DNA from: Thermoplasmata archaeon
GTDB taxonomy: Archaea > Thermoplasmatota > Thermoplasmata > Lutacidiplasmatales > UBA184
DNA length: 64,000 nt
Assembly: GCA_035504395.1 (NCBI GenBank)
Contig: DATJRX010000032.1
Location: 1,510-65,509, forward strand
Reading direction: 5' to 3'
Shown here in pieces: positions 1 through 64,000 of this stretch (its first letter is position 1; the number at the start of each line of letters is the position of its first letter). The translations under genes were made by a program, and so were the position numbers. The notes under the pieces were generated by a model. It made no database searches. It had not been told where the DNA came from and saw only the letters and a program-made list of their open reading frames with translations.

Positions 1-960
1 AACCGGCTCGCCGACGGCGCCCACATCTCGAGCGCCTCGTTCGGCGCGTTCGGCCTCCGCGGCGTGAAGCCGGTCTACTACGCGTGGGACGCCGAGCGGA
101 TGACGATCGACGTCGCCCGCTCCCGCGAGATCCTGCGGGCCGTCCGGCCGAAGCTCTGCCTGTTCGGGCTGTCGCTGTTCCTGTTCCCGCTCCCGATCGA
201 CGAGCTGCGCCCGACGCTCGAGGAGATCGGGGCGAAGGGCTGGTACGACGGCGCGCACGTCTTGGGGCTGATCGCCGGCGGCGTTTTCCAGGACCCGCTC
301 CGCGAGGGGTGCAGCGTGATCAGCGCGTCGACGCACAAGACGCTCCCCGGACCCCAGCACGGGATCCTCCTCGGCGACGGCCTCGACCCCGAGGTCCAGA
401 AGCGCCTGCAGTCGGGCGCGTTCCCCGGCGTGACCAGCAACCACCACCTGAACGCGATGGCGGCCCTCACGGTGAGCCTCGCGGAGCAGATCGAGTTCGG
501 GCGCGCCTACGCGACCCAGATCGTCGCGAACGCGCGCGCCCTCGCCCAGGCGCTCCACGACAAGGGGTTCGACGTGCTCGCGGCGGACCTGGGGTTCACG
601 CGCTCCCACACCCTCGCCGTCCGCGTCGAGCGGGAGGGCGGCGGGGAGGACGTCGCGCGCCGCCTTGCGGCGAGCGGGATCATCTCGAACAAGAACCTCC
701 TCCCCGGCGACAAGAGCCCGAAGCACCCGGGCGGCGTGCGCCTCGGGACCCCCGAGGTCACGCGCGTCGGCATGAAGGAGCGCGAGATGGCCCGGATCGC
801 CGAGCTGTTCGACGACCTCCTCCACCGCGGGCGCCCCCCCGAGGAGGTGCGGGCCGCCGCGGCCGAGCTCAAGCGCGGGTTCACCACCCTGCAGTACTGC
901 TTCGGCGCGGGGGAGGCGGCGTACCGCTACTACGATCTCACCGGGCGCGACCCGGCCTAG
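1..960 (+). CDS. glyA: serine hydroxymethyltransferase, C-terminal part (5' end lies outside the window)
   Basis: Frame 1 is open from nt 1 to the stop at 958-960. It contains the SHMT PLP-lysine motif SASTHKTLPGPQHG. Confidence 0.9.
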   Translation, partial: NRLADGAHISSASFGAFGLRGVKPVYYAWDAERMTIDVARSREILRAVRPKLCLFGLSLFLFPLPIDELRPTLEEIGAKGWYDGAHVLGLIAGGVFQDPLREGCSVISASTHKTLPGPQHGILLGDGLDPEVQKRLQSGAFPGVTSNHHLNAMAALTVSLAEQIEFGRAYATQIVANARALAQALHDKGFDVLAADLGFTRSHTLAVRVEREGGGEDVARRLAASGIISNKNLLPGDKSPKHPGGVRLGTPEVTRVGMKEREMARIAELFDDLLHRGRPPEEVRAAAAELKRGFTTLQYCFGAGEAAYRYYDLTGRDPA

Positions 961-3740
961 GGCTCGTCGTCCCGGGTCGCGGCCGCGCGGAGCCGGAGCG
1001 CGCGGTCGAGCTCCTCGGGATCGACGACCACGGTGACCGCGTCGTCCGGCTCGGGCGCGAGCGCGAACCGCGCCCCGCCCTGGCCCGCGTCCGTGGCCGC
1101 GAGCGTCCCGTCGGTCACGAGCGACGCGACCCAGTCCGCGAGGTCGGGCGGCGCCGGCGGCGGCGCCCACCGGGCCGCGATCCCGGCGAGGTCGATCGCC
1201 CCCGCGTCGCGGACGATCTCGATCGCCGCCGCGCGCCCTTCGGCCAGGCGGAGGAGCTCGGGGTCGTCGTCCGGGGCCTCCCGGGAGTCCCGCGAGGGGA
1301 TCGACCGGCGCCGCCACGCGAGGATGCCGAGGGCGGCGCCGGCGCCCGCGCCGGGCAGGACGGTCACGAGCAGCAGTTCCTCGGCGAGCGTCGGCGAGGG
1401 GACCCCCACCTCGATCGGGGCGAGGAGCGCGTCGCCCGCGAGGTCCGAGACCGTCACCGTCGCCGGGGTCGCCCCGGGGACGCTGTAGTTCACCCAGACC
1501 GCGGTCGCGGCCGGACCGACGCTCGCGGCGTACGCCCCGACCGTCGTCGAGCGGCTCCCGACGGTCGTGGTGACGAGCACTTCCGCGCCGGGGACCGGGT
1601 TCCCGAACCGATCGGTCACCCGCCAGAGCGTCGCCCCGGACCGGGTCCCGGACTCGGCGGGCGCGGGGTCGAAGAGCCGGAGCTCGCGGTCGTCCGGCAG
1701 GACCGTGAGCGCGAACGGGGCCGGCGGCGCAGGGCCCCCGTCGGCCACCGAGAGCCCGACGTCGATCGTCCCGGCGCTCGGCACGTCGATCGTCACCCGG
1801 AGCGTCCCGTTCGCCCACGCGCCCACGGGGACGTCGAACCATCCGGGGAGCGCGCTCGAGAGCGGACCGAGTCCGGTCGCGTTCACCCAGCCCGCGACAT
1901 CGCCGCCCGCGGCGGTGGTGAGCGAGATCTCGGCGGGCGACGCGTAGAGCGGGACCGTCGCGCCCGCCGGGTCGCGCGCCTCCCATTCGAGCACCGCCGC
2001 CGTGCCCGCGACCGTCGTCGGGGTCCCGGCCAGCGCAGCGGCGACGATCGACGTCGCCGGCCCCGCGAGGACCGTGGCCGAGAAGTCCGACCGGACCCGC
2101 GCGCCGAGCGCGTCGACGATCGTGAGCGAGACCGTCACCGGTCCGGCGGCCGGCGGAACGAACGTCGCCGAGAGGTTCCCGTCGTCGGACAGGTTCGCCT
2201 CCGCGAACGGTTGGGCGAGGTCGGTCGCGTTCCACCACGCCCGGGCCGGCCAGAGGCCGCCCGAGACCGAGGCCGACAGGACGGTCCCCGCGCCACCGGC
2301 GAGCGGGACGGTCGGCGGCGCGAGATCGACCCCGAGCGGCCCGGCGATCGTCGCGGTCGACACGGCCGATTGGTTCGCGCCGAGCGCGTCGACGACCCAC
2401 GCGGTGAGCGGATAGGTGCCGGGGGCACCGTACACGGGATCGAAGCTCCAGTCCGGACCGGACGAGGTCGAGCAGGCCACCGGCCCCGCGCCCGGCGCGA
2501 GGCACGCCCGGGCGAACGGGGCGGTGCCGGTGCCCGGGGCGACCCGCACGTCCACCGCGACGGCCGAGCCGACGTATCCGCGGGGCGCCCCCGGAACGAT
2601 CTCGACCCGAGGCGCGGGCGCGACCGAGATATTGGAAAGCCGGACGGTCGACGCGGAGGCTCCGTTCGACAGCGTCAGGCTCGGGGTCGCGGTGCCGTTG
2701 GCGGAGTACGCGAATGCGATCGCGCATCCGAGCGCGACGGGTCCCTCGGTCGCGTTCGGCACCGTGCAGGGCGCGGTCACGTTCGCGAGGCCGAGGCCCG
2801 GGTCGAGCGTCGTGGTGTAGGCGAGCCCGGGCGCGCCCGTCCCGTTCAGGGAGAACCCAACCGTCTCCCCCGCGTCCACCGTCGTCCGGTTCGCGGACGC
2901 GGCGACGATCATCGTCGGGACCGCGGCGAGGGCGACCGTCACGGAGGAGGTCGTCACCCAGCCGGCCGCCGTCGCGAGCTTCGCGTAGACCGAGAGGTTG
3001 CCCGGCGCCGCGCCGGCGGCGGCCGTGACGTTCGCGTCCGGTCCCGAGCCCGGAGGGTCGGCGAAGCTCCACCCTTCGCCCGAGAGGGACCAGCCGAAGA
3101 TCGGCGCGACCGGGCACGGGGTGCCGAGGACGCTCCAGGCGGACGCATCGAACGTCGCCACCGCGCCCGAGCTGACGGGCCACGTCGCGAACGCCGGCGC
3201 GAGGGAGACGTTCTCGAGGTCCAGGTAGAACTCGATGTGGAAGCGGGTCCCGTTCTGGGTCACGACCGGCTCGGTGCCGGTCGGGTACGGCGGGGCGGGC
3301 GCGAGGGTCACCGCCCCGTACGGCCCCGAGGTCGTGTTGCAGAACTGCACCCCGCCGACGGTTGGCCCGCAGACGACCTGGGGCGTCGCGAGGATCGAGA
3401 AGTTGTACTCGCCGTCGGGCGCGGCGTGGGTCGTGCCGTTCTCGACGTCGCACGCGTAGGCGTACGGCGCGCTGCCGTTGATGGCGGAGGCGACCTCCGC
3501 CTCGTACGAGTAGTTGATCGGCGTGACCGGGATGAACGTGGAGTCCTGGATCGCCACGGTCCCGTTGTACGCGCTCGGGAGCGGGGATCCCGCGCACACT
3601 CCCGAGGACGCGGCGCCGTACAGCGCCCGCGGACCGTCCCCCGGCGCCCCCGGGACCGCGAGGAGCCCGGTGCCAAGCGCGGCGCCCGCGACGAGCACGG
3701 CGAGCAGCACCGCGGTGCGGCGACCGGCACGGCCGGACAT
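957..3740 (-). CDS. large exported, membrane-anchored surface glycoprotein (S-layer/adhesin-like), function unknown
   Basis: N-terminal signal/TM segment (RRTAVLLAVLVAGAALGTGLLAV). The Thr/Ala/Gly/Val-rich ectodomain carries many N-x-S/T sequons. There is a C-terminal TM (LLLVTVLPGAGAGAALGILAW) followed by a ~130-aa cytoplasmic tail. I chose the ATG at 3740; the ORF extends to 3800. Confidence 0.75.
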   Translation of the reverse strand: MSGRAGRRTAVLLAVLVAGAALGTGLLAVPGAPGDGPRALYGAASSGVCAGSPLPSAYNGTVAIQDSTFIPVTPINYSYEAEVASAINGSAPYAYACDVENGTTHAAPDGEYNFSILATPQVVCGPTVGGVQFCNTTSGPYGAVTLAPAPPYPTGTEPVVTQNGTRFHIEFYLDLENVSLAPAFATWPVSSGAVATFDASAWSVLGTPCPVAPIFGWSLSGEGWSFADPPGSGPDANVTAAAGAAPGNLSVYAKLATAAGWVTTSSVTVALAAVPTMIVAASANRTTVDAGETVGFSLNGTGAPGLAYTTTLDPGLGLANVTAPCTVPNATEGPVALGCAIAFAYSANGTATPSLTLSNGASASTVRLSNISVAPAPRVEIVPGAPRGYVGSAVAVDVRVAPGTGTAPFARACLAPGAGPVACSTSSGPDWSFDPVYGAPGTYPLTAWVVDALGANQSAVSTATIAGPLGVDLAPPTVPLAGGAGTVLSASVSGGLWPARAWWNATDLAQPFAEANLSDDGNLSATFVPPAAGPVTVSLTIVDALGARVRSDFSATVLAGPATSIVAAALAGTPTTVAGTAAVLEWEARDPAGATVPLYASPAEISLTTAAGGDVAGWVNATGLGPLSSALPGWFDVPVGAWANGTLRVTIDVPSAGTIDVGLSVADGGPAPPAPFALTVLPDDRELRLFDPAPAESGTRSGATLWRVTDRFGNPVPGAEVLVTTTVGSRSTTVGAYAASVGPAATAVWVNYSVPGATPATVTVSDLAGDALLAPIEVGVPSPTLAEELLLVTVLPGAGAGAALGILAWRRRSIPSRDSREAPDDDPELLRLAEGRAAAIEIVRDAGAIDLAGIAARWAPPPAPPDLADWVASLVTDGTLAATDAGQGGARFALAPEPDDAVTVVVDPEELDRALRLRAAATRDDEP

Positions 3741-3834
3741 CGGGACCCCTGCCCGCGACCCGAGGGAGGCGGTCCGGCCCGGACCGCACCACCCTGCCAA
3801 AAACCCTCCGTCGTCGGGCCGCCGGGAGTGAACG

Positions 3835-4788
3835 GTGCGGTGCGCGACGGCGTCTTACCGCGCCATCGGTCGGGGAGGCGTGGCCCGACCGACGGTGACC
3901 TGGATCACTCCGCCCCGGCTCGCGTCGCTGCCGGTCGAGCGGGCCCAGCTCGAGTACTCCTCGCGGGCGCTCGCGTTCGCGGACGATGGAGGGCGCCTCC
4001 TCCGCGCTTGGGGTCCGCCCGAGCGGCCGTGGGGGCTCGGCGTCGCCGCGGACGGGGCGCGGTGGCGCGTCGAGGCGTGGGGCGCGGGGCCGGCGGCCGC
4101 GCGGCAGGCGGCGCGGGAGCTGTTCTCGCTCGACCATCCGCTCGAGGAGTTCTACCGGCTCGTCCGTTGCGAGCCGGTGCTCCGCGGTACTGAGCGGCGG
4201 TTCCGGGGCCTGCGCATCCCCCGGGACGCGAGCCTGTACGAGGCCCTGCTCTACGCGATCGTCGGCCAGCAGCTCTCGGTGCGGGCAGCGAGCGCGATCC
4301 TGCGCCGCCTTCTCGACCGCGCCGGGGCGCCGCTCCTCGTGGACGGCATCGAGGTCTCGGCGGTGCCGCGCCCGACGCGCCTGGCCGCGCTCCCGGTCGA
4401 GGAGCTGCGGGGGCTCGGGCTCAGCGCCGCCAAGTCGCGGGCGATCCTCGCGCTCGCCGGGACGGTCCGCCGCCGGTCCCTCGCCCCGGCGACCCTCCGC
4501 GCCCTGCCGCGCGCGGACGCCATCGCGCGGCTCGACGCGCTCCCGGGGGTCGGGCGGTGGACCGCGGAGAACGCGCTCCTCCGCGGCGCGGGCCGGACCG
4601 ACCTGTTCGTCGCGGGCGACCTCGGCCTTCGCGCGGCGCTCGCCCGCTACGCGGGGATCGAGCGGGAGCGGCCGGAGGACGTCGCACGGGCCTGGGCCGA
4701 GGCGTGGTACCCCGGATGGGGGAGCTACGCGACGCTCTACCTCTGGCGGAAGATGGTCGCGGACCGTTCGCTCATGGTCGCCGGCTGA
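3835..4788 (+). CDS. HhH-GPD superfamily DNA glycosylase (AlkA / 3-methyladenine glycosylase II-like)
   Basis: Contains LLYAIVGQQLSVRAASAILRRL and the helix-hairpin-helix LPGVGRWTAENALLRG, followed by the catalytic-Asp region FVAGDLGLRAAL. GTG start at 3835; an alternative in-frame GTG is at 3895. Confidence 0.8.
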   Translation: MRCATASYRAIGRGGVARPTVTWITPPRLASLPVERAQLEYSSRALAFADDGGRLLRAWGPPERPWGLGVAADGARWRVEAWGAGPAAARQAARELFSLDHPLEEFYRLVRCEPVLRGTERRFRGLRIPRDASLYEALLYAIVGQQLSVRAASAILRRLLDRAGAPLLVDGIEVSAVPRPTRLAALPVEELRGLGLSAAKSRAILALAGTVRRRSLAPATLRALPRADAIARLDALPGVGRWTAENALLRGAGRTDLFVAGDLGLRAALARYAGIERERPEDVARAWAEAWYPGWGSYATLYLWRKMVADRSLMVAG

Positions 4789-4800
4789 CCGCGTCCGTCC

Positions 4801-5328
4801 TCAACCGCCGAGGGGGAACGCCCGCACGACCCGGTGCTCGGGGCCCTGCGGGGTGAGCGTGCTCTCCTTCAGGGCGAGCTCCTCGACGCGCACCGGCGCG
4901 GCGGACGGGGCCGGCAGCGTCCCATCGAGCAGCGCCCGCGCGCGCTCCCGATCGCCCCGGGAACGGACCCGGAAGAGCGTGACGTGCGGCACGAGCTCCC
5001 GTCCTTCCGCCGGGAGGCCGACGGTCGCGAGCGCGGCGTCGAGGCGGTGCCCGAGGGCGGCGACCTCCGCGCGCCCGCGCCCGACCCCGAGCCAGACGAC
5101 GCGCGGCCGCTCGGGCGACGGGAAGGCGCCGATCCCTTCGAGCCCGAGGTCGAACGGCGCCGTGCCGCGCGCGACCGCCGGCAGCACGTCGAGGATCCGG
5201 TCGATCTCGCCGGGCCCCACCTCGCCGAAGAAGCGCAGGGTGAGGTGCGACGGCGCCGCGGCCGCGGATCCCGCCCCGAACCCGGGGCCGACGGGGCGTC
5301 CTACATCGATCGCGAGGAACGCGCGCAC
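4801..5328 (-). CDS. thpR: 2H phosphoesterase (RNA 2',3'-cyclic phosphodiesterase / LigT-ThpR family)
   Basis: Two H-x-T-x motifs at the expected spacing (HLTLRF and HVTLFR) in a protein of ~175 aa. It lies 24 nt downstream of the ATPase gene on the same strand. Confidence 0.85.
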   Translation of the reverse strand: MRAFLAIDVGRPVGPGFGAGSAAAAPSHLTLRFFGEVGPGEIDRILDVLPAVARGTAPFDLGLEGIGAFPSPERPRVVWLGVGRGRAEVAALGHRLDAALATVGLPAEGRELVPHVTLFRVRSRGDRERARALLDGTLPAPSAAPVRVEELALKESTLTPQGPEHRVVRAFPLGG

Positions 5329-5352
5329 GCGCCGGCCACGGTCCTCGAGCTC

Positions 5353-7911
5353 TTACCGACCGCGCGCCCCGGGCTCGATCGGCTCGGTCGGCGCTCCGCG
5401 GAGCACCCAGACGATCGCGCGGTCCCGACCGGCCCCGATCCGGCCGAGCGACGCCCGCACGGCCCGGGCGTGCGCAGCGGTCCCGACCACGAACAGCACG
5501 ACCGCGCCCCGGGCGGCCGCCTTCGAGAGGTCGTGGCGGATCCGCTCCGCCCGGCGCGCCCCCGTCACCTCCGCCTCGACATGCACGTTCCGCCCGCCGA
5601 AGTACCGCCAGGCCCATCCGGTCCTAAGCCGGTCGATCGCTCCGGCGAGCTCCCCGGGCGCGGCGCCGGTGACGGCCGGCGGAAGCTGGTCGAGCCGCGC
5701 GTCGGGGAGCGTCGTGTCGAACCGCCCCTGCCGGAGGATCTCCATCCGGTACCCCCGCCGGGCGAGGACTCGGAACGCGGCCAGGAGGAGGCGGCGGTGC
5801 TCGGCGCTCTCGCGCGTCGCCTCGGTCGGCGCTCCGAGGCCCAGGCTCCGAGCGCCGGCGTCGGTGAGACGGACCCCGAGGGGTCCGACCTCGACCCAGC
5901 GCTCGCGCACGACGGTCGGCCAGGCGTCGCTGAGGCGGGCTGCATCGATCGGGAGCCCCGGGAGGGCGAGCGCCGCCGCGACCACCGCGCCCTCGGAGAG
6001 CGGCCTGCCGTTCTCCTCGGCCGCGAGCACCGCGAGGAGGAGCCGTTCGATGGCGTCCGACGTCCCGGCGGGGCTCGACGGGCGCGGCGGGGGCCCGAGC
6101 GCGCGCGTCCGGTCGACCTCGATCGCCCAGGACGCCATCGGGTCGGCCGGAGGGTCGGGCCCGGGCGGCACGGGCACGAGCCGGCCGGTCTCGGGATCGA
6201 GTTCGACCGCGCGTCCGACCGGCAGGTGGGGGAGGATCGCCTCGGACTCCTCCCGGGCGAGACCCAGCCAGCCGCCCGCCTCGGCCGCCGCGGGCGGCGG
6301 GACGCGGAACGCGACGAACTGCGTCGAGGCGCCGGCGGCCGCCGCGCGGAGCTCGGGCGCGAGCCGCTCGGGGTACTGGGTCGCGACGATCGCCCGAAGC
6401 CCGTACTTCCGCCCCTCGGCGAGCACCTCGGCGACCAGGCGCGGCGAGAACCCGTGGACCTCGTCGAGCACGACCAGGACCTCGCGCACCCGCGGGAGCG
6501 GCCCCTCGCCCGCGACGCCGAGGAAGGCGCGGGCGAGCAGCAGGGTACCCGCGAACGCGGCCGCCTCGGGTCCGAGCTGGGCGAGCGGGAGGCGCACCAG
6601 CACCGCGCCCGCGTCGCCGAGGATCGCCTCGAGCGGGAGGCCGCCCTCGGGCGGGGCGAGCAGCTCGGCGAGCGCCGGCACGAGGACGACCTTCGAGAGC
6701 CGCGTCGCGGCGGACCAGAGGAACTCCGGATTCCGCCGGACGACCGGCCGCAGCTCGTCGAGGAACCGGCCGAGCTCGGGGCGTCGGGTGCCGAGGCGGG
6801 CGGCGTCCCTCCGGTCCTCGCTCGTCAACAGGTCGTACAGGTCGACCAGCGTGCCGCCCGACTCGAGGACCAGGCGCACGAACGTGTCGTAGATCCGCTC
6901 GAGCCGGAAGCCCCAGTAGACATCGGTCCCGTCGGCGCTCAGGCGCTTCACCGCCGCGACCAGGACGGCCGCGATGCGGTCCTCGTCGGGCCCCCGGGGG
7001 AGTGCGGAGATGCCGGGCACGGGCGGCGCGCCCGCGTCGACCGCCACGACGCGCGCCCGGTCGCGCGGGCCGAGCCGCCCGACGACCGCCGGGGCGAGGT
7101 CGCCGTGCAGGTCGAGGACGATCGTCGCGACGCGGTCCCGGATCGCGTCGGCCGCGCGGCGGGCGAGGTACGTGGTCTTCCCCGCCCCGGACGCCCCGAA
7201 CACGACCGCGTGGCCGGTCGGCGCCCCGGTCGGGGTCGGGACGGTGGGCGCCCGCGGTTCGGCCGTCCCCGCGAGGAGGTCCGCGTCCCCCCGGCGCCAC
7301 GCGTCCCCCGCGAGGTCCGCGATCCGGCGCTCCCGCCAGCGCCGTCGGGCGGCGAACCCGGCGCGGTAGCGCACGGTCGTGGCCAGGCCCTCCCCCGACC
7401 ACTCGCGCGCGAGGGCCCGCCCCACGTCCGCGAGCCGCGCGGCACCGGCGACCGGGTCGGCCGCCGCGAACCGGAAGCGGCGCGCGGCGTACAGCCCCCC
7501 GTGGCGCCCGCGCAGCCAGAACGTCTGCACGGCGAGCCAATCCCCCCCGGCGAGCCGCTCCGAGATCGCGGGCGGGTCGAGCGGGACGGGATCGCCGCGG
7601 TCGCGCCCCGCGTCCGCGCCCGGGACGATCGACCCGATGCGGTCGAACGCGAGGCCGATCGGCTCGGGCGCGCGGCGCGCCGGGACCGGCGCCGGGAGCC
7701 CGAGCGGTCCCGGGCTCGCGTCGGCGGCCGCGCGGACGAGGGCGCCCGGGCGGACCGTCACCCACGGCCGCGGGTCGGCGCCCTCGTGCTCGAGGACCGC
7801 GCCCGCCGGCGCCGGCGCGGCGGCGATCTCGTGCGCGAGCGCGCGGTAGAAGATCCGGCGGAGGCGGTAGGGCGCGTCGACGCGCAGGCTCGCGCAGTCA
7901 GACGGCGGCAC
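5353..7911 (-). CDS. HerA/FtsK/VirD4-type (DUF87-like) P-loop NTPase with an unknown N-terminal domain and a C-terminal wHTH-like plus PD-(D/E)xK-like region
   Basis: Walker A GASGAGKTTYL, Walker B VLVVLDEVHGF, and a GRKYGLRAIVATQYPERL segment. The C-terminal ~120 aa (AEHRRLLLAAF...GRFDTTLPD...NVHVEAEV) resembles a nuclease core. The domain assignment beyond the ATPase is by eye only. Confidence 0.75.
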   Translation of the reverse strand: MPPSDCASLRVDAPYRLRRIFYRALAHEIAAAPAPAGAVLEHEGADPRPWVTVRPGALVRAAADASPGPLGLPAPVPARRAPEPIGLAFDRIGSIVPGADAGRDRGDPVPLDPPAISERLAGGDWLAVQTFWLRGRHGGLYAARRFRFAAADPVAGAARLADVGRALAREWSGEGLATTVRYRAGFAARRRWRERRIADLAGDAWRRGDADLLAGTAEPRAPTVPTPTGAPTGHAVVFGASGAGKTTYLARRAADAIRDRVATIVLDLHGDLAPAVVGRLGPRDRARVVAVDAGAPPVPGISALPRGPDEDRIAAVLVAAVKRLSADGTDVYWGFRLERIYDTFVRLVLESGGTLVDLYDLLTSEDRRDAARLGTRRPELGRFLDELRPVVRRNPEFLWSAATRLSKVVLVPALAELLAPPEGGLPLEAILGDAGAVLVRLPLAQLGPEAAAFAGTLLLARAFLGVAGEGPLPRVREVLVVLDEVHGFSPRLVAEVLAEGRKYGLRAIVATQYPERLAPELRAAAAGASTQFVAFRVPPPAAAEAGGWLGLAREESEAILPHLPVGRAVELDPETGRLVPVPPGPDPPADPMASWAIEVDRTRALGPPPRPSSPAGTSDAIERLLLAVLAAEENGRPLSEGAVVAAALALPGLPIDAARLSDAWPTVVRERWVEVGPLGVRLTDAGARSLGLGAPTEATRESAEHRRLLLAAFRVLARRGYRMEILRQGRFDTTLPDARLDQLPPAVTGAAPGELAGAIDRLRTGWAWRYFGGRNVHVEAEVTGARRAERIRHDLSKAAARGAVVLFVVGTAAHARAVRASLGRIGAGRDRAIVWVLRGAPTEPIEPGARGR

Positions 7912-8212
7912 GTCGGGCCTCCGCGCGCGCGATGGCGTCGAGCCGGTCGATCTCGTGCGCGAGCGCGGGGAGGCCGTTCACGCGCGCGAACGCGCGCAGG
8001 CGGTCGGTCCCGACGGCGTGGCGCACCGCGCGGTCGTACTCCCAGAGGCGCACGGTCCAGAGCGTGCGGCCGTCCGGGAACAGGTAGAGCCGGGCGCGGG
8101 GGCGATACGGTCCGGCGATCGGGAGCCGCAGCTCGCCGATGGCGCGGACGCGTCGGGTCGTTCGGCGGGGAATCGGTTGGGCGACGTCGCATTCGATGCC
8201 AGATGCATCCAC
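7898..8212 (-). CDS. hypothetical 104-aa protein, translationally coupled to the downstream ATPase
   Basis: Its 3' end overlaps the start of the 852-aa ATPase gene by 14 nt. Its composition is more protein-like than the surrounding Arg-rich artefact ORFs. No motif recognised. Confidence 0.5.
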   Translation of the reverse strand: MDASGIECDVAQPIPRRTTRRVRAIGELRLPIAGPYRPRARLYLFPDGRTLWTVRLWEYDRAVRHAVGTDRLRAFARVNGLPALAHEIDRLDAIARAEARRAAV

Positions 8213-8770
8213 GGTCGTTCACAAACCCTCCCGCCGCCGCCGAGCCTGCGGACGGTGGGGTTCGGTCGGGGTGCGGCGGGGTCCCGTCGCACCGGCGCGG
8301 TCGCCCGCCCTCGGACGGCTCGCCCGCGGCCGGACCACCGCGGAGGAACGAGGGACGGGGGTCCGGCGCGAGCGCCGGGAAGTCCGCTAGCGCGACGGCG
8401 CGCCCAACCACTGCGCGAGCGCTCGGCGGAACCGGCCGGGCGTTCGCTGGGGGCGGGCGGCCGGGAAGGACCCGTTCTCCTTCGCGGCGACGCCGGGCGT
8501 CAGCGGGTTAGGGTCGATCGCTCGGTCGGCGTTCGGCCTCGATCGGAACGATCGGGGGCGGCGACCGATGCGAGGACCCGGGTTCGGGTCAGGCCGGCGT
8601 CGGATTCGGTCGGAAGGTTCCCGCGGGCGATCGAGGGGGGAACGGTTCGGGACCGGTGGGGCGGCGCGCAGCCTCGCATTCGCCCGGCCCAGGCGGCGCC
8701 GGAGGTCGGCGCTTCCGCCCCCGCGGTCGATGAACGCTGAGGAGAAAGATCGGACGCCCCGAGAGGTTGT

Positions 8771-8836
8771 GGAAGGACCCCTCGCACGCCCAGGACACGG
8801 TGCTGTCCTCTGGGGGCGATGTGAAGGGGTCCTTCC
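8771..8836. other. 66-nt compound stem-loop inside an ORF-free gap (candidate structured RNA element)
   Basis: GGAAGGACCCCT (8771-8782) is the perfect reverse complement of AGGGGTCCTTCC (8825-8836). An inner stem pairs CCCAGGACA (8789-8797) with TGTCCTCTGGG (8804-8814): 9 bp, a 2-nt bulge and a hexaloop. Confidence 0.5.
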
Positions 8837-8921
8837 GGGGGTGGTTGCAACCCAACGAGGGGGTGCACCGTATTTGAGGCGGGAACCGGGAGGTCGCGGA
8901 ACGCCCCCGCGCGCGGCCGTT

Positions 8922-9395
8922 TCAGCGCGCGCGGGCGGGTTCGGCCGGCACGATCCGCGGGAGCTCGCCCTGGATCGCCGGCGTGCGGCGGCTCGAGGCG
9001 CGGGAGGTCGCGGCGTGCCGCGGGAGGAGCCAGCGCTCGCCCCACGCCCTCAGCTCGCGGGCCGCGGGCGCGAGGCCGAGGCCCATCTCGGTCAGCGAGT
9101 AGACGACCGAGAACGGGCGGGTGCTGACGACCGTGCGCTGCACGACGCCCTGGGACTCGAGGAACTTGAGGGTCGCGCTCAGCGTCTTCGCGTTGAGCCG
9201 CGGGTTCGACTTCAGGATCTCGCTGAACCGCTGGGGTCCCTCGAGCAGACGGTGGACGATCGCGAGCCGCCACTCCGTGCCGATGACCCCGACCGCCGCG
9301 AGCACGGGGCACAGGCTCCGGCCCTCGGCGCTCTCGCAGCTGTCGCTCCCCGCGGCCGAGGACCCGGGTCCGCGATGGGTGCGATCGATCTCCAT
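8922..9395 (-). CDS. HxlR-family winged-helix transcriptional regulator
   Basis: CPVLAAVGVIGTEWRLAIVHRLLEGPQRFSEILKSNPRLNAKTLSATLKFLESQGVVQR is the canonical HxlR core. I chose the ATG at 9395 (MEIDRTH...) over the upstream ORF start at 9488. Confidence 0.85.
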   Translation of the reverse strand: MEIDRTHRGPGSSAAGSDSCESAEGRSLCPVLAAVGVIGTEWRLAIVHRLLEGPQRFSEILKSNPRLNAKTLSATLKFLESQGVVQRTVVSTRPFSVVYSLTEMGLGLAPAARELRAWGERWLLPRHAATSRASSRRTPAIQGELPRIVPAEPARAR

Positions 9396-9547
9396 CCTGG
9401 TCGCCTCGATCGTCCTAGGCCCGCGGAGGATTAAATAGTTACGGCATGAAAGTAGGTGAAAATCCGTAACCGAGCGGGCGCGTCCCACCGTTCGCGCTCC
9501 GCCCCGGCGGCCCGCACCTTTTTCTCCGCGCTCGCCGGTCGGGGGCC

Positions 9548-10165
9548 ATGGCGCTGAAGCGACGCGAGGTCGAGCTGACGGTCGAGCGGCCGCTCGACCC
9601 CACGAACCCCGGCGCCGGGACCGTCCGTCTCACCGGACGGTTCGAGGGCGACGCGGACGGCCGCGCGCCGTCGCACGGGGAGCTGGCCGACGCGCTCGAT
9701 CGGCTTCGGGCCGACCTCGACGCCCTCGTCGGCGCCCCGATCGCGGCGATCCCGGTCGCCCGGCCCGATCGTGAACTGACCGAGCTCATCGAGACGTACC
9801 GCCCCCGCCAGCGCGACCTGGTGGACGCGCTGCGCGGCGACGGGGAGCTGACGGTCGGCGAGCACGAACGGCTGCTCGCCTACCTCGACGGGATCGGCGC
9901 GCGCCCACCGGGAGCGCCCTCCTCCGCACCGGCGAGCCCGCCGCCCGAGCCGACGTTCGACCGTCCGATCGCCGCGGTCCCGATCGCGGCGGACCGGTCG
10001 CCCGAGTCGGCCCGGCCGATCTCCGAGCTGCTCGAGCGCTACCAGATCACGTCGCTGAAGCAGGCCGGCGCGGTCCGGGCCCGCCGCGAGATCTCGTTCG
10101 AGGAGTACATGGCGCTCAAGCGTCACTTCCAGCGCGACGAACCCCCGCCGCGCGCCCCGGGCTAG
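9548..10165 (+). CDS. hypothetical protein (205 aa)
   Basis: ATG-initiated ORF with helical, Asp/Glu/Leu-rich composition unlike the GC-artefact ORFs. It is followed after 12 nt by the HAD hydrolase gene. No motif recognised. Confidence 0.55.
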   Translation: MALKRREVELTVERPLDPTNPGAGTVRLTGRFEGDADGRAPSHGELADALDRLRADLDALVGAPIAAIPVARPDRELTELIETYRPRQRDLVDALRGDGELTVGEHERLLAYLDGIGARPPGAPSSAPASPPPEPTFDRPIAAVPIAADRSPESARPISELLERYQITSLKQAGAVRARREISFEEYMALKRHFQRDEPPPRAPG

Positions 10166-10177
10166 CGAGGCGAGCGG

Positions 10178-10891
10178 ATGGGCCCCGTCTCCGCCCCCGC
10201 CGCGCCGACGGGGATCCGCGCGATCCTCCTGGACTACGGCGGAACGCTCGTCAGCGGCACCCCGGATCCGTACCCGGTCTGGGCGCCGGTGCTCGCGGCC
10301 CGCGGACTCTCCCTCGACCGCGCGGGCTGGGAGGGCGCGAACGATCGCGCGCTCGCCCGTCTCGGACACCTGATGTACCGCACGGTCGGGGAGCGGCCGA
10401 CGTTCTGGGACCGCGTGCACGCCGCGACGCTCGAGGAGCTCGGCGTGGCGGACCCCGGCGGGGCGATCGTGGCGGCGCTGCACGACGCCGCCACGTCGCC
10501 GACGGAGCGCCCGCCGTTCCCCGAGACCGAGGCGGTGCTGCGCGAGTTGCGGGGGCTCGGGCTCTCCCTCCATGTCGTCTCGAACAGCACCGACTACCTC
10601 GTCGAGGCGATCGACCGCCTCGGGTGGCGGGACCGGTTCGACTCGCTGACGTACTCCCAGGAGGCCGGGGCGGAGAAGCCGGACCGGCGGGTGTTCGAGC
10701 TGGCGCTCCGGCGGGCCGGGGTCCCGCCGGGCGCGGCGCTGCACGTCGGCGACACCTGGGGGGCCGACTACGAGGGCGCCCGGGCCGCCGGCCTCAACGC
10801 CGCGTGGCTCAGCCGCGACGGGCGCGCCCCGCCCGAGCCCGCGACGACCGTCCGGGACCTGACGGGGATCCGCGCGCTCCTCGGGCGGTGA
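10178..10891 (+). CDS. HAD-superfamily hydrolase (subfamily IA-like)
   Basis: Motif I-like ILLDYGGTLV, motif II VVSNS, and motif IV HVGDTWGADYEGARAAG. Confidence 0.8.
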   Translation: MGPVSAPAAPTGIRAILLDYGGTLVSGTPDPYPVWAPVLAARGLSLDRAGWEGANDRALARLGHLMYRTVGERPTFWDRVHAATLEELGVADPGGAIVAALHDAATSPTERPPFPETEAVLRELRGLGLSLHVVSNSTDYLVEAIDRLGWRDRFDSLTYSQEAGAEKPDRRVFELALRRAGVPPGAALHVGDTWGADYEGARAAGLNAAWLSRDGRAPPEPATTVRDLTGIRALLGR

Positions 10892-10906
10892 GCGCCCGGC
10901 CGCGCG

Positions 10907-12247
10907 TCAGCCCCCGGCGGTCTCGGCCGGCTTCGGGTACGCCACCATCGCGAGGCACCCCACGTCGGTGATGCCGCGCCGCATCCGGACCGCCCGCGCC
11001 CGACCGGGCGCGACCGTCGCGTCGGGATCGGTCGGCGCGCCGATCACCGCGCCCGGCGGGAAGCTCGGCGAACCGATCTCCCCGGACGTGCGGAACAGCC
11101 CGACGCTCGTCTCGCGGCGACGGAGCAGTCCGGCCGCCTCCGTGAGGAACGCGCCGAGGGCCGGACCCTCGTCGACCCCCTCGGGCAGCCCGAGCGTCGC
11201 CATGCTGAACGTCGCGACGCCCTTCGTCCGGCTCTCGGGGGTGATCCGCTCCGCGACGAACAGATCCTCGGACCGGGCGAGGCACCGGCGCGCGGTCTCC
11301 TCGGGGGACTCCCGGAGCTGGAGGAACGCGAGCCGGGACGTCCACCCCTTGTCGAACACCGCGTCGGCCGCGGCCTGCAGCGCGTCGGACGGCGACGCGA
11401 CGACCACGGGACGCGCGACGCGCTCCCGCGGCGGGGCCGCCCCGCCCGGCAGCAGCGGCCCGGCCGCGTCGACCTCCCACGCCTCCGCCGGGACCGCGGC
11501 CGCTTTCCCGATCCGTTGGACGATCGCCCGCGCTTCGGTCCGCTCGGCCGGGTCGACGGCCCGGGTGGGGCCGCCGCCGAGGACGGCCGCCCCGTCGCCC
11601 CGCTCGACGACGAACGTCGCCACGTCGGCCCGGGTCGTGGCCTGCGCGAGGCGGCCCCCGACCGCCCCGGTGCCGAGCACCCGCGCGAGGAGACCGACCT
11701 CCCGGCCGGTGGCCCCGCGCTCGTGGGCCCCGCGGGTCAGCGCCTCGAACTCGGCCGGCCCGAGACCGGCGGGCGGCGTCGCGAGCGCGCGGAGGGCGCC
11801 CGGCGAGAGGAGCACGAGCAGGAGGTCCTGCTCCGTGAGGTCGCGCGCGATCTCGAGCGCGGCGTCCGAGACCGCCTGAGCCTCGGGGGTGCCCGGATAT
11901 CCGGGCGGCACGGCGATCCCCTGGAACGGGATCTCGGCCGGCACCGGCTCGGGTCCGGCGAGGAAGCCCTGCGTGAGCCGGTTCCCGATCGCGTGGAGGG
12001 CGGCGAGCGCCATCGAGTTCGCGGCGTTCCCCGCCGCGACGAACGCGATCTCGCGGTAGCGGCCGTCGGCGACGAACCGGTTCCCGACCCGCAGCGTCCC
12101 GGACTCCCGGCGCAGCGCGAGCCGGACCGCGTGGTAGGCATCGGCGGCGGTCACCGCCGCACGGAAGGCGATCGCGTGGATCGGGTCCGGGCCCTTCGGA
12201 TCCGGCTCGCCCGGCGGGAACGGGTCCCAGGGGAAGGCGCCGATCAC
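10907..12247 (-). CDS. glycerate kinase-like protein (DUF4147 / MOFRL family), divergent
   Basis: The overall layout and segments (FVAAGNAANSMA, LLLVLLSPGALRAL, GAVIGAPTDPD...) resemble glycerate 2-kinase / hydroxypyruvate reductase TtuD-type proteins. The usual LLSGGGSAL motif is degenerate. Confidence 0.6.
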   Translation of the reverse strand: MIGAFPWDPFPPGEPDPKGPDPIHAIAFRAAVTAADAYHAVRLALRRESGTLRVGNRFVADGRYREIAFVAAGNAANSMALAALHAIGNRLTQGFLAGPEPVPAEIPFQGIAVPPGYPGTPEAQAVSDAALEIARDLTEQDLLLVLLSPGALRALATPPAGLGPAEFEALTRGAHERGATGREVGLLARVLGTGAVGGRLAQATTRADVATFVVERGDGAAVLGGGPTRAVDPAERTEARAIVQRIGKAAAVPAEAWEVDAAGPLLPGGAAPPRERVARPVVVASPSDALQAAADAVFDKGWTSRLAFLQLRESPEETARRCLARSEDLFVAERITPESRTKGVATFSMATLGLPEGVDEGPALGAFLTEAAGLLRRRETSVGLFRTSGEIGSPSFPPGAVIGAPTDPDATVAPGRARAVRMRRGITDVGCLAMVAYPKPAETAGG

Positions 12248-12297
12248 GGTCCGCGGGAGCGGGGGCCCCCGTCAAGAGGATGACGGCGGCCCGCCGC

Positions 12298-13464
12298 TCA
12301 ACCGAGCTGGAGCCGCTCGGGCGCCGCGGCGCGCCCGGGGCCGAGGAACCGGCCCGGCGCGAAGGCGGCCGGGTCGAGGTCGGTCGGCTCGCCAAGCGCG
12401 GCGCGGGCGATCCGCTGGGACGCGGCCGGCGCGAGCATGAACCCGTGGCCCCCGAACCCGTTCGCCTGCACGAAGCCGCGGAGCCGCGGGTCCTCGCCGA
12501 TGATCGGGAGGCCGTCCGGCGTGTCGTCGTAGAACCCCGACCAGGCCCGGAGGATCCCGACCGACGCGAGACGGGGCAGGAGCCGGACGAGCGCCCGCGA
12601 CATCGTCCGAAGGAACTCGGGCGAGCTCGGCATCCCCGCGGCGGTGCCGGCGGGATGCGGGACCGTGACCCCGCCGACGATCTCCCCCCGCATCGTCTGG
12701 CTGAGGTACAGCCCGTCCGAGGGCCGGACCACCATCGGGTCGAGGAACGGCTTCATCGGCTCCGTCGCGAGGATCTCGTGGCGCGTCGGCGAGTTCGGGG
12801 TCTCGAGGCCCGCCCGGCGCGAGAGCTCGGCCGACCAGCCGCCGGCGGCGTTGACGACCACCCCGGTCTCCACGCGGCCGCGCGACGTGACGACCCCGGC
12901 CACACGGCCGTCGCGGGCCTCGACGCCCGTCACCTCGACCCCGAGGGCGACCTCGATGCCCCGCGCCCGGACGTCCTCGTAGAGGCCCCAGATCGCCGGG
13001 AACGGGTAGAGGATCCCGTCGCTGGCGAGGTACGACCCTCCGACGGCCACGCCCGGCGCGAGGCCCGGTACCAGCGCCGCGACGCCCGCCGCATCGAGCA
13101 TCTGGGAGGGGAGGTCCTCGGAGCGGACCAGGTCGTGCACCGTCCGCAGCCGGGCGAGCTCGACCGCGGTCTCCGCGAGGAACAGGTAGCCGGACTGGCG
13201 GAACCAGAGGTTGTAGCCGAACTCGCTCCCGAAGCGGCGGTAGGCTCGGACCGACTCGCGGGCCAGCCGCACGGTCGCGCGCGTCTCCCACTGCTGCCGG
13301 ACGCCGCCCCCGTTCCGGCCCGAGGCGCCGCTCGAGAGGAAGCCGCGGTCCACCACCAGGATCGGTCCGGCCCCCGCGGCGGCGAGGTGGTGCGCCGTGT
13401 AGAGGCCGACGATCCCGGCGCCGACGACGACCGCCCGGTACTCCCGGCGGGCCGGAGCGCTCAC
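12298..13464 (-). CDS. FAD-dependent oxidoreductase, beta-type subunit (sarcosine oxidase beta / proline dehydrogenase beta / DadA-like)
   Basis: N-terminal dinucleotide-binding fold YRAVVVGAGIVGLYTAHHLA, then SGASGRNGGGVR. The GTG start at 13464 overlaps the upstream stop (GTGA). Confidence 0.85.
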   Translation of the reverse strand: MSAPARREYRAVVVGAGIVGLYTAHHLAAAGAGPILVVDRGFLSSGASGRNGGGVRQQWETRATVRLARESVRAYRRFGSEFGYNLWFRQSGYLFLAETAVELARLRTVHDLVRSEDLPSQMLDAAGVAALVPGLAPGVAVGGSYLASDGILYPFPAIWGLYEDVRARGIEVALGVEVTGVEARDGRVAGVVTSRGRVETGVVVNAAGGWSAELSRRAGLETPNSPTRHEILATEPMKPFLDPMVVRPSDGLYLSQTMRGEIVGGVTVPHPAGTAAGMPSSPEFLRTMSRALVRLLPRLASVGILRAWSGFYDDTPDGLPIIGEDPRLRGFVQANGFGGHGFMLAPAASQRIARAALGEPTDLDPAAFAPGRFLGPGRAAAPERLQLG

Positions 13465-15122
13465 GATCCCCCCGGCGGGCGAGGCCCGGCGGCGAGCGCG
13501 GCGAACGCGGCGAGCGGTACCGGCACCAGCGGCGGCCGCTGGGTGATGTAGCCCACCTCCGAGGGCGGCCGGCCCTCCAGAAGGGCGAGCACGAGCAACG
13601 TGTCGGGCAGGCAGTAGCGGCCCTGGCAGAGCCCGGTTCCGACGCCCGTGTAGCGCTTCACGACCTCGATGCCCCGGTAGCCGGCCCGATGCGCCTCCTC
13701 GATCTCGTCGAGGAGCACGTCCTCGCACGGGCAGGCGATCCAGCGCCCGCGCGGGCGGCCGGTCATCAGCTCGCGGTAGTACCCCTCGAGCTCGGACGGC
13801 CCGACCGACGCCGCGGAAAGATCCGGCGCCAGGCCGGTCGCCACGGACCGGCCGAGGATCGCGTCGGCGACGCGCTCGCCGCTCGCGACCGCCGCGTCGG
13901 GCGGGAGGCCGGCCGTCGACCCGGCCGCGTACAGGCCGGGCACGGAGGTCGATCCGTCCTCGGCGACGACCGGGTAGTACGCGCCCGTCGGGGCGCGCCA
14001 GGCCATCCGGGCCCCGGCCTGGAAGAACAGCTGGGGCGTCGGGAGCCGGCGATGCGCGAGCACGACCGCGTCGCACGCGAGGTCGAACCTCGACCCCGAA
14101 CCGCGCGACCGCAGGGCGAGACGCCGCACCCGGCCGCGGCCGCTCGCGCGCTCCACGAGGACCCGCGGGTAGAGCGGGACGTCGAGCTCCGACGCGAGCC
14201 GGACCACCTCGGGCCCGATCGGTCCGGGCGCGACGAGCGCCTCGCACCGGTCGCCGAAGCGGCGGAGCAGCTCGGCCGCGCGGGCGCCGCCGCCGACCAC
14301 CACCGCGCGACGGAACGGAGGGTCGTCCGGTCCCCGGGCCAGGGCGAACGCCCCGTCCGCGGTCAGGACCCCGGGCCGGTCGTTGCCGGCGAACAGGAGG
14401 CTCGCGTCGTAGCCCCCGGTCGCGACGACGACGTGGGGCGCGGTGAGCTCGATGCCCTGCGCCGGCTCGGCGAACCCGTAGAGGGAGAACGGGGCCGACG
14501 ACGCCGGCCGCGGCGGGAGGAACGCGACCGTCGCCGCGAGCCAGGCCGGGTCGCCGGCCGGGGGCGCGGCGGTCCGGTCGACGATCACGACCTCGCGGCC
14601 CGCGGCGCGGAGCCGCTCCGCCGCGGCGCGTCCGCTGGGTCCCCCTCCGACCACCACCACGTCGGCGCGCCGGTGGACGGCCGCGGGGACCGGCCACGGG
14701 GGCGCGTCGATCGACGGCGCCGCCCCGAAGCCGGCGAGCCGACGCACGACCCGTTGGTAGGCGGCCGTGAGCCACGCGGGGCGGCGAAAGCCGTGCAGGG
14801 TGTCGACCCCGCCGGGGAAGACGAAATCGAGGACCCCGAGCAGATCGAACCGCGGGGACGGCCACGCGTTCTCTGTACGGACCTCGTCCCCCTCGGCCGG
14901 GGCGTACCGGCACGCGCGAACGTTCGGGTGGCCGTTCACCCGGACGAGGCAGCCCGTGCAGTACCCGATGCCGCACACCGGGGCCCGCGGCCGATGGTAG
15001 CGGATCGACCGCTGGAGGACCGGCACGCCGTCCCGGGCGAGGGACCGCGCGAGCGGCTCGCCGGGCCGGACCTCCTGCGAACGGCCCTCGAAGCGAAACC
15101 GTCGCGCCGGAGCTCCACCCAT
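13461..15122 (-). CDS. FAD/NAD(P)-binding oxidoreductase, alpha-type subunit with an N-terminal 2Fe-2S-like and a C-terminal BFD-like [2Fe-2S] domain (SoxA N-half / HcnB / OoxA-like)
   Basis: Cys cluster CGIGYCTGCLVRVNGHPNVRAC, Rossmann segment DVVVVGGGPSGRAAAERL, and C-terminal CPCEDV...GTGLCQGRYC. ATG at 15122 (MGGAPARRFRFEG). Confidence 0.75.
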   Translation of the reverse strand: MGGAPARRFRFEGRSQEVRPGEPLARSLARDGVPVLQRSIRYHRPRAPVCGIGYCTGCLVRVNGHPNVRACRYAPAEGDEVRTENAWPSPRFDLLGVLDFVFPGGVDTLHGFRRPAWLTAAYQRVVRRLAGFGAAPSIDAPPWPVPAAVHRRADVVVVGGGPSGRAAAERLRAAGREVVIVDRTAAPPAGDPAWLAATVAFLPPRPASSAPFSLYGFAEPAQGIELTAPHVVVATGGYDASLLFAGNDRPGVLTADGAFALARGPDDPPFRRAVVVGGGARAAELLRRFGDRCEALVAPGPIGPEVVRLASELDVPLYPRVLVERASGRGRVRRLALRSRGSGSRFDLACDAVVLAHRRLPTPQLFFQAGARMAWRAPTGAYYPVVAEDGSTSVPGLYAAGSTAGLPPDAAVASGERVADAILGRSVATGLAPDLSAASVGPSELEGYYRELMTGRPRGRWIACPCEDVLLDEIEEAHRAGYRGIEVVKRYTGVGTGLCQGRYCLPDTLLVLALLEGRPPSEVGYITQRPPLVPVPLAAFAALAAGPRPPGGS

Positions 15123-15232
15123 GCCGAACGGCGGGGACGCCCCTGCCCGTTCAAAAGCGTGGTTGCCCGACCGCGGTGCGCCCGCGCGGGCCGGAACCGT
15201 CGACACCGCCGGTCCACACCGCGAGGCGATGA

Positions 15233-15240
15233 CTATATAG
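15233..15240 (+). promoter_or_regulatory. TATA-box-like element upstream of the AbrB-PhoU gene
   Basis: CTATATAG sits in a very GC-rich context, 28 nt upstream of the ATG at 15269. This geometry implies a leaderless or near-leaderless archaeal transcript. Confidence 0.5.
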
Positions 15241-15268
15241 AAACCCACAGTTCCGGCGGCCTACGTAC

Positions 15269-16354
15269 ATGCGCAGCACCGGAGGGTTCCACGGCCGCCG
15301 CATCCAGAAAACCGGCGGATCGACGTTCATCATCTCGCTCCCGAAGAACTGGGTCGTGTCGCGGGGCCTCGGCGCGGGCGATACGCTGTTCTTCACGCCC
15401 CGGGCCGACGGATCGCTCACGGTCTTCGCGGAGGCGGGCGAGTCCGGCGAGCCCGACCGGCGCGTGGTCGAGGTCTCGAACGACCTCGACAACGAGCACC
15501 TGTTCCGCCGCCTGATCGCGGAGTACATCGCGGGCTATCCCCTCCTCGAGATCCGCACGACCGGCCGGATGAGCGCGCGGACCCGCGAGGTGATCCGCAG
15601 CTTCGCGCAGCGGATGATCGGCCCCGAGATCCTCGAGGAGACCGCGGAGTCGGTGATCCTCCAGGACGTCGTCGGCCAGAACCCGCTGCCGATCCCGTCC
15701 GTGATCCGGCGGATGCACCAGATGGTGCGCGCGATGCAGACCGATGCGATGGCGGCGTTCCGCGCGCGCGACCTCTCGATCGCCCGGGACGTGATCGAGC
15801 GGGACTGGGAGGTCGATCGCCTCCACTGGTTCCTGCAGAAGCAGGTGACGAGCGCGCTGCGTGACGCGCGCATCCTCGTGACCCTCGACCTCACCCTGCC
15901 CGAGTGCTCGACCTACCTGCTCGCGTCGCGCGTCCTCGAGCGGATCGCCGACCATGCGGTCCGCATCGCGGAGACCGTGTCGATCGTCGGGCGGGAGCGC
16001 CCGCCCGAGCGGTTGATGGGCGAGCTCGACCGGATGGCCGACGCGTCGGCCCGGGCGCTCGCCGACGCGCTCGACAGCCTCGACTCGCGCGACATCCCGA
16101 AGGCGAACGACGTGGTCGACGCCGCGAAGCGGATGACCCGCGAGCGGGACCACATCCTCCACGAGCTCACGAGCAAGCGCGGCCGCCTCGCGGTCGGTCT
16201 CGCGTACGTGCTGGAGAGCCTCGAGCGGAGCGCGTTCTACGCGAGCGACCTCGCGGAGATCGCGATCAACCGCGCGGTCGAGTCCCCGGCGCCCGACGCG
16301 GTGAGCGCCCGGACCCGGCCCGAGCGGTCCGTCTCCGCTGCGACCGTCCCCTAG
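15269..16354 (+). CDS. phosphate uptake regulator, AbrB/SpoVT-PhoU fusion (archaeal type)
   Basis: N-terminal SpoVT/AbrB swapped-hairpin motif (GGSTFIISLPKNWVVSRGLGAGDTLFF), followed by two PhoU-like helical repeats. Confidence 0.85.
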   Translation: MRSTGGFHGRRIQKTGGSTFIISLPKNWVVSRGLGAGDTLFFTPRADGSLTVFAEAGESGEPDRRVVEVSNDLDNEHLFRRLIAEYIAGYPLLEIRTTGRMSARTREVIRSFAQRMIGPEILEETAESVILQDVVGQNPLPIPSVIRRMHQMVRAMQTDAMAAFRARDLSIARDVIERDWEVDRLHWFLQKQVTSALRDARILVTLDLTLPECSTYLLASRVLERIADHAVRIAETVSIVGRERPPERLMGELDRMADASARALADALDSLDSRDIPKANDVVDAAKRMTRERDHILHELTSKRGRLAVGLAYVLESLERSAFYASDLAEIAINRAVESPAPDAVSARTRPERSVSAATVP

Positions 16355-17493
16355 GCGCCGGTCCCGAGCACCCGGAGCACGAGGGCGCGCACCTCGTCCT
16401 CGGTCGGCACGCGGGGATTGCCGAGCGTCGCGGGCGACCGCCGCGCGGCGGCGACGACCGCGGGGAGCTCGGCGAGGGCCGTATCGACCGAACCGTGGGC
16501 CGCCCGAACCGTCGGCGGGAAGCGGAGGGCGTCGGCGAGGCGTCGCACCCGCTCGGCCAGGGAGACGTCCCCGGCCGCATCGGCGGGGCGCACCCGCTCC
16601 GCGAGCCGTTCGAGCCGGTCGCGGGCCCCGTTGCGGTCGAAATCGAGGACGTACGGCAGGGCGATCCCGATCAGGCGTCCGTACGGGAGGCCGGTCGGGC
16701 GGACGAGGGCCCGCGCGAGCGCGTGGGCCACCCCCCGCTGTGCGTTCGCCGCCGCGAGGCCGGCCGCGGTCGCCGCGTAGTGCAGCGCCTCCCGCGCCTC
16801 GGGGTCCTCGCTCCAGCGCACGGCGTGCGGCAGCCGCTCGAGCACGGTCGCCACCGTTCCGATCGCGAGCGCGTCGCCGATCGGATTCGACCACGCGGAG
16901 AGGTAGGCTTCGGCCGCGAGCGCGAGCGTCTCGAACCCGCCGTCGACGATCGGCTCGACCGGGAGTCCCTCGGCGAGCGCCGGGTCGACCAGCGCCCACT
17001 CCGGGAGGATGCCCCGGTGCGCGAGCTCGAACGGGGCGCCGTCGTCGCCGAAGAGATCCACCGTCCAGCTCACTTCCGCCCCGCTCCCGCTCGTGGTCGG
17101 TACCGCGACGCACCGCCGTCGCGGGGGATCCGGTGCCTCCCGGAGCGGGGGGAGCGCGCGCAGATCCTCCTCCGGGAGCTCCGCCGCGAATCGGGCCGCC
17201 TTCGCCCCGTCGAGCGTGCGCCCGCCGCCGACGGCCACGATCCAGTCCGCCGAGGAGCGGCCGATCCGGTCGGCCAGCGCGGTCACCGAGGTCCATCGGT
17301 CCGGGGTCTCGGCCACGACGGTCTCCACCGAGGTCTCGGACTTCGCGAGCTCCTCGACGATCCGGCGCTCGCCGCGGCGGCGCGCGACCTCGGGGTCCAC
17401 CACCACGAGCGCGGCGTGCGCGCCGAGGCCGCTGAGCTGCTCGAGGGCGCCGGGACCCCACCCGACGCGCGGCGCGAAGAAGAACCCGCTCAT
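16351..17493 (-). CDS. iron-containing (group III) alcohol dehydrogenase family protein
   Basis: DWIVAVGGGRTLDGAKAA glycine-rich NAD(P) motif with typical Fe-ADH length and layout. Its 3' end overlaps the phoU-like gene convergently by 4 nt. Confidence 0.85.
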   Translation of the reverse strand: MSGFFFAPRVGWGPGALEQLSGLGAHAALVVVDPEVARRRGERRIVEELAKSETSVETVVAETPDRWTSVTALADRIGRSSADWIVAVGGGRTLDGAKAARFAAELPEEDLRALPPLREAPDPPRRRCVAVPTTSGSGAEVSWTVDLFGDDGAPFELAHRGILPEWALVDPALAEGLPVEPIVDGGFETLALAAEAYLSAWSNPIGDALAIGTVATVLERLPHAVRWSEDPEAREALHYAATAAGLAAANAQRGVAHALARALVRPTGLPYGRLIGIALPYVLDFDRNGARDRLERLAERVRPADAAGDVSLAERVRRLADALRFPPTVRAAHGSVDTALAELPAVVAAARRSPATLGNPRVPTEDEVRALVLRVLGTGA

Positions 17494-17511
17494 GGCCGAC
17501 GCTTGGCGGGG

Positions 17512-17814
17512 TCAGCCGCCCGCGGTCGGACCCTCGCGGCACCGCCGGCACGCGCCGGTCGCGCTGAACGCGACCCCGTCGACGCTCCAGCCGTCGGGAT
17601 GCCGGCGGGCGATCTCCGTCAGGAGGTGCCGGTCGAGCTCGGTCAGCTCGAGCCGCTGGATCCGGCCGCAGTTGCGGCAGACGATGTGGGCGTGCGGGTC
17701 CTCGGCGAGGTCGACCCGGACGACCCGCGGGGGGGGAGCGGGAGGGGGCGCGCGGGCGGCGACGCGGCGCGGTCGCGCCCGAGGGCTCCGCTTCGACCGC
17801 GCTCTCGGAGCCAT
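17512..17814 (-). CDS. Fur-family metal-binding/dimerisation-domain-only protein with an Arg/Pro-rich N-terminus
   Basis: DPHAHIVCRNCGRI...GACRRC matches the HxH-CxxC...CxxC C-terminal half of Fur/Zur/PerR. No winged-helix region is present. It lies 18 nt upstream of the Fe-ADH gene. Confidence 0.6.
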   Translation of the reverse strand: MAPRARSKRSPRARPRRVAARAPPPAPPPRVVRVDLAEDPHAHIVCRNCGRIQRLELTELDRHLLTEIARRHPDGWSVDGVAFSATGACRRCREGPTAGG

Positions 17815-17834
17815 CGGCGGACGGACGGAGCGGG

Positions 17835-17842
17835 TCTATTTA
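17835..17842 (-). promoter_or_regulatory. TATA-box-like element for the Fur-like gene
   Basis: The minus strand reads TAAATAGA, ending 20 nt upstream of the ATG at 17814. Confidence 0.45.
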
Positions 17843-17861
17843 GGAGGTCACGGCGGCCGGA

Positions 17862-18632
17862 TCAACGCTCGGCGTAGAGCACCCGGTTCTCGAAGTCCTG
17901 CCAGGCGGTATCGACGGTCCGGAACCCGGCCCGGGAGAGGAACTCCGCATGCAGCCGAAGCGGGCTCGCTGCGCGCGCCGGATGGCTGGCGTGCCGTCGG
18001 CGATGCTCCTGGAACGCCGCGCGGAGCTCGGGGACCTTGCGGGCCGCGCTCCACCACGCGCGCCAGCCGCTCCATTCCGCGCGTCGGGCGCGGCCGGGGT
18101 AGCGCACCGTGAGCACCCCGTTCGCGAGCCGGGCCATCGGGCCGTTCGGCGGGCTCGAGGGCAGGTAGTCGCCGTTGAGGAACACGCCGCCGCGCCGAAC
18201 GACGCGGCCGAGGTCGGCGTAGAGGCGTCCGAGGTCGGATCGGGTCAGCCAGTGGAGGGCCGTCGTGCTGACCGCCGCGTCGTAGCGGCGGCCGGGCAGC
18301 GCGTCGACCCAGCCCGGAGCCCCGAGCTTCGCGTCGACCCACGTGAGCCGCCCGGCCTGCGACCCCAGCGCGCCCTCGCCGACCTGCCGGACGACCGGGT
18401 CGTAGTCGACGGCGACGACCCGGGCGCGCGGGAAGCGACGGAGGAGCCGGACGCTCAGCGAGCCCGGGCCGCATCCGAGGTCGAGCGCGGTGAAGCGACC
18501 CTTGAACCGGGCCGCGAGGACGTCGAGGATCACCTCGAACCGCGCCTCGCGGTTCGGGTTGAAGCTCTCCTGCTGCCGATCCCACGCGCGCAGCAGCGCC
18601 GCCCAGTTCGCTCCTGCCCGCGTGCGTGCCAT
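17862..18632 (-). CDS. class I SAM-dependent methyltransferase
   Basis: Motif I ALDLGCGPGSLSVRLL followed by VVAVDYDP. I chose the ATG at 18632; the ORF extends to an ATG at 18737. Confidence 0.75.
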   Translation of the reverse strand: MARTRAGANWAALLRAWDRQQESFNPNREARFEVILDVLAARFKGRFTALDLGCGPGSLSVRLLRRFPRARVVAVDYDPVVRQVGEGALGSQAGRLTWVDAKLGAPGWVDALPGRRYDAAVSTTALHWLTRSDLGRLYADLGRVVRRGGVFLNGDYLPSSPPNGPMARLANGVLTVRYPGRARRAEWSGWRAWWSAARKVPELRAAFQEHRRRHASHPARAASPLRLHAEFLSRAGFRTVDTAWQDFENRVLYAER

Positions 18633-18731
18633 CGCGGTGCGCACCGGGGCCGGGCGGATAACCCGAACGGGACTCGGTCCGACGTCCCGAAACGGGCCTC
18701 GCTCGTCGAGGGCCGGCGGTGCGGAGCGATG

Positions 18732-18829
18732 ACGCATAACGAATCGGTTAATTCAATGCCCAGACGGTGCCTGCGAGCGGGCGCGAACGGTTGAACCGCT
18801 CGGCCGTAGGGCCGGGCAACGCATAACGA
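18732..18829. repeat. 12-nt direct repeat ACGCATAACGAA, two copies (18732-18743 and 18818-18829), in a divergent intergenic region
   Basis: Exact 12-mer copies 86 nt apart. The second copy abuts the AT-rich CTTATACT upstream of the VOC gene. Confidence 0.5.
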
Positions 18830-18895
18830 AACGCTTATACTACTCGCCCGCTCGTCGCCCCTCGGGGTCGTCCGCGACCCGGACGGAGACGGAAC

Positions 18896-19312
18896 ATGGA
18901 GGGACGGATCTCGCAGATCACGCTCGTCGTGACGAACCAGGCCCGCGCGTTCGAGTTCTACACGGAGAAGGTCGGCTTCGAGACGAAGACCGACGTCGCG
19001 CTCCCCGGCGGGGGCCGGTGGGTCTCCGTCGGGCCGAAGGGACAGGACCTCGAGCTGGCCCTGTGGGAGGTCGGGTCCGCCACGGATCCGACCCAGAAGG
19101 CGTGGTCCCAGCACTGGGCCCCGGCGAAGTCCCCTCCGATCGTGCTGCGCGTGGCCGACTGCCAGACGACCTATCAGGAGCTCCGCGCGCGGGGCGTGGA
19201 GTTCCCGCAACCCCCAAAGCAGTATCCGTGGGGTACGGCCGCCACGTTCCGGGACCCGGACGGGAACCTGTTCTCCCTCAACCAGCCCCCGAGCGAGTGG
19301 CCGAAGCCCTAG
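18896..19312 (+). CDS. VOC / glyoxalase-bleomycin resistance family protein
   Basis: ISQITLVVTNQARAFEFYTEKVGF at the N-terminus and FRDPDGNLFSLNQ at the C-terminus are the paired beta-alpha-beta-beta-beta module signatures. Confidence 0.85.
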   Translation: MEGRISQITLVVTNQARAFEFYTEKVGFETKTDVALPGGGRWVSVGPKGQDLELALWEVGSATDPTQKAWSQHWAPAKSPPIVLRVADCQTTYQELRARGVEFPQPPKQYPWGTAATFRDPDGNLFSLNQPPSEWPKP

Positions 19313-19340
19313 CGCGACCCGAGGGGACCCGGGTCCGAGC

Positions 19341-19778
19341 TCACGCGCGCGCCGCGTCCCGGTCGTGCCGTAGGGCGGCCGCGTCCTGCTCGAACTCGCG
19401 CGCGAAGAACCGGTCGACCGCCGCGGCGACCTCGGTCTCGGGCAGGACGGGGGACACGAACTCTCCGACGACCCCGACCCCGGTGCGGTCGCCGCGCGCC
19501 TCGTAGTAGAGAAAGAAGCGAGAACCGGCGAACGGCCCCTCGACGACGTCGTACGCGATCCCGAGCGGAGGATAGGAGACCCAGCGCATCGTGAACCGGG
19601 TCGGGGCTCCCTCGAACTCTTGCTCCCAGGAGTACTCGCCGGACCGGTCGCTCCAGCGCTGCCGCGAGTTCGCGCGGTGCCGGTGCGCGGAGGAATGGTG
19701 GTCGCCGGACCCCACGAACGCCCACACGTCGGCGAGCGGGGCGTCGAAGACCCCGCCCTCGTCGCGGACGAAGACCAC
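19341..19778 (-). CDS. SRPBCC (START/polyketide cyclase-like) superfamily protein
   Basis: Size (145 aa) and pattern (APLADVWAFV..., terminal amphipathic helix) fit SRPBCC. GTG start. TATA-like CATATGTA (19800-19807, minus strand) ends 21 nt upstream. Confidence 0.6.
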   Translation of the reverse strand: MVFVRDEGGVFDAPLADVWAFVGSGDHHSSAHRHRANSRQRWSDRSGEYSWEQEFEGAPTRFTMRWVSYPPLGIAYDVVEGPFAGSRFFLYYEARGDRTGVGVVGEFVSPVLPETEVAAAVDRFFAREFEQDAAALRHDRDAARA

Positions 19779-19912
19779 GGGCCGGGACCGGGACGCTCGT
19801 ACATATGGGGGTCGGCGCGCCCCGGCGTCGCCCCCGCGGCCGCCGGCTCGGGGCCGGGCGCACCGTGACCGGAACGAGCGACGCGCCCGTCCCGCCGCGG
19901 ACGGCCCGGTCC

Positions 19913-20275
19913 ATGCTCCTGCCGCTGCTCGCCTACCACGCGCTGATCGTGGTGGGGGGCGCGATCCTGATCGAGGGGTGGATCCACGGTTCCGGAGCGT
20001 GGATGGCGGTGGGGCTCGGGATCCTGCTGGTCGGGCTGGCGACCGTGGTCGCGGTGCTCGTGTGGGCGGCGCGTCTCGCCGTCGACGCCGGCCGCGCGAT
20101 CCCTGTGCGCGAGGTCCGTTCCCCGGCGCCGGCCCCGCGCGGGGGAACGATCTGCCCCCGGTGCGCCTGGTCCGGTCCCGGGCGGCGGGTCACGTGCCCC
20201 CGGTGCGGGGCGACCGTGGTCCCGACGTTCGTGGGGACGAGCGCCGCCGCTACCCGAGACCGTCCTGGAACTTGA
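19913..20275 (+). CDS. small membrane protein with a C-terminal zinc ribbon (CPRC...CPRC)
   Basis: Two hydrophobic helices (LLPLLAYHALIVVGGAILI and WMAVGLGILLVGLATVVAVLVWAA), then CPRCAWSGPGRRVTCPRCG. The start is uncertain (19805 or 19913). The 3' end overlaps the CDGSH gene convergently. Confidence 0.4.
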   Translation: MLLPLLAYHALIVVGGAILIEGWIHGSGAWMAVGLGILLVGLATVVAVLVWAARLAVDAGRAIPVREVRSPAPAPRGGTICPRCAWSGPGRRVTCPRCGATVVPTFVGTSAAATRDRPGT

Positions 20276-20945
20276 TCGAGGCGTGACTGCCGTTGCAGAA
20301 CGGCATGTTGGTCGAGGCACCGCACCGGCAGAGCGTCACGCGGTTGCGGATCTCGTACCCCTTCCCGTCCGCCGACTCGACGCGGATCCCGCCGCGCACC
20401 CAGAGCGGACCGCTGCACCCGAGGGCCGGATCCTCAATGAGCCCGATCGAGACGGGCAGCTCCGGCTCGTGCGCCGCGCCGGTCGACTTGTCGCGGAGGA
20501 CGAGCCGGCCGGAGGGACAGTGGGTCACCTCGCGGATCACGAGCTCCCGCACGCCCGGCGAATCGGTCCGCTCGATCAGGGACCAGACCTTCCCGCCCGG
20601 ATCGCAAAAGCGCGCGAAGGCGCAGAGGTTCTCGGCATCGCTCAGTACGTCCGTCGGCCCGTCGAGGTGCTCGGACTGGCGCTCGACCGGGCGACGCGAG
20701 GCGGTCTCCTTCCCCTCGAATCCGACCCTCAGGTGGCTGTTGTCGCAGAACGGCTTGTTCCGGGACTGGCCGCACCGGCACAGGAAGTACTCGGCCTCGG
20801 TGTCGAACGCGCGCCCCTCCTTCCACTCCCAGGACTCGCCGCGGGCGTTGGGCACGATCGTCTGGACGGCGAGCGGGACCTTGCCGACGACGCGGTACGG
20901 TCCGTGGGGGCTCACGACGATCTTCGGCGCGTTCTCGTCCGCCAT
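20250..20945 (-). CDS. CDGSH iron-sulfur domain protein (two CDGSH-type motifs)
   Basis: CRCGQSRNKPFCDNSH and CRCGASTNMPFCNGSH are two C-x-C-x2-(S/T)-x3-P-x-C-D/N-G/S-(S/A/T)-H motifs. Confidence 0.85.
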   Translation of the reverse strand: MADENAPKIVVSPHGPYRVVGKVPLAVQTIVPNARGESWEWKEGRAFDTEAEYFLCRCGQSRNKPFCDNSHLRVGFEGKETASRRPVERQSEHLDGPTDVLSDAENLCAFARFCDPGGKVWSLIERTDSPGVRELVIREVTHCPSGRLVLRDKSTGAAHEPELPVSIGLIEDPALGCSGPLWVRGGIRVESADGKGYEIRNRVTLCRCGASTNMPFCNGSHASIKFQDGLG

Positions 20946-20988
20946 GGAGGTGCTCCAGTCGAACCCATCGGCGAAGGCGTAGATGGCC

Positions 20989-22929
20989 TCACCGATGGGG
21001 GCGTCGGGCCGGCCACCGGCGGGCCGATGGGCGCGCGGGAGGCTCCCCGAGCCCCTGCTCGACCAGGAACCGCTCCGCCACCCGGAGGTGCCGCAGCCGC
21101 GCCGATTTCTTGGCCTGATGCGCCTCCATCCGCCGCAGGATGCTGTCGAGGGCGCGGACGGTCTCCACGAGGTAGGCGCCCTTGTTGAGCATCACGCACT
21201 CGGCCCGTTCCCCCATCGCCGCGTCGGTCACCTCCGCCCGGGAGGGGACCCCGGACCTCGAGAGGCTCTCGAGGACCTCGGTCGCCCAGATCGCCGGCAG
21301 GTGCGCGGCCTCGCACAGCCACAGGATCTCCTCCTGGACCTCGGAGAGGCGTTCGAACCCGACCTCGACCGCGAGGTCCCCCCGCGCGACCATGACCGCG
21401 ACGGGCCCCGCACGGAGCCCGCTCAGCAGGATCGCCGGCAGATGGTCGAACGCGCGCCGCGTTTCGATCTTGAGCACGATGCCGAGGTCGGGGTGGCCGA
21501 GCCGGGCCAGGGCGTCGCGAAGCTCGGGCACGTCCGTCGGAGACTGCACGAACGAGTACCCGACCAGGTCCGCGTGGTCCGCCACGAAGGCGAGGTTCGC
21601 GCGATCCTCCGCCGTGAGCGCCGGTAGCCCGAGGTCGGTGTCCGGGAGGTTGATGCCCTGGTCCCCCCGCAGCCACGCGCCGCCCGGGGCGGCCCGATCG
21701 ATCCGGACGACCGCTCCGGCCGGGGTGCGGCGCAGGACCACGCCCCCGATCCGACCCCCGTCGAACCAGATGTGATCCCCCCGACGGATGCGGTCGAGCA
21801 CCGCGGGGAGCGACACCCCGATCGTCGGGAGGCGCGCCGGCGCGGGTCTCGCACCGCGGTTGGGCCGATCCTCCGGCCCCGACGGCGCGGCGAGCCGCAA
21901 CCGGTCCCCGACGACCAGCCGGATCCGTCCCGGCCGAGCAGGGATCCCGGTGATCCGGCATCGGTCCGGCGCGCCGGTCGAGGTCCGAGCGTCGAGCCGC
22001 AGGCCGTTCGCCATGTAGGTGGTGCGGGCCGTGGACCCGACGAGCGCGCGACCGGAACGCGCGTCGATGCGGAGGACCCTCGAGGCACCCCGCGCGTCGA
22101 GCATCCGGATCCGTTCGCCCCGGCGTCGGCGCGCGAGCCAGTCCGCGGGGACCTCCAGCGCAGCGCCCGTCGCGGCAGCCGCGCCGGTCGCGGAGCCCGC
22201 CGGCACGAGCTCGACGCGGGCCCGCTCGACCACTCTCCCCCACGCATCGCGCGCGGGTCGAAGCTTGATCACCGCCGGGCCGGGAGCGAGGCCGGTCGTG
22301 CGCACCCTCGGGCCGCCGAGATCCATCTCGACGCGGCACGAGCGGCCGCTCGTCCGCACGGCGGTCCGAAGGTTCCGGATCATCTTCGCCCACTCTCGGG
22401 GAGAGTCGTGGGCGCAGTTGATCCTAAGACAGTCCATGCCGCCGCGGAGCAGCTCCGCGAGCAGGGTCGCCGAGCGCGCGGCCTCGGGCGGGGCCGTGAC
22501 CATGATGCGGGTCGATCGGCCGGGGCGCGAGGGACCCAGGAGCCGGGTCGCCCGCCGCGCGAGCAGCTGTCGCCCCTGCTCCGGCGTGATCGCGGCGGCC
22601 CCTCGGGACCGCGCGGCACGGGGACCTCCGCCGCCCAGCTGGGCGAGCACGGCCTCGAGATTGTAGAGCACGTGGCCCTCGGCGCGTCCCAGCGACGAGA
22701 GGCCGAGATCCGCGAGCTGCGACTGCGTGCGCCGAAGGTCGTAGTGGCGGAGCGCCAGGTAGTGGACCAGGTTCCGGGCGCTCTCGTCGGAGTCCCCGAA
22801 CCCCGAGAGCGGCACGGTCGCCTCGACCGACCGCAGTCGCCCGAGGATGCGGCCGATCGCGGCGGCGAGCCGATGCCGGGGCGCATCGGAGTCGGGCGAG
22901 GACCGCGCGGCGACCGGTGGGGGCGGCAC
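20989..22929 (-). CDS. pyruvate kinase-family (PK barrel) protein, atypical long form
   Basis: Equivalents of PK motifs: TRIMVTAPP, GMDCLRINCAHD, DLGGPRVRT, GINLPDT, LKIETRRAF, VMVARGDLAVE, ATEVLESL...PSRAEVTD. It has an extra ~120-aa N-terminus and an enlarged inserted domain, and lacks the C-terminal allosteric domain. Confidence 0.8.
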   Translation of the reverse strand: MPPPPVAARSSPDSDAPRHRLAAAIGRILGRLRSVEATVPLSGFGDSDESARNLVHYLALRHYDLRRTQSQLADLGLSSLGRAEGHVLYNLEAVLAQLGGGGPRAARSRGAAAITPEQGRQLLARRATRLLGPSRPGRSTRIMVTAPPEAARSATLLAELLRGGMDCLRINCAHDSPREWAKMIRNLRTAVRTSGRSCRVEMDLGGPRVRTTGLAPGPAVIKLRPARDAWGRVVERARVELVPAGSATGAAAATGAALEVPADWLARRRRGERIRMLDARGASRVLRIDARSGRALVGSTARTTYMANGLRLDARTSTGAPDRCRITGIPARPGRIRLVVGDRLRLAAPSGPEDRPNRGARPAPARLPTIGVSLPAVLDRIRRGDHIWFDGGRIGGVVLRRTPAGAVVRIDRAAPGGAWLRGDQGINLPDTDLGLPALTAEDRANLAFVADHADLVGYSFVQSPTDVPELRDALARLGHPDLGIVLKIETRRAFDHLPAILLSGLRAGPVAVMVARGDLAVEVGFERLSEVQEEILWLCEAAHLPAIWATEVLESLSRSGVPSRAEVTDAAMGERAECVMLNKGAYLVETVRALDSILRRMEAHQAKKSARLRHLRVAERFLVEQGLGEPPARPSARRWPARRPHR

Positions 22930-22998
22930 GGCGGCGGGTAGCCGATCGGCAGGGGTATTGGCTCGCTCAATCCGGCTCGACCTCGCCGGGTCGCTCCG

Positions 22999-23316
22999 CT
23001 ACTTCGGAGGGAGCGTCCGGGTCGCGGCGCGGGAGCGCTCCACCCAGCGGACGAGCGCCCGGGGGTCGTCGAGCGCCCGGACCGAGACCTTGAGCCAGCC
23101 CTTCATGGCCCGGCCCTCCATCATCGGCTTCGCGCCGGGCGACCGCAGCCAGCGGGCGGTCTCGTCGGGCGGGACGCGAACGATCAGGTCGTCGTGCGAG
23201 ACGCCGGCGATCAAGTGCCCGCGCTCCATCCACCCCACCCCGCCGAACATCCGCCGCTCGACCGCGTCGGGGAGCAGGACCCGCAGTCGGACCGCGAGCG
23301 ATTCGTTGAACGGCAT
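22999..23316 (-). CDS. TfoX N-terminal domain-like protein
   Basis: RRMFGGVGWMERGHLIAGV...LIVRV is the TfoX_N signature. Only the 3' 318 nt of the 398-aa track ORF look coding. ATG at 23316. Confidence 0.7.
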   Translation of the reverse strand: MPFNESLAVRLRVLLPDAVERRMFGGVGWMERGHLIAGVSHDDLIVRVPPDETARWLRSPGAKPMMEGRAMKGWLKVSVRALDDPRALVRWVERSRAATRTLPPK

Positions 23317-23378
23317 CCGGGCCGGTCCCGGTCGGACGATACGTCTCGGCGGATATCCTCTGGGGCGCCCGGGGCCGA

Positions 23379-24413
23379 TCAGCGCCCCGGGTCGTCCCCG
23401 CGCGCCCCGAGGCCTTCGGGATGCCGCTGGATCCAGACGACGAGGGCGACGAACACCGCGGTGAAGGCGAGCACCCCGACGTCGCCCAGCGCTTCGAGCA
23501 GGACGTCCCACACCACGAACGCCCCGGCGAAGCCTCCGACGAACGCCACCTGGTGCGGCCGGTTCTCGCGCCACCCCGACCGGGTCAGCAGGAAGCCGAG
23601 GCTCAGCGCGCCCGAGGCCACGAACAGCAGGATCAGGATCCCGGCCCACGGGAGGAGGTGGGACCCGATCTGGAAGAGCACGAGCAGCGCGAGCAGCCAC
23701 CCGAACGCCACGGCGAAGAACGCCCGGGGCGAGGCGGCGGGGGTCGGGGCTCGCATCCACCCCGCGAGCGCGCCGTCCGGGAGGCGACAGCCGGCGACGA
23801 TGAGCCCCACGCCGAGCAGCGCGAACCCCACCAGCGGGACCGCGAGCGGCCCGAGCGGGTCCGGGTCGACGGTGAAGAACATCAGGGTCACCGTCGCCGC
23901 GAACGCGAGGCCGACGATCGCGAGCGCCCGGTCGGAGACGATCGACCGGCCCTTGAGCCTCGGGAACAGGAGGGCGATCAGGAGGAGCTCGAGCCCGATG
24001 CTCACCGCGGCATGGAACGGGTCGATGCCGGCGACGGTGACCCACTCGACGCCGCCGAGGTTCCCGTACGCGCCGGGGATGCCGGTGATCGCGAACTGCT
24101 GGTGCGGGTCGGTGAACGTCTTGGTCGCGAGCCCCTCCTCGGCGATCCCGTAGGCGAGCCCCCACGGGACGACCGCGAGCCAGCCCTTCCGCCACCGGGC
24201 GAGCGCCTCCCAGACGAGCACCGCGCCTCCGCCGTAGAGCCCGAGCAGGAGGAGGAACCCCGACGGGTGGGCAAGGAGCTCGGGGACGGGGGTCGAGCCC
24301 GAGAGCACCTCGGGGAACGTCGCGGCGAAGAGCAGGAGGAGGACGAGGGGCCCGTATCGGGTGCGCGCGGCGAGGGCCGACGCGGCCTCAGGCGGGGCGG
24401 GGTCCGAGGGCAC
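23379..24413 (-). CDS. polytopic integral membrane protein (about 8-10 TM segments), unknown function
   Basis: Repeated long hydrophobic stretches throughout, with positive residues in the short loops. It starts 4 nt after the stop of the KaiC-like gene. Confidence 0.7.
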   Translation of the reverse strand: MPSDPAPPEAASALAARTRYGPLVLLLLFAATFPEVLSGSTPVPELLAHPSGFLLLLGLYGGGAVLVWEALARWRKGWLAVVPWGLAYGIAEEGLATKTFTDPHQQFAITGIPGAYGNLGGVEWVTVAGIDPFHAAVSIGLELLLIALLFPRLKGRSIVSDRALAIVGLAFAATVTLMFFTVDPDPLGPLAVPLVGFALLGVGLIVAGCRLPDGALAGWMRAPTPAASPRAFFAVAFGWLLALLVLFQIGSHLLPWAGILILLFVASGALSLGFLLTRSGWRENRPHQVAFVGGFAGAFVVWDVLLEALGDVGVLAFTAVFVALVVWIQRHPEGLGARGDDPGR

Positions 24414-24417
24414 GGGA

Positions 24418-25179
24418 TCAGCCGGCCGCCCGTCGACCGCGGAACCGGCCCCGGCGCGTGACCGTCAGGGCGAGGTCGATGTCGAGTCCGGCGGGTCCGA
24501 TCCGGTACGGGTGGAGCCGGGCGTCGTGCCCGCTCCCCCGGAGCTTCTCGATCCCGATCGCCCGGATCGTCGACCCGTTGTGCTCCCAGCGGAAGAGGCG
24601 GATCTCGCCCCGGGCGAGCATCCGCTCGGTCGAAGCGAGGTCGTCGGCGGGCGACTCGACGGTGAGCAGGGTGGTGATCCCGAGGTCCGCCAGGAACCTC
24701 AGGAACGTCTGGGCGCCGGCGGTCTCGTCGATCCCCTTCATGCAGAAGTACTGCAGCGCGGTCAGCGAGTCGATCACCACGCGCGAGTACCCGCACCGGG
24801 CCACCTCGTTCCGGAGGATCTGCTCGAGCGAGGTGATCGTGACCTCGACGCCGGTCAGCTCGGGCGTGCGCCGGATCAGCCACGGGACCCGCGCGAACGG
24901 CAGGACCGTCCGGACCATCGAGATGTCCTTGAACGGCACGTGCTCGTAGTGCATCACGTCGGGGATCGCGTCGAACACCTCCACCCGTGCGAACTCCGGA
25001 CCGAGCTCCCGGTGGTTGTACCGGCACTCGTTCGGTGGCTCCTCGACCGTGACCAGGAGGCACCGTTCGCCCCGTCGCACCCCGTCGCAGAGGAACTCGA
25101 GCGCGAGGGTCGTCTTGCCGGTGCCCGCCGACCCGCTCAGCAGGTACGGTCGTCCGGCGAGGAGCCCGCCCTCGAGCAT
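24418..25179 (-). CDS. KaiC/RadA-like RecA-superfamily ATPase (single domain)
   Basis: Walker A LLSGSAGTGKTTLALEF, Walker B-like RVVIDSLTAL, and C-terminal KLRGSGHD. Coordinates use the first ATG. The conserved N-terminal motif continues upstream without a start codon (see findings). Confidence 0.8.
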   Translation of the reverse strand: MLEGGLLAGRPYLLSGSAGTGKTTLALEFLCDGVRRGERCLLVTVEEPPNECRYNHRELGPEFARVEVFDAIPDVMHYEHVPFKDISMVRTVLPFARVPWLIRRTPELTGVEVTITSLEQILRNEVARCGYSRVVIDSLTALQYFCMKGIDETAGAQTFLRFLADLGITTLLTVESPADDLASTERMLARGEIRLFRWEHNGSTIRAIGIEKLRGSGHDARLHPYRIGPAGLDIDLALTVTRRGRFRGRRAAG

Positions 25180-25476
25180 CGCGTCGAGCGACGCGTTCCC
25201 CGTCGAGATCCGGGGCTCGGGTCCGTTCGCCGGGGGCGCGCTCGCGGACGCAGCCGTACCTCCCTCGGCGAGGGCTTACGCCAGCGCCGCGGAACGAAGA
25301 TGGGAACGCCCGCCTCAAGTAGTTTCGGCGAGCCCCCGGCGGGGGGCGGGGTGCGCCTATCGGCCCGATCCCCGCGCCGTCGGCCGGCCGGGAGCGCGGG
25401 TCCGGCCACGCCAGAAGGCCCTCCCCCTCCCGAGGGATCGCGATCCCGGTCGCGGGGTCCCGGGTCCAAACCCCCG

Positions 25477-25561
25477 TGCGGGGAGAGGGATTTGAACCCC
25501 CGAACTCCTACGAGACCAGACCCTGAATCTGGCGCCTTTGGCCAAGCTTGGCAATCCCCGC
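25477..25561 (-). tRNA. tRNA-Leu (anticodon CAG), class II with long variable arm, no encoded CCA
   Basis: Manual cloverleaf: acceptor GCGGGGA/TCCCCGC, anticodon stem CCAGA/TCTGG with loop TTCAGGG, variable arm TCTCGTAGGAGTTC, T arm GGGGG-TTCAAAT-CCCTC, discriminator A. The GCCAAGCTTGGCCAAAGGCG D region is archaeal-like. Confidence 0.9.
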
Positions 25562-25585
25562 GCGAAGGGGACGGTATCGGGTCCC

Positions 25586-25593
25586 GAATATCA
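25586..25593 (-). promoter_or_regulatory. TATA-box-like element for tRNA-Leu
   Basis: The minus strand reads TGATATTC, ending 24 nt upstream of the tRNA 5' end. Confidence 0.5.
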
Positions 25594-25683
25594 GGGTTCG
25601 GGAACCGTCCCGGGGCGGTGCGTCCTGCGACGGGTAGGCGAGGCTCAGGACCGTCACCGGCCGCCCGCTCGGACCGGGCCGGT

Positions 25684-26526
25684 TCAACGCGCCGGCGCGC
25701 GCGGGGGAGAGCTCGGAGCCCCCGCGCCGGGGTTCGGCACGCCGCCTTCCTCGGCGACGATCGCGAGCGCCTCGTCGACCGTCGCGTGCGCATGGACGAT
25801 CGCCCGCAGCGCCTTCAGCATCGCCACCGGGTGATCGGACTGCCAGATGTTCCGGCCCATGTCGATCCCGTGGGCCCCCTCATCGATCGCCCGCCGCGCG
25901 AGCTCGAGCGCGGCGCGATCGCTGTCGAGCTTGGGCCCGCCGGCGACCACCAGCGGGACGGGGCAGCCCTCGACGACCTTCGCGAAGTCCTCGCAGTAGT
26001 ACGTCTTCACGAGGTGCGCCCCGAGCTCCGCCGAGACCCGGCAGGCGAGCGCGAGGTAGCGGGCGTCCCGCTTCTCGAGCTCCTTCCCCACGGCGGTGAT
26101 CGCCATCACGGGGATCCCGGCCTCCTCGCCCTCGTCGACCAGCTCGCCCAGGTGGACGAGCGAGTCGTGCTCGTGCGGCGAGCCGACGAAGACGCTCATC
26201 GCGACCGCGCTCACGTTGAGGCGCACGGCCTCGCGCATCGAGGTGGTGATCTTCTCGTCGGAGAGGTCGTCCTTGAGGACGGTCGCTCCGCCCGACACCC
26301 GCAGCACGATTGGGGTCGGGGACTCCGGGGGCACGCACCGGCGCAGGATTCCGCGCGTCAGCGCGAGGGCGTCGGCGTGGGGCAGCAACGGCGCGATCGT
26401 CGAGCGGGCGTCCTCGAGGTGGCGGGTCGGTCCCATGAAGTAGCCGTGGTCGACCGCCAGCATCACCGTGTTGCCGCTCGCCGGCGCGAACATCCGGGCC
26501 ATCCGGTTCGCCAAGCCCCAGTCCAT
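25684..26526 (-). CDS. class I aldolase of the DhnA / FbaB / ADH-synthase (AroA') family
   Basis: MLAVDHGYFMGP, the Schiff-base lysine context HLVKTYY, PLVVAGGPK and GIDMGRNIWQ are family hallmarks. ATG at 26526. The 526-aa track ORF is a read-through composite. Confidence 0.8.
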   Translation of the reverse strand: MDWGLANRMARMFAPASGNTVMLAVDHGYFMGPTRHLEDARSTIAPLLPHADALALTRGILRRCVPPESPTPIVLRVSGGATVLKDDLSDEKITTSMREAVRLNVSAVAMSVFVGSPHEHDSLVHLGELVDEGEEAGIPVMAITAVGKELEKRDARYLALACRVSAELGAHLVKTYYCEDFAKVVEGCPVPLVVAGGPKLDSDRAALELARRAIDEGAHGIDMGRNIWQSDHPVAMLKALRAIVHAHATVDEALAIVAEEGGVPNPGAGAPSSPPRAPAR

Positions 26527-26591
26527 GCGCGTCCCCTTCGGCGCGGCGAGCGAGCGGGGCCCTTTGATGTTTGCCGGGGCGCGCGCGGGGC

Positions 26592-27083
26592 CTACGCCGC
26601 GGCCTCGGCGTCCCCCCCGCGCCGGGAGATCGGGACGCGCCGATCCTCCTTCACGCGGTTGAGGACGACCTGCGTGTTCGTCCGCTCGACGTGCGGGTCC
26701 TGGAGCGCGTGCTTCACGAACCGGTCGAGGTCGCGCCGATCGCGGAACCGGCCGATCAGGAGCGCATCGGTGTCGCCGGTGATGTCGTAGATCGCATAGG
26801 CGCGGGCGTCGCGCGCGAGCCGCTCCTCGACCTCCCGGAGCCGGCCCTTCGAGATGCGGATCCCCATCGCGGCCCAGAGGTCCCAACCGAGCTGCTCGTC
26901 GTCGAGGAGCGGGATGTAGCCGCGGATGACCCCCTGCGCCTCCATCCGCCCGATGCGCGCGCTCACGGTCGTGGGCGAGACCTTGAGCCGGTGGGCGATC
27001 GTCCGGTGGCTCCGCCGGGCGTCGACGTTGAGCTCCTCGAGGATCGACCGGTCGAGGTCGTCGAGCATGGACGTTCGCCGCAT
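26592..27083 (-). CDS. Lrp/AsnC-family transcriptional regulator
   Basis: LDDLDRSILEELNVDARRSHRTIAHRLKVSPTTVSARIGRMEAQGVI (HTH) plus a RAM-domain C-terminus. The start is the ATG at 27083 (leaderless geometry) or at 27068. Confidence 0.9.
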   Translation of the reverse strand: MRRTSMLDDLDRSILEELNVDARRSHRTIAHRLKVSPTTVSARIGRMEAQGVIRGYIPLLDDEQLGWDLWAAMGIRISKGRLREVEERLARDARAYAIYDITGDTDALLIGRFRDRRDLDRFVKHALQDPHVERTNTQVVLNRVKEDRRVPISRRGGDAEAAA

Positions 27084-27103
27084 GATGACACATTGTAATA
27101 GTA

Positions 27104-27112
27104 GGAAATAAA
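27104..27112 (-). promoter_or_regulatory. TATA-box-like element for the Lrp/AsnC gene
   Basis: The minus strand reads TTTATTTCC. The octamer TTTATTTC ends 21 nt upstream of the ATG at 27083. Confidence 0.45.
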
Positions 27113-27128
27113 GCGCGTGGCAGCAAAG

Positions 27129-27144
27129 ATGGACGTTCGTCCAT
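27129..27144. promoter_or_regulatory. perfect 16-bp palindrome ATGGACGTTCGTCCAT between the divergent lrp and glnA genes (candidate operator)
   Basis: Exact inverted repeat read directly from the sequence. An 11-nt copy of one arm plus centre (ATGGACGTTCG) recurs at 27067-27077, over the lrp start region. Confidence 0.5.
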
Positions 27145-27202
27145 TTTCGCAAGGTGAATGTTGATGTAGGTCGGGACCGTCGGACCGAGCGGAGGTCGGA
27201 CG

Positions 27203-28666
27203 TTGTCCCCCGCCAAGCAGTCGAAATCGGGCCCGGACGGTGTGAAGATCCTCGAGCAGCTCACGGCGGAGAAGGTCCGCTGGGTCCAGTTGTTCTACAC
27301 GGACGTGTTCGGCGGCTACAACCAGGTCGACGTCCCGCTCCACACGCTCGAGCCCGACTCCTTCGAGACCGGCGTGCCCAAGCTCGATGGCTCCTCGGTC
27401 CGCGGCTTCCGCGAGATCTTCGACTCCGACATGCTGCTCGTGCCCGACCCCCGCACGCTCGCGACGATCCCGTGGAACCCCGAGGCGGGCGGAACGGTCC
27501 GGTTCATCTGCGACGTCCGCATCGGCGGCACCCGGACGGCCTACGACCACGACCCCCGGGGCGTCGCCCGCCGGACCGAGCAGGTCCTGGCGAACGAGGG
27601 GTTCGACACGTCGTACTGGGGGCCCGAGATCGAGTTCTGGGTCTTCGACGGGGTCGAGCTCCTGCCGTCGTACCAGGGGGTCCACGACGCCTGGGCCGGC
27701 GCCGGCTACCGCATCCACCAGGGCGAGGCGCCGTGGGAGGCGCAACCGATCCAGGGCACGGTGCGGTTCAAGGAAGGCTACCATCGGACGCCCCCGGTGG
27801 ACTCGCTGCTCGGGCTGCGGGCCGAGATGTGCAACATCCTGGCGGACCAGTTCCACATCGTGATGGACGCCCACCACCACGAGGTCGCGACGGCGAGCCA
27901 GTCCGAGCTCAACATCCGCTTCGACGAGCTCGTGCCGATGGCCGACCACGTCCAGGACGTCCGGTACGTGATCAAGAACGTCGCCCGGAAGCACGGGAAG
28001 GTCGGCTGCCTCATGCCGAAGCCCGTCTACGGCGACAACGCGATCGGGATGCACACGAACCAGTCGCTCTGGACCAAGGGGAAGAACACGTTCTACGACG
28101 CCTCCGACAAGTACGCCGAGGTCAGCCAGACCTGCCGGTACTACGTCGGCGGGCTGATCAAGCACTCCCGGGCCCTCTGCGCGATCACCAACCCGACCAC
28201 GAACTCCTACCGCCGGCTCGTCCCCGGGTACGAGGCGCCGGTCTTCATCGCCTGGAGCCGGGCGAACCGCTCGGCCAGCATCCGCATTCCCGCCTACTTC
28301 CGGGGCCGGCCGGCGCCGAAGCGGATCGAGTACCGCACGCCCGACTCCGCCGCGAACATCTACCTGACGGAGGCCGCGCTCGCGCTCGCGGGCCTCGACG
28401 GGATCAAGAAGAAGATCGAGCCGCCGCCCCCCGTGGACGAGAACATCTACAAGCTCACGCCCGAGCGGCGGCGCGAGCTCGGGATCCACGAGCTTCCGGG
28501 TTCGCTCGGGGAGGCGCTCGACTGCCTCGCGTCGGACCGCGCCTTCCTCAAGCCGGCGTTCGCGTCGTCGCTCATCGACACCTACCTCGAGCTGAAGCGG
28601 GGCGAGCAGCTCGCGCTCAACCTGCGTCCGCACCCGTTCGAGTTCTACCAGTACCTCGACGTGTAG
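27203..28666 (+). CDS. glnA: glutamine synthetase, type I
   Basis: VRWVQLFYTDVFG at the N-terminus, a GS beta-grasp and a catalytic domain (KPVYGDNAIGMHTNQSLW, NPTTNSYRRLVPGYEAP, SIRIP). The TTG start at 27203 is preceded by GGAGGT with a 6-nt spacer. An alternative GTG is at 27241. Confidence 0.9.
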   Translation: MSPAKQSKSGPDGVKILEQLTAEKVRWVQLFYTDVFGGYNQVDVPLHTLEPDSFETGVPKLDGSSVRGFREIFDSDMLLVPDPRTLATIPWNPEAGGTVRFICDVRIGGTRTAYDHDPRGVARRTEQVLANEGFDTSYWGPEIEFWVFDGVELLPSYQGVHDAWAGAGYRIHQGEAPWEAQPIQGTVRFKEGYHRTPPVDSLLGLRAEMCNILADQFHIVMDAHHHEVATASQSELNIRFDELVPMADHVQDVRYVIKNVARKHGKVGCLMPKPVYGDNAIGMHTNQSLWTKGKNTFYDASDKYAEVSQTCRYYVGGLIKHSRALCAITNPTTNSYRRLVPGYEAPVFIAWSRANRSASIRIPAYFRGRPAPKRIEYRTPDSAANIYLTEAALALAGLDGIKKKIEPPPPVDENIYKLTPERRRELGIHELPGSLGEALDCLASDRAFLKPAFASSLIDTYLELKRGEQLALNLRPHPFEFYQYLDV

Positions 28667-28745
28667 TGTAGTCCTCGGACCGCGTCGCCGTCCCCGCCCC
28701 ACCGACCCCACCCTTCAACTGGGACCTCGCCCCTCGCCCCCGACG

Positions 28746-30308
28746 ATGCCGGGCGCGACCGCGTTCGTGGGCGGCCGGGTCTTCACGGGCGACCGGCTCT
28801 GCGCCGCCCTGCTGGTGGAGGGCGGGATCGTGTCGGTCGCGGGCTCCGAAGCGGAGGTGCGCCGGGCCGCGCCGACCGGGACCGAGGTCCGCTTGCTCGG
28901 CGGTGCCCTCGTGCTGCCGGGCCTGATCGACGCCCACCTCCATCTGGCCGAGATCACGCGCCGGCGCGACGGGCTGGACCTTTCGGGGGCCGCGTCGCTC
29001 GAGGCGCTCGCGACGATGATCCGAACCTGGGCGGACGCGCATCCGGGTCCTGCCGTCGTGGGCCGCGGGTTCGACCCCGAACGGTGGCCCGGGGCGGCGT
29101 GGCCGACCCGCGAGGACCTCGACCGGATGGCCGGGGGCCGGCCGGTGGTGCTCGTCCATGCGAGCGGCCACGCGTGGGTGGTCGGTTCGCCCGTCCTCGC
29201 CGCAGCCGGGGTCGACCGATCGACGCCCGACCCCCCGAGCGGCCGGTTCGGACGGTCGCCCGACGGCGCGCCCGACGGTCGCGTCCTCGAGGCGGCGATC
29301 CCGTTCCTCGAAGCGCGCCTGCCCGACTGGGAATCGGTCGAGCCCGCGGCGATGCTGCGCACCCTGAGGTCGACGGCGGCCCTGGGCCTCACGACGCTGG
29401 GCGCGATGAGCGTGCGTCCGGACGAGGCCGTGGTGCTCCGTCAGCTCGTCGATTCGGGTGTCTGGCCCGGACGGGTGCGGATCTACCTGCGGGGGGACCG
29501 GTGGCGCGAGTACTTCCGGGATCCCGGGGGGCCGTCGGGGCCTCCCGGGCGGTTCGAGGTCGTCGGGGTGAAAGCGTTCACGGACGGGGCGTTCGGTCCT
29601 CGGACGGCCCTCCTTTCGGAGCCGTACACGGACGCGCCGGACACGACCGGGATCGAGGTCGGAACGAGCGCCGAGCTCACGGCGCTGGTCCGCGAAGCGT
29701 CCCGCGCCGGGCTCGCGCCGGCGCTGCACGCCATCGGCGACCGGGCGGTCCTCCGCGCTCTCGACGTCGTGCGGGGGCTCGTCCGGCCGCGCGGGCGTCC
29801 GCCTCGCATCGAACACGCCGCGCTGACGCCCCCGAGCCTCTGGCCCCGGCTCGACGAGGTCCGGCCGGCGCTCGTGGTGCAGCCCGGGTTCGTCTGGAGC
29901 GACCGCTGGCTGACGGCGCGGCTGGGGGCGGATCGGGCGCGATGGGCCTACGCGTTCCGCTCCCTGCTCGATCGGGGTCACGTGCTCGCCGGCTCGAGCG
30001 ACGCCCCGTACGATCCGATCGACCCGTGGCGAGGGCTTCAGGCGGCGGTGCGGCGGACCGACCCGACGGGCGCCTCGGCGAACCCCGACCCCTCCGAGGC
30101 CGTGGACGCCGCGACCGCCGTGCGGCTCTACACCGTCCACGGGGGTCTCGCCCTCGGCGAGCCCCGCTTGGGCCGCCTCGAACCGGGGTCCGCCGCGGAC
30201 CTCGTCGTCGTCCGCGCCCCGACGCTCGAGGCCGCGATCGCGGCCGGAGCGTCGATCGTGCTCGAGTCGTGGGTCGCGGGCGAACCGATCCGGTCCGACC
30301 CCGCGTAG
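28746..30308 (+). CDS. metal-dependent amidohydrolase (Amidohydro_3 / YtcJ-like)
   Basis: LPGLIDAHLHL metal-binding HxH, HAIGDRAV, and C-terminal GSSDAPYDPIDP. Confidence 0.8.
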   Translation: MPGATAFVGGRVFTGDRLCAALLVEGGIVSVAGSEAEVRRAAPTGTEVRLLGGALVLPGLIDAHLHLAEITRRRDGLDLSGAASLEALATMIRTWADAHPGPAVVGRGFDPERWPGAAWPTREDLDRMAGGRPVVLVHASGHAWVVGSPVLAAAGVDRSTPDPPSGRFGRSPDGAPDGRVLEAAIPFLEARLPDWESVEPAAMLRTLRSTAALGLTTLGAMSVRPDEAVVLRQLVDSGVWPGRVRIYLRGDRWREYFRDPGGPSGPPGRFEVVGVKAFTDGAFGPRTALLSEPYTDAPDTTGIEVGTSAELTALVREASRAGLAPALHAIGDRAVLRALDVVRGLVRPRGRPPRIEHAALTPPSLWPRLDEVRPALVVQPGFVWSDRWLTARLGADRARWAYAFRSLLDRGHVLAGSSDAPYDPIDPWRGLQAAVRRTDPTGASANPDPSEAVDAATAVRLYTVHGGLALGEPRLGRLEPGSAADLVVVRAPTLEAAIAAGASIVLESWVAGEPIRSDPA

Positions 30309-30336
30309 GCTAAGGCGCCGCGCGTCTCGCGGGTCC

Positions 30337-30978
30337 GTGGCCGATCCCCCGCCCGTCCCGACGCTCAAGGAGTTCTCGCCGTCGATGCGGGTCGACGTGC
30401 TCATCTCCGACTGGAGGGCCGGCCTCGACCCGGACAGCTCGGAGGAGGAGAAGGAGCGCCGGCTCTACGGGGAGGCGTGGTCGGCGTACCTCGACGGCGA
30501 CTACGGGTTCGGACTGTGGTGCTGGCACGAGTGCGACCGGCTCACGAGCAACCTCAACGGGAACGTCCGCGAGGTCACCCGGATCCTCGGGCCCGGGCGC
30601 TACTTCGGGTTCTCGCACCGCAAGGCCGTCGCCGAGGCGGTGCCGGTGGAGCGGATCTACCGGCCCCGCAAGGGCGACATGAGCACGCCGAGGACCGACG
30701 CGTTCGTCCTTCCGCACTACCAGGTCCTCTGCGTCTACCTCGTTCGCGCCGGCTCCGGGGACCCCAAGGCGAAGGCGCAGCTCGAGATCGCGCTCCTCGA
30801 GCTCGAGGAGCGACGTCGGGCCGATCCGTTCCTGAAGTACTTCGAGACGTTCCGAGACCTGCTCGCCCGCAGCACGGGTGCGTCCCGGCCCGCGGACCCG
30901 GCGCCGGCGCCCGCGTCCGCCCCGCCCCGCTCGAAGAAACGGGCGCGCTCGCCCTCCCCCTCCGAAGGTTCCGTATAG
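30337..30978 (+). CDS. hypothetical protein (213 aa) with a basic Ser/Pro-rich tail
   Basis: GTG-initiated ORF with balanced, Trp/Tyr/Cys-containing composition (LWCWHECDRL) unlike the artefact ORFs. No motif recognised. Confidence 0.5.
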   Translation: MADPPPVPTLKEFSPSMRVDVLISDWRAGLDPDSSEEEKERRLYGEAWSAYLDGDYGFGLWCWHECDRLTSNLNGNVREVTRILGPGRYFGFSHRKAVAEAVPVERIYRPRKGDMSTPRTDAFVLPHYQVLCVYLVRAGSGDPKAKAQLEIALLELEERRRADPFLKYFETFRDLLARSTGASRPADPAPAPASAPPRSKKRARSPSPSEGSV

Positions 30979-31008
30979 ACGGTCCCCCTCGGCCGAGCCG
31001 GAGGTCCG

Positions 31009-32199
31009 GTGCGCGCGGTCGTGCTCGGGGGCGGCGGCCTGACCGGCCGCTGCTCGGTCCGCGACCTCGCGACCGGCGGGATCTTCGACGAGGTCGTCGC
31101 GGCCGATCTCGACCGGCCCCTCGCGGAGGCCGCCGCGCGGGCCGCGGGCGCGCGCGCCCGCGCCACCGGTCTCGACGTGCGGGACCGGACGGCGCTCGTG
31201 GCCCTCCTCCGGGGCGCCGACGTCGTGGTGAACGCGGTCCAGTACGGGTTCAACCTCACGGTGATGGAGGCCGCCCTCGAGGCGAACGTCCCGTACCTCG
31301 ATTTCGGGGGGCTGTTCCACATGACGCGGCGCCAGCTCGCGCTGGACAGCGCCTTTCGCGGCGCCGGCCTGCTCGCGATCCCCGGCCTGGGCCAGGTCCC
31401 CGGGGTCTCGAACGTCCTCGCCTCGGCGGCGAGCGTCGACCTCGACCGCGTCGACTCGCTGCTCATCCGGGACGGGTGGCGGGACCTCACCGTCGGCGGC
31501 CCCGAGATCGCGTTCACCTGGTCCCCGAGCACCTTCCTGGACGAGATGGTCCTCCCGGCGATGGTGTTCGAAGGGGGCCAGTACCGGGAGTACCCGCCGA
31601 TGAGCGGCGCCGAGGAGTACGACTTCCTGCCCCCGGTGGGCCGGACCCGGGTCTATCGGGTCCTGCACTCCGAGGCGGCCACACTTCCGGAGAGCCTCCG
31701 GGCGAAGGGCCTCGCGCACTGCGAGTGGCGGGAGGGCGGCCCGGGCATGGAAGTGCTCCGGACGATGGCGCTGCTCGGGCTCGCCTCGGAGCGCCCGCTC
31801 GAGGTGCGGGGCGAGCCGGTCGTGCCGAAGGAGTTCACCCTCGCCCTGCTCAAGCGCGAGCGGCTGCTCGGGATCCCCGAGGGGGTCACCGTCACCGACT
31901 GGGAGGTCTGCGACATCGAGGTCCGCGGGTCGAAGGGGGGCGCCACGGTCGTCCGCCACGCCGTGGCCCGGTTCCCGGCGCGGCCCGACTGGCAGTTGAG
32001 CGCCACCGAGTACGCGGTCGGGGTCGCCGGCGCCATCGGGGCCGAGATGATCGCGACGGACCAGGTGAAGGAGGTAGGGGTCGTTCCCCCCGAACGCTGC
32101 ATCCCGGTCGGGCCGTTCCGGGAGGCGCTCGCGCGACGGGGCATCGAGACCGCCATCGTCCCCCCCGAACCCCCGCTCGGACCGCCGCGGGCGGTGTGA
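31009..32199 (+). CDS. saccharopine dehydrogenase-family NAD(P)-binding oxidoreductase
   Basis: N-terminal Rossmann segment MRAVVLGGGGLTGR with the two-domain layout typical of the saccharopine dehydrogenase / homospermidine-synthase-like family. Confidence 0.7.
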   Translation: MRAVVLGGGGLTGRCSVRDLATGGIFDEVVAADLDRPLAEAAARAAGARARATGLDVRDRTALVALLRGADVVVNAVQYGFNLTVMEAALEANVPYLDFGGLFHMTRRQLALDSAFRGAGLLAIPGLGQVPGVSNVLASAASVDLDRVDSLLIRDGWRDLTVGGPEIAFTWSPSTFLDEMVLPAMVFEGGQYREYPPMSGAEEYDFLPPVGRTRVYRVLHSEAATLPESLRAKGLAHCEWREGGPGMEVLRTMALLGLASERPLEVRGEPVVPKEFTLALLKRERLLGIPEGVTVTDWEVCDIEVRGSKGGATVVRHAVARFPARPDWQLSATEYAVGVAGAIGAEMIATDQVKEVGVVPPERCIPVGPFREALARRGIETAIVPPEPPLGPPRAV

Positions 32200-32381
32200 G
32201 CCCGCGCGCGGGATCGGCGCCCATACCGGCCGCTCCGGCGCCGGAACCGCCGGCCCGGTCGGGTCCGGAGACGACGCCCAAGGTCCGGTCGCCGGTATAT
32301 CAACCCTATAACTCGTCAGAAATCCGAGCCAAGATTAAATAGGCCACTCGGGGTCCGAACGCCGCCCGCGATGGCTTCTTT

Positions 32382-34031
32382 ATGGCGGACCTTCCAACCG
32401 CCCCACCACCCACCCTGCCGGCGCGCGACGCCGACGGGACGAAGCGCGGGTCCCCCGTCGAGCGCGCGGTCGGACTGACCGCGGCCGACTCCGACGTCCA
32501 GACCCCTCCGACCCCGACGCCCGAGCCCGCCCACAAGGCCCCTCCCGAGCCGGAGGCCGAGGAGAAGAAGGAGCCGAAGGAGAGCGCGAAGGCGGAGCCA
32601 AAGGCGCCGGAGCCGAGGGCCGAGTCGAAGGGCGAGCCCAAGGAGGCCCCGGCGGCCGAGGTCGAGGCGCTGCCGATCCCGATCGCGCGGCTCGTCCCGA
32701 AGCTGAAGACGAGCGCGAAGCTGTTCGCGGAGGGCAAGAAGTACATCCCGAACTCCTCGAGCTCCCTCATCCGGGTCGCGTCGTACGACCCGTGTCCCCC
32801 GTTCATCGCGGCGGGGAAGGGGGCCCGGATCTGGGACGAGGACGGGAACGAGTACCTGGACTTCAACCTCGCCTACGGCTGCCTCATCAACGGTCACGCT
32901 CCGAAGGAGCAGGTGAAGGCGATCCAGGACCGGGCCGAGCTCGGCCTCCACTTCGCCGCGCCGACCTCGCTCGAGATCGAGGTCGCCAAGATGTTCCGCA
33001 AGATGGTCCCGAACGCGGAGCGCGTCGCGTTCTGCTCGAACGGGACCGACGCGACGCAGAACGCGATCCGGATCGCGCGCGCGGTCACGGGCAAGGACGC
33101 GATCCTGAAGTTCGAGGGCCACTACCACGGGCAGCACGACTACGCGCTGATCAGCGCGGAGGCGCCCCCGATCGTCGCGGGGCTCGACGAGTACCCGCGC
33201 CCGCTCCCGAACTCGGCGGGGATCCCGCCCGGCGTGACCGACTACGTCATGGTCGCGCAGTACAACTCGCTCCCGTCGTTCGAGCGGATGGTCAAGCGCT
33301 ACCGCGACCGGCTCGCGTGCGTGATCTTGGAGCCGGTCATGGCGAACTCGGGGGTGATCCCCCCGGCCCCGGATTACCTGAAGCGGCTGGTCGAGATCGC
33401 GCACCAGAACGAGCTCCTCGTGATCTTCGACGAGGTGTTCACCGGCTTCCGGGTGGCCCCGGGCGGCGCGCAGCAGCTCTACGGGGTCGAGCCGGACATC
33501 TCCTGCTGGGCGAAGGCGCTCGGGGGCGGGGTCACGATCTCGGCGGTCTCGGGCAAGGCCGAGTACATGGACCTGATCGCCCCGGGCCGGATCTCGTTCG
33601 GCGGCACCTACTTCGCGAACAACCTCTCGCTCGCGGGCGCGCTCGCGAACCTGAAGATCCTGCACCGCGGCGGGGAGGACCTCTACGCCCGGTTCGGCCG
33701 GATGACCGAGAAGCTCGAGAAGGGGCTCGAGGAGGCCGCGCGCGACGAGAAGATCTCCGTCGTCGTCCAGTCGGTCAACGGGATGCTGCAGTTCTTCTTC
33801 ACCCGGCGCAAGAAGATCACGAACTACCGCGAGTCGCTCCAGATCGACTGGAACCTGTACCTGCGGCACCACCAGCTCTTGCTGGACAAGGGGATCTACA
33901 TCCACCCCGATAACTACGAGCGGATCACCTTCTCGAGCGCCCACAGCGACAAGGACATCGAGCGGTTCATCGCGGTCACCCACGAGACGTTCCGCGAGCT
34001 GAGGACCCTGCCCCGGGACTATCTCCCGTGA
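32382..34031 (+). CDS. class III PLP aminotransferase of the glutamate-1-semialdehyde aminomutase (HemL)-like branch, with a ~100-aa K/E/P/A-rich N-terminal extension
   Basis: ARIWDEDGNEYLDFNLAYGCLINGH, SNGTDATQNAIRIARAVTGKD, KFEGHYHG, FDEVFTGFR, and the PLP-lysine context WAKALGGG. Confidence 0.8.
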   Translation: MADLPTAPPPTLPARDADGTKRGSPVERAVGLTAADSDVQTPPTPTPEPAHKAPPEPEAEEKKEPKESAKAEPKAPEPRAESKGEPKEAPAAEVEALPIPIARLVPKLKTSAKLFAEGKKYIPNSSSSLIRVASYDPCPPFIAAGKGARIWDEDGNEYLDFNLAYGCLINGHAPKEQVKAIQDRAELGLHFAAPTSLEIEVAKMFRKMVPNAERVAFCSNGTDATQNAIRIARAVTGKDAILKFEGHYHGQHDYALISAEAPPIVAGLDEYPRPLPNSAGIPPGVTDYVMVAQYNSLPSFERMVKRYRDRLACVILEPVMANSGVIPPAPDYLKRLVEIAHQNELLVIFDEVFTGFRVAPGGAQQLYGVEPDISCWAKALGGGVTISAVSGKAEYMDLIAPGRISFGGTYFANNLSLAGALANLKILHRGGEDLYARFGRMTEKLEKGLEEAARDEKISVVVQSVNGMLQFFFTRRKKITNYRESLQIDWNLYLRHHQLLLDKGIYIHPDNYERITFSSAHSDKDIERFIAVTHETFRELRTLPRDYLP

Positions 34032-34138
34032 GGCGCGGCCGGCGCCGCGCGGCGGTGGTCGGTTGGATTAAGAACGGGAAGTCGATAACCCGCGAACGGT
34101 CGGGCCGGCCGAGTCCCGATCCCGCGTAGGGTCGAAGA

Positions 34139-35170
34139 ATGGGCCGTAGCCTGAGCGACCTGTTCGTCTTCGTCGGAAAGCGTCTCCTCCAGCTGATCCC
34201 GGTCCTCCTCGGGGTGATCCTCCTCACCTTCTTCGTCTCGCATCTCCAGCTCTCCGCGAGCACGCTCTGCCACGAGTGGTACTTCCACGCCGGGTCGGGG
34301 ACCTACGCGAACTGCGAGGCGAAGTACGGCCTTCCCCTGAGCACCCAGTTCTGGAACTACCTCGTCAGCCTGGGCCAGGGGAACTGGGGCGCGGCGGTCC
34401 AGGGCGCCTCGGTCTCCACCGCGATCGCCACCCACCTGCCCGCCACGATCGAGCTGGTCCTCGCCGCGCTGTTCCTGATGATCGTTGTCGGGATCCCCCT
34501 CGGGGTCATCGCCGCCCAGTACAGCGGCCGTCTGGGGGACCACCTGGTGCGGCTGTTCTACCTCAGCGGTTGGGCGACGCCGACGTACCTCGGCGCGGTC
34601 ATCGTGGCGATCTTCGTCGGGCCCTGGTTGGGGCTCCCCACGAGCGGGGAGTACTCGACGATCATCGTACCGTTCCCCCAGTACACGCACATGTCGGTGA
34701 TCGACGCGATGATCGCCGGCAACCTCCCGTACACGATCGACGCGATCGACCACCTGATCCTGCCGGCGGCCGTGCTGGCCTTCATCAACATGGGCATCGC
34801 GACGCGGATGACCCGGGCCTCGATGCTCGAGGTACTGCCGCTGGACTACGTCCGCTCGGCCCGGATGAAGGGCCTCACCGAGTTCTGGGTCCTCTACAAG
34901 CACGCGCTCCGCAACGCCCTGATCACCACCACGACCGTCCTCGGGCTCACCGCCGGCGGCCTCCTCGCGGGCACCGTGGTCGTCGAGGAGGTGTTCGACT
35001 GGCCCGGGATCGGCCAGTACGCGTACACGGTCATCGGCGGCGGCGGCTCCGCCCCGAACTTCGACGGGGCGATCGCCGTCGTGGTCGTGTTCGCGATCGC
35101 CGTGGTCGTGGCGAACCTCGCGGCGGACGTCCTCTACGGGCTCCTCGACCCGCGCGTGGATTGGAGATAG
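34139..35170 (+). CDS. ABC transporter permease, PepT (peptide/opine/nickel) family, DppB/OppB-like
   Basis: N-terminus MGRSLSDLFVFVGKRLLQLIPVLLGVILLTFFV and the EAA-like loop YVRSARMKGLTEFWVLYKHALRNA. Confidence 0.9.
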   Translation: MGRSLSDLFVFVGKRLLQLIPVLLGVILLTFFVSHLQLSASTLCHEWYFHAGSGTYANCEAKYGLPLSTQFWNYLVSLGQGNWGAAVQGASVSTAIATHLPATIELVLAALFLMIVVGIPLGVIAAQYSGRLGDHLVRLFYLSGWATPTYLGAVIVAIFVGPWLGLPTSGEYSTIIVPFPQYTHMSVIDAMIAGNLPYTIDAIDHLILPAAVLAFINMGIATRMTRASMLEVLPLDYVRSARMKGLTEFWVLYKHALRNALITTTTVLGLTAGGLLAGTVVVEEVFDWPGIGQYAYTVIGGGGSAPNFDGAIAVVVVFAIAVVVANLAADVLYGLLDPRVDWR

Positions 35171-35174
35171 GCCG

Positions 35175-36230
35175 TTGGCCGCCACGACCCGGACCCCCGC
35201 TCTGGTGCGGCGCGCGGACTCCCGGTTCGGGGTCTTCTGGCGGATCCTGCGGGCGAACCCGCTCTCGCTCATCGGGTTCGTGCTGGTCGTGATCATCGCG
35301 GTCACGGCGGTCATCGTCGTCGTCGCGCCGCGCGTCCTCGTCCCGTACGGACCGCTCCAGCAGACCGCGGACCGCAACGCCGGGCCCTCGTGGGCCCACC
35401 CGTTCGGGACCGACAATCTCGGCCGTGACATCTACTCGAACGTGATGCTCGCGCTGCCCCTCGATCTCGCGATCGGCCTCGCCATCGCCGGGAGCGCCCT
35501 CCTCATCGGCGGCCTCCTCGGCCTCGTGGCGGGATTCTACAACACGCCGGGGACCGTCCTGGGCGGGGTCTCGGTCGTGGTGCTCCGGATCACCGATGTC
35601 TTCCTCTCGTTCCCCAGCCTGATCCTCGCGCTCGCCCTGACCCGGGTCCTGGGGCTCGGCGTCGGCCCGAGCGTGCTCGCGATCACGATCACGTGGTGGC
35701 CGTTCTACGTGCGGCTCGTCCGCGGCGAGGTGCTCGCGGTGAAGCACCTCCCGTACGTGAACGCGGCCCGCGCCGCCGGCGTGACGGAGAACCGGATCCT
35801 CCTGCGGCACGTCCTTCGGAACATCCTCGAACCCGTGATCGTCTACTTCACGCTCGACATCGGGACCGTCCTCGTCACCTACTCGACGATCGGCTACATC
35901 GGGGTCGCGAGCATCTACCCCGGGCCGTCGCCGGAGTGGGGGGCGATGCTCGCCTACTACCAGCAGACCGGCTCGGCGAACATCTACCCGTGGCTGGTCC
36001 TGGCCCCCGGCGGGGCGATCTTCCTCACCGTCTTCGCGTTCAGCCTGCTGGGCGACGGGCTGCGCGACATCCTCGACCCGCGCACGCGACGCGCCTTCGT
36101 CCGCTCGAGCGCGATCCACGAGCCGCCGGCCGAGACGTCGACGGGCCCCGCGGCCGAGCCGACCGGCCCCGAGCCGGACGTCGAGGGCGGGGTCCCGCTG
36201 GCGGCGCGGGAGGCGCACCCGGTCCCGTGA
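35175..36230 (+). CDS. ABC transporter permease, PepT family, DppC/OppC-like
   Basis: GTDNLGRDIYSNV motif, six hydrophobic segments, and YVNAARAAGVTENRILLRHVLRN. Confidence 0.85.
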   Translation: MAATTRTPALVRRADSRFGVFWRILRANPLSLIGFVLVVIIAVTAVIVVVAPRVLVPYGPLQQTADRNAGPSWAHPFGTDNLGRDIYSNVMLALPLDLAIGLAIAGSALLIGGLLGLVAGFYNTPGTVLGGVSVVVLRITDVFLSFPSLILALALTRVLGLGVGPSVLAITITWWPFYVRLVRGEVLAVKHLPYVNAARAAGVTENRILLRHVLRNILEPVIVYFTLDIGTVLVTYSTIGYIGVASIYPGPSPEWGAMLAYYQQTGSANIYPWLVLAPGGAIFLTVFAFSLLGDGLRDILDPRTRRAFVRSSAIHEPPAETSTGPAAEPTGPEPDVEGGVPLAAREAHPVP

Positions 36231-37393
36231 CCGACCCCCTGCTCGAGGTCGAGAACCTCGAGATCACCTACACGGTCGGCGCCGGCACCTTCCGCGCGGT
36301 CTCGGACGTCTCGCTGCGGATCTACCCGCGCCAGGTGATCGGGATCGTGGGCGAGACCGGGTGCGGGAAGAGCACGCTCGCGCAGGCGATCCCCCGCCTC
36401 CTCCCCGAGCCGCCGGCCACGATCGGCAGCGGACGGATCGTCTTCCGCGGCACCGACCTCGTCCGGGTGTCGAAGCGCCAGATGCCGATGGTCCGGGGCA
36501 CCGGCATCGCGATGATCTTCCAGGAGCCGCTCAACTCGCTGAACCCCGCCTACCGGGTCTTCGACCAGCTTGCCGAGTCGATCCGCATCCGGCACTTCCG
36601 CGAGATGGGCTGGGTGAAATCGTTCCAGGGCGGCGACGAGGCTCCGTTCGACTACTCGAAGCCGGCCGCGCCCGCGACCGCGACGGTCGGGGGCGCGCTC
36701 ACCCGGTCGATCGTGCCCGACGGGGCGCTCGAGGAGGCCGCCCGCGACCGGCTGAGGACCCGGTCCGAGTACCGCGACGAGGTCCTGCGCTACCTCCGCC
36801 TCGTGCGGATCAACGACCCCGAGACGATCCTGAACCTCTACCCGCACGAGCTGTCGGGCGGCATGCGGCAGCGGATCATGATCGCGATGGCGTTGAGCGA
36901 GAAGCCGTCGCTGCTGATCGCGGACGAGCCGACGAGCGCGCTCGACGTGACGATCCAGGCGCAGGTCCTCACGCTGATGAAGGAGCTGATCGACGAGGTC
37001 GACGCGGCGATCCTGTTCATCAGCCACGACCTCGGCGTCATCGCCGAGACCGCCGACGAGGTCGGGGTGATGTACGCCGGTCGGATCGTGGAGTACGGTC
37101 CCGTCGCCGAGATCTTCCGCTCCCCGCGCCACCCCTATACCAAGGCGCTCCTCCGGGCCGCCCCGTCCCGGTACAAGGACGAGGGACCTCTCAGCACGAT
37201 ACCGGGCTCGGTCCCGAACCTGTCGCGCCCGCCGCCGGGGTGCCGGTTCCACCCCCGCTGCGTGCTCGCCCGCGACGTCTGCCGCGGCGAGCCCCCGCCG
37301 CTGGCCCCGGTCGAAGCGGGCGCCGACCCGAACGCGCGGGGCGTCCACCGCAGCGCGTGCTACTTCGCGGCGGAGGTGCCGAACCTCCCGTGA
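36227..37393 (+). CDS. ABC transporter ATP-binding protein, DppD/OppD-like
   Basis: GTG start overlaps the upstream stop (GTGA). Walker A GETGCGKS, signature LSGGMRQR, Walker B LLIADEPTSALD, and a C-terminal oligopeptide-type Cys motif (GCRFHPRC). Confidence 0.9.
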   Translation: MTDPLLEVENLEITYTVGAGTFRAVSDVSLRIYPRQVIGIVGETGCGKSTLAQAIPRLLPEPPATIGSGRIVFRGTDLVRVSKRQMPMVRGTGIAMIFQEPLNSLNPAYRVFDQLAESIRIRHFREMGWVKSFQGGDEAPFDYSKPAAPATATVGGALTRSIVPDGALEEAARDRLRTRSEYRDEVLRYLRLVRINDPETILNLYPHELSGGMRQRIMIAMALSEKPSLLIADEPTSALDVTIQAQVLTLMKELIDEVDAAILFISHDLGVIAETADEVGVMYAGRIVEYGPVAEIFRSPRHPYTKALLRAAPSRYKDEGPLSTIPGSVPNLSRPPPGCRFHPRCVLARDVCRGEPPPLAPVEAGADPNARGVHRSACYFAAEVPNLP

Positions 37394-38475
37394 GCGACCC
37401 CGGCCCGGTGCTCGAGACCGAGCGCCTCGAGAAGTTCTTCCCGATCACGCGGTCGATCGGGGAGACCCTCCATCGCCGGTCCGTCCGCGCGATCCACGCG
37501 GTCGACGGCGTGACGATCTCGGTCCGCGCGGGGGAGACCCTCGGCCTGATCGGCGAGTCCGGCTCCGGGAAGACGACGTTGGGGTGGCTGGTCGCCCGGC
37601 TGCACGCCCCGACCGGCGGGACGATCCGGTTCGACGGCGAGGACATCACGAACCTGAAGGGCCGGGCGCTGCGCGCGTGGCGGCGGAACGTGCAGATCGT
37701 CTTCCAGGACCCGGTCGGGTCGCTCGACCCGCGGCTGAGGGTCTGGCAGATCGTGGGAGAACCGATCCGGGCCCAGGAGGGACTCCCGTCGGCCCAGGTG
37801 CGGGACGCGGTGCGGGACCTGCTCCCGACCGTCGGGCTCCCGGTCGACTGCCTCGACCAGTACCCCCACGAGTTCTCCGGAGGGGGTCGGCAACGCCTGT
37901 CGCTCGCCCGCGCGCTCAGCGTCCATCCGAAGCTCATCATCCTCGACGAGCCGACGAGCGCGCTCGACGTCGCGGTCCAGGCACAGATCCTGAATCGGCT
38001 GGTCGAGCTCCAGCGCGAGCGCGGCCTGGCGTACCTCCTCATCACCCACAACGTCGCCGCCGTGCGGTTCGTCGCCGACCGGGTCGCGGTGATGTACCTC
38101 GGCCAGATCGTCGAGTACGCCGGGGTCCGGGACCTGCTCGAGCACCCGGTCCATCCCTACACGAAGGCGCTCCTCGCCGCGGTCCCGGTGCCCGATGCGA
38201 GCCGGCGGCGCACGCGCTACCGGATCGGCGGCGACATCCCGTCGCTCGTCGACCCGGCGCCGGGCTGCCGCTTCGCGCCGCGCTGTCCGTTCGTGATCGA
38301 ACGGTGCCGGACCGAGGATCCGCCGCTGGTCCCGTTCGGGGCGTCGGGCCGTCTCGTCGCCTGCCACCGCGCCGAGGAGGTCCGGGACATCGCGCCCGAC
38401 GCCCTGCTGGCGACGGCCGGTCCGGCCCCGGCGGCGGCGACAGGCTCCGCGGCTAGCTCAACCACTGCGAGTTGA
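37390..38475 (+). CDS. ABC transporter ATP-binding protein, DppF/OppF-like
   Basis: GTG start overlaps the upstream stop (GTGA). Walker A GESGSGKTT, signature FSGGGRQR, Walker B LIILDEPTSALD, then GCRFAPRCPF. Confidence 0.9.
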   Translation: MSDPGPVLETERLEKFFPITRSIGETLHRRSVRAIHAVDGVTISVRAGETLGLIGESGSGKTTLGWLVARLHAPTGGTIRFDGEDITNLKGRALRAWRRNVQIVFQDPVGSLDPRLRVWQIVGEPIRAQEGLPSAQVRDAVRDLLPTVGLPVDCLDQYPHEFSGGGRQRLSLARALSVHPKLIILDEPTSALDVAVQAQILNRLVELQRERGLAYLLITHNVAAVRFVADRVAVMYLGQIVEYAGVRDLLEHPVHPYTKALLAAVPVPDASRRRTRYRIGGDIPSLVDPAPGCRFAPRCPFVIERCRTEDPPLVPFGASGRLVACHRAEEVRDIAPDALLATAGPAPAAATGSAASSTTAS

Positions 38476-40414
38476 AGCCGATCGAGAACGGCTCGGCGCT
38501 CGCCATCGGGTTCTCCACGAACCCGTGGAGGTTCGAGGCGTAGACCGCGAACGAGGTCGGCACGACGAGCCAGATCTCGCTGTAATCGTTGTAGAGCGCC
38601 TGCGTCATCGTGGCGTAGAGGTCGGTCAGCGTCTGGTTGTTCGTCGCGTTGTTGTCCGGGGTGCTCGCTGCCGAGTAGACCATCTGGTCGAGGGTCGCGT
38701 TGTAGTCCGGCGACGCGACGTTGTTGAAGCCGGCCATGCACATGTTCGCGCTGCCCGAGCTCACGAAGTCGTTCTGGGTCCAGTCGTCCGGGGAGATGTA
38801 GTCCGACGTGTAGAACTCCTGGCCCATGTAGAACGGCCCGCCGTTGAGCGTCGTGTTCGAGGCGCACTCCCCCGCGCTGTAGCCCTGCTCGGCGATCAGG
38901 CCGTCCAGGTTCACCGGGATCGGCTGGATCGTGATGTTGATCGCCTTCAGATCGTTCTGGAGGAGCGAGGCGGTGTCGGACCAGTCCGACCCCGAGTTGA
39001 GGTACATGTACTTGATCGTGTCCCCGCTGCAGGCGCCCTTCGCGCACGGCGAGTTCGCCATCTCCTGGTAGGCGAGGGAGAGGTCGTAGGGGTACGGCGA
39101 GAGCGCCGGGGTGCTGCCGTTGGCGGGGTCGTAGTACGGATACGACGGCGGCACCGGGCCGACCCACTGCGTCGCGTACCCACCGAACGCCTCCTGGATG
39201 ATCTGCTGGTAGTTGATCGCGTGCGCGATCGCCTCCCGGACCGAGAGGTTGTTGAACGGATAGACGGACTGGTTCAGGTAGATCCACCACGATCCGCTGG
39301 TCGCCCCGTAGATCGTCGACAGCGGCTGCACGACGATGTTCGAGTGCCCTTCGAGCTGCTGGATCGTCGAGGGCCCGATGTAGGCGAACGACGCCCCCTG
39401 GACGTGGCCATCGAGCAGGTCGGCCGTCGTGATGTCGATCGTGTCCTGGAAGATGATCTCGACCGAGGTGTTCGCCACCTGCAGGTTCACGTTCCAGGGC
39501 TCGGCCGCCGCGGCCGTCGCTCCCCAGTACTTGGGGTTCGGCTGGAGGACGTAGCCCCCTCCGCCGGCGCCGTTGTAGTCGAGGAGCAGGTACGGTCCCG
39601 TCCCGAGGGTGTTCGTCGCGGCGTACGTGTTCACGTTCCCGACCGAGACGCCTCCGTTCGCGTCGATCCAGACCGGGTCGACCGCGTACGAGTTCGGCGC
39701 CGAGATCGAGGCGAGCAGGTAGGTGTAGTTCGTCGCGAGGTAGCCGTAGCCGAGGTTCAGCGCGATGGAGTACTCGTTGATGACCTGGAACGACTGGTTC
39801 GCGGTCTCCATCATCGCGATCTCGGAAGCGGTCGGGTTGTCGAAGTTCCAGGAATTGAGGTCGCTCGCCAGGGTCGCGTTCGCGGCCTGGACGGTCGCGT
39901 TGGGCGAGTAGTACGAGAGCGGATCGGACGCGCTGAAGTTCGTCGAGTAGAAGTTCTCCTCCAGGATGAATTGCGGACCCTGCTCGAGCAAGAGGCTGCG
40001 GTAGAGGCTGTACCATTGGACGTAGGCGTTGTAGGGATCCCCGTTCGAGAAGACCACGCCCTGCCGGAGCTCGAAGGTGTAGGTCGAGATGTTGGTCCCG
40101 GTGTCGGGGTTGTAGTTGCTGGTCACGGTCCAGCCCGACGCGAGGACCCCCGAGAAGCTCGTCGAGCTCGAGCCGTTGTAGTTCACGAGCCCCTGGTAGA
40201 CCTGCTGGACGGCCGCCCATCCGGGCGTCGTGAACGTGACGGCGGGGTCGAGCGAGTCGGGGATCTCGGCCTGATCGATGCAGATGTACGCCTTCTGGTT
40301 CGGCCCGCAGTTCGAGGTCGTCGAGTGCTGCAGGGCGAAGTAGACGCCGATCCCGGCGACGACCACGACGATCACCAACGCGATGACGATGACGTTGCGG
40401 GTCTGGGGTCGCAT
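38453..40414 (-). CDS. ABC transporter substrate-binding protein, family 5 (PepT-type), membrane-anchored glycoprotein
   Basis: N-terminal anchor MRPQTRNVIVIALVIVVVVAGIGVYFAL with an SBP_bac_5-like layout. At least 15 N-x-S/T sequons. ATG at 40414. It is convergent with the ATPase gene, with a 23-nt 3' overlap. Confidence 0.85.
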   Translation of the reverse strand: MRPQTRNVIVIALVIVVVVAGIGVYFALQHSTTSNCGPNQKAYICIDQAEIPDSLDPAVTFTTPGWAAVQQVYQGLVNYNGSSSTSFSGVLASGWTVTSNYNPDTGTNISTYTFELRQGVVFSNGDPYNAYVQWYSLYRSLLLEQGPQFILEENFYSTNFSASDPLSYYSPNATVQAANATLASDLNSWNFDNPTASEIAMMETANQSFQVINEYSIALNLGYGYLATNYTYLLASISAPNSYAVDPVWIDANGGVSVGNVNTYAATNTLGTGPYLLLDYNGAGGGGYVLQPNPKYWGATAAAAEPWNVNLQVANTSVEIIFQDTIDITTADLLDGHVQGASFAYIGPSTIQQLEGHSNIVVQPLSTIYGATSGSWWIYLNQSVYPFNNLSVREAIAHAINYQQIIQEAFGGYATQWVGPVPPSYPYYDPANGSTPALSPYPYDLSLAYQEMANSPCAKGACSGDTIKYMYLNSGSDWSDTASLLQNDLKAINITIQPIPVNLDGLIAEQGYSAGECASNTTLNGGPFYMGQEFYTSDYISPDDWTQNDFVSSGSANMCMAGFNNVASPDYNATLDQMVYSAASTPDNNATNNQTLTDLYATMTQALYNDYSEIWLVVPTSFAVYASNLHGFVENPMASAEPFSIGFNSQWLS

Positions 40415-40553
40415 CGAGGACCACCTCAGAAGTCTGGGCCGAATCCCCCTCCCCCTTGATAAGGTGTACCATGGGGGGTCTCCGCCCTCGAGAAGGCCGT
40501 GCGCCCGGCACCCTCTTTTATCCGGGGGGAACTGGCCGCGGCCGAGGCCGTCC

Positions 40554-42047
40554 ATGGGCCAGAAGATGCTGATCGGAGGCGAGTGGGTCGAGGCGTCGAG
40601 CGCCGCGACCGTTCCCGTGACCAGCCCGTTCGACGGGGCGACGATCGACACGGTCCCGCAGGGGGGTCGGGAGGACGCTCGCGCCGCGGTCGATGCGGCC
40701 CGGGAGGCGTTCGACCGGGGCCCGTGGCCGCGGATGCCGCCGCGCGCCCGAGGCGAGGTCTACCTCAAGGCGGCCGCCCTGATCCAGTCCCGGATCGCCC
40801 CCCTGGCGGAGCTCGAGTCGCGCAATCAGGGCAAGACGATCAAGCAGGCCCAGGACGCGGACCTCCCGTTCTCGGTCGACAACCTGATCTTCTACGCCGG
40901 GGCGGGCCGCCTGCTCGACGCGAAGAGCCCCGGGGAGTTCACCGGGGATGGCACGACGATCTTCCGGCGGGAGCCGGTCGGGGTCGTCGCGTCGATCACC
41001 CCGTGGAACTACCCGTTCATGATGGCCGTGTGGAAGATCGGTCCGGCGCTCATCACCGGCAACACGGTCGTGCTGAAGCCGGCGAGCTGGACGCCGCTCA
41101 CGACCCTCGAGCTCGGGCGTGCCTTCGACGAGGCGGGGCTGCCGAAGGGCGCCCTCAACGTGGTCACCGGACCGGGAGGGGAGGTCGGGGACGAGCTGTC
41201 GCGCCATCCCAAGGTCGACATGGTCTCGCTGACGGGGGACACGGCGACCGGCAAGAAGATCATGGAGGCGGCGAGCGGCACCGTCAAGCGGACGCAGCTC
41301 GAGCTCGGCGGGAAGGCCCCGTTCGTGGTCTTCGAGGACGCGGACCTCGCCGCGGCCGTGGAGGGCGCGATCGTCGCGGGGTACGTGAACGGCGGGCAGG
41401 ACTGCACGGCCGCGACGCGCCTCATCGTCCACCGGAACGTCCGCGGGAAGTTCGTGAAGCGCCTCCTCGAGCGGGTCGCCGCGATCCGGGTCGGGGACCC
41501 GTTGCAGCGCACCACCGACCTCGGCCCGCTGGTCCACACGACGCAACAGCGGCGCGTCCTCGAGTTCGTGGAGAAAGGGAAGGACGAAGGGGCCCAGCTC
41601 CTCGCCGGCGGCACCGACGAGCGCGCGAAGCAGCTCACGGGCGCGTTCGTCGCGCCGACCGTGTTCGACGCGGTGACCCCGGACATGACGATCGCGCAGC
41701 GGGAGGTCTTCGGACCGGTCCTGGACGTGCTCGAGTTCGAGACGTTCGACCAGGCGCTCGAGATCGCGAACGGCGTCGAGTACGGGCTCGCGGGTTCGGT
41801 GTGGACCAACGACCTTCGGACCGCCGTGAAGGCCGCGAACGCGTTGAGGTTCGGGGACGTCTGGGTGAACGACCACCTGCCGCTCGGCTCCGAGACGCCG
41901 CACGGCGGGATGAAGCAGTCCGGGTTCGGCAAGGACCTGGGGGCGGACTCGCTCTACGATTACACGACCGTGAAGAACATCTACATCGATCTCACCGGCC
42001 AGGCCCGGAAGGCCTGGCATTACACGACCTACGGCGATCCGGCGTGA
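40554..42047 (+). CDS. NAD(P)-dependent aldehyde dehydrogenase (aminoaldehyde / betaine-aldehyde DH-like)
   Basis: ITPWNYPFMMAVWKIGPALITGNTVVLKP, LELGGKAP, and the catalytic Cys context GGQDCTAATR. ATG at 40554. Confidence 0.9.
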   Translation: MGQKMLIGGEWVEASSAATVPVTSPFDGATIDTVPQGGREDARAAVDAAREAFDRGPWPRMPPRARGEVYLKAAALIQSRIAPLAELESRNQGKTIKQAQDADLPFSVDNLIFYAGAGRLLDAKSPGEFTGDGTTIFRREPVGVVASITPWNYPFMMAVWKIGPALITGNTVVLKPASWTPLTTLELGRAFDEAGLPKGALNVVTGPGGEVGDELSRHPKVDMVSLTGDTATGKKIMEAASGTVKRTQLELGGKAPFVVFEDADLAAAVEGAIVAGYVNGGQDCTAATRLIVHRNVRGKFVKRLLERVAAIRVGDPLQRTTDLGPLVHTTQQRRVLEFVEKGKDEGAQLLAGGTDERAKQLTGAFVAPTVFDAVTPDMTIAQREVFGPVLDVLEFETFDQALEIANGVEYGLAGSVWTNDLRTAVKAANALRFGDVWVNDHLPLGSETPHGGMKQSGFGKDLGADSLYDYTTVKNIYIDLTGQARKAWHYTTYGDPA

Positions 42048-42054
42048 GGGGTCC

Positions 42055-43542
42055 GTGATCGACGGCCTCCCGGCGAGCGGCAAGGGCTCGCTCCTCATTG
42101 GGGGCGAGTGGCGGGCGCCCGCGAGCGGCCGGTACCTCCCGGTCCGCGACCCGTCGACGGGCCGGGCGATCGCGGAGGCGCCGGTCGCGTCCGCGGACGA
42201 GGCGCGGGCCGCGGTCGACGCGGCGGCGGACGCCGAGGAGCGGTGGGGGCGGGTCCCGGGCCACGAGCGGGCCCGCGTCCTCCGGGCCGCCGCGGAACGG
42301 CTCCGCGCGGACCGCGACACGCTGGCCCGGCTGATCGCGATGGAGGTCGGGAAGCCGATCGCCGACGCGCGGGTCGAGGCGGACCGCGCGGTCGGGGTCT
42401 ACCAGCTGGCGGCCGAGGAGATCCGCCACCTGGGCGGCGAGAGCTACCCCGCCGACGCCTACGAGCGTCCCGCGGGCAACGAGACGCGGTTCCTGTTCTC
42501 GGTCCGGGACCCGGTCGGGGTCGTGGTCGCGATCGGGCCGTTCAACTTCCCGCTCAACCTGCTGAGCCACAAGATCGCCCCCGCGCTCGCGGCCGGGAAT
42601 CCGGTCGTGGCGAAGCCCACGAGCGCGGCGCCGTTCACGGCGCTCCGGCTGGCGGAGCACCTCACCGCGGCCGGGGTCCCGCCGGGGGTCCTCAACGTGG
42701 TCACCGGTCCGGGCGGCTCTGTGGGGGACGCGCTCGTCGAGCACCCCCGCACGCGGCTCGTCACGTTCACCGGCTCGACCGAGGTCGGCAAGGCGATCGC
42801 CGGCAAGGCCGGGGCCCGCGCGAAGCGCGTGATCCTCGAGATGGGCGGAATGGACCCGTTCGTGGTGCTCGCGGACGCTGCGCTCGAGCCGACGGTCGAC
42901 GCCGCGGTTCGTGGGGTCTTCGCCTACTCGGGCCAGGTGTGCACCGCATCGAAGCGATTCCTCGTCGCCGAGCCGATCGCGGACGCGTTCGCGCAGCAGT
43001 TCGCCGCGCGCGCCCGCGCGCTGAGGGTCGGGCCGGCCCTCGAGGAGTCCACGCAGGTCGGCCCGCTGATCGACCCCGCCGCGGTCGAGCGCATGGAGAC
43101 GCTGGTGGCGGACGCGAGGTCCCGGTCCGCGGAGGTCCTCACCGGCGGCGGGCGGCCCCCGGGCCGGACGGAGGGGAGCTTCTTCGAACCGACGGTGATC
43201 GACCGCGTGCCCGAGGCGGCCCGGGTCCTCCACGAGGAACCGTTCGGGCCGCTCGCCCCGATCGTCCGGTTCCGGGACCTCGACGACGCGGTCCGGATCG
43301 CGAACGGCACCCCCTACGGACTCCAGGCGGCGGTGTACACGCGCGACCTCGCGCGCGGGTTCGCGCTCGCGAAGCGGATCCGCGCCGGGGGCGTGCACCT
43401 CAATGACCCGACCAACCTCCGGTGGGACGCCCTGCCGTTCGGCGGGGTGAAGGAGAGCGGCCTCGGCCGCGAAGGGCTGCGCTACGCGATGCAGGAGATG
43501 ACCGAGGTCAAGCTGATCTCGGTCAATTTCGCGGGTGCCTGA
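42055..43542 (+). CDS. NAD(P)-dependent aldehyde dehydrogenase (lactaldehyde / succinate-semialdehyde DH-like)
   Basis: IGPFNFPLNLLSHKIAPALAAGNPVVAKP, ILEMGGMDP, and the catalytic Cys context SGQVCTASKR. GTG start 7 nt after the previous stop. Confidence 0.9.
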   Translation: MIDGLPASGKGSLLIGGEWRAPASGRYLPVRDPSTGRAIAEAPVASADEARAAVDAAADAEERWGRVPGHERARVLRAAAERLRADRDTLARLIAMEVGKPIADARVEADRAVGVYQLAAEEIRHLGGESYPADAYERPAGNETRFLFSVRDPVGVVVAIGPFNFPLNLLSHKIAPALAAGNPVVAKPTSAAPFTALRLAEHLTAAGVPPGVLNVVTGPGGSVGDALVEHPRTRLVTFTGSTEVGKAIAGKAGARAKRVILEMGGMDPFVVLADAALEPTVDAAVRGVFAYSGQVCTASKRFLVAEPIADAFAQQFAARARALRVGPALEESTQVGPLIDPAAVERMETLVADARSRSAEVLTGGGRPPGRTEGSFFEPTVIDRVPEAARVLHEEPFGPLAPIVRFRDLDDAVRIANGTPYGLQAAVYTRDLARGFALAKRIRAGGVHLNDPTNLRWDALPFGGVKESGLGREGLRYAMQEMTEVKLISVNFAGA

Positions 43543-43545
43543 GCT

Positions 43546-45051
43546 TCACGACGGCTCGGCGTCGGGGAGCGATCGGCCGGGCACCGGTGGGATCACCGGG
43601 GCGGGGCCGCCCGGTCCGGCCGGCAGTCGCGGTTCGATCGGCATCGCCCGGGCCGGGCCGACCGGGCCCGCGCGCGCGGCCCCGGGCACGAGGTCGAGGC
43701 TGTCGAGCGCGTCCTCGTACGCTTCGAGACCGCGCTCGAGGAGCTCGTCCTCGATCGTGAGCGGCGCCATGAACCGGGTCACCTGGTCCCACGCGCCGGC
43801 GGTGTGCATCAGCACGCCGCGGGCGAACAGCGCCGCTCGGACGGCCTTGGCGCGGTCGCCCCACGGCGCCCGCGTGGCCGGGTCCCGGACGAACTCGACG
43901 CCGATCATGAAGCCCCGGCCGCGGACGTCCCCGATCGAGGGGTGGGCCGCGGCGAACGATCGGAACCGGTCGACGACCCGGGCCCCCCGGTGCCGCGTGC
44001 GCTCGAGCAGGTCGTCCTCCTGGAGGACGCGGAGGACCTCGGTCCCGACGGCGAGCGCGAGCGGGTTCCCCCGGTACGTGCCGAGATGGAATCCGCGCGG
44101 GAGCTCGGGCACGAGGTCGTCGCGGTACGCGACGAGCGCGAGCGGGATCCCGCCGCCGATCGTCTTCGCGATGCAGACGATGTCCGGGGTGACGCCGGCG
44201 TGCTCGACGGCCCACATCCGGCCGGTCCGGCCGAGCCCGGTCTGCACCTCGTCCGCGATCAGGACGATCCCGTGCCGATCGCAGTACTCCCGCAGCGACG
44301 GCAGGAAGTCGTCCGGAGGGACGACGTACCCGCCCTCCCCCAGGATCGGCTCAACCAGGACCGACGAGATCGTGTCGACGCCCGATGCCGGATCGTTCGC
44401 GAGATGCTCGAGGTACGCGATCGTGCCCGCGGCGCCCTCGTCGGCCCCGAGGACCGGGCGGTAGGGATCGGGGTACGGGACGCGGATCACCGATCCGCCC
44501 GGGAAGGAGGAGGTGACGTGGTACCGGCGGGCGCTGGTGAGGCCCACCGCGCCGCCGTGCACCCCGTGGTACGCGCCCGAGAACGCCACGGTGCCGTGCC
44601 GCTTCGTGGCGAAGTCGGCCAGGCTGACCGCGGTCTCGATCGCATCGCCCCCGGTGACGCAGAACAGCACCCGGGCGTGACGCCGCAGCGTGCCCGGCAG
44701 GCATCCGACGAGCTCCTCGAGGAACGCCACGCGGGCCTCGGTCGGGAGCTCGAGCGCATGCCAGATCGCCCGCTCCTGGGCCTCGAGGGCCGCGACGAGC
44801 CGGGGGTGCCGGTGCCCGAGATTGAGCACGGAGATCCCGGCGAGCCAGTCGATGTAGCGGTTCCCGTCGACATCCTCGATCGTCGCGCCCTGCGCGACGC
44901 GGGGGGCCATCGGGAAGTAGTGGGGATACCCCACCGCGTCCGTCTCGAGCCGCCCCTGCTGCGCGAGGAGCTGGCGGGACTTCGGGCCCGGTGGGGGGGT
45001 CACGATGCGCGGGGCGTCCGGAAAGCTCAGCCAGTGGGCGGCGTCGGTCAT
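43546..45051 (-). CDS. class III PLP aminotransferase (4-aminobutyrate / omega-amino acid aminotransferase-like)
   Basis: DVDGNRYIDWLAGISVLNLGHRHP, SGAYHGVHGG, LIADEVQTGLGRTG, and the PLP-lysine context CIAKTIGGG. ATG at 45051. It has a Pro-rich C-terminal tail. Confidence 0.9.
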   Translation of the reverse strand: MTDAAHWLSFPDAPRIVTPPPGPKSRQLLAQQGRLETDAVGYPHYFPMAPRVAQGATIEDVDGNRYIDWLAGISVLNLGHRHPRLVAALEAQERAIWHALELPTEARVAFLEELVGCLPGTLRRHARVLFCVTGGDAIETAVSLADFATKRHGTVAFSGAYHGVHGGAVGLTSARRYHVTSSFPGGSVIRVPYPDPYRPVLGADEGAAGTIAYLEHLANDPASGVDTISSVLVEPILGEGGYVVPPDDFLPSLREYCDRHGIVLIADEVQTGLGRTGRMWAVEHAGVTPDIVCIAKTIGGGIPLALVAYRDDLVPELPRGFHLGTYRGNPLALAVGTEVLRVLQEDDLLERTRHRGARVVDRFRSFAAAHPSIGDVRGRGFMIGVEFVRDPATRAPWGDRAKAVRAALFARGVLMHTAGAWDQVTRFMAPLTIEDELLERGLEAYEDALDSLDLVPGAARAGPVGPARAMPIEPRLPAGPGGPAPVIPPVPGRSLPDAEPS

Positions 45052-45111
45052 CGGCCCTCGCGCCGGAGAACCGGTCCGGCGCTTATCAACGTTCGGCCGC
45101 CGCAGGCGCGG

Positions 45112-45119
45112 TGTATTTG
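45112..45119 (+). promoter_or_regulatory. TATA-box-like element upstream of the (frameshifted) GNAT gene
   Basis: TGTATTTG ends 24 nt upstream of the ATG at 45144, the same geometry as other leaderless genes in the window. Confidence 0.4.
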
Positions 45120-45143
45120 CGCGGTCGCGCGCTCCGCCCCGGG

Positions 45144-45703
45144 ATGGGCCTGCCCACCTCGATCCGCCTGCGGGACGGGAGAACGGCCGTCGTGCGCCTC
45201 GCCGAGGCCGCCGACGCCGAGGCCCAGCTCGCGAACTGGAACGAGATCGGGCGGAGGAGGTGTATGTCATGAGCGAGCGGCCCCCCCGGTCGGTCGAGGA
45301 GGTCCGCGCGCAGTTCGGGGGCGCGGACCCCCGGGGCCAGCTCTGGCTGGTGGCCGAGGTCGGGGGGGGCGTGGTGGGCGGTGCGAACCCGGCCCGCGGG
45401 CGGTGGCGGAAGAACGCGCACACCGCGGAGTTCGGGATCGCGATCACGAGGGAGTTTCGCGGCCTCGGGATCGGCGAGGCCCTGCTCACGGCGGGCCTCG
45501 ACTGGGCGCGATCGGTCGACGTGCGGAAGGTGTGGCTCGGCGTGTTCGCGACCAACGATCGGGCGATCCGCCTCTACCGGCGGCTCGGGTTCGAGGAAGA
45601 GGGGCGTCTGCGGGACCAGGTCGTCCTCGACGGACGCCCGGTCGACGAGGTGTTCCTGGCGCGCTGGATCGGCCCCCGGCCCGGGCCCGGGGCCACCCCC
45701 TGA
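45144..45703 (+). pseudogene. GNAT-family N-acetyltransferase interrupted by a 1-nt frameshift (or assembly indel); intact 3' ORF is 45269-45703
   Basis: The N-terminal 36 codons (MGLPTSIRLRDGRTAVVRLAEAADAEAQLANWNEIG) are in frame 0 and the remainder (AEEVYVMSERPP...RGLGIGEALL...AIRLYRRLGFEEEG) is in frame 2. The frames join at the GGG run at 45249-45251. Confidence 0.65.
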
Positions 45704-45754
45704 ACCGTTAATCGCGGCGACCGCTCTCCGGCGCGAGGATCGGAGGAGACCCGG

Positions 45755-46663
45755 GTGCGCGTCGACTCCCACCTGCACCTCAGCCGCTGGTGGCCCGATC
45801 TCGCGCACACCGGCTACCGGCCCAACCTCGACTACACCGTGCGGGGCCTGCTCGCCGAGATGGACGGCGCAGGGATCGATGCCGGCCTCACGATCGAGAT
45901 CTTCGAGGCGCCGAATCCGACCGAGGCCCTGGCGGAGAGCCGCGCGACCGCGGAGGCGAGCCACGGCCGCCTCCGCCCCGTGGTGACCGTCGATCCGACG
46001 AAGGGGTCCGCCAGCATCGCCGACGCGATCGCCCTGTGGGAGCACGAACCGGGGCTCGCCGGGGTGAAGCTGTTCCCCGGCTACCAGTGGTTCTACCCCC
46101 ACGATCCGATCTTGGGCCCGCTCTACGAGTTCGCGCACCGGCGCGGGATCCCGGTGCTGATCCATCAGGGCGACACCCTCGACCGAGCGGGCCGGATCAA
46201 GTACGCCCGTCCGATCGAGGTCGACGAGGTGGCCGTCCGGTACCGGGACGTGCGGTTCGTCCTGTGCCACTTCGGCAATCCCTGGATCGACGAGGCCGCG
46301 GAGCTCGTCTACAAGAACGAGAACGTCTACGCCGACACCTCCGGGCTCCTCGCCCACCCGTCGGCCCCCTACTTCCCCCGGATGGTCGAGCAGAGCCGCC
46401 AGCGGCTCCAGCAGGCGATCTTCACGATCGGATCGGTCGACCGGATCCTCTACGGCTCCGACTGGCCGCTCGAGGAGCTCGCGCTCGCCGTGCGCCTGGT
46501 CGAGGGGCTCGATCTCCCGCTCGAGGACCGCGCGAAGGTCCTTGGGGAGAACGCCCGACGCTTGTTCGGCTTCGCCGACCGCCCCTCGGCGCGGGCCCGC
46601 CGGACCCCCGAGACTACGGCAATTTCGAAAGGCTCCGTGAAAAGGCGGCGTCGCCCTCGCTAG
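45755..46663 (+). CDS. metal-dependent hydrolase, amidohydrolase_2 (ACMSD-like TIM barrel) family
   Basis: N-terminal VRVDSHLHL (HxH), IPVLIHQGD, FVLCHFGNPW, and SDWPL near the C-terminus. Confidence 0.75.
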   Translation: MRVDSHLHLSRWWPDLAHTGYRPNLDYTVRGLLAEMDGAGIDAGLTIEIFEAPNPTEALAESRATAEASHGRLRPVVTVDPTKGSASIADAIALWEHEPGLAGVKLFPGYQWFYPHDPILGPLYEFAHRRGIPVLIHQGDTLDRAGRIKYARPIEVDEVAVRYRDVRFVLCHFGNPWIDEAAELVYKNENVYADTSGLLAHPSAPYFPRMVEQSRQRLQQAIFTIGSVDRILYGSDWPLEELALAVRLVEGLDLPLEDRAKVLGENARRLFGFADRPSARARRTPETTAISKGSVKRRRRPR

Positions 46664-46678
46664 GGAGCGGGGAGACTC

Positions 46679-47323
46679 GTGCCATCGGCCGGCGCGTCGG
46701 TCAGCGGAGCCACGGAGACAGGAGGGACCCCGCTCCACCGCTCCGATCCGGGCGCGGAGCTCCTGCGGCGCCGGATCGAGCGACCCGCGCGCCTCGGTCA
46801 GTACGTGCTCGCGACGCTCGGCGCCGTGACGGCGGCCGCAGGGGCCACGCTCTGGTTCACGGACCGATCTCCGCTCGGCCTCGCATTCACGGCCTTCGGG
46901 TTGGTGCTCGCGGCCCTCGGGGGGCTCCAGTTCCTCCTCCTGCGGCGCGACCGGGAGCACTGGCCCGACCAGGTCGTTCTCTGGGACCGCGGCGTCGAGC
47001 TGATCCTGCACAACGGCGAGGTCCGCGGGGCCGGATGGGACGACCCGGACCTCGCGCTCAACCTGATCGCCCGAGCGGCGCCCGAACCCGCGGGGCGGGA
47101 GTACCTCCTCGTATGGATGGCGGAGGGGAAGATCCCATCGGCGGAGCTCACCGCAGACGGGTTCGACCGCCTCCGTCGGGCCGCCGAACGGGAGCACCTC
47201 CTCGTGACCGAACCGCACCCACTCCGTCGCCCCGGTGGCCTCCAGTGGGTCGAGATCCGGGCGAGCACGGCGGGACGGCCCGTCGACCGAGCGAGCCGGA
47301 GCGGCGAGGCTACCGCCCCCTGA
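46679..47323 (+). CDS. membrane protein with two TM helices followed by a PH-like (bPH_2/DUF304-like) domain, tentative
   Basis: YVLATLGAVTAAAGATLWF and LGLAFTAFGLVLAALGGLQFLLL, followed by a ~100-aa soluble domain. GTG start. The assignment rests on topology only. Confidence 0.45.
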   Translation: MPSAGASVSGATETGGTPLHRSDPGAELLRRRIERPARLGQYVLATLGAVTAAAGATLWFTDRSPLGLAFTAFGLVLAALGGLQFLLLRRDREHWPDQVVLWDRGVELILHNGEVRGAGWDDPDLALNLIARAAPEPAGREYLLVWMAEGKIPSAELTADGFDRLRRAAEREHLLVTEPHPLRRPGGLQWVEIRASTAGRPVDRASRSGEATAP

Positions 47324-47382
47324 CCGGGCCGTCACCTTAAGGCGGCGGCGCGGCTCCCGCGGCCCGGGCCGGCGGTCGGGGC

Positions 47383-48726
47383 ATGGACGCGGACGAGATC
47401 CAGCGGATCGTCCGGGAGACGAACTACGTCACCTGGCGACGGCAGTCCGGCTGGAACCCCATGGTCGTGACCCGCGCCGAGGGGTCGAGCTTCTGGGACG
47501 CGGCGGGCCGCGAGTATCTCGACTTCTCTTCGCAACTGATCGCGACCAACCTCGGGCACCAGAACCCGGCGGTCGTCGCGGCGATCGCGGAGCAGGCGCG
47601 CGTCCTCAGCTACGCCGTCCCTGGGTTCGCGACCGAGCCCCGGGCCCGGTTGAGCGCCCTCCTTACGGAGGTCCTGCCGAAGGGGCTCGACCGCTTCTTC
47701 TTCAGCACCTCGGGGACCGAGGCGAACGAGGCCGCGCTGAAGATCGCGCGCGTGGCGACGGGCCGCTCGAAGGTCGTCGCGCGCTACCGTTCGTACCACG
47801 GTGCGACCGCCGCGTCGATCTCGGTCACCGGCGAGGTGCGCCGCCGGCCGACCGAGCGCGTCGAGCGGGTCCCGGGGACGGTCTTCGCGCCCGACTGCTA
47901 CTGCTACCGCTGCCCGCTCGGGCTCACCTACCCCGACTGCGGCGTAGCGTGCGCCGAGTACGTCGACTACCAGCTCGAGCGCGAGGGCGACGTCGCGGCG
48001 ATGATCGTCGAGCCGGTCGTGGGCACCAATGGGGTGATCGTGCCGGTCCCGGAGTACCTTCCCCGTCTCCGGGAGATCACGCGCAAGCACGACGTCCTGC
48101 TGATCGCGGACGAGGTGATGAGCGCCTGGGGCCGCGTCGGCGAGTGGTTCGCCGTCGACCACTGGGGGGTCCAGCCCGACCTTCTCACGACGGCGAAGGG
48201 GATCACCGGGGCGCACATCCCGCTCGGGCTCACCGCGACCACCGCGAAGCTCCACGACGCGTTCCGCGACGCGTACTTCCCGCACGGTCACACCTACGAG
48301 GCCCACCCGCTGACGCTCGCGCCCGCTGTCGCGGCGATCGGGGAATACCGACGCCTCGGGCTCCTCGAGAAGTCGCGCCGGGACGGGGCGTACCTCCTCG
48401 AGCGCCTGACGGAGATCGGGGGCCGCCACCGATCGGTAGGGGAGGTGCGCGGGCTCGGGCTGTTCGCCGCGGTCGAGCTCGTCCGGAACCGCGCGACCAA
48501 GGCCCCGTTCAACTCGGACGAGGACAAGCTCGCGGGCCGGCCGCTCGTCGCCGAGGCCGTCGCCGCGGCGATGCTGAAGGAAGGGGTCTACTGCGTGGCC
48601 TGGATCTCCCACCTCGTGATCGCACCTCCGCTCATCGTCACCCGCGCGGAGCTCGACCGCGGACTCGAGGTGCTCGATCGCGCGTTGGCCGTGGCGGACG
48701 CGCAGGCGGATCCGGTCCCGGCCTAG
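47383..48726 (+). CDS. class III PLP aminotransferase (omega-amino acid:pyruvate / beta-alanine-pyruvate aminotransferase-like)
   Basis: FWDAAGREYLDFSSQLIATNLGHQNP, YRSYHGAT, LIADEVMSAWGRVG, and the PLP-lysine context TTAKGITGAHIPLG. Confidence 0.9.
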   Translation: MDADEIQRIVRETNYVTWRRQSGWNPMVVTRAEGSSFWDAAGREYLDFSSQLIATNLGHQNPAVVAAIAEQARVLSYAVPGFATEPRARLSALLTEVLPKGLDRFFFSTSGTEANEAALKIARVATGRSKVVARYRSYHGATAASISVTGEVRRRPTERVERVPGTVFAPDCYCYRCPLGLTYPDCGVACAEYVDYQLEREGDVAAMIVEPVVGTNGVIVPVPEYLPRLREITRKHDVLLIADEVMSAWGRVGEWFAVDHWGVQPDLLTTAKGITGAHIPLGLTATTAKLHDAFRDAYFPHGHTYEAHPLTLAPAVAAIGEYRRLGLLEKSRRDGAYLLERLTEIGGRHRSVGEVRGLGLFAAVELVRNRATKAPFNSDEDKLAGRPLVAEAVAAAMLKEGVYCVAWISHLVIAPPLIVTRAELDRGLEVLDRALAVADAQADPVPA

Positions 48727-50588
48727 GCGTCGGGGGCTCGGCTCCCCGCCGCGGGACCCCGCTCCCGCACGTCGAGCGCCCGGTCGAGCTCGGTCGCGGC
48801 GGTGATCAGAGCGAGGTGGGTGAACGCCTGCGGGAAGTTCCCGAGGTGCCGCCCCTTCGCGTCGATCTCCTCGCCGTAAAGCCCGAGCGGTCCGGCGCGG
48901 GCCAGGAGCCGCTCGAAGATCCGGCGCGCCCGGCCCCGCTCGCCCCGGCGGGCATAGTAGGCGACGCGCCAGAACGCGCAGGGGAGGAAGTACCCCTCCC
49001 CGCCCGCGAGCCCGTCGGCGAGGCGGTACCGGCGGACGAACGGTTCATCGACCAGGCTCTCCTCGATCGCGTCGGCCGTCCGTACCATGACCGGATCGTC
49101 GGCCGCGAGGAAGCCCAGGATCGGCAGCCGCAGGAGCGACGCGTCCGGCCCGTTCGCGCCGTAGTACCAGGCCAGGGCGCCGCCCCGCGCGGTCCGGCCC
49201 CGGGCGAGGACGTCCTCCGCGATCGCGGCGCGCGTCCGACGCCACCGATCGAACGGCGCGGGATAGCCGAGCCGCTCGCCGAGGTCGATCCCCCGATCGA
49301 GCGCGGCCCACGACATCGCCTTCGAGTAGACGTAGTGGCGCGGGGGGCCCCGGACCTCCCAGATCCCGTGGTCGGGCTCGCTCCACACCCGCGCCGCGTA
49401 CTCGACGAGCCGGCGCAGCTGCCACCACAGGTCGAGGGAGACGACACCCCCGTGCTGCTCGAGGAGGTCGGCGACCGCGAGGACGCCCCCGTAGAGGTCG
49501 TGCTGGACCTGGTCCCGCGCGGCGTTGCCGACGCGCACGGGGCGGGACCCGCGGTAGCCGTGCAGCGAGGGGACCGTGCGCTCGGTCGGCGGGGCGCCAC
49601 CGTCGACCGCGTAGAGGACCTTGAGGTGGACCTCCTCGTGCTCGAGGATGTCGAGGAGCCAATAGACGAAGTCGGTCGCCTCCTCGGTGTACCCGAGATC
49701 GAAGAGGGCGCGGACCGCGAGCACGGTGTCGCGGACCCAGCAGAACCGGTAGTCCCAGTTGCGGCGGCCACCGATCGCTTCCGGGAGCGACGTGGTCGGC
49801 GCCGCGACCATCGCGCCGGACGGGCGGTAGAACAGGGTCTTGAGCGTGAGCGCGGAACGCTCGACCTCGGGCCGCCACCGCCCCTCGTAGCGCATCCGGC
49901 GCGCCCACGCGCGCCACAACCGCTCGGTCTCGCGGCGGCGGCGTACCGCGTGGAACGACCCGAGCGGCGTGACCTCCTCGGCCCCCGCCGAGAGGACGAA
50001 CCATCGCTCCTCGCCGGGCTGGAGCGCGAGTTCGCCGCGGGCGTGGTCGCCCGCGAGCTCGATCCGCTCGTCGGGATCGAAGGAGAGCCCGATCGAGCCC
50101 CCGGCCCCGCGGGCGAGGATCCCGTGCTCCGAGCGCCGGAGCGAGGGCGTCGCGGCCCCGTAGGCGAACCGGGGCGCGAACGTGATCGCGACCTTCGGGG
50201 CCCCCTCCCGCACGAGCAGCCGGCGGTGGACCTCCGACATCAGGACGCGGTCGGAGTCGATCTCGGGGCAGAAGTCCTCGAGGGCGATCGAGCCGCTCCG
50301 GTCGGCGAGCTCGGTGACGAGCACGGTCGTGCCGGGCACGTAGTGACGCCGGACGGAGCCGCGGCCGCTGGCGAGGTCGATTGAGAAGTACCCGCCCCGC
50401 CGGGGATCGAGGAGCGCGGCGAATACGGTCGGCGAGTCGAACCGGGGGAACGCCGCCCAGTCGATCGATCCCCGGGGGCTCACGAGCAGCGCGGTCCGAT
50501 TGTTGCCGATGAGGCCGTAGGACTCGATCGGGTGGACGCGCGCCGGCGGCGCGGCCGGCCGAGTTCGCGTTCGGGCTTGGGGGACCAT
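48723..50588 (-). CDS. glycoside hydrolase family 15 (glucoamylase / archaeal trehalase-like)
   Basis: IESYGLIGNNRTALLVSPRGSIDWAAFPRFDSPTVFAALLD is the classic GH15 N-terminus. The (alpha/alpha)6 catalytic region includes WDYRFCWVRD and LYGEEID. Confidence 0.9.
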   Translation of the reverse strand: MVPQARTRTRPAAPPARVHPIESYGLIGNNRTALLVSPRGSIDWAAFPRFDSPTVFAALLDPRRGGYFSIDLASGRGSVRRHYVPGTTVLVTELADRSGSIALEDFCPEIDSDRVLMSEVHRRLLVREGAPKVAITFAPRFAYGAATPSLRRSEHGILARGAGGSIGLSFDPDERIELAGDHARGELALQPGEERWFVLSAGAEEVTPLGSFHAVRRRRETERLWRAWARRMRYEGRWRPEVERSALTLKTLFYRPSGAMVAAPTTSLPEAIGGRRNWDYRFCWVRDTVLAVRALFDLGYTEEATDFVYWLLDILEHEEVHLKVLYAVDGGAPPTERTVPSLHGYRGSRPVRVGNAARDQVQHDLYGGVLAVADLLEQHGGVVSLDLWWQLRRLVEYAARVWSEPDHGIWEVRGPPRHYVYSKAMSWAALDRGIDLGERLGYPAPFDRWRRTRAAIAEDVLARGRTARGGALAWYYGANGPDASLLRLPILGFLAADDPVMVRTADAIEESLVDEPFVRRYRLADGLAGGEGYFLPCAFWRVAYYARRGERGRARRIFERLLARAGPLGLYGEEIDAKGRHLGNFPQAFTHLALITAATELDRALDVRERGPAAGSRAPDA

Positions 50589-50649
50589 CGGCCCCCGAGG
50601 ACCGGGAGCCTGAAACCTTGTGCCCGGACCCGGTCCGGGGCGGACCCGC

Positions 50650-52098
50650 TCAGAACCAGCGCGTCGTGACGACCTTCTTGCGGGTGTAGAACTCGATGGC
50701 GTCGCGGCCGGTGGCGTGGAGATCGCCGTAGAACGATCCCTTCCATCCGACGAACGGAAAGTACGCCGCCGGCGCGGGGACCCCGATGTTGACGCCGAGC
50801 ATCCCGGCCTCGATGCGGTGCGCGAACTCGCGCGCCGCCTTTCCGTCGCGCGTGAAGATCGCGGCGGCGTTGCCGAACCGGGCCCGGTTCGCGATCTCGA
50901 TCGCCGCGTCGAGCGACGGCGCCCGGATGACGGAGAGCACGGGGCCGAAGATCTCCTCCTGGGCGATCGCCATCTCCGGTCGCACGTGGTCGAAGAGCAC
51001 GGGCGCGACGAAGTACCCCCCGCTCCCCTCCGGCGCGACGCCGCGCGCCGCGACGGTCGCCCCGGCCCGGATCCCCTCGTCGATCCACTGAAGGACCCGG
51101 GCCCGGTGCTCCGGCCGGATCACCGGTCCCACGTCCGTCGCGCCCTCCTCCGCGCCCCCGAGCCGAAGTCGCCCGACCGCTTCGGCGAGTCGCGCGATCA
51201 GCGCGTCGCCGATCGGCTCGACGGCGACGACCACGCTGCCGGCGAGGCAGCGCTCCCCCGACTGCCCGAACGCGCTCGACACGATCGCGGGGACCGAGCG
51301 TTCGAGATCGGCGTCCGGCATCACGAGGAGGTGGTTCTTCGCCCCCGCGAGCGCCTGCACGCGCTTCCCGTGCGCCGCCGCGGTCGTGTACACGTGCCGC
51401 GCGGTCGGGGCGCTGCCGACGAAGGAGACCCCGTCGATCCCGGGGTGCGCGAGGATCGCGTTCACCGCCGCGGCGTCCCCGTGGACCAGGTTGAACGTGC
51501 CCGCCGGGAATCCGGCCTCGCCGAACAGCCGGGCCAGGATCGCCGCGGAGAGCGGCACCCGCTCGGACGGCTTGAGCACGAAGGCGTTGCCGCAGACGAG
51601 GGCGAGCGGCGCCATCCAGAGCGGGATCATGACCGGGAAATTGAACGGCGTGATCCCGGCCACCACGCCAACGGGCTGCCGGAGCAGCGTGGTGTCGACC
51701 CCGGGCGAGACGTCCTCGAGGAACGATCCCTGCAGCGTGGTCGGGGCCGACGCCGCGAACTCGACCGCCTCGATCCCACGGCGCACGGATCCGCGGGCTT
51801 CCCCCGCCGTCTTCCCGTTCTCGCGGACGACGCTTCGGACCAGGGACTCGAAGTGAGTCTCGAGGAGGCTCCTGAGCGCGAGGACCTTCCGCGCCCGCTC
51901 GGCCACCGGCACGTCCCGCCACGCGGGGAACGCCGCCCGGGCCGCCGCGACCGCGGCATCGACGTCGGCCGCGTTCGACCTCGGCACGCGGGCGAGGAGC
52001 GTCCCGGTCGACGGGTCGGGCACGTCGAGGACCCCGGACGATCGCGCCGGGACCCAGGCCCCGCCCACGAAGTTGTCCAGGGTGGGCTCGCCTGCCAT
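50650..52098 (-). CDS. mmsA: CoA-acylating methylmalonate-/malonate-semialdehyde dehydrogenase
   Basis: NFVGGAWV..., ITPFNFPVMIPLWMAPLALVCGNAFVLKPSE, and the catalytic Cys context SGERCLAGS. It ends in the MMSDH-typical YTRKKVVTTRWF. Confidence 0.85.
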   Translation of the reverse strand: MAGEPTLDNFVGGAWVPARSSGVLDVPDPSTGTLLARVPRSNAADVDAAVAAARAAFPAWRDVPVAERARKVLALRSLLETHFESLVRSVVRENGKTAGEARGSVRRGIEAVEFAASAPTTLQGSFLEDVSPGVDTTLLRQPVGVVAGITPFNFPVMIPLWMAPLALVCGNAFVLKPSERVPLSAAILARLFGEAGFPAGTFNLVHGDAAAVNAILAHPGIDGVSFVGSAPTARHVYTTAAAHGKRVQALAGAKNHLLVMPDADLERSVPAIVSSAFGQSGERCLAGSVVVAVEPIGDALIARLAEAVGRLRLGGAEEGATDVGPVIRPEHRARVLQWIDEGIRAGATVAARGVAPEGSGGYFVAPVLFDHVRPEMAIAQEEIFGPVLSVIRAPSLDAAIEIANRARFGNAAAIFTRDGKAAREFAHRIEAGMLGVNIGVPAPAAYFPFVGWKGSFYGDLHATGRDAIEFYTRKKVVTTRWF

Positions 52099-52157
52099 CG
52101 CTCGCCCGGAGCGCTCGACGTTCTTGACGGTCTCGGAAGAGCGTGCGCCGCCCCGGT

Positions 52158-52967
52158 TCAGGCCCGGCGGGCGGTATAGATCGGCGTCGACATGTCGAAG
52201 CGGACCTTCCCGCCGAACTCCTCGCGTGCGATCCGTTCGACGGCGTCGAGGAACGTGCGCCGCCGGGCGGGGGACATCTTGAGGACGTTCCCGAAGGTCG
52301 CCCAGAGTCCCCGGACCTCCGCGGGGTCGAGCTCGACCGGGAATCGCACGACCTCGTAGTCGATGCGATCGAAATCCCCCGAGCGTCCGAGCCGGCCCAG
52401 CCGGACGGCGACCTCCCTCCGCGAGTCAAGGCGGCCCCGCCGCACCCAGGTCGGATGGCTCTCCAAGGGGCGCCAGAGGCGATGGGTCGCCCGATGGAAC
52501 TCGCTGGGGTGCTCGGGGTCCCCGTGACGGTTCCACCACATCGCCCACCACCCACCGGGTCGAAGGAGCCGGGCGACCTTCGGGAGCCCCCGGCGAGCGT
52601 GGACCCAGTGGAACGAGGTCGCGGCGACCCCGAGGTCGAAGCGGCCCGCCGGGAGCGGGGCGTCCTCGAACGTGGAGCGCACGAACCGAAGCCTTCCCCC
52701 GACCGTGCCGAGGGTCCGGGCGAGGTAGCGCGCGAGGCGCGGGTCGGGCTCGACCACGTAGAGCGGGTTCGCGCCGAGCCGGAGGAGCTCGCGCGTCGCG
52801 AGGCCGGGGCCCGGCCCGATCTCGAACACGCGGGACCCGCGCGTGAGCCCGCAGCGATCCTTCAGGATCTCGAGCACCCGGGGCGGGTACGGGAGCCGGT
52901 AGCGGGCGTACCCGGACGGATCCTTGCCGAAGGTGGTCCGGCCTTCCCTCCGCAGGAGCGACGGCAT
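52158..52967 (-). CDS. class I SAM-dependent methyltransferase
   Basis: Motif I VFEIGPGPGLATRELL followed by YVVEPD. I chose the ATG at 52967 because a T-rich TATA-like tract lies ~25 nt upstream. The ORF extends to 52997. Confidence 0.75.
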   Translation of the reverse strand: MPSLLRREGRTTFGKDPSGYARYRLPYPPRVLEILKDRCGLTRGSRVFEIGPGPGLATRELLRLGANPLYVVEPDPRLARYLARTLGTVGGRLRFVRSTFEDAPLPAGRFDLGVAATSFHWVHARRGLPKVARLLRPGGWWAMWWNRHGDPEHPSEFHRATHRLWRPLESHPTWVRRGRLDSRREVAVRLGRLGRSGDFDRIDYEVVRFPVELDPAEVRGLWATFGNVLKMSPARRRTFLDAVERIAREEFGGKVRFDMSTPIYTARRA

Positions 52968-53317
52968 GACGGACCTCGCCGAGAAACGGAAGAACAAGAG
53001 CTTCCGGATGCCCCGGGCCCCGGCGACCGGGGCCGGGAGGGTTTTTGTAAGCGCAACCGGTCCGAAGGACGACGGACCGGCCGCGACCCTGGCCCGTCGA
53101 GGGAGATGGGAGTCTGGACCCCCGCTTTGCGAGCGCGTTTGCCGAGTACGAGCGCCGTACGCCCCGATCGCGGGAGCTCTCCGAGCGCGGCCGCCGGTGG
53201 AGCCCGCTGGGCGTCCACTCGAACTACCGGTACCTAGAACCGTACCCGTTCTACGTTCGCCGCGCGAGCGGCGTCACGCTGTGGGACGCCGACGGGAACG
53301 ACTACCTCGACTTCAAC

Positions 53318-54481
53318 ATGGGATTCGGCTCGCTGCAGAGCGGCCACGCCCATCCGAAGCTGGTCGAGGCGCTCACGCGCCAGCTGCACGACGGCAGCAT
53401 CTACGGCTACGAGTGGGAGCGGACCCCCGAGGTCGCGGAGCGGATCTGCCGCCGGTACGGGATGGACAAGGTACGGTTCAGTACCACGGGGCTCGAGGCG
53501 ACGCACCACGCGATCCGGTTCGCGCGCGCGTTCACGAAGAAGCGCTACGTCCTCAAGTTCGAGGGCTCCTACCACGGGTCCCACGACTCCCTCCTGGTCG
53601 GGGTCAAGCCCCGGATCCAGGTCGCCGGACCCCCCGAGCACCCCGCCTCCGCGCCCGCCTCGCCCGGGATCCTCGCCGAGCTCTCGGAACGGACGCTCGT
53701 CGCCCCGTTCAACGATCTCGAGGCGACCCGTCGGATCGCCCGGGAGCACCGCGACGACCTCGCGGCGGTGATCGCCGAGCCGATCCCGATGAACATGGGG
53801 TTCATCGTCCCCGACCCGGCGTTCTTCCCCGGCGTGCGCGAGCTGTGCGACGAGCTCGGGGCCCTCCTGATCTTCGACGAGATCAAGACCGGCGCGAAGT
53901 ACCCCCACGGCGCCTCGGAGCGCGTGGGCGCGCGACCGGACCTCCTGACGCTGGGCAAGTCGATCGCGTGCGGCGTGCCGATGTCGGCGATCGCAGCGCG
54001 GCCCGGAGTGCTCGACGAGGTCGGACCGCGGAAGGTCGCGCACGCCGGTACGTTCAACTCCAACCCCCTCGCCATGGTCGCCTGCCTCGCGTCGCTCGAC
54101 CACGTGCTCACCGACGACGCCCTCGCCCGCTCGTCCGCGCTGAACGCCCGCCTCGCGCGCGGGTACGCCGAGGTGTTCCGCGACGCGGGGGTCACCGCGC
54201 ACGTCGCCGCCGATGGGGTCTCGGGGACCGTCTATTTCGCCGACCACCCGGTCCGCAACTGGCGGGACTTCCTCACCGTCGACGGCGACCGTTCGATGCT
54301 CTACTACTACCTCTGCCTGAACCGGGGGTTGATCCCCTCGGGGACCGGACCCGACGAGCAGTGGACGATCTCGGTGCAGCACACCGAGACCGACGTCGAC
54401 CGCCACCTCGAGATCCTCGGAGCGGTCGCGGACGCGCTCGCCGGGGCGCCGCAGGCCGGCGAGATCGAAGAGTCCGTCTGA
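53318..54481 (+). CDS. class III PLP aminotransferase, HemL-like branch (second copy); coordinates give the minimal ATG-initiated ORF and the 5' end is anomalous
   Basis: STTGLEATHHAIRFARAFTKK, KFEGSYHGSHD, FDEIKTG, and the PLP-lysine context TLGKSIACGVP. Conserved family sequence (PYPFYVRRASGVTLWDADGNDYLDFN) continues in frame upstream of 53318 with no ATG/GTG/TTG (see findings). Confidence 0.8.
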   Translation: MGFGSLQSGHAHPKLVEALTRQLHDGSIYGYEWERTPEVAERICRRYGMDKVRFSTTGLEATHHAIRFARAFTKKRYVLKFEGSYHGSHDSLLVGVKPRIQVAGPPEHPASAPASPGILAELSERTLVAPFNDLEATRRIAREHRDDLAAVIAEPIPMNMGFIVPDPAFFPGVRELCDELGALLIFDEIKTGAKYPHGASERVGARPDLLTLGKSIACGVPMSAIAARPGVLDEVGPRKVAHAGTFNSNPLAMVACLASLDHVLTDDALARSSALNARLARGYAEVFRDAGVTAHVAADGVSGTVYFADHPVRNWRDFLTVDGDRSMLYYYLCLNRGLIPSGTGPDEQWTISVQHTETDVDRHLEILGAVADALAGAPQAGEIEESV

Positions 54482-54659
54482 TCCTGCGCGCGCGGGCCCG
54501 CGGGCCGGCGAGGCGCTGACGGTCGGGGGCCACCGGACGGCCATCGAACCGCGCCCCGCGCGGTGAGATGTTCGCCGAAGCGGGCGATCGATGGAAAACC
54601 GTCCAGCGGCGCGCCCGGCCCCGATTTCTCCTCCGTCGACCTCGAGCGGCGAGCGGTGC

Positions 54660-55199
54660 ATGCCCCCATCGATCCGTCCCGCCGAGCTTGCCGACCTCCC
54701 GGCGATCGTCGAGCTGTACAACCACTACGTCCGGTCGACGGCCGCGACGTTCGAGATCGCGGAAGTTCGTCCCGAGGACAAGTCCGGGTGGTTCCACGAG
54801 CACGGCGCGTCCGGCCCGCATCGGATGCTGGTCGCGGTAGATGCCGCCGGCGGGGTGATCGGGTGGGCGACGACGAGCCCGTTCCGCCCGCGGGCCGCCT
54901 ATCGGACGACCGTCGAGTCGTCGATCTACCTCCACCCCGTGGCGGTGGGCCGGGGCGTGGGTTCGCAGCTCTACGGCGCGCTCTTCGACTCGATCCGGAA
55001 CGAGGACCTCGAGCGGATCGTCGCGGGGATCTCCCTTCCGAACCCGGGTTCGGTCGCGCTCCACCGCCGGTTCGGCTTCCAGCCGGTCGGGGTGTTCACG
55101 CGCGTGGGGCGGAAGTTCGATCGGTACTGGGACGTGGCGTGGTTCGAGCGACCCTTGCGCCTGCCGGCCCCGGCGCCTCCGCGGGCGCCTACGCCGTAG
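54660..55199 (+). CDS. GNAT acetyltransferase, phosphinothricin / L-amino-acid N-acetyltransferase (PAT/YncA)-like
   Basis: IRPAELADLPAIVELYNHYVRSTAATFE, VGRGVGSQLY, and FGFQPVGVFTRVGRKFDRYWDVAWFE are PAT-family hallmarks. ATG at 54660; the ORF extends to 54591. Confidence 0.8.
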   Translation: MPPSIRPAELADLPAIVELYNHYVRSTAATFEIAEVRPEDKSGWFHEHGASGPHRMLVAVDAAGGVIGWATTSPFRPRAAYRTTVESSIYLHPVAVGRGVGSQLYGALFDSIRNEDLERIVAGISLPNPGSVALHRRFGFQPVGVFTRVGRKFDRYWDVAWFERPLRLPAPAPPRAPTP

Positions 55200-56262
55200 C
55201 GCCCGTCGGGGGCGCGCCGGGGAGGACGGCCGACGTTGCGATCAGCGCGTCGGCCGGGACGTCCGCCACCTCCTCCGCCCGGTGGCAGGCGACCTGCCGG
55301 TCCGGCCGACCGGGGAGCGCGCGCAGCGCGGGCGACTCGGAGCGGCACCGGTCGACCGCGAACGGGCAACGGGGCGCGAAGCGGCACCCCGGGGGCGGGG
55401 AGAGGAGGGTCGGGATCTCGCCGGTGATGCGGTAGCGCGCCCGGCGCCGCTTCGGATCCGGCACCGGGACCGCAGCGAGGAGCGCCTTCGTGTACGGATG
55501 GACCGGATGCTCGAGGACGTCGTGGACGTCCCCGAGCTCGACCACCTCGCCGAGGTACATCACCGCCACCCGGTGCGCGGCATAGCGGACCGCGGCGACG
55601 TTGTGGGTGATGAGCAGGTAGGCGAGCCCCCGCTCGCGCTGGAGGTCGACGAGGCGGTTGAGGATCTGCGCCTGCACGGCGACGTCGAGCGCGCTCGTCG
55701 GCTCGTCCAGGATGATCAGCCTCGGGCGGACGCTCAGCGCCCGGGCCAGCGAGAGTCGCTGGCGGCCGCCGCCGGAGAACTCGTGCGGGTACTGGTCGAG
55801 GCACTCGGGCGGCAGTCCCACCGTCGGGAGGAGGTCGGCGACCCGTCGGCGCAGCTCGGCCCGCCCGACCGATTCCTGCGAGCGCATGGGTTCGCCGACG
55901 ATCTGCCAGACCCGCAGCCGGGGGTCGAGCGATCCCAGCGGGTCCTGGAAGACCATCTGGGCGTGGCGGTGCCAGAGGCGGAGCGCCCGCCCGCCGAGCC
56001 GGGTGATGTCCGCCCCCTCGAACCGGATCGCGCCCGAGGTCGGCGGGTACAGGCGCGCGGCGAGCCAGCCGAGCGTCGTCTTGCCGGACCCGGATTCGCC
56101 GATGAGGCCGAGCGTCTCGCCCGCGCGGAGGGAGATCGAGACCCCGTCCACTGCGTGGATCGCCTTCGGCGCGCTCCCGTGGACGAACTCCTGGAACGAC
56201 CGGTTGATCGGGAAGTGCTTCACGAGGTTGACGGTCTCCAGGAGCGGCGGTGCGTCGGTCAC
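55189..56262 (-). CDS. ABC transporter ATP-binding protein, DppF/OppF-like (paralog of 37390-38475)
   Basis: GTG start overlaps the upstream stop (GTGA). GESGSGKTTLGW, FSGGGRQRLSLARAL, LIILDEPTSALD, GCRFAPRCPF. Confidence 0.9.
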   Translation of the reverse strand: MTDAPPLLETVNLVKHFPINRSFQEFVHGSAPKAIHAVDGVSISLRAGETLGLIGESGSGKTTLGWLAARLYPPTSGAIRFEGADITRLGGRALRLWHRHAQMVFQDPLGSLDPRLRVWQIVGEPMRSQESVGRAELRRRVADLLPTVGLPPECLDQYPHEFSGGGRQRLSLARALSVRPRLIILDEPTSALDVAVQAQILNRLVDLQRERGLAYLLITHNVAAVRYAAHRVAVMYLGEVVELGDVHDVLEHPVHPYTKALLAAVPVPDPKRRRARYRITGEIPTLLSPPPGCRFAPRCPFAVDRCRSESPALRALPGRPDRQVACHRAEEVADVPADALIATSAVLPGAPPTGATA

Positions 56263-57425
56263 GGCAGCGCCTCGACCTCGCTCGCGAAGTGGCACGCGGA
56301 CGCGTTGGAGTGGAGGCGAGGGGATCCCACGGGGGCCGCGAGCGCCGGCCCGGGCTCGGCGGAGCACTCCGGCCGCGCGATCGGGCAGCGGGGGGCGAAC
56401 GCACAGCCGTCGGGGAGGCGCGAGAGGTTCGGGACGGATCCGGGGAGCGTGGGGAGGGCGCCGTCGCGCTGGTAGGTCCGCGGGATCGAGCGGAGCAGCG
56501 CCTTCGTGTACGGATGGCGCGGGGATTCGAAGACGTCCGCCACCGGGCCGAACTCGACGAGCGCCCCCGCGTACATCACGCCGACCTGGTCGGCGATCTC
56601 GGCGATGACCCCGAGATCGTGGCTGATGAACAGGATCGAGGTGTGGATCTCGTCCATCAGCTCCTTCATCAGGGTGAGGACCTGCGCCTGGATCGTCACG
56701 TCGAGCGCGCTCGTCGGCTCGTCCGCGATCAAGAGCGACGGCCGCGCGGAGAGCGCGGTCGCGATCATGATGCGCTGGCGCATCCCACCGGACAGCTCGT
56801 GCGGGTAGAGGTTGAGGATCGTCTCGGGATCGTTGATGCGGACGAGCCGAAGATACTCGAGCACCTCCCGCTTGAGCGCCGCGCCCGAGACGTCGCCGTC
56901 GGGCGGGGCCTTCCCCTCGAGGGAGTCGGGGACCCGCGGGAGGAACGCATGCGAGAGCGCCTCGGCGGTCGGGACGGGGTCGCCCTTCGAGTAGTCGTGC
57001 GGGACCAGATCCGGGTGGAACATCGGCGCCCGGCCCGACTCGCGCAGGCGCCGGATCCGGACGGCCTCCGCGACCTGCTTGTAGATGCGGAAGGCCGGGT
57101 CGAGCGAGTTGATCGGCTCCTGGAAGATCATCCCGATGCCGGTCCCGCGGACGTACGGCATCCGCCACTTCGGGACCTGGAGGAGATCGACGCCCTGGAA
57201 CCGGATCCGCCCCGATCGCGTCCGGGCCGGGGGCTCCGGCAGGAGGCGGGGGATCGAGTGCGCGAGCGTGCTCTTGCCGCAGCCGGTCTCGCCGACGATC
57301 CCGACCACCTCGCCGGGCGCCATCTCGAACGTGACGTTCCGCAGGGCATGGAACGTCCCGGCCCCGACGACGTAATCGACGCTCAGCCCCTCGACCTCGA
57401 GGATCGGCTCCGCCGTTCTCGTCAC
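56259..57425 (-). CDS. ABC transporter ATP-binding protein, DppD/OppD-like (paralog of 36227-37393)
   Basis: GETGCGKSTLAHSI, LSGGMRQRIMIATAL, LLIADEPTSALD. The GTG at 57425 gives VTRTAEPILEVEGL, parallel to the paralog N-terminus. The ORF extends to an ATG at 57500, which overlaps the cupin gene. Confidence 0.85.
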   Translation of the reverse strand: MTRTAEPILEVEGLSVDYVVGAGTFHALRNVTFEMAPGEVVGIVGETGCGKSTLAHSIPRLLPEPPARTRSGRIRFQGVDLLQVPKWRMPYVRGTGIGMIFQEPINSLDPAFRIYKQVAEAVRIRRLRESGRAPMFHPDLVPHDYSKGDPVPTAEALSHAFLPRVPDSLEGKAPPDGDVSGAALKREVLEYLRLVRINDPETILNLYPHELSGGMRQRIMIATALSARPSLLIADEPTSALDVTIQAQVLTLMKELMDEIHTSILFISHDLGVIAEIADQVGVMYAGALVEFGPVADVFESPRHPYTKALLRSIPRTYQRDGALPTLPGSVPNLSRLPDGCAFAPRCPIARPECSAEPGPALAAPVGSPRLHSNASACHFASEVEALP

Positions 57426-57453
57426 CTCCCTCGGAGGGGCCGGGTTCGCTCCC

Positions 57454-57786
57454 TCATCCCGTGACCCGCTCGGGCGGTGCGAAGACGACGAGCAGCACAA
57501 GCTCCTCGGTGATCGAGTGGAACCGGTGCGGGACGTGGGCGGGAACGAACAGCACCTCCCCGGGCTTGGCCTCGGAGTCGACGCTGCCGTGCGTGAGCCG
57601 TCCGCGGCCCCGGACGACGTAGTAGATCTCGTCCTCGGAGTGGGGGGACTGGCGGTCGATCGCGCCCGGGGCGAGGACGTACACCCCGACGCTCATCGTC
57701 GGAACGCGCAGGAACTCCCGCCAGTCGCCCGGGTTCTGCTTGGCCCGCTCGGCCTCCTCCTCGATCGCCGTCATCGCCGTCCGCAC
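57454..57786 (-). CDS. cupin-domain protein (cupin_2-like), ~110 aa
   Basis: PHSEDEIYYVVRGRG...GEVLFVPAHVPHRF matches the two-motif cupin core G(X)5HxH...G(X)5PxG(X)2H in divergent form. The start is GTG 57786 or ATG 57774. Confidence 0.75.
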   Translation of the reverse strand: MRTAMTAIEEEAERAKQNPGDWREFLRVPTMSVGVYVLAPGAIDRQSPHSEDEIYYVVRGRGRLTHGSVDSEAKPGEVLFVPAHVPHRFHSITEELVLLVVFAPPERVTG

Positions 57787-57799
57787 GCGCCGCTTCGGA

Positions 57800-59152
57800 T
57801 TAACCGCCCGGGGCCCCGGCGTCGAGCGCGAGCACCTCCTCGGCCGCGCGGACCCCGGTCTCGATCGCGCCGGCGACGGTCGCCGAGAGCCCCCGCGTCT
57901 CGGTCGCCTCGCCCGCGAAGAAGAGGCGGTCCCCGACCGGGGCCGCGAGCGCGGCGCGGTCGGAGAGGCGCGCCCCGACCGGGAGGAACGAGTAGGCGCC
58001 CCGCGCGAAGGGATCGTTCGACCACCGGTGGACGCGGGCCCCCTCCACCGTCCCGAGGGAGATGCCGGGCGGGAGCAGGGAGTCCCACTCCTGGACGGTC
58101 GCCGCGACGAGATCGGCGTCGCTCAGGTCGGCCCGGCGCCGCGCCTCTCGCCCCACCGTGAAGGCCGTCACGATCTCGATCGGCTCGCCGAGGCCGACGC
58201 GCGGGCGGAGGAAGGTCGAGGCGGTCCCTCCCCAGACGAGGGCGAACTCGCCGAGGCGCGCGCGGGCGGTCCCGCCGCGCAGCCGCAGCGAGACCGCGTA
58301 GCCGTCGGCGAAGGCGATGCGGGCGATCGCCGCCCGCTTCGCCTCGGGAAGGGGAGGATCGAAGACGATCGCCCCGGAGCGCAGCACGCCGAGCGGCACG
58401 GTGACGATCGCGCGCGGCGCCCGGTAGATGCGGTCGGGCCCATCGACGGGGTGGACCGTGACCGCGACGCCCGCGGCGGTCCCGCGGACCTCGGTCACGG
58501 GGGTCCCGAGCCGCACGCGGTCCCCGAGCGCCGCCGCCTCCCGCTCCGCGAGGGTCGAGTACCCCTCCACGACCCGGAAGTTCCGGAAGCCGAAGGGCTC
58601 CGGCGCCCGGCGGTCCTCCTCCCCGGGGCCGAGGATCCCGATCGCATCCGCGTCGGCCGCGTAGGTGTGGGCGTGCAGGAGCTCGACGAGCAGGCGGGCC
58701 GCCGGAGCGGGTCGCGCCTCGTCGAGGAAGTCGGCGATCGACCGGTCCGGCGGCCCGAGCGCCTGCAACCGGCCCGGGATCCCGCGGAGCCCCGCGTACG
58801 TCGCCCGGGTCCCCGCGGCGGGGTGGAACGGCAGCGCGAACCACGGATAGCGCGCGATCCGGCCCCGGACCACGAGCCGGCTCCGCTGGGTGAGCGGGAG
58901 CGGCGCGGCCGTGAGCCCCCGGCGCGCGAGCCACGCGTGCGTGACGACGTGCCGGCCGTGCACCATCTGGGCGCCGAGCTCGAGCGGGACGCCGGCGAGC
59001 GTGCGGTCCGTCAGGACCCGGCCCCCCACCCGGTTCCGGGCCTCCAGGACGAGCACACGGCGCCCGGCCTCGGTCAGGCGGTGGGCTGCGGCGAGACCGG
59101 CGAACCCGGCCCCGACGACGAGAACGTCGACCTCGGAGTCTCCGCTCGCCAT
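57800..59152 (-). CDS. flavin-containing amine oxidase (polyamine / monoamine oxidase-like)
   Basis: DVLVVGAGFAGLAAAHRLTEAGRRVLVLEARNRVGGRV N-terminal FAD fold and C-terminal LFFAGEATE motif. Confidence 0.85.
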   Translation of the reverse strand: MASGDSEVDVLVVGAGFAGLAAAHRLTEAGRRVLVLEARNRVGGRVLTDRTLAGVPLELGAQMVHGRHVVTHAWLARRGLTAAPLPLTQRSRLVVRGRIARYPWFALPFHPAAGTRATYAGLRGIPGRLQALGPPDRSIADFLDEARPAPAARLLVELLHAHTYAADADAIGILGPGEEDRRAPEPFGFRNFRVVEGYSTLAEREAAALGDRVRLGTPVTEVRGTAAGVAVTVHPVDGPDRIYRAPRAIVTVPLGVLRSGAIVFDPPLPEAKRAAIARIAFADGYAVSLRLRGGTARARLGEFALVWGGTASTFLRPRVGLGEPIEIVTAFTVGREARRRADLSDADLVAATVQEWDSLLPPGISLGTVEGARVHRWSNDPFARGAYSFLPVGARLSDRAALAAPVGDRLFFAGEATETRGLSATVAGAIETGVRAAEEVLALDAGAPGG

Positions 59153-59161
59153 GGTCCCGCG

Positions 59162-60178
59162 TCACGTCCCGGGCTCGTCCGAGCGCTCGACGGGGATCGG
59201 GGCCGGGACCGCCACCCGCTCGCGGGCGAAGGCACGGCGGGTCCGGGGATCGAGCACGTCCCGCAGCCCGTCGCCCAGCAGGGAGAATCCGAGCACCGTG
59301 ACGAAGATCGCGAGCCCGGGCGCGAGCACGAGGTACAGGTACTGCGGCAGGTACCCCTGGTACTCGAAGACCATGCTGCCCCACTCGGGCGTCGTCGCCG
59401 GCAGGGAGATCCCGAAGTACGAGATCGTGGAGAACGTCACGAGGACGGTCCCGACGTCCAGGGTCGCGTACACGGTCAGCGGTTCGAGCAGGTTGCGGAC
59501 CACGTGCCGCAGCAGGATCCGCGACTCCGACGCCCCCGCGATGCGGGCCGCCGGGATGTAGCCCTGGTGCTTGATCGTGAGCACCTCGCCGCGGACGAGC
59601 CGGACGTAGTACGGCCACCAGGTGATGATCAGGGCCGCGAGCGTGGCGGTGAGATTGCGTCCGAGGATCGCCGCGAGCGCGAACGCGAGCACGAGGGTCG
59701 GGAAGGCGAGGAAGACGTCGGTGACCCGGAGGATGAAGCCGGCGAGCGGCCGGCTGAAGCGGCCCGAGTCCCAGAAGCCGGAGACGAGGCCGAGCCCGCC
59801 GCCGATGATCAGCGCCGCTCCGACGATCGCGAAGCCGATGAAGAGGTCGAGCGGGAGCGCGGCGAGCACCCGGGAGAAGACGTCACGGCCGAGGTTGTCG
59901 GTGCCGAACCAGTGCTGCCAGCTCGGGCCCTGGAGCAGGGTGGGCGAGAGCGCGTTCGGGTCGTAGGGCAGCAGCGAGACCGCGCGCCCGATGAGCGCCT
60001 TCGAGACGAGCGGCACGAGCTCGACGGCCGCCGCCAGGACCACGGTGACGAGGACCAGGAAGAAGCCCGCCGCGGTAAGCCGGTTCGCCCGGAGCGTCCG
60101 GACCGCCTCCCCGAGCGTGTCCCGCCGTCGGATCGTGCCGGCCATCGGCGCCGGAGGGGAGGGACGCGACGCGGCCAT
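59162..60178 (-). CDS. ABC transporter permease, DppC/OppC-like (paralog of 35175-36230)
   Basis: GTDNLGRDVFSRV, IPAARIAGASESRILLRHVVRN. The start is immediately adjacent to the upstream stop. Confidence 0.85.
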   Translation of the reverse strand: MAASRPSPPAPMAGTIRRRDTLGEAVRTLRANRLTAAGFFLVLVTVVLAAAVELVPLVSKALIGRAVSLLPYDPNALSPTLLQGPSWQHWFGTDNLGRDVFSRVLAALPLDLFIGFAIVGAALIIGGGLGLVSGFWDSGRFSRPLAGFILRVTDVFLAFPTLVLAFALAAILGRNLTATLAALIITWWPYYVRLVRGEVLTIKHQGYIPAARIAGASESRILLRHVVRNLLEPLTVYATLDVGTVLVTFSTISYFGISLPATTPEWGSMVFEYQGYLPQYLYLVLAPGLAIFVTVLGFSLLGDGLRDVLDPRTRRAFARERVAVPAPIPVERSDEPGT

Positions 60179-61198
60179 CTAGCGCCAGTCCACCCGCGGG
60201 TCGATGAGGCCGTACAGGATGTCCGCGATCAGGTTCGCGATCACGACGGCGATCGCGAACACGATCACGATCGCGATGGTGCCCGCGAAGTTGTAGCCGA
60301 CGACCGCGTCGTACGAGTACTCCCCGATGCCGGGCCAGCGGAACACCTCCTCGATGACGATCGTGCCCGACAGCAGCCCGCTCGCCGTGAAGCCGAGCAC
60401 GGTGGTCGTCGTGATCAGGGAATTGCGGAGCACGTGGCGGAGGACCACGGTGCCCTCGTTGAGGCCCTTCATCCGGGCGCTCTTCACGAAGTCCATCGGG
60501 AGGACCTCGAGCATCGAGCTGCGCGTCATCCGGGTGATGATGCCGAGGTTGAGGAACGCGAGGGCCGTCGCCGGGAGGATGAGGTGCTCGATCGCGTTGA
60601 CGGTGTACGGTAGATTGCCGGCTAACAGGGCGTCGAGGACCGACATGTGGGTCGGTTGCGGGAACGGCGGTGGATTCACGGAGAAGTCGCCCCCCGTGGG
60701 GAGCCCGACCACGGGACCGATCACGAACGCGAGGAGGACGGCGGCCAGGTACGTCGGCGCCGCCCAACCGCTCAGGTAGAACAACCGGACGAGGTGGTCC
60801 GGCCACCGGCCAGCCCACCGGGCCGCCACGACCCCCAGGAGGATGCCGAACACGATCATGATGAGGAGCGCCGCGAGCACGAGCTCGACGGTCTCGGGGA
60901 GGGCCGCCGCGATCACCGGGTAGACCGGCACCCCGTTCTGGTCGGTCCCCCAGTTGCCCTGCGCGAGCTGGACGACGTACTTCTCGAACTGGATCCAGAT
61001 CGGTTGATTGAATCCGAAGAACTGGCGGCACGCGGCGATGACGTCCGGCTTCGCGTGGGGGTACCACGCGGGACACGGGTCCGAGATGATGACGTGCGTC
61101 AGGAGGAACGTGAGGAGGATGACGCCCAGGAGGACCGGGACGAGCTCGGCGAGGCGGACCCCGATGAAGTAGGCCAGGTCGGAGAGGCTCCGCCCCAT
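60179..61198 (-). CDS. ABC transporter permease, DppB/OppB-like (paralog of 34139-35170)
   Basis: MGRSLSDLAYFIGVRLAELVPVLLGVILLTFLL and FVKSARMKGLNEGTVVLRHVLRNS. Confidence 0.9.
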   Translation of the reverse strand: MGRSLSDLAYFIGVRLAELVPVLLGVILLTFLLTHVIISDPCPAWYPHAKPDVIAACRQFFGFNQPIWIQFEKYVVQLAQGNWGTDQNGVPVYPVIAAALPETVELVLAALLIMIVFGILLGVVAARWAGRWPDHLVRLFYLSGWAAPTYLAAVLLAFVIGPVVGLPTGGDFSVNPPPFPQPTHMSVLDALLAGNLPYTVNAIEHLILPATALAFLNLGIITRMTRSSMLEVLPMDFVKSARMKGLNEGTVVLRHVLRNSLITTTTVLGFTASGLLSGTIVIEEVFRWPGIGEYSYDAVVGYNFAGTIAIVIVFAIAVVIANLIADILYGLIDPRVDWR

Positions 61199-61305
61199 GC
61201 TCCTTCAGGCCCCCGGGTCGGGGACGTCCGGCGCCGGCAGCGCGTCGGCCGCGGTCACTCGGACCGCGTAACGGAAGGCCCCCGATAAACGCGCCGGCGG
61301 TTCTC

Positions 61306-61746
61306 TTACGCCGGGGGCGTCGCGTCGAGCTTTGCGGCGAGGTTCCTCGCGAACTCCTCCGCGTCGGGCCCGACGCGCTTCGCGAGATACGAGTCGATCA
61401 CGGCGCGCAGGGCCCCCGTGCCGGTCATGGTGAGGGTCAGGGTCACGTCGGTCGCGTCCGGCGGCGCCGCGACGAACGCGAGCCGGCCCTCGATCGTCGC
61501 CTCGGGTCCGCGGGCGCGGAACCGGACGCCCGCCTCGCTCCCCTCGAGGAGTTCGCCCTGGTAGAGGCTCTTCCTCGAGATCGGTCCCAGCTTGATCGCC
61601 ACGGTCCAGATGGCGGTCCGCTCGCCGGTCCGCTCGACCCCGACGACCTGGGGGATCAGCGCGGCGACGAACGTCGGGTCCGAGAGGGACCGGTGCAGGG
61701 CCTCCGGAGCCGCCGGCGCCCGGAAGCGGACCGTGGACTCGGGCAC
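61306..61746 (-). CDS. SRPBCC-superfamily protein (CoxG / carbon monoxide dehydrogenase subunit G-like)
   Basis: Size (146 aa) and pattern (..FVAALIPQVVGVE...WTVAIKLGPISRK...) fit CoxG-type SRPBCC. It starts 4 nt after the stop of the upstream oxidoreductase. Confidence 0.6.
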   Translation of the reverse strand: MPESTVRFRAPAAPEALHRSLSDPTFVAALIPQVVGVERTGERTAIWTVAIKLGPISRKSLYQGELLEGSEAGVRFRARGPEATIEGRLAFVAAPPDATDVTLTLTMTGTGALRAVIDSYLAKRVGPDAEEFARNLAAKLDATPPA

Positions 61747-61750
61747 GGAA

Positions 61751-63307
61751 CTACGTCCCCGCGTTGGCCGCGTGAAGGTCGGCGAGGACGACGCCGGCGG
61801 CGTTGTGGCCGGGGGCGCCGATCACGCCGCCGCCCGGATGGGTCGCGCAGCCGCAGAGGTAGAGGCCCGGGACCGGGGTCCGGTAGTTCGACCAGCCCGG
61901 CATCGGCCGCAGGCTGAAGATCTGGTCGGGCGTGATGTCGCCCTGGTCGATGTTCCCGCCGGTCATCCCCAGCGTGCGCTCGATGTCGAGCGGCGTCACG
62001 ACCTGCCAGTGGCGCACGAGCGCCCGGATCCCGGGCGCGTACTCCTCGATCGTCGAGAGGACGGTCTCCGCGACCGCCTCGCGCGCGTCGTCCCAGGCGC
62101 CGCCGCGCAGCTCGGTCGGCGCGTACTGGACGAAGCAGGTCATCGTGTGCTTCCCGGCGGGGGCGACGCTGGGGTCGACGAGGCTCTGGAAGTAGATGTC
62201 GATCGAGGGCGCCCGGGAGAACTGACCGAACTTCGCGTCGTCGAACGCCCGCTCGATGTACTCCATGCTGGGGCAGATGTCGACCGCCCCGACCAGGTGC
62301 CTCGGGTCCGGATCCGCCGTGAACGTCGGCACGCCGTCGAGCGCGGCGTTGAACTTGAGGCAGGCTCCGCGCGATCGGATGCGATGGACCCGGGACTCGA
62401 TCGCCCCGTCGAGCGTACCCCGCGGGAGCAGCTTCAGCAGGGTGTTCGGCGCGTCGGCGTTCGAGACCACGGCCCGCGCCCGGATCGTCTCGCCCGCGTC
62501 AGTGACGATCCCGACCGCGCGGCCGTGCTCGACGACGACCTCCCGCACCCCGACCCCAGTCCGGATCGTCGCCCCGGCGTCGGTCGCCGAACGCGCCATC
62601 GACTCGGTGATCCGTCCCATGCCGCCGCGCGAGTGGCCCCAGACGCGGCGGTGCTCCCCGATCCGCCCGATGTTGTGGTGACCCAGGATGTACGCCGTGC
62701 CGGGAGTGTACGGTCCGGCGAACGTGCCGATCGTCGCTCCCGCCGCGAGCGCGCCCTTGAGCTCGGGGCTCTCGAACCAGTCGTCGAGGAAGTCCCGGGC
62801 GCTGCGGAGGAAGAGGTCGCGCAGCATCGGCTCCGCCTCCCCGGCGGGCAGGGAGCCGATGAACCGGTCGAGCGGCATCGGCGGCGCCATCATCGCCGGT
62901 TCGATCACGTCGAGCGCGTGGTCCCAGAACCGCAGGTACTCGGGGTAGGCGCGGGCGTCGGCGGCCGAGAACTTCGCGATCTCGCGCTGGTCGTGCCGCT
63001 CGTCCAGCCAGAACCTGAGCGATCGACCGTCGGGCTGCGGGAGGAACGCCTGCGGGTCCGGGAGGATCGGATCGTAGCCGTACCGGACCAGGTCGAGCTC
63101 CTCCACGATCTGGGGCCGGAGGAGCCCGCTCGCGTACGCGAACGTGTTGATGCGGAACCCCGGCCACGGCTCCTCGGTGATGCACGCGCCCCCGACCTGG
63201 GGACGTCGCTCGAGAACGCAGACCCGCGCGCCCGCGCGGGCGAGATAGGCGGCGGCGATGAGGCCGTTGTGCCCGGCCCCGATGACGACGGCGTCGAACT
63301 CCGCCAT
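61751..63307 (-). CDS. NAD(P)/FAD-dependent oxidoreductase of the phytoene desaturase (CrtI)-like family
   Basis: FDAVVIGAGHNGLIAAAYLARAGARVCVLERRPQVGGA and C-terminal GLYLCGCATHPGGGVIGAPG. Confidence 0.85.
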   Translation of the reverse strand: MAEFDAVVIGAGHNGLIAAAYLARAGARVCVLERRPQVGGACITEEPWPGFRINTFAYASGLLRPQIVEELDLVRYGYDPILPDPQAFLPQPDGRSLRFWLDERHDQREIAKFSAADARAYPEYLRFWDHALDVIEPAMMAPPMPLDRFIGSLPAGEAEPMLRDLFLRSARDFLDDWFESPELKGALAAGATIGTFAGPYTPGTAYILGHHNIGRIGEHRRVWGHSRGGMGRITESMARSATDAGATIRTGVGVREVVVEHGRAVGIVTDAGETIRARAVVSNADAPNTLLKLLPRGTLDGAIESRVHRIRSRGACLKFNAALDGVPTFTADPDPRHLVGAVDICPSMEYIERAFDDAKFGQFSRAPSIDIYFQSLVDPSVAPAGKHTMTCFVQYAPTELRGGAWDDAREAVAETVLSTIEEYAPGIRALVRHWQVVTPLDIERTLGMTGGNIDQGDITPDQIFSLRPMPGWSNYRTPVPGLYLCGCATHPGGGVIGAPGHNAAGVVLADLHAANAGT

Positions 63308-63330
63308 CGGGGGCGGCAGGCGGCGCGGGG

Positions 63331-63338
63331 GATAAACT
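63331..63338 (-). promoter_or_regulatory. TATA-box-like element for the CrtI-like gene
   Basis: The minus strand reads AGTTTATC. TTTATC ends 23 nt upstream of the ATG at 63307. Confidence 0.4.
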
Positions 63339-63357
63339 CCTCGACGCGCACGATCTC

Positions 63358-63420
63358 CCTCGAGGAGAATCGAAGCCGGGGGTCGTCCAAAGGGTTAAGG
63401 AAGCGACCCCCTCCTCGAGG
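63358..63420. repeat. nested inverted repeat in the divergent promoter region between the CrtI-like and Rieske genes
   Basis: CCTCGAGGAG (63358-63367) pairs with CTCCTCGAGG (63411-63420), and GGGGGTCG (63378-63385) pairs with CGACCCCC (63404-63411). The repeat encloses the AT-rich GGGTTAAGGAAG. Confidence 0.5.
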
Positions 63421-63436
63421 TCAATCGAGGTGGGAC

Positions 63437-64000
63437 ATGGCCGGGCCGGCGACGCGAGGGACCCGGGGAGGGCTCGGTCCCGTACCCGCGGCCGCGTTGC
63501 GGACCGTCAACCGACCGCTTGACCGCGCGCGCACCCTGCCCGGCCGGCTGTTCAGCGATCCGACCGTCTATGACCTCGAGACCGACCGACTGTTCCGTCG
63601 GAGCTGGCAGTGCATCGGCCGCGAGGACGAACTGGTCCGGCCCGGTGCCTTCCGCAGCTTCGAGGTCGGCGGGTCGGGCGTGGTCGTGGTGCGAGACGAG
63701 ACCGGGACCCTCCGCGCGTTCCACAACGTCTGCCGGCACCGAGGGACGCGCCTCGTGGAGGCCCCCGAGGGCCAGGGGCTCACGAAGCTGGTCTGTCCGT
63801 ACCACGCGTGGACCTACCGGCTCGACGGTCGCCTGATCGGCACACCCCACATGGCCGAAGCGAAGGAGTTCGATCGGGCCGACTTCGGACTTCATCCGGT
63901 CGCGACCGAGGTCTGGCGGGGGTTCGTCTTCGTGAACCTCGACCCGAAGGCGCGGCCGCTGGCGGAGACGCTCGGGGGCCTGCTGCGTCGGGCGGCCCCG
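63437..64000 (+). CDS. Rieske [2Fe-2S] non-heme iron oxygenase, alpha subunit (N-terminal part; 3' end outside window)
   Basis: CRHRG...CPYHAW Rieske motif inside SWQCIGREDEL...VVVVRDETGTLRAFHNVCRHRGTRL...LVCPYHAWTYRLDGRL. The frame is open from the ATG at 63437 to the window end. Confidence 0.85.
   Translation, partial: MAGPATRGTRGGLGPVPAAALRTVNRPLDRARTLPGRLFSDPTVYDLETDRLFRRSWQCIGREDELVRPGAFRSFEVGGSGVVVVRDETGTLRAFHNVCRHRGTRLVEAPEGQGLTKLVCPYHAWTYRLDGRLIGTPHMAEAKEFDRADFGLHPVATEVWRGFVFVNLDPKARPLAETLGGLLRRAAP

Follow-up and report, generated by a model that had tools for sequence, protein, structure and literature searches.

An Opp/Dpp-type importer operon with embedded amine oxidase and cupin genes and a divergent binding-protein gene in a Lutacidiplasmatales archaeon

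Introduction

Why do genes for an amine oxidase and a cupin separate the permease genes of an Opp/Dpp-type (PepT) ABC importer from its ATPase genes, and which binding protein delivers substrate to this importer? These questions are raised by a 64-kb stretch of DNA (hereafter, the window) from an uncultured Thermoplasmata archaeon of the Lutacidiplasmatales (UBA184/TMEG), which originates from acid soil. UBA184 has been placed within this order, whose members are described as aerobic organoheterotrophs (PMC9287336). Lutacidiplasmatales (TMEG/UBA184) are archaea that occur widely in acidic soils and peat but remain uncultured. Our literature searches found no work linking Thermoplasmata, an amine oxidase, and an ABC transporter, and nothing relevant under polyamines, aminotransferases, or Rieske proteins. 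Here, we analyze the operon, its surroundings, and its relatives, and we consider it likely that they represent a complete, binding-protein-dependent Opp/Dpp (PepT) importer co-organized with cytoplasmic catabolic enzymes in a larger amine-catabolism island.

Results

Two enzyme genes split one of two paralogous importer gene sets

A preliminary description of the window had listed eight co-directional minus-strand genes, with the oxidase and cupin genes placed after the permease genes and before those for the ATPases. Pfam searches bore out the coordinates, the families, and the embedding (Table 1), and the ATPases D2 and F2 carry oligo_HPY domains scoring 84 and 76 bits (cut-off 27.1). The spacings given earlier also agree with those that we read from the sequence: proceeding from the CrtI-like gene toward F2, the junctions measure 4, 107, 0, 9, 13, and 28 nt, followed by a GTGA overlap between D2 and F2. 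All eight genes are intact, and the 3′ end of F2 overlaps a convergent GNAT gene by 11 nt.

Table 1. Genes and predicted promoter elements of the two importer loci. Positions are those of the window unless marked otherwise
Feature	Position	Strand	Details
Permease B1	34139-35170	+	uninterrupted set 1
Permease C1	35175-36230	+	uninterrupted set 1
ATPase D1	36227-37393	+	uninterrupted set 1
ATPase F1	37390-38475	+	uninterrupted set 1
SBP1, family-5 binding protein	38453-40417	-	654 aa; convergent to set 1
ABC ATPase F2 (OppF-like)	55189-56262	-	357 aa; ABC_tran + oligo_HPY
ABC ATPase D2 (OppD-like)	56259-57425	-	388 aa; GTG start; ABC_tran + oligo_HPY
Small single-domain cupin	57454-57786	-	110 aa; Cupin_2 55 bits (cut-off 27.2)
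Flavin amine oxidase (AO), cytoplasmic, MAO/PAO fold	57800-59152	-	450 aa; PF01593 190 bits
ABC permease C2 (OppC/DppC-like)	59162-60178	-	338 aa; BPD_transp_1 101 bits (cut-off 26.4)
ABC permease B2 (OppB/DppB-like)	60179-61198	-	339 aa; BPD_transp_1 128 bits (cut-off 26.4)
P2, TATA-like box TTTATC	61284-61289	-	predicted internal promoter for B-C-AO-cupin-D-F; in 107-nt SRPBCC-to-B gap
SRPBCC-fold protein (Polyketide_cyc2 / CoxG-like)	61306-61746	-	146 aa; Pfam
CrtI-like FAD oxidoreductase	61751-63307	-	518 aa; Pfam Amino_oxidase 66 bits
P1, TATA-like box TTTATC	63331-63336	-	predicted promoter; ~30 nt upstream of CrtI-like ATG
Rieske oxygenase 2, 5′ part	63437-64000 (full gene to window-equivalent 64606)	+	389 aa; Pfam Rieske + Ring_hydroxyl_A
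SBP2, SBP_bac_5	C32:67458-69401 (window-equivalent 65949-67892)	+	647 aa; 174 bits (Pfam)

As had been proposed, the transporter proteins are paralogs of those encoded by the plus-strand set 1, with identities of 63% (B), 53% (C), 63% (D), and 73% (F), and both B permeases begin with MGRSLSDL. The B-C-D-F order occurs only in set 1. An ortholog of set 2 in a related genome, G445, was considered as an uninterrupted version; it retains SBP2-Rieske-Rieske2-CrtI-SRPBCC-B-C, but where D and F would come next it has an unrelated ABC-2 exporter, and this genome is no clean pre-insertion state.

TATA-like boxes in the operon are found only upstream of the CrtI-like gene (P1) and of B2 (P2). Between 30000 and 76000, the minus strand carries just four such hexamers, P1 among them, and the position of P1 implies a leaderless mRNA for the CrtI-like gene; TTTATY is conserved at both the P1 and P2 positions in three relatives (L010, L040, and L016). 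A Shine-Dalgarno-like GAAGGAG precedes the B2 ATG. All gaps from B2 to F2 are 28 nt or shorter, the operon contains no T-runs of four or more, and no promoter-like element was found between C2 and D2. The box before B2, the short gaps, and the lack of T-runs suggest a single B-to-F transcript; B2-C2-AO-cupin-D2-F2 are thus probably read as one unit from the conserved P2 promoter, and the CrtI-like and SRPBCC genes probably have their own predicted promoter.

The embedded oxidase has an MAO/PAO fold and appears to lack the canonical lysine

AO matches PF01593 along its full length (profile positions 1-443 of 443). Its AlphaFold2 model (pLDDT 90.6) shows the two-domain MAO fold: Foldseek matched it to LSD2, polyamine oxidase, and a bacterial MAO that binds putrescine (8p84, 1b37, 4gu1, and 2yg3; TM 0.76-0.83), and the structures listed by this search share 22-30% of their sequence with AO. 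Across 40 homologs, 65 columns are invariant, with E37, R41, G43-G44-R45, and G414-E415-A416-T417 among the invariant residues, and the FAD motifs GxGxxG, LEA-x-x-R-x-GGR, and FFAGEAT are conserved. The protein thereby shares domain, FAD motifs, and fold with the MAO/PAO/LSD family, represented by maize polyamine oxidase (1b37), a Thermoanaerobacterales MAO (8p84/9h5p), putrescine oxidase (2yg3), and NicA2, but it differs from them in an obligate-looking cupin neighbor and in having no lysine aligned with NicA2 K340 or its LSD2 equivalent. In HMMER alignments, NicA2 K340 is paired with A286 and the lysine of LSD2 with G284; neither residues 280-300 of AO nor the clade consensus contain Lys, and the consensus of the strand reads GDAYALQLRV. 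The canonical MAO-family lysine, which contacts flavin N5 via a bridging water, thus appears to be replaced by Ala/Gly throughout the AO clade, a substitution on account of which the chemistry or O2 reactivity of the enzyme may differ from that of classic amine oxidases.

The accompanying cupin has a PH-x-E-x-E ... H-x-F motif, covering the metal-ligand positions of the barrel, that is invariant in 17 orthologs; its motif 1 holds only one His, in contrast to the classic H-x-H. Judged from their sequences, AO and cupin are both under clear constraint. The named homologs of AO and all of its close ones come from uncultured Thermoplasmata, with the exception of five Acidobacteriota relatives at 32-36% identity. 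NCBIfam returned nothing at or near any cut-off for AO, the cupin, or the SRPBCC protein, and no close characterized homolog of AO, the cupin, or the CrtI-like protein was found, the PDB matches being remote.

AO and cupin genes form a conserved pair found in several contexts

The preliminary description had proposed examining related genomes for conservation of the permease-oxidase-cupin-ATPase order. This order recurs: 10 genomes or contigs from the Lutacidiplasmatales (UBA184/TMEG Thermoplasmata) carry C-AO-cupin-(aminotransferase)-D, with AO proteins only 52-62% identical to the one described here, and the cupin gene adjoins AO in 16 related loci. Elsewhere, the pair precedes permease genes or stands beside Rieske and CrtI-like genes without a transporter; at least five related genomes have it without any transporter. 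On the AO tree, these contexts are interleaved, and support for the deep nodes is weak. Given the transporter-free occurrences and the interleaving, the embedded position is not obligatory, and in view of the interleaving and the weak deep nodes we make no claim of a single origin for it. From these comparisons, AO-cupin behaves as a movable two-gene module that, in one paralogous transporter copy, is lodged between the permease and ATPase genes. Relatives in which AO stands alone have unrelated neighbors (an ABC-2 exporter, a MOSC protein, an acetyl-CoA synthetase, and a TPR-cyclase), and these neighborhoods provided no clues to the substrate.

The variety of contexts and their interleaving on the tree would suit a generic oligopeptide, nickel, or metallophore importer in which the enzymes are unrelated passengers, brought in by neutral rearrangement of a fluid island and uncoupled from transport. 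In keeping with this, the NCBIfam equivalog matches of both binding proteins in this region, all far below cut-offs, are weakly best for the NikA, GsiB, and staphylopine-CntA types, and a genome survey of the Lutacidiplasmatales lists the system only as "peptide/nickel ABC transport system" (PMC9287336). We nonetheless regard passengers without coupling as unlikely: the gene order persists although the AO proteins have diverged to the identities given above, the intergenic gaps are tight and free of promoter-like elements from C to D, and the surroundings are in every case amine metabolizing, comprising aminotransferases, aldehyde dehydrogenases, Rieske N-demethylase-like oxygenases, and saccharopine-dehydrogenase-like (SacDH-like) proteins. 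The embedding of the oxidase and cupin genes, the conserved order, and the constraint on both proteins make it reasonable that uptake and amine oxidation are functionally linked; to this extent, the coupling put forward in the preliminary description is supported.

The surrounding island encodes further amine-metabolizing enzymes

An island of ~45 kb carries seven class-III aminotransferase genes, three aldehyde dehydrogenase genes, two Rieske oxygenase genes, and SacDH-like genes; the best relatives of the SacDH-like protein are saccharopine and carboxyspermidine dehydrogenases. A gamma-glutamylation route of polyamine breakdown (Puu/Spu type) was considered and rejected, as the glutamine synthetase encoded at 27170-28666 fails the GGputSyn model (228 bits, cut-off 650); it scores above the cut-off for the type I GlnA equivalog (534 bits, cut-off 429).

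The label "CrtI-like" covers the fold only. We rejected a bona fide phytoene desaturase on the basis of the NCBIfam crtI_fam score (140 bits, cut-off 238); the protein reaches 302 bits against the CrtO equivalog (cut-off 1000), its best PDB match is 4dgk at 1e-17, and no carotenoid genes were seen near its gene. A paralog, CrtI-like2, is 62% identical to it. In relatives, an SRPBCC gene always follows the CrtI-like gene. Its identification as CoxG was discarded: COXG scores marginally (23.4 bits, cut-off 22.2), Polyketide_cyc2 scores better (35 bits), and none of the neighbors examined is a CO dehydrogenase gene, leaving SRPBCC-fold protein as the best name.

Divergent from the CrtI-like gene, Rieske oxygenase 2 begins with an ATG and runs past the window end; it shares 70% identity with its ortholog in genome G011 (tblastn). 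Two minus-strand open reading frames in this region (63395-63895 and 64007-64552) lack Pfam matches and were dismissed as spurious antisense frames of the plus-strand Rieske gene. The best PDB relatives of the other oxygenase, Rieske-1, are the stachydrine demethylase Stc2 and the carnitine monooxygenase CntA, and its best NCBIfam match is GbcA. These affinities could mean that a quaternary or N-methylated (betaine-type) compound is imported and degraded, with the Rieske and CrtI-like/SRPBCC proteins acting primarily and AO-cupin not catalyzing the entry reaction but adding an optional accessory step. Consistent with such a division, the SBP2-Rieske-Rieske2-CrtI-like module is kept in three genomes (G445, G464, and G489) in which the AO, cupin, or transporter genes are absent or located elsewhere. 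The GbcA score, however, is far from equivalog level (197 bits, cut-off 670), the neighborhood showed no reductase that could partner the Rieske oxygenases, and the abundant class-III aminotransferases and aldehyde dehydrogenases fit primary-amine/aminoaldehyde intermediates, as in polyamine breakdown. We give this division of labor only a slim chance of being correct; it is a refinement of the importer-plus-catabolism explanation, not a contradiction of it.

The importer has a dedicated binding-protein gene just past the window end

The window itself contains a single SBP_bac_5 gene, as reported earlier. Its product, SBP1, has an N-terminal membrane anchor and 16 N-x-S/T sequons. From this the preliminary description had concluded that the split importer has no cognate binding protein and that the two importers may share one. 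The contig contradicts both statements. A paralogous gene, SBP2, is located beyond the window end, divergent from the operon and 2.6 kb upstream of it; the encoded protein is 47% identical to SBP1, acidic, and equipped with an archaeal-style N-terminal membrane anchor and ~15 N-glycosylation sequons. Its orthologs, 62-67% identical, hold the same divergent upstream position in five other congeneric genomes; AO led us to two of them (G011 and G329), and SBP2 led independently to the other three (G463, G456, and G457). In all five, the divergent SBP2 ortholog lies upstream of the order Rieske / Rieske2 / CrtI-like / SRPBCC / B / C / AO / cupin / D / F. A dedicated binding-protein gene with conserved linkage, which the preliminary description had named in advance as one of the observations that would count against it, is thus present. 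For neither binding protein was a close characterized homolog found, and PDB matches are remote.

The binding protein seemed to be missing only because the window ends before its gene. That importer 2 has none of its own and borrows SBP1, so that the embedded enzymes would mark an SBP-less or shared-SBP uptake-deamination device, agrees with the single SBP_bac_5 gene of the window but is highly improbable given SBP2 and its conserved position, the presence in the whole assembly of three oligo_HPY (Opp-type) ATPase pairs, each near an SBP_bac_5 match (the third below the Pfam cut-off), and a divergence between SBP1 and SBP2 that parallels that of the other transporter paralogs. This part of the preliminary interpretation is therefore not supported.

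Discussion

The importer shares its core composition with Opp/Dpp (PepT, TC 3.A.1.5) systems that use cluster-C binding proteins, among them the opine, metallophore, and nickel binders MotA, AccA, NikA, and staphylopine CntA: two BPD_transp_1 permeases, two oligo_HPY ATPases, a family-5 binding protein, and a D/F start-stop overlap. It differs in that the binding-protein gene is divergent and at a distance rather than first in the operon, in the archaeal-style anchor and sequons of its product, and in the two enzyme genes that split the permease genes from the ATPase genes.

Bacterial operons that join an ABC importer to degradative enzymes include the Agrobacterium occ/noc opine operons, the Pseudomonas aeruginosa polyamine operon spuABCDEFGH, and Escherichia coli ddpXABCDF. 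The logic of combining uptake with the first catabolic steps in one unit is the same here, but the enzymes are non-homologous (an MAO-fold oxidase, a cupin, and CrtI-like and SRPBCC proteins, where the bacterial operons have OoxAB, SpuABC, or DdpX), they belong to an archaeon, and the enzyme genes lie between the permease and ATPase genes instead of at the operon end.

For a complete importer serving an amine-catabolism island, we envisage the following sequence of events. SBP2 would capture the substrate, which B2/C2 and D2/F2, by their family membership, would import. The MAO/PAO-fold flavoprotein would then oxidize a C-N bond to an imine, with hydrolysis yielding an aldehyde plus an amine or ammonia, and the conserved cupin would act on the substrate of AO or on its product. 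Breakdown may be completed by enzymes encoded nearby: the two Rieske oxygenases, the CrtI-like and SRPBCC proteins, the SacDH-like protein, class-III aminotransferases, and aldehyde dehydrogenases. The substrate is most likely an N-alkylated or secondary amine that is polyamine-, opine-, or betaine-like.

A bolder reading is possible, though we think the balance lies against it: SBP / two Rieske / CrtI-like / SRPBCC / OppBC / AO / cupin / OppDF might constitute an undescribed archaeal pathway for scavenging N-alkylated amines (candidates being betaines, opine-like compounds, and unusual polyamines) from acidic soil and peat, in which a lysine-less MAO-fold enzyme works obligatorily with a small metal-binding cupin. 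If so, AO might be a dehydrogenase or an enzyme of altered O2 reactivity rather than a classic H2O2-forming oxidase.

The locus reveals no new transport principle and probably amounts to an ordinary uptake-plus-breakdown cluster for an amine. It offers concrete targets for biochemistry in SBP2, AO with its cupin, and the Rieske pair. One paralog of a "peptide/nickel" importer would here be hard-wired to amine-oxidizing enzymes within the island, which points to the scavenging of organic nitrogen, in the form of amines, as a niche trait of these archaea.

An oxidase- and cupin-containing predicted importer operon with its own binding-protein gene

The window (C32:1510-65509; 73% G+C) derives from an assembly of 1.78 Mb in 80 contigs that is 90% complete. 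Pfam scans bore out the eight minus-strand genes of the preliminary description and their order, in which a flavin amine oxidase (AO) and a cupin are embedded between the permease and ATPase genes of an OppB/C/D/F-type importer (set 2; see table). The junctions reported there also agree with the sequence: from the CrtI-like gene to D2, successive spacings are 4, 107, 0, 9, 13, and 28 nt, with an ATG directly following a TAG at the 0-nt B2/C2 junction, and D2 and F2 overlap by GTGA. The proposed paralogy to the uninterrupted importer (set 1), which also has a GTGA overlap, is real, at 63% (B), 53% (C), 63% (D), and 73% (F) identity. Both importer gene sets run into convergent neighbors, with 3' ends overlapping by 11 nt at F2 and a GNAT gene (55189-55199) and by 23 nt at F1 and the binding protein gene SBP1 (38453-38475); neither overlap shows a T-rich terminator.

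Features of the two importer loci, in window numbering extended along C32 where needed
Feature	Position	Strand	Basis or remark
CrtI-like flavoprotein	61751-63307	minus	Pfam scan
SRPBCC/CoxG-like protein	61306-61746	minus	Pfam scan
Permease B2	60179-61198	minus	Pfam scan
Permease C2	59162-60178	minus	Pfam scan
Flavin amine oxidase AO	57800-59152	minus	PF01593 full length, 190 bits
Cupin_2 protein	57454-57786	minus	Pfam scan
ATPase D2	56259-57425	minus	Pfam scan
ATPase F2	55189-56262	minus	Pfam scan
Permease B1	34139-35170	plus	Set 1
Permease C1	35175-36230	plus	Set 1
ATPase D1	36227-37393	plus	Set 1
ATPase F1	37390-38475	plus	Set 1
SBP1	38453-40417		Convergent to F1; true start 40417; in-window PF00496 match
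Rieske-2, 389 aa	63437-64606 (C32:66115)	plus	Crosses window end
Rieske-1, 408 aa	64611-65837	minus	Tail-to-tail with Rieske-2
SBP2, 647 aa	65949-67892 (C32:67458-69401)	plus	Family-5 binding protein, 174 bits
TTTATC	63331-63336	minus	~30 nt before CrtI-like ATG
TTTATC	61284-61289	minus	SRPBCC-to-B2 gap; followed by GAAGGAG, then B2 ATG

Set 2 had been described as lacking a cognate binding protein and perhaps sharing that of set 1, a claim that does not survive inspection of the rest of the contig. A whole-genome search with PF00496 (SBP_bac_5) returned three matches, namely SBP1, one weak hit on contig C4, and a strong one at C32:67731-69041, just beyond the window end, which lies within SBP2. 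The assembly has exactly three oligo_HPY ATPase pairs, of which C32 carries two and C4, by the weak match, the third, so every pair has an SBP_bac_5 match nearby, that on C4 scoring 29.1 bits, under the Pfam cut-off of 32.4. SBP1 and SBP2 are 47% identical, a divergence in step with that of the other transporter paralogs. The trait that had made set 2 look out of the ordinary, the lack of a binding protein, is an artefact of where the window ends. At its N terminus each binding protein has a single hydrophobic membrane anchor that looks uncleaved; each also has a pI near 4, an Asn/Ser/Thr/Tyr share of ~33%, and many N-x-S/T sequons (16 in SBP1, 15 in SBP2). Together these traits suggest surface proteins with heavy N-glycosylation, in an acidophile.

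Two Rieske oxygenase genes, whose products are 39% identical, fill the stretch between the CrtI-like gene and SBP2. The solved structures nearest to Rieske-1 are the stachydrine demethylase Stc2 and the carnitine monooxygenase CntA. Two minus-strand ORFs within 63395-64552 (166 and 181 aa) were rejected as genes, being antisense to Rieske-2.

The gene order recurs in related genomes

More than 1,900 AO homologs are present in a large protein database, the best 120 of which are 53-69% identical to AO; the few that are named are labeled 'Thermoplasmata archaeon' or, from JGI metagenomes, 'monoamine oxidase' or 'polyamine oxidase'. AO contexts were drawn from three sources: relatives at genus level, public contigs, and GTDB species representatives. 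The last of these supplied 39 Thermoplasmata AO loci, of which five have the order B-C-AO-cupin-D-F, three have a class-III aminotransferase gene between cupin and D, and one has AO-cupin-aminotransferase upstream of B-C-D-F. In a further five, AO-cupin lies next to Rieske or CrtI-like2 genes without a transporter, and in the remaining 25 AO occurs without the cupin, in mostly unrelated surroundings; one cupin-less locus, L072, sits in the same catabolic island. Counting the window and the JGI contig L016, the permease-AO-cupin-ATPase order is found in 10 genomes or contigs, where AO shares only 52-62% identity with the window's copy.

An independent search with SBP2 as query recovered the complete architecture (SBP2, Rieske-1, Rieske-2, CrtI-like, SRPBCC, B, C, AO, cupin, D, F) in G463 and G456, both congeneric with the genome of the window, and in G457; G011 and G329 also carry it from SBP2 to F. 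Set 2 thus has a dedicated binding-protein gene in conserved linkage, an outcome that the preliminary description itself listed as one that would refute it. The SBP2-Rieske-Rieske2-CrtI-like module is kept in G445, G464, and G489, where the AO-cupin or permease/ATPase genes are absent or elsewhere. Contexts are interleaved on the AO tree, the deep nodes of which are poorly supported, and AO-cupin behaves like a movable pair of genes, not like one insertion made long ago.

Two loci show other neighbors. At L054 (G445:C197, 7104-11276), in a congener, SBP2-Rieske-Rieske2-CrtI-like-SRPBCC-B-C runs directly into genes for a DrrA-like ATPase and an ABC-2 membrane protein, which form an unrelated ABC-2 exporter, where AO-cupin-D-F would be expected. 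A deletion, a rearrangement, or a join made in assembly could each account for this. L016 (JGI 3300033977), a 203-kb contig with the same eight-gene order, has a TnpB/Cas12f-like (Cas12f1-like_TNB) gene at the contig end (33-797), directly before the CrtI-like gene, a placement that would fit rearrangement of the island in association with mobile elements.

Putative promoters suggest two transcription units

At 73% G+C, this DNA contains extremely few strict TATA-like hexamers (TTTATN, TTAWAW). Only four occur on the minus strand between 30000 and 76000, all intergenic, and two of these serve the set 2 cluster; both are kept as TTTATY at matching positions in three relatives. The placement of the first, before the CrtI-like gene, would imply a leaderless mRNA. 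From 55000 to 63500 the operon strand has no stretch of four T or longer, and no TATA-like hexamer lies between B2 and F2. This pattern favors two predicted transcription units, CrtI-like plus SRPBCC and B2-C2-AO-cupin-D2-F2, with possible read-through out of the former; B2 to F2 would then be co-transcribed. In the 46-kb span, each strict hexamer (window 32335, 40517, 61284, and 63331; contig-equivalent 72095 and 72488) precedes a gene start and falls within an intergenic region or on its border, which makes these hexamers a usable promoter marker for this lineage.

The amine oxidase and its cupin partner

The predicted AO model (pLDDT 90.6, pTM 0.91) superimposes at TM 0.76-0.83 and 22-30% identity on structures including maize polyamine oxidase, LSD2, and MAO-B; a putrescine-binding Thermoanaerobacterales MAO and putrescine oxidase fall in the same TM and identity ranges. 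By sequence, the best E-values against the PDB are only ~1e-28. Its FAD-binding motifs do not vary among 40 homologs, and AO is predicted to be cytoplasmic, since it has no signal sequence. At the flavin-N5 lysine, NicA2 K340 aligns opposite A286 of AO and the LSD2 equivalent opposite G284, and the clade consensus of that strand (residues ~280-300), GDAYALQLRV, contains no Lys. The MAO-family lysine that contacts flavin N5 via water thus appears, from these alignments, to be absent from the whole archaeal AO clade; if so, these enzymes could have altered O2 reactivity or be of dehydrogenase type. The cupin has weak best PDB matches (E ~1e-5), to oxalate decarboxylase domains and the small T. 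thermophilus cupin TTHA0104, and its PH-x-E-x-E and H-x-F motifs are invariant across 17 orthologs.

A wider amine-catabolism island

The CrtI-like protein scores 140 bits, below the NCBIfam CrtI-family cut-off of 238, and the SRPBCC protein matches COXG only marginally. SacDH-like proteins, whose nearest relatives are saccharopine and carboxyspermidine dehydrogenases, are encoded after SBP2 and before set 1. The island (~27-72 kb) further includes seven class-III aminotransferase and three aldehyde dehydrogenase (ALDH) genes, along with those for an Amidohydro_2 protein, a GNAT, and a type I glutamine synthetase. An SBP, a saccharopine-dehydrogenase-like gene, and a class-III aminotransferase accompany each of the two transporter sets, and the island looks partially duplicated, with 30979-43542 as one part and 55189-64000 plus C32 to ~73.6 kb as the other. 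Features of both sets are merged in a single locus in G011, G329, and G457, ordered CrtI-like-SRPBCC-B-C-AO-cupin, aminotransferase, D-F, and then ALDH. The aminotransferase there is 79-87% identical to the window gene at 32382 and the ALDH resembles the gene at 40383; G011 and G457 have another like that at 42055.

Discussion

UBA184 and the AcS/SubAcS MAGs belong to the order Lutacidiplasmatales (TMEG), described as aerobic organoheterotrophs that live in acidic soils and have high-GC genomes of ~2 Mb; only a 'peptide/nickel ABC transport system' is mentioned for them (PMC9287336). O2-dependent enzymes of the amine oxidase and Rieske oxygenase kinds fit this aerobic lifestyle. The best-supported reading takes set 2 as a full importer of the Opp/Dpp family that has a binding protein of its own and is co-organized with cytoplasmic enzymes that attack C-N bonds, within an amine-catabolism island. 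The imported compound would be the AO substrate, probably an amine that is secondary or N-alkylated, for example a polyamine, an opine-like compound, or a betaine, and the cupin may act on that compound or on a product. Enzyme genes within ABC importer operons are a familiar design, as in occ/noc for opines, spu for polyamines, and ddpXABCDF; compared with these, only the enzymes, the archaeal host, and the position in the permease/ATPase gap are new. The genes, order, and paralogy of the preliminary description stand, its missing binding protein does not, and its interpretation is partly supported. What remains is a conserved, uncharacterized uptake-and-catabolism cluster of an uncultured archaeal order, not surprising in kind, which merits an annotation note and biochemistry, including that of a possible lysine-less MAO-fold enzyme with a cupin partner.
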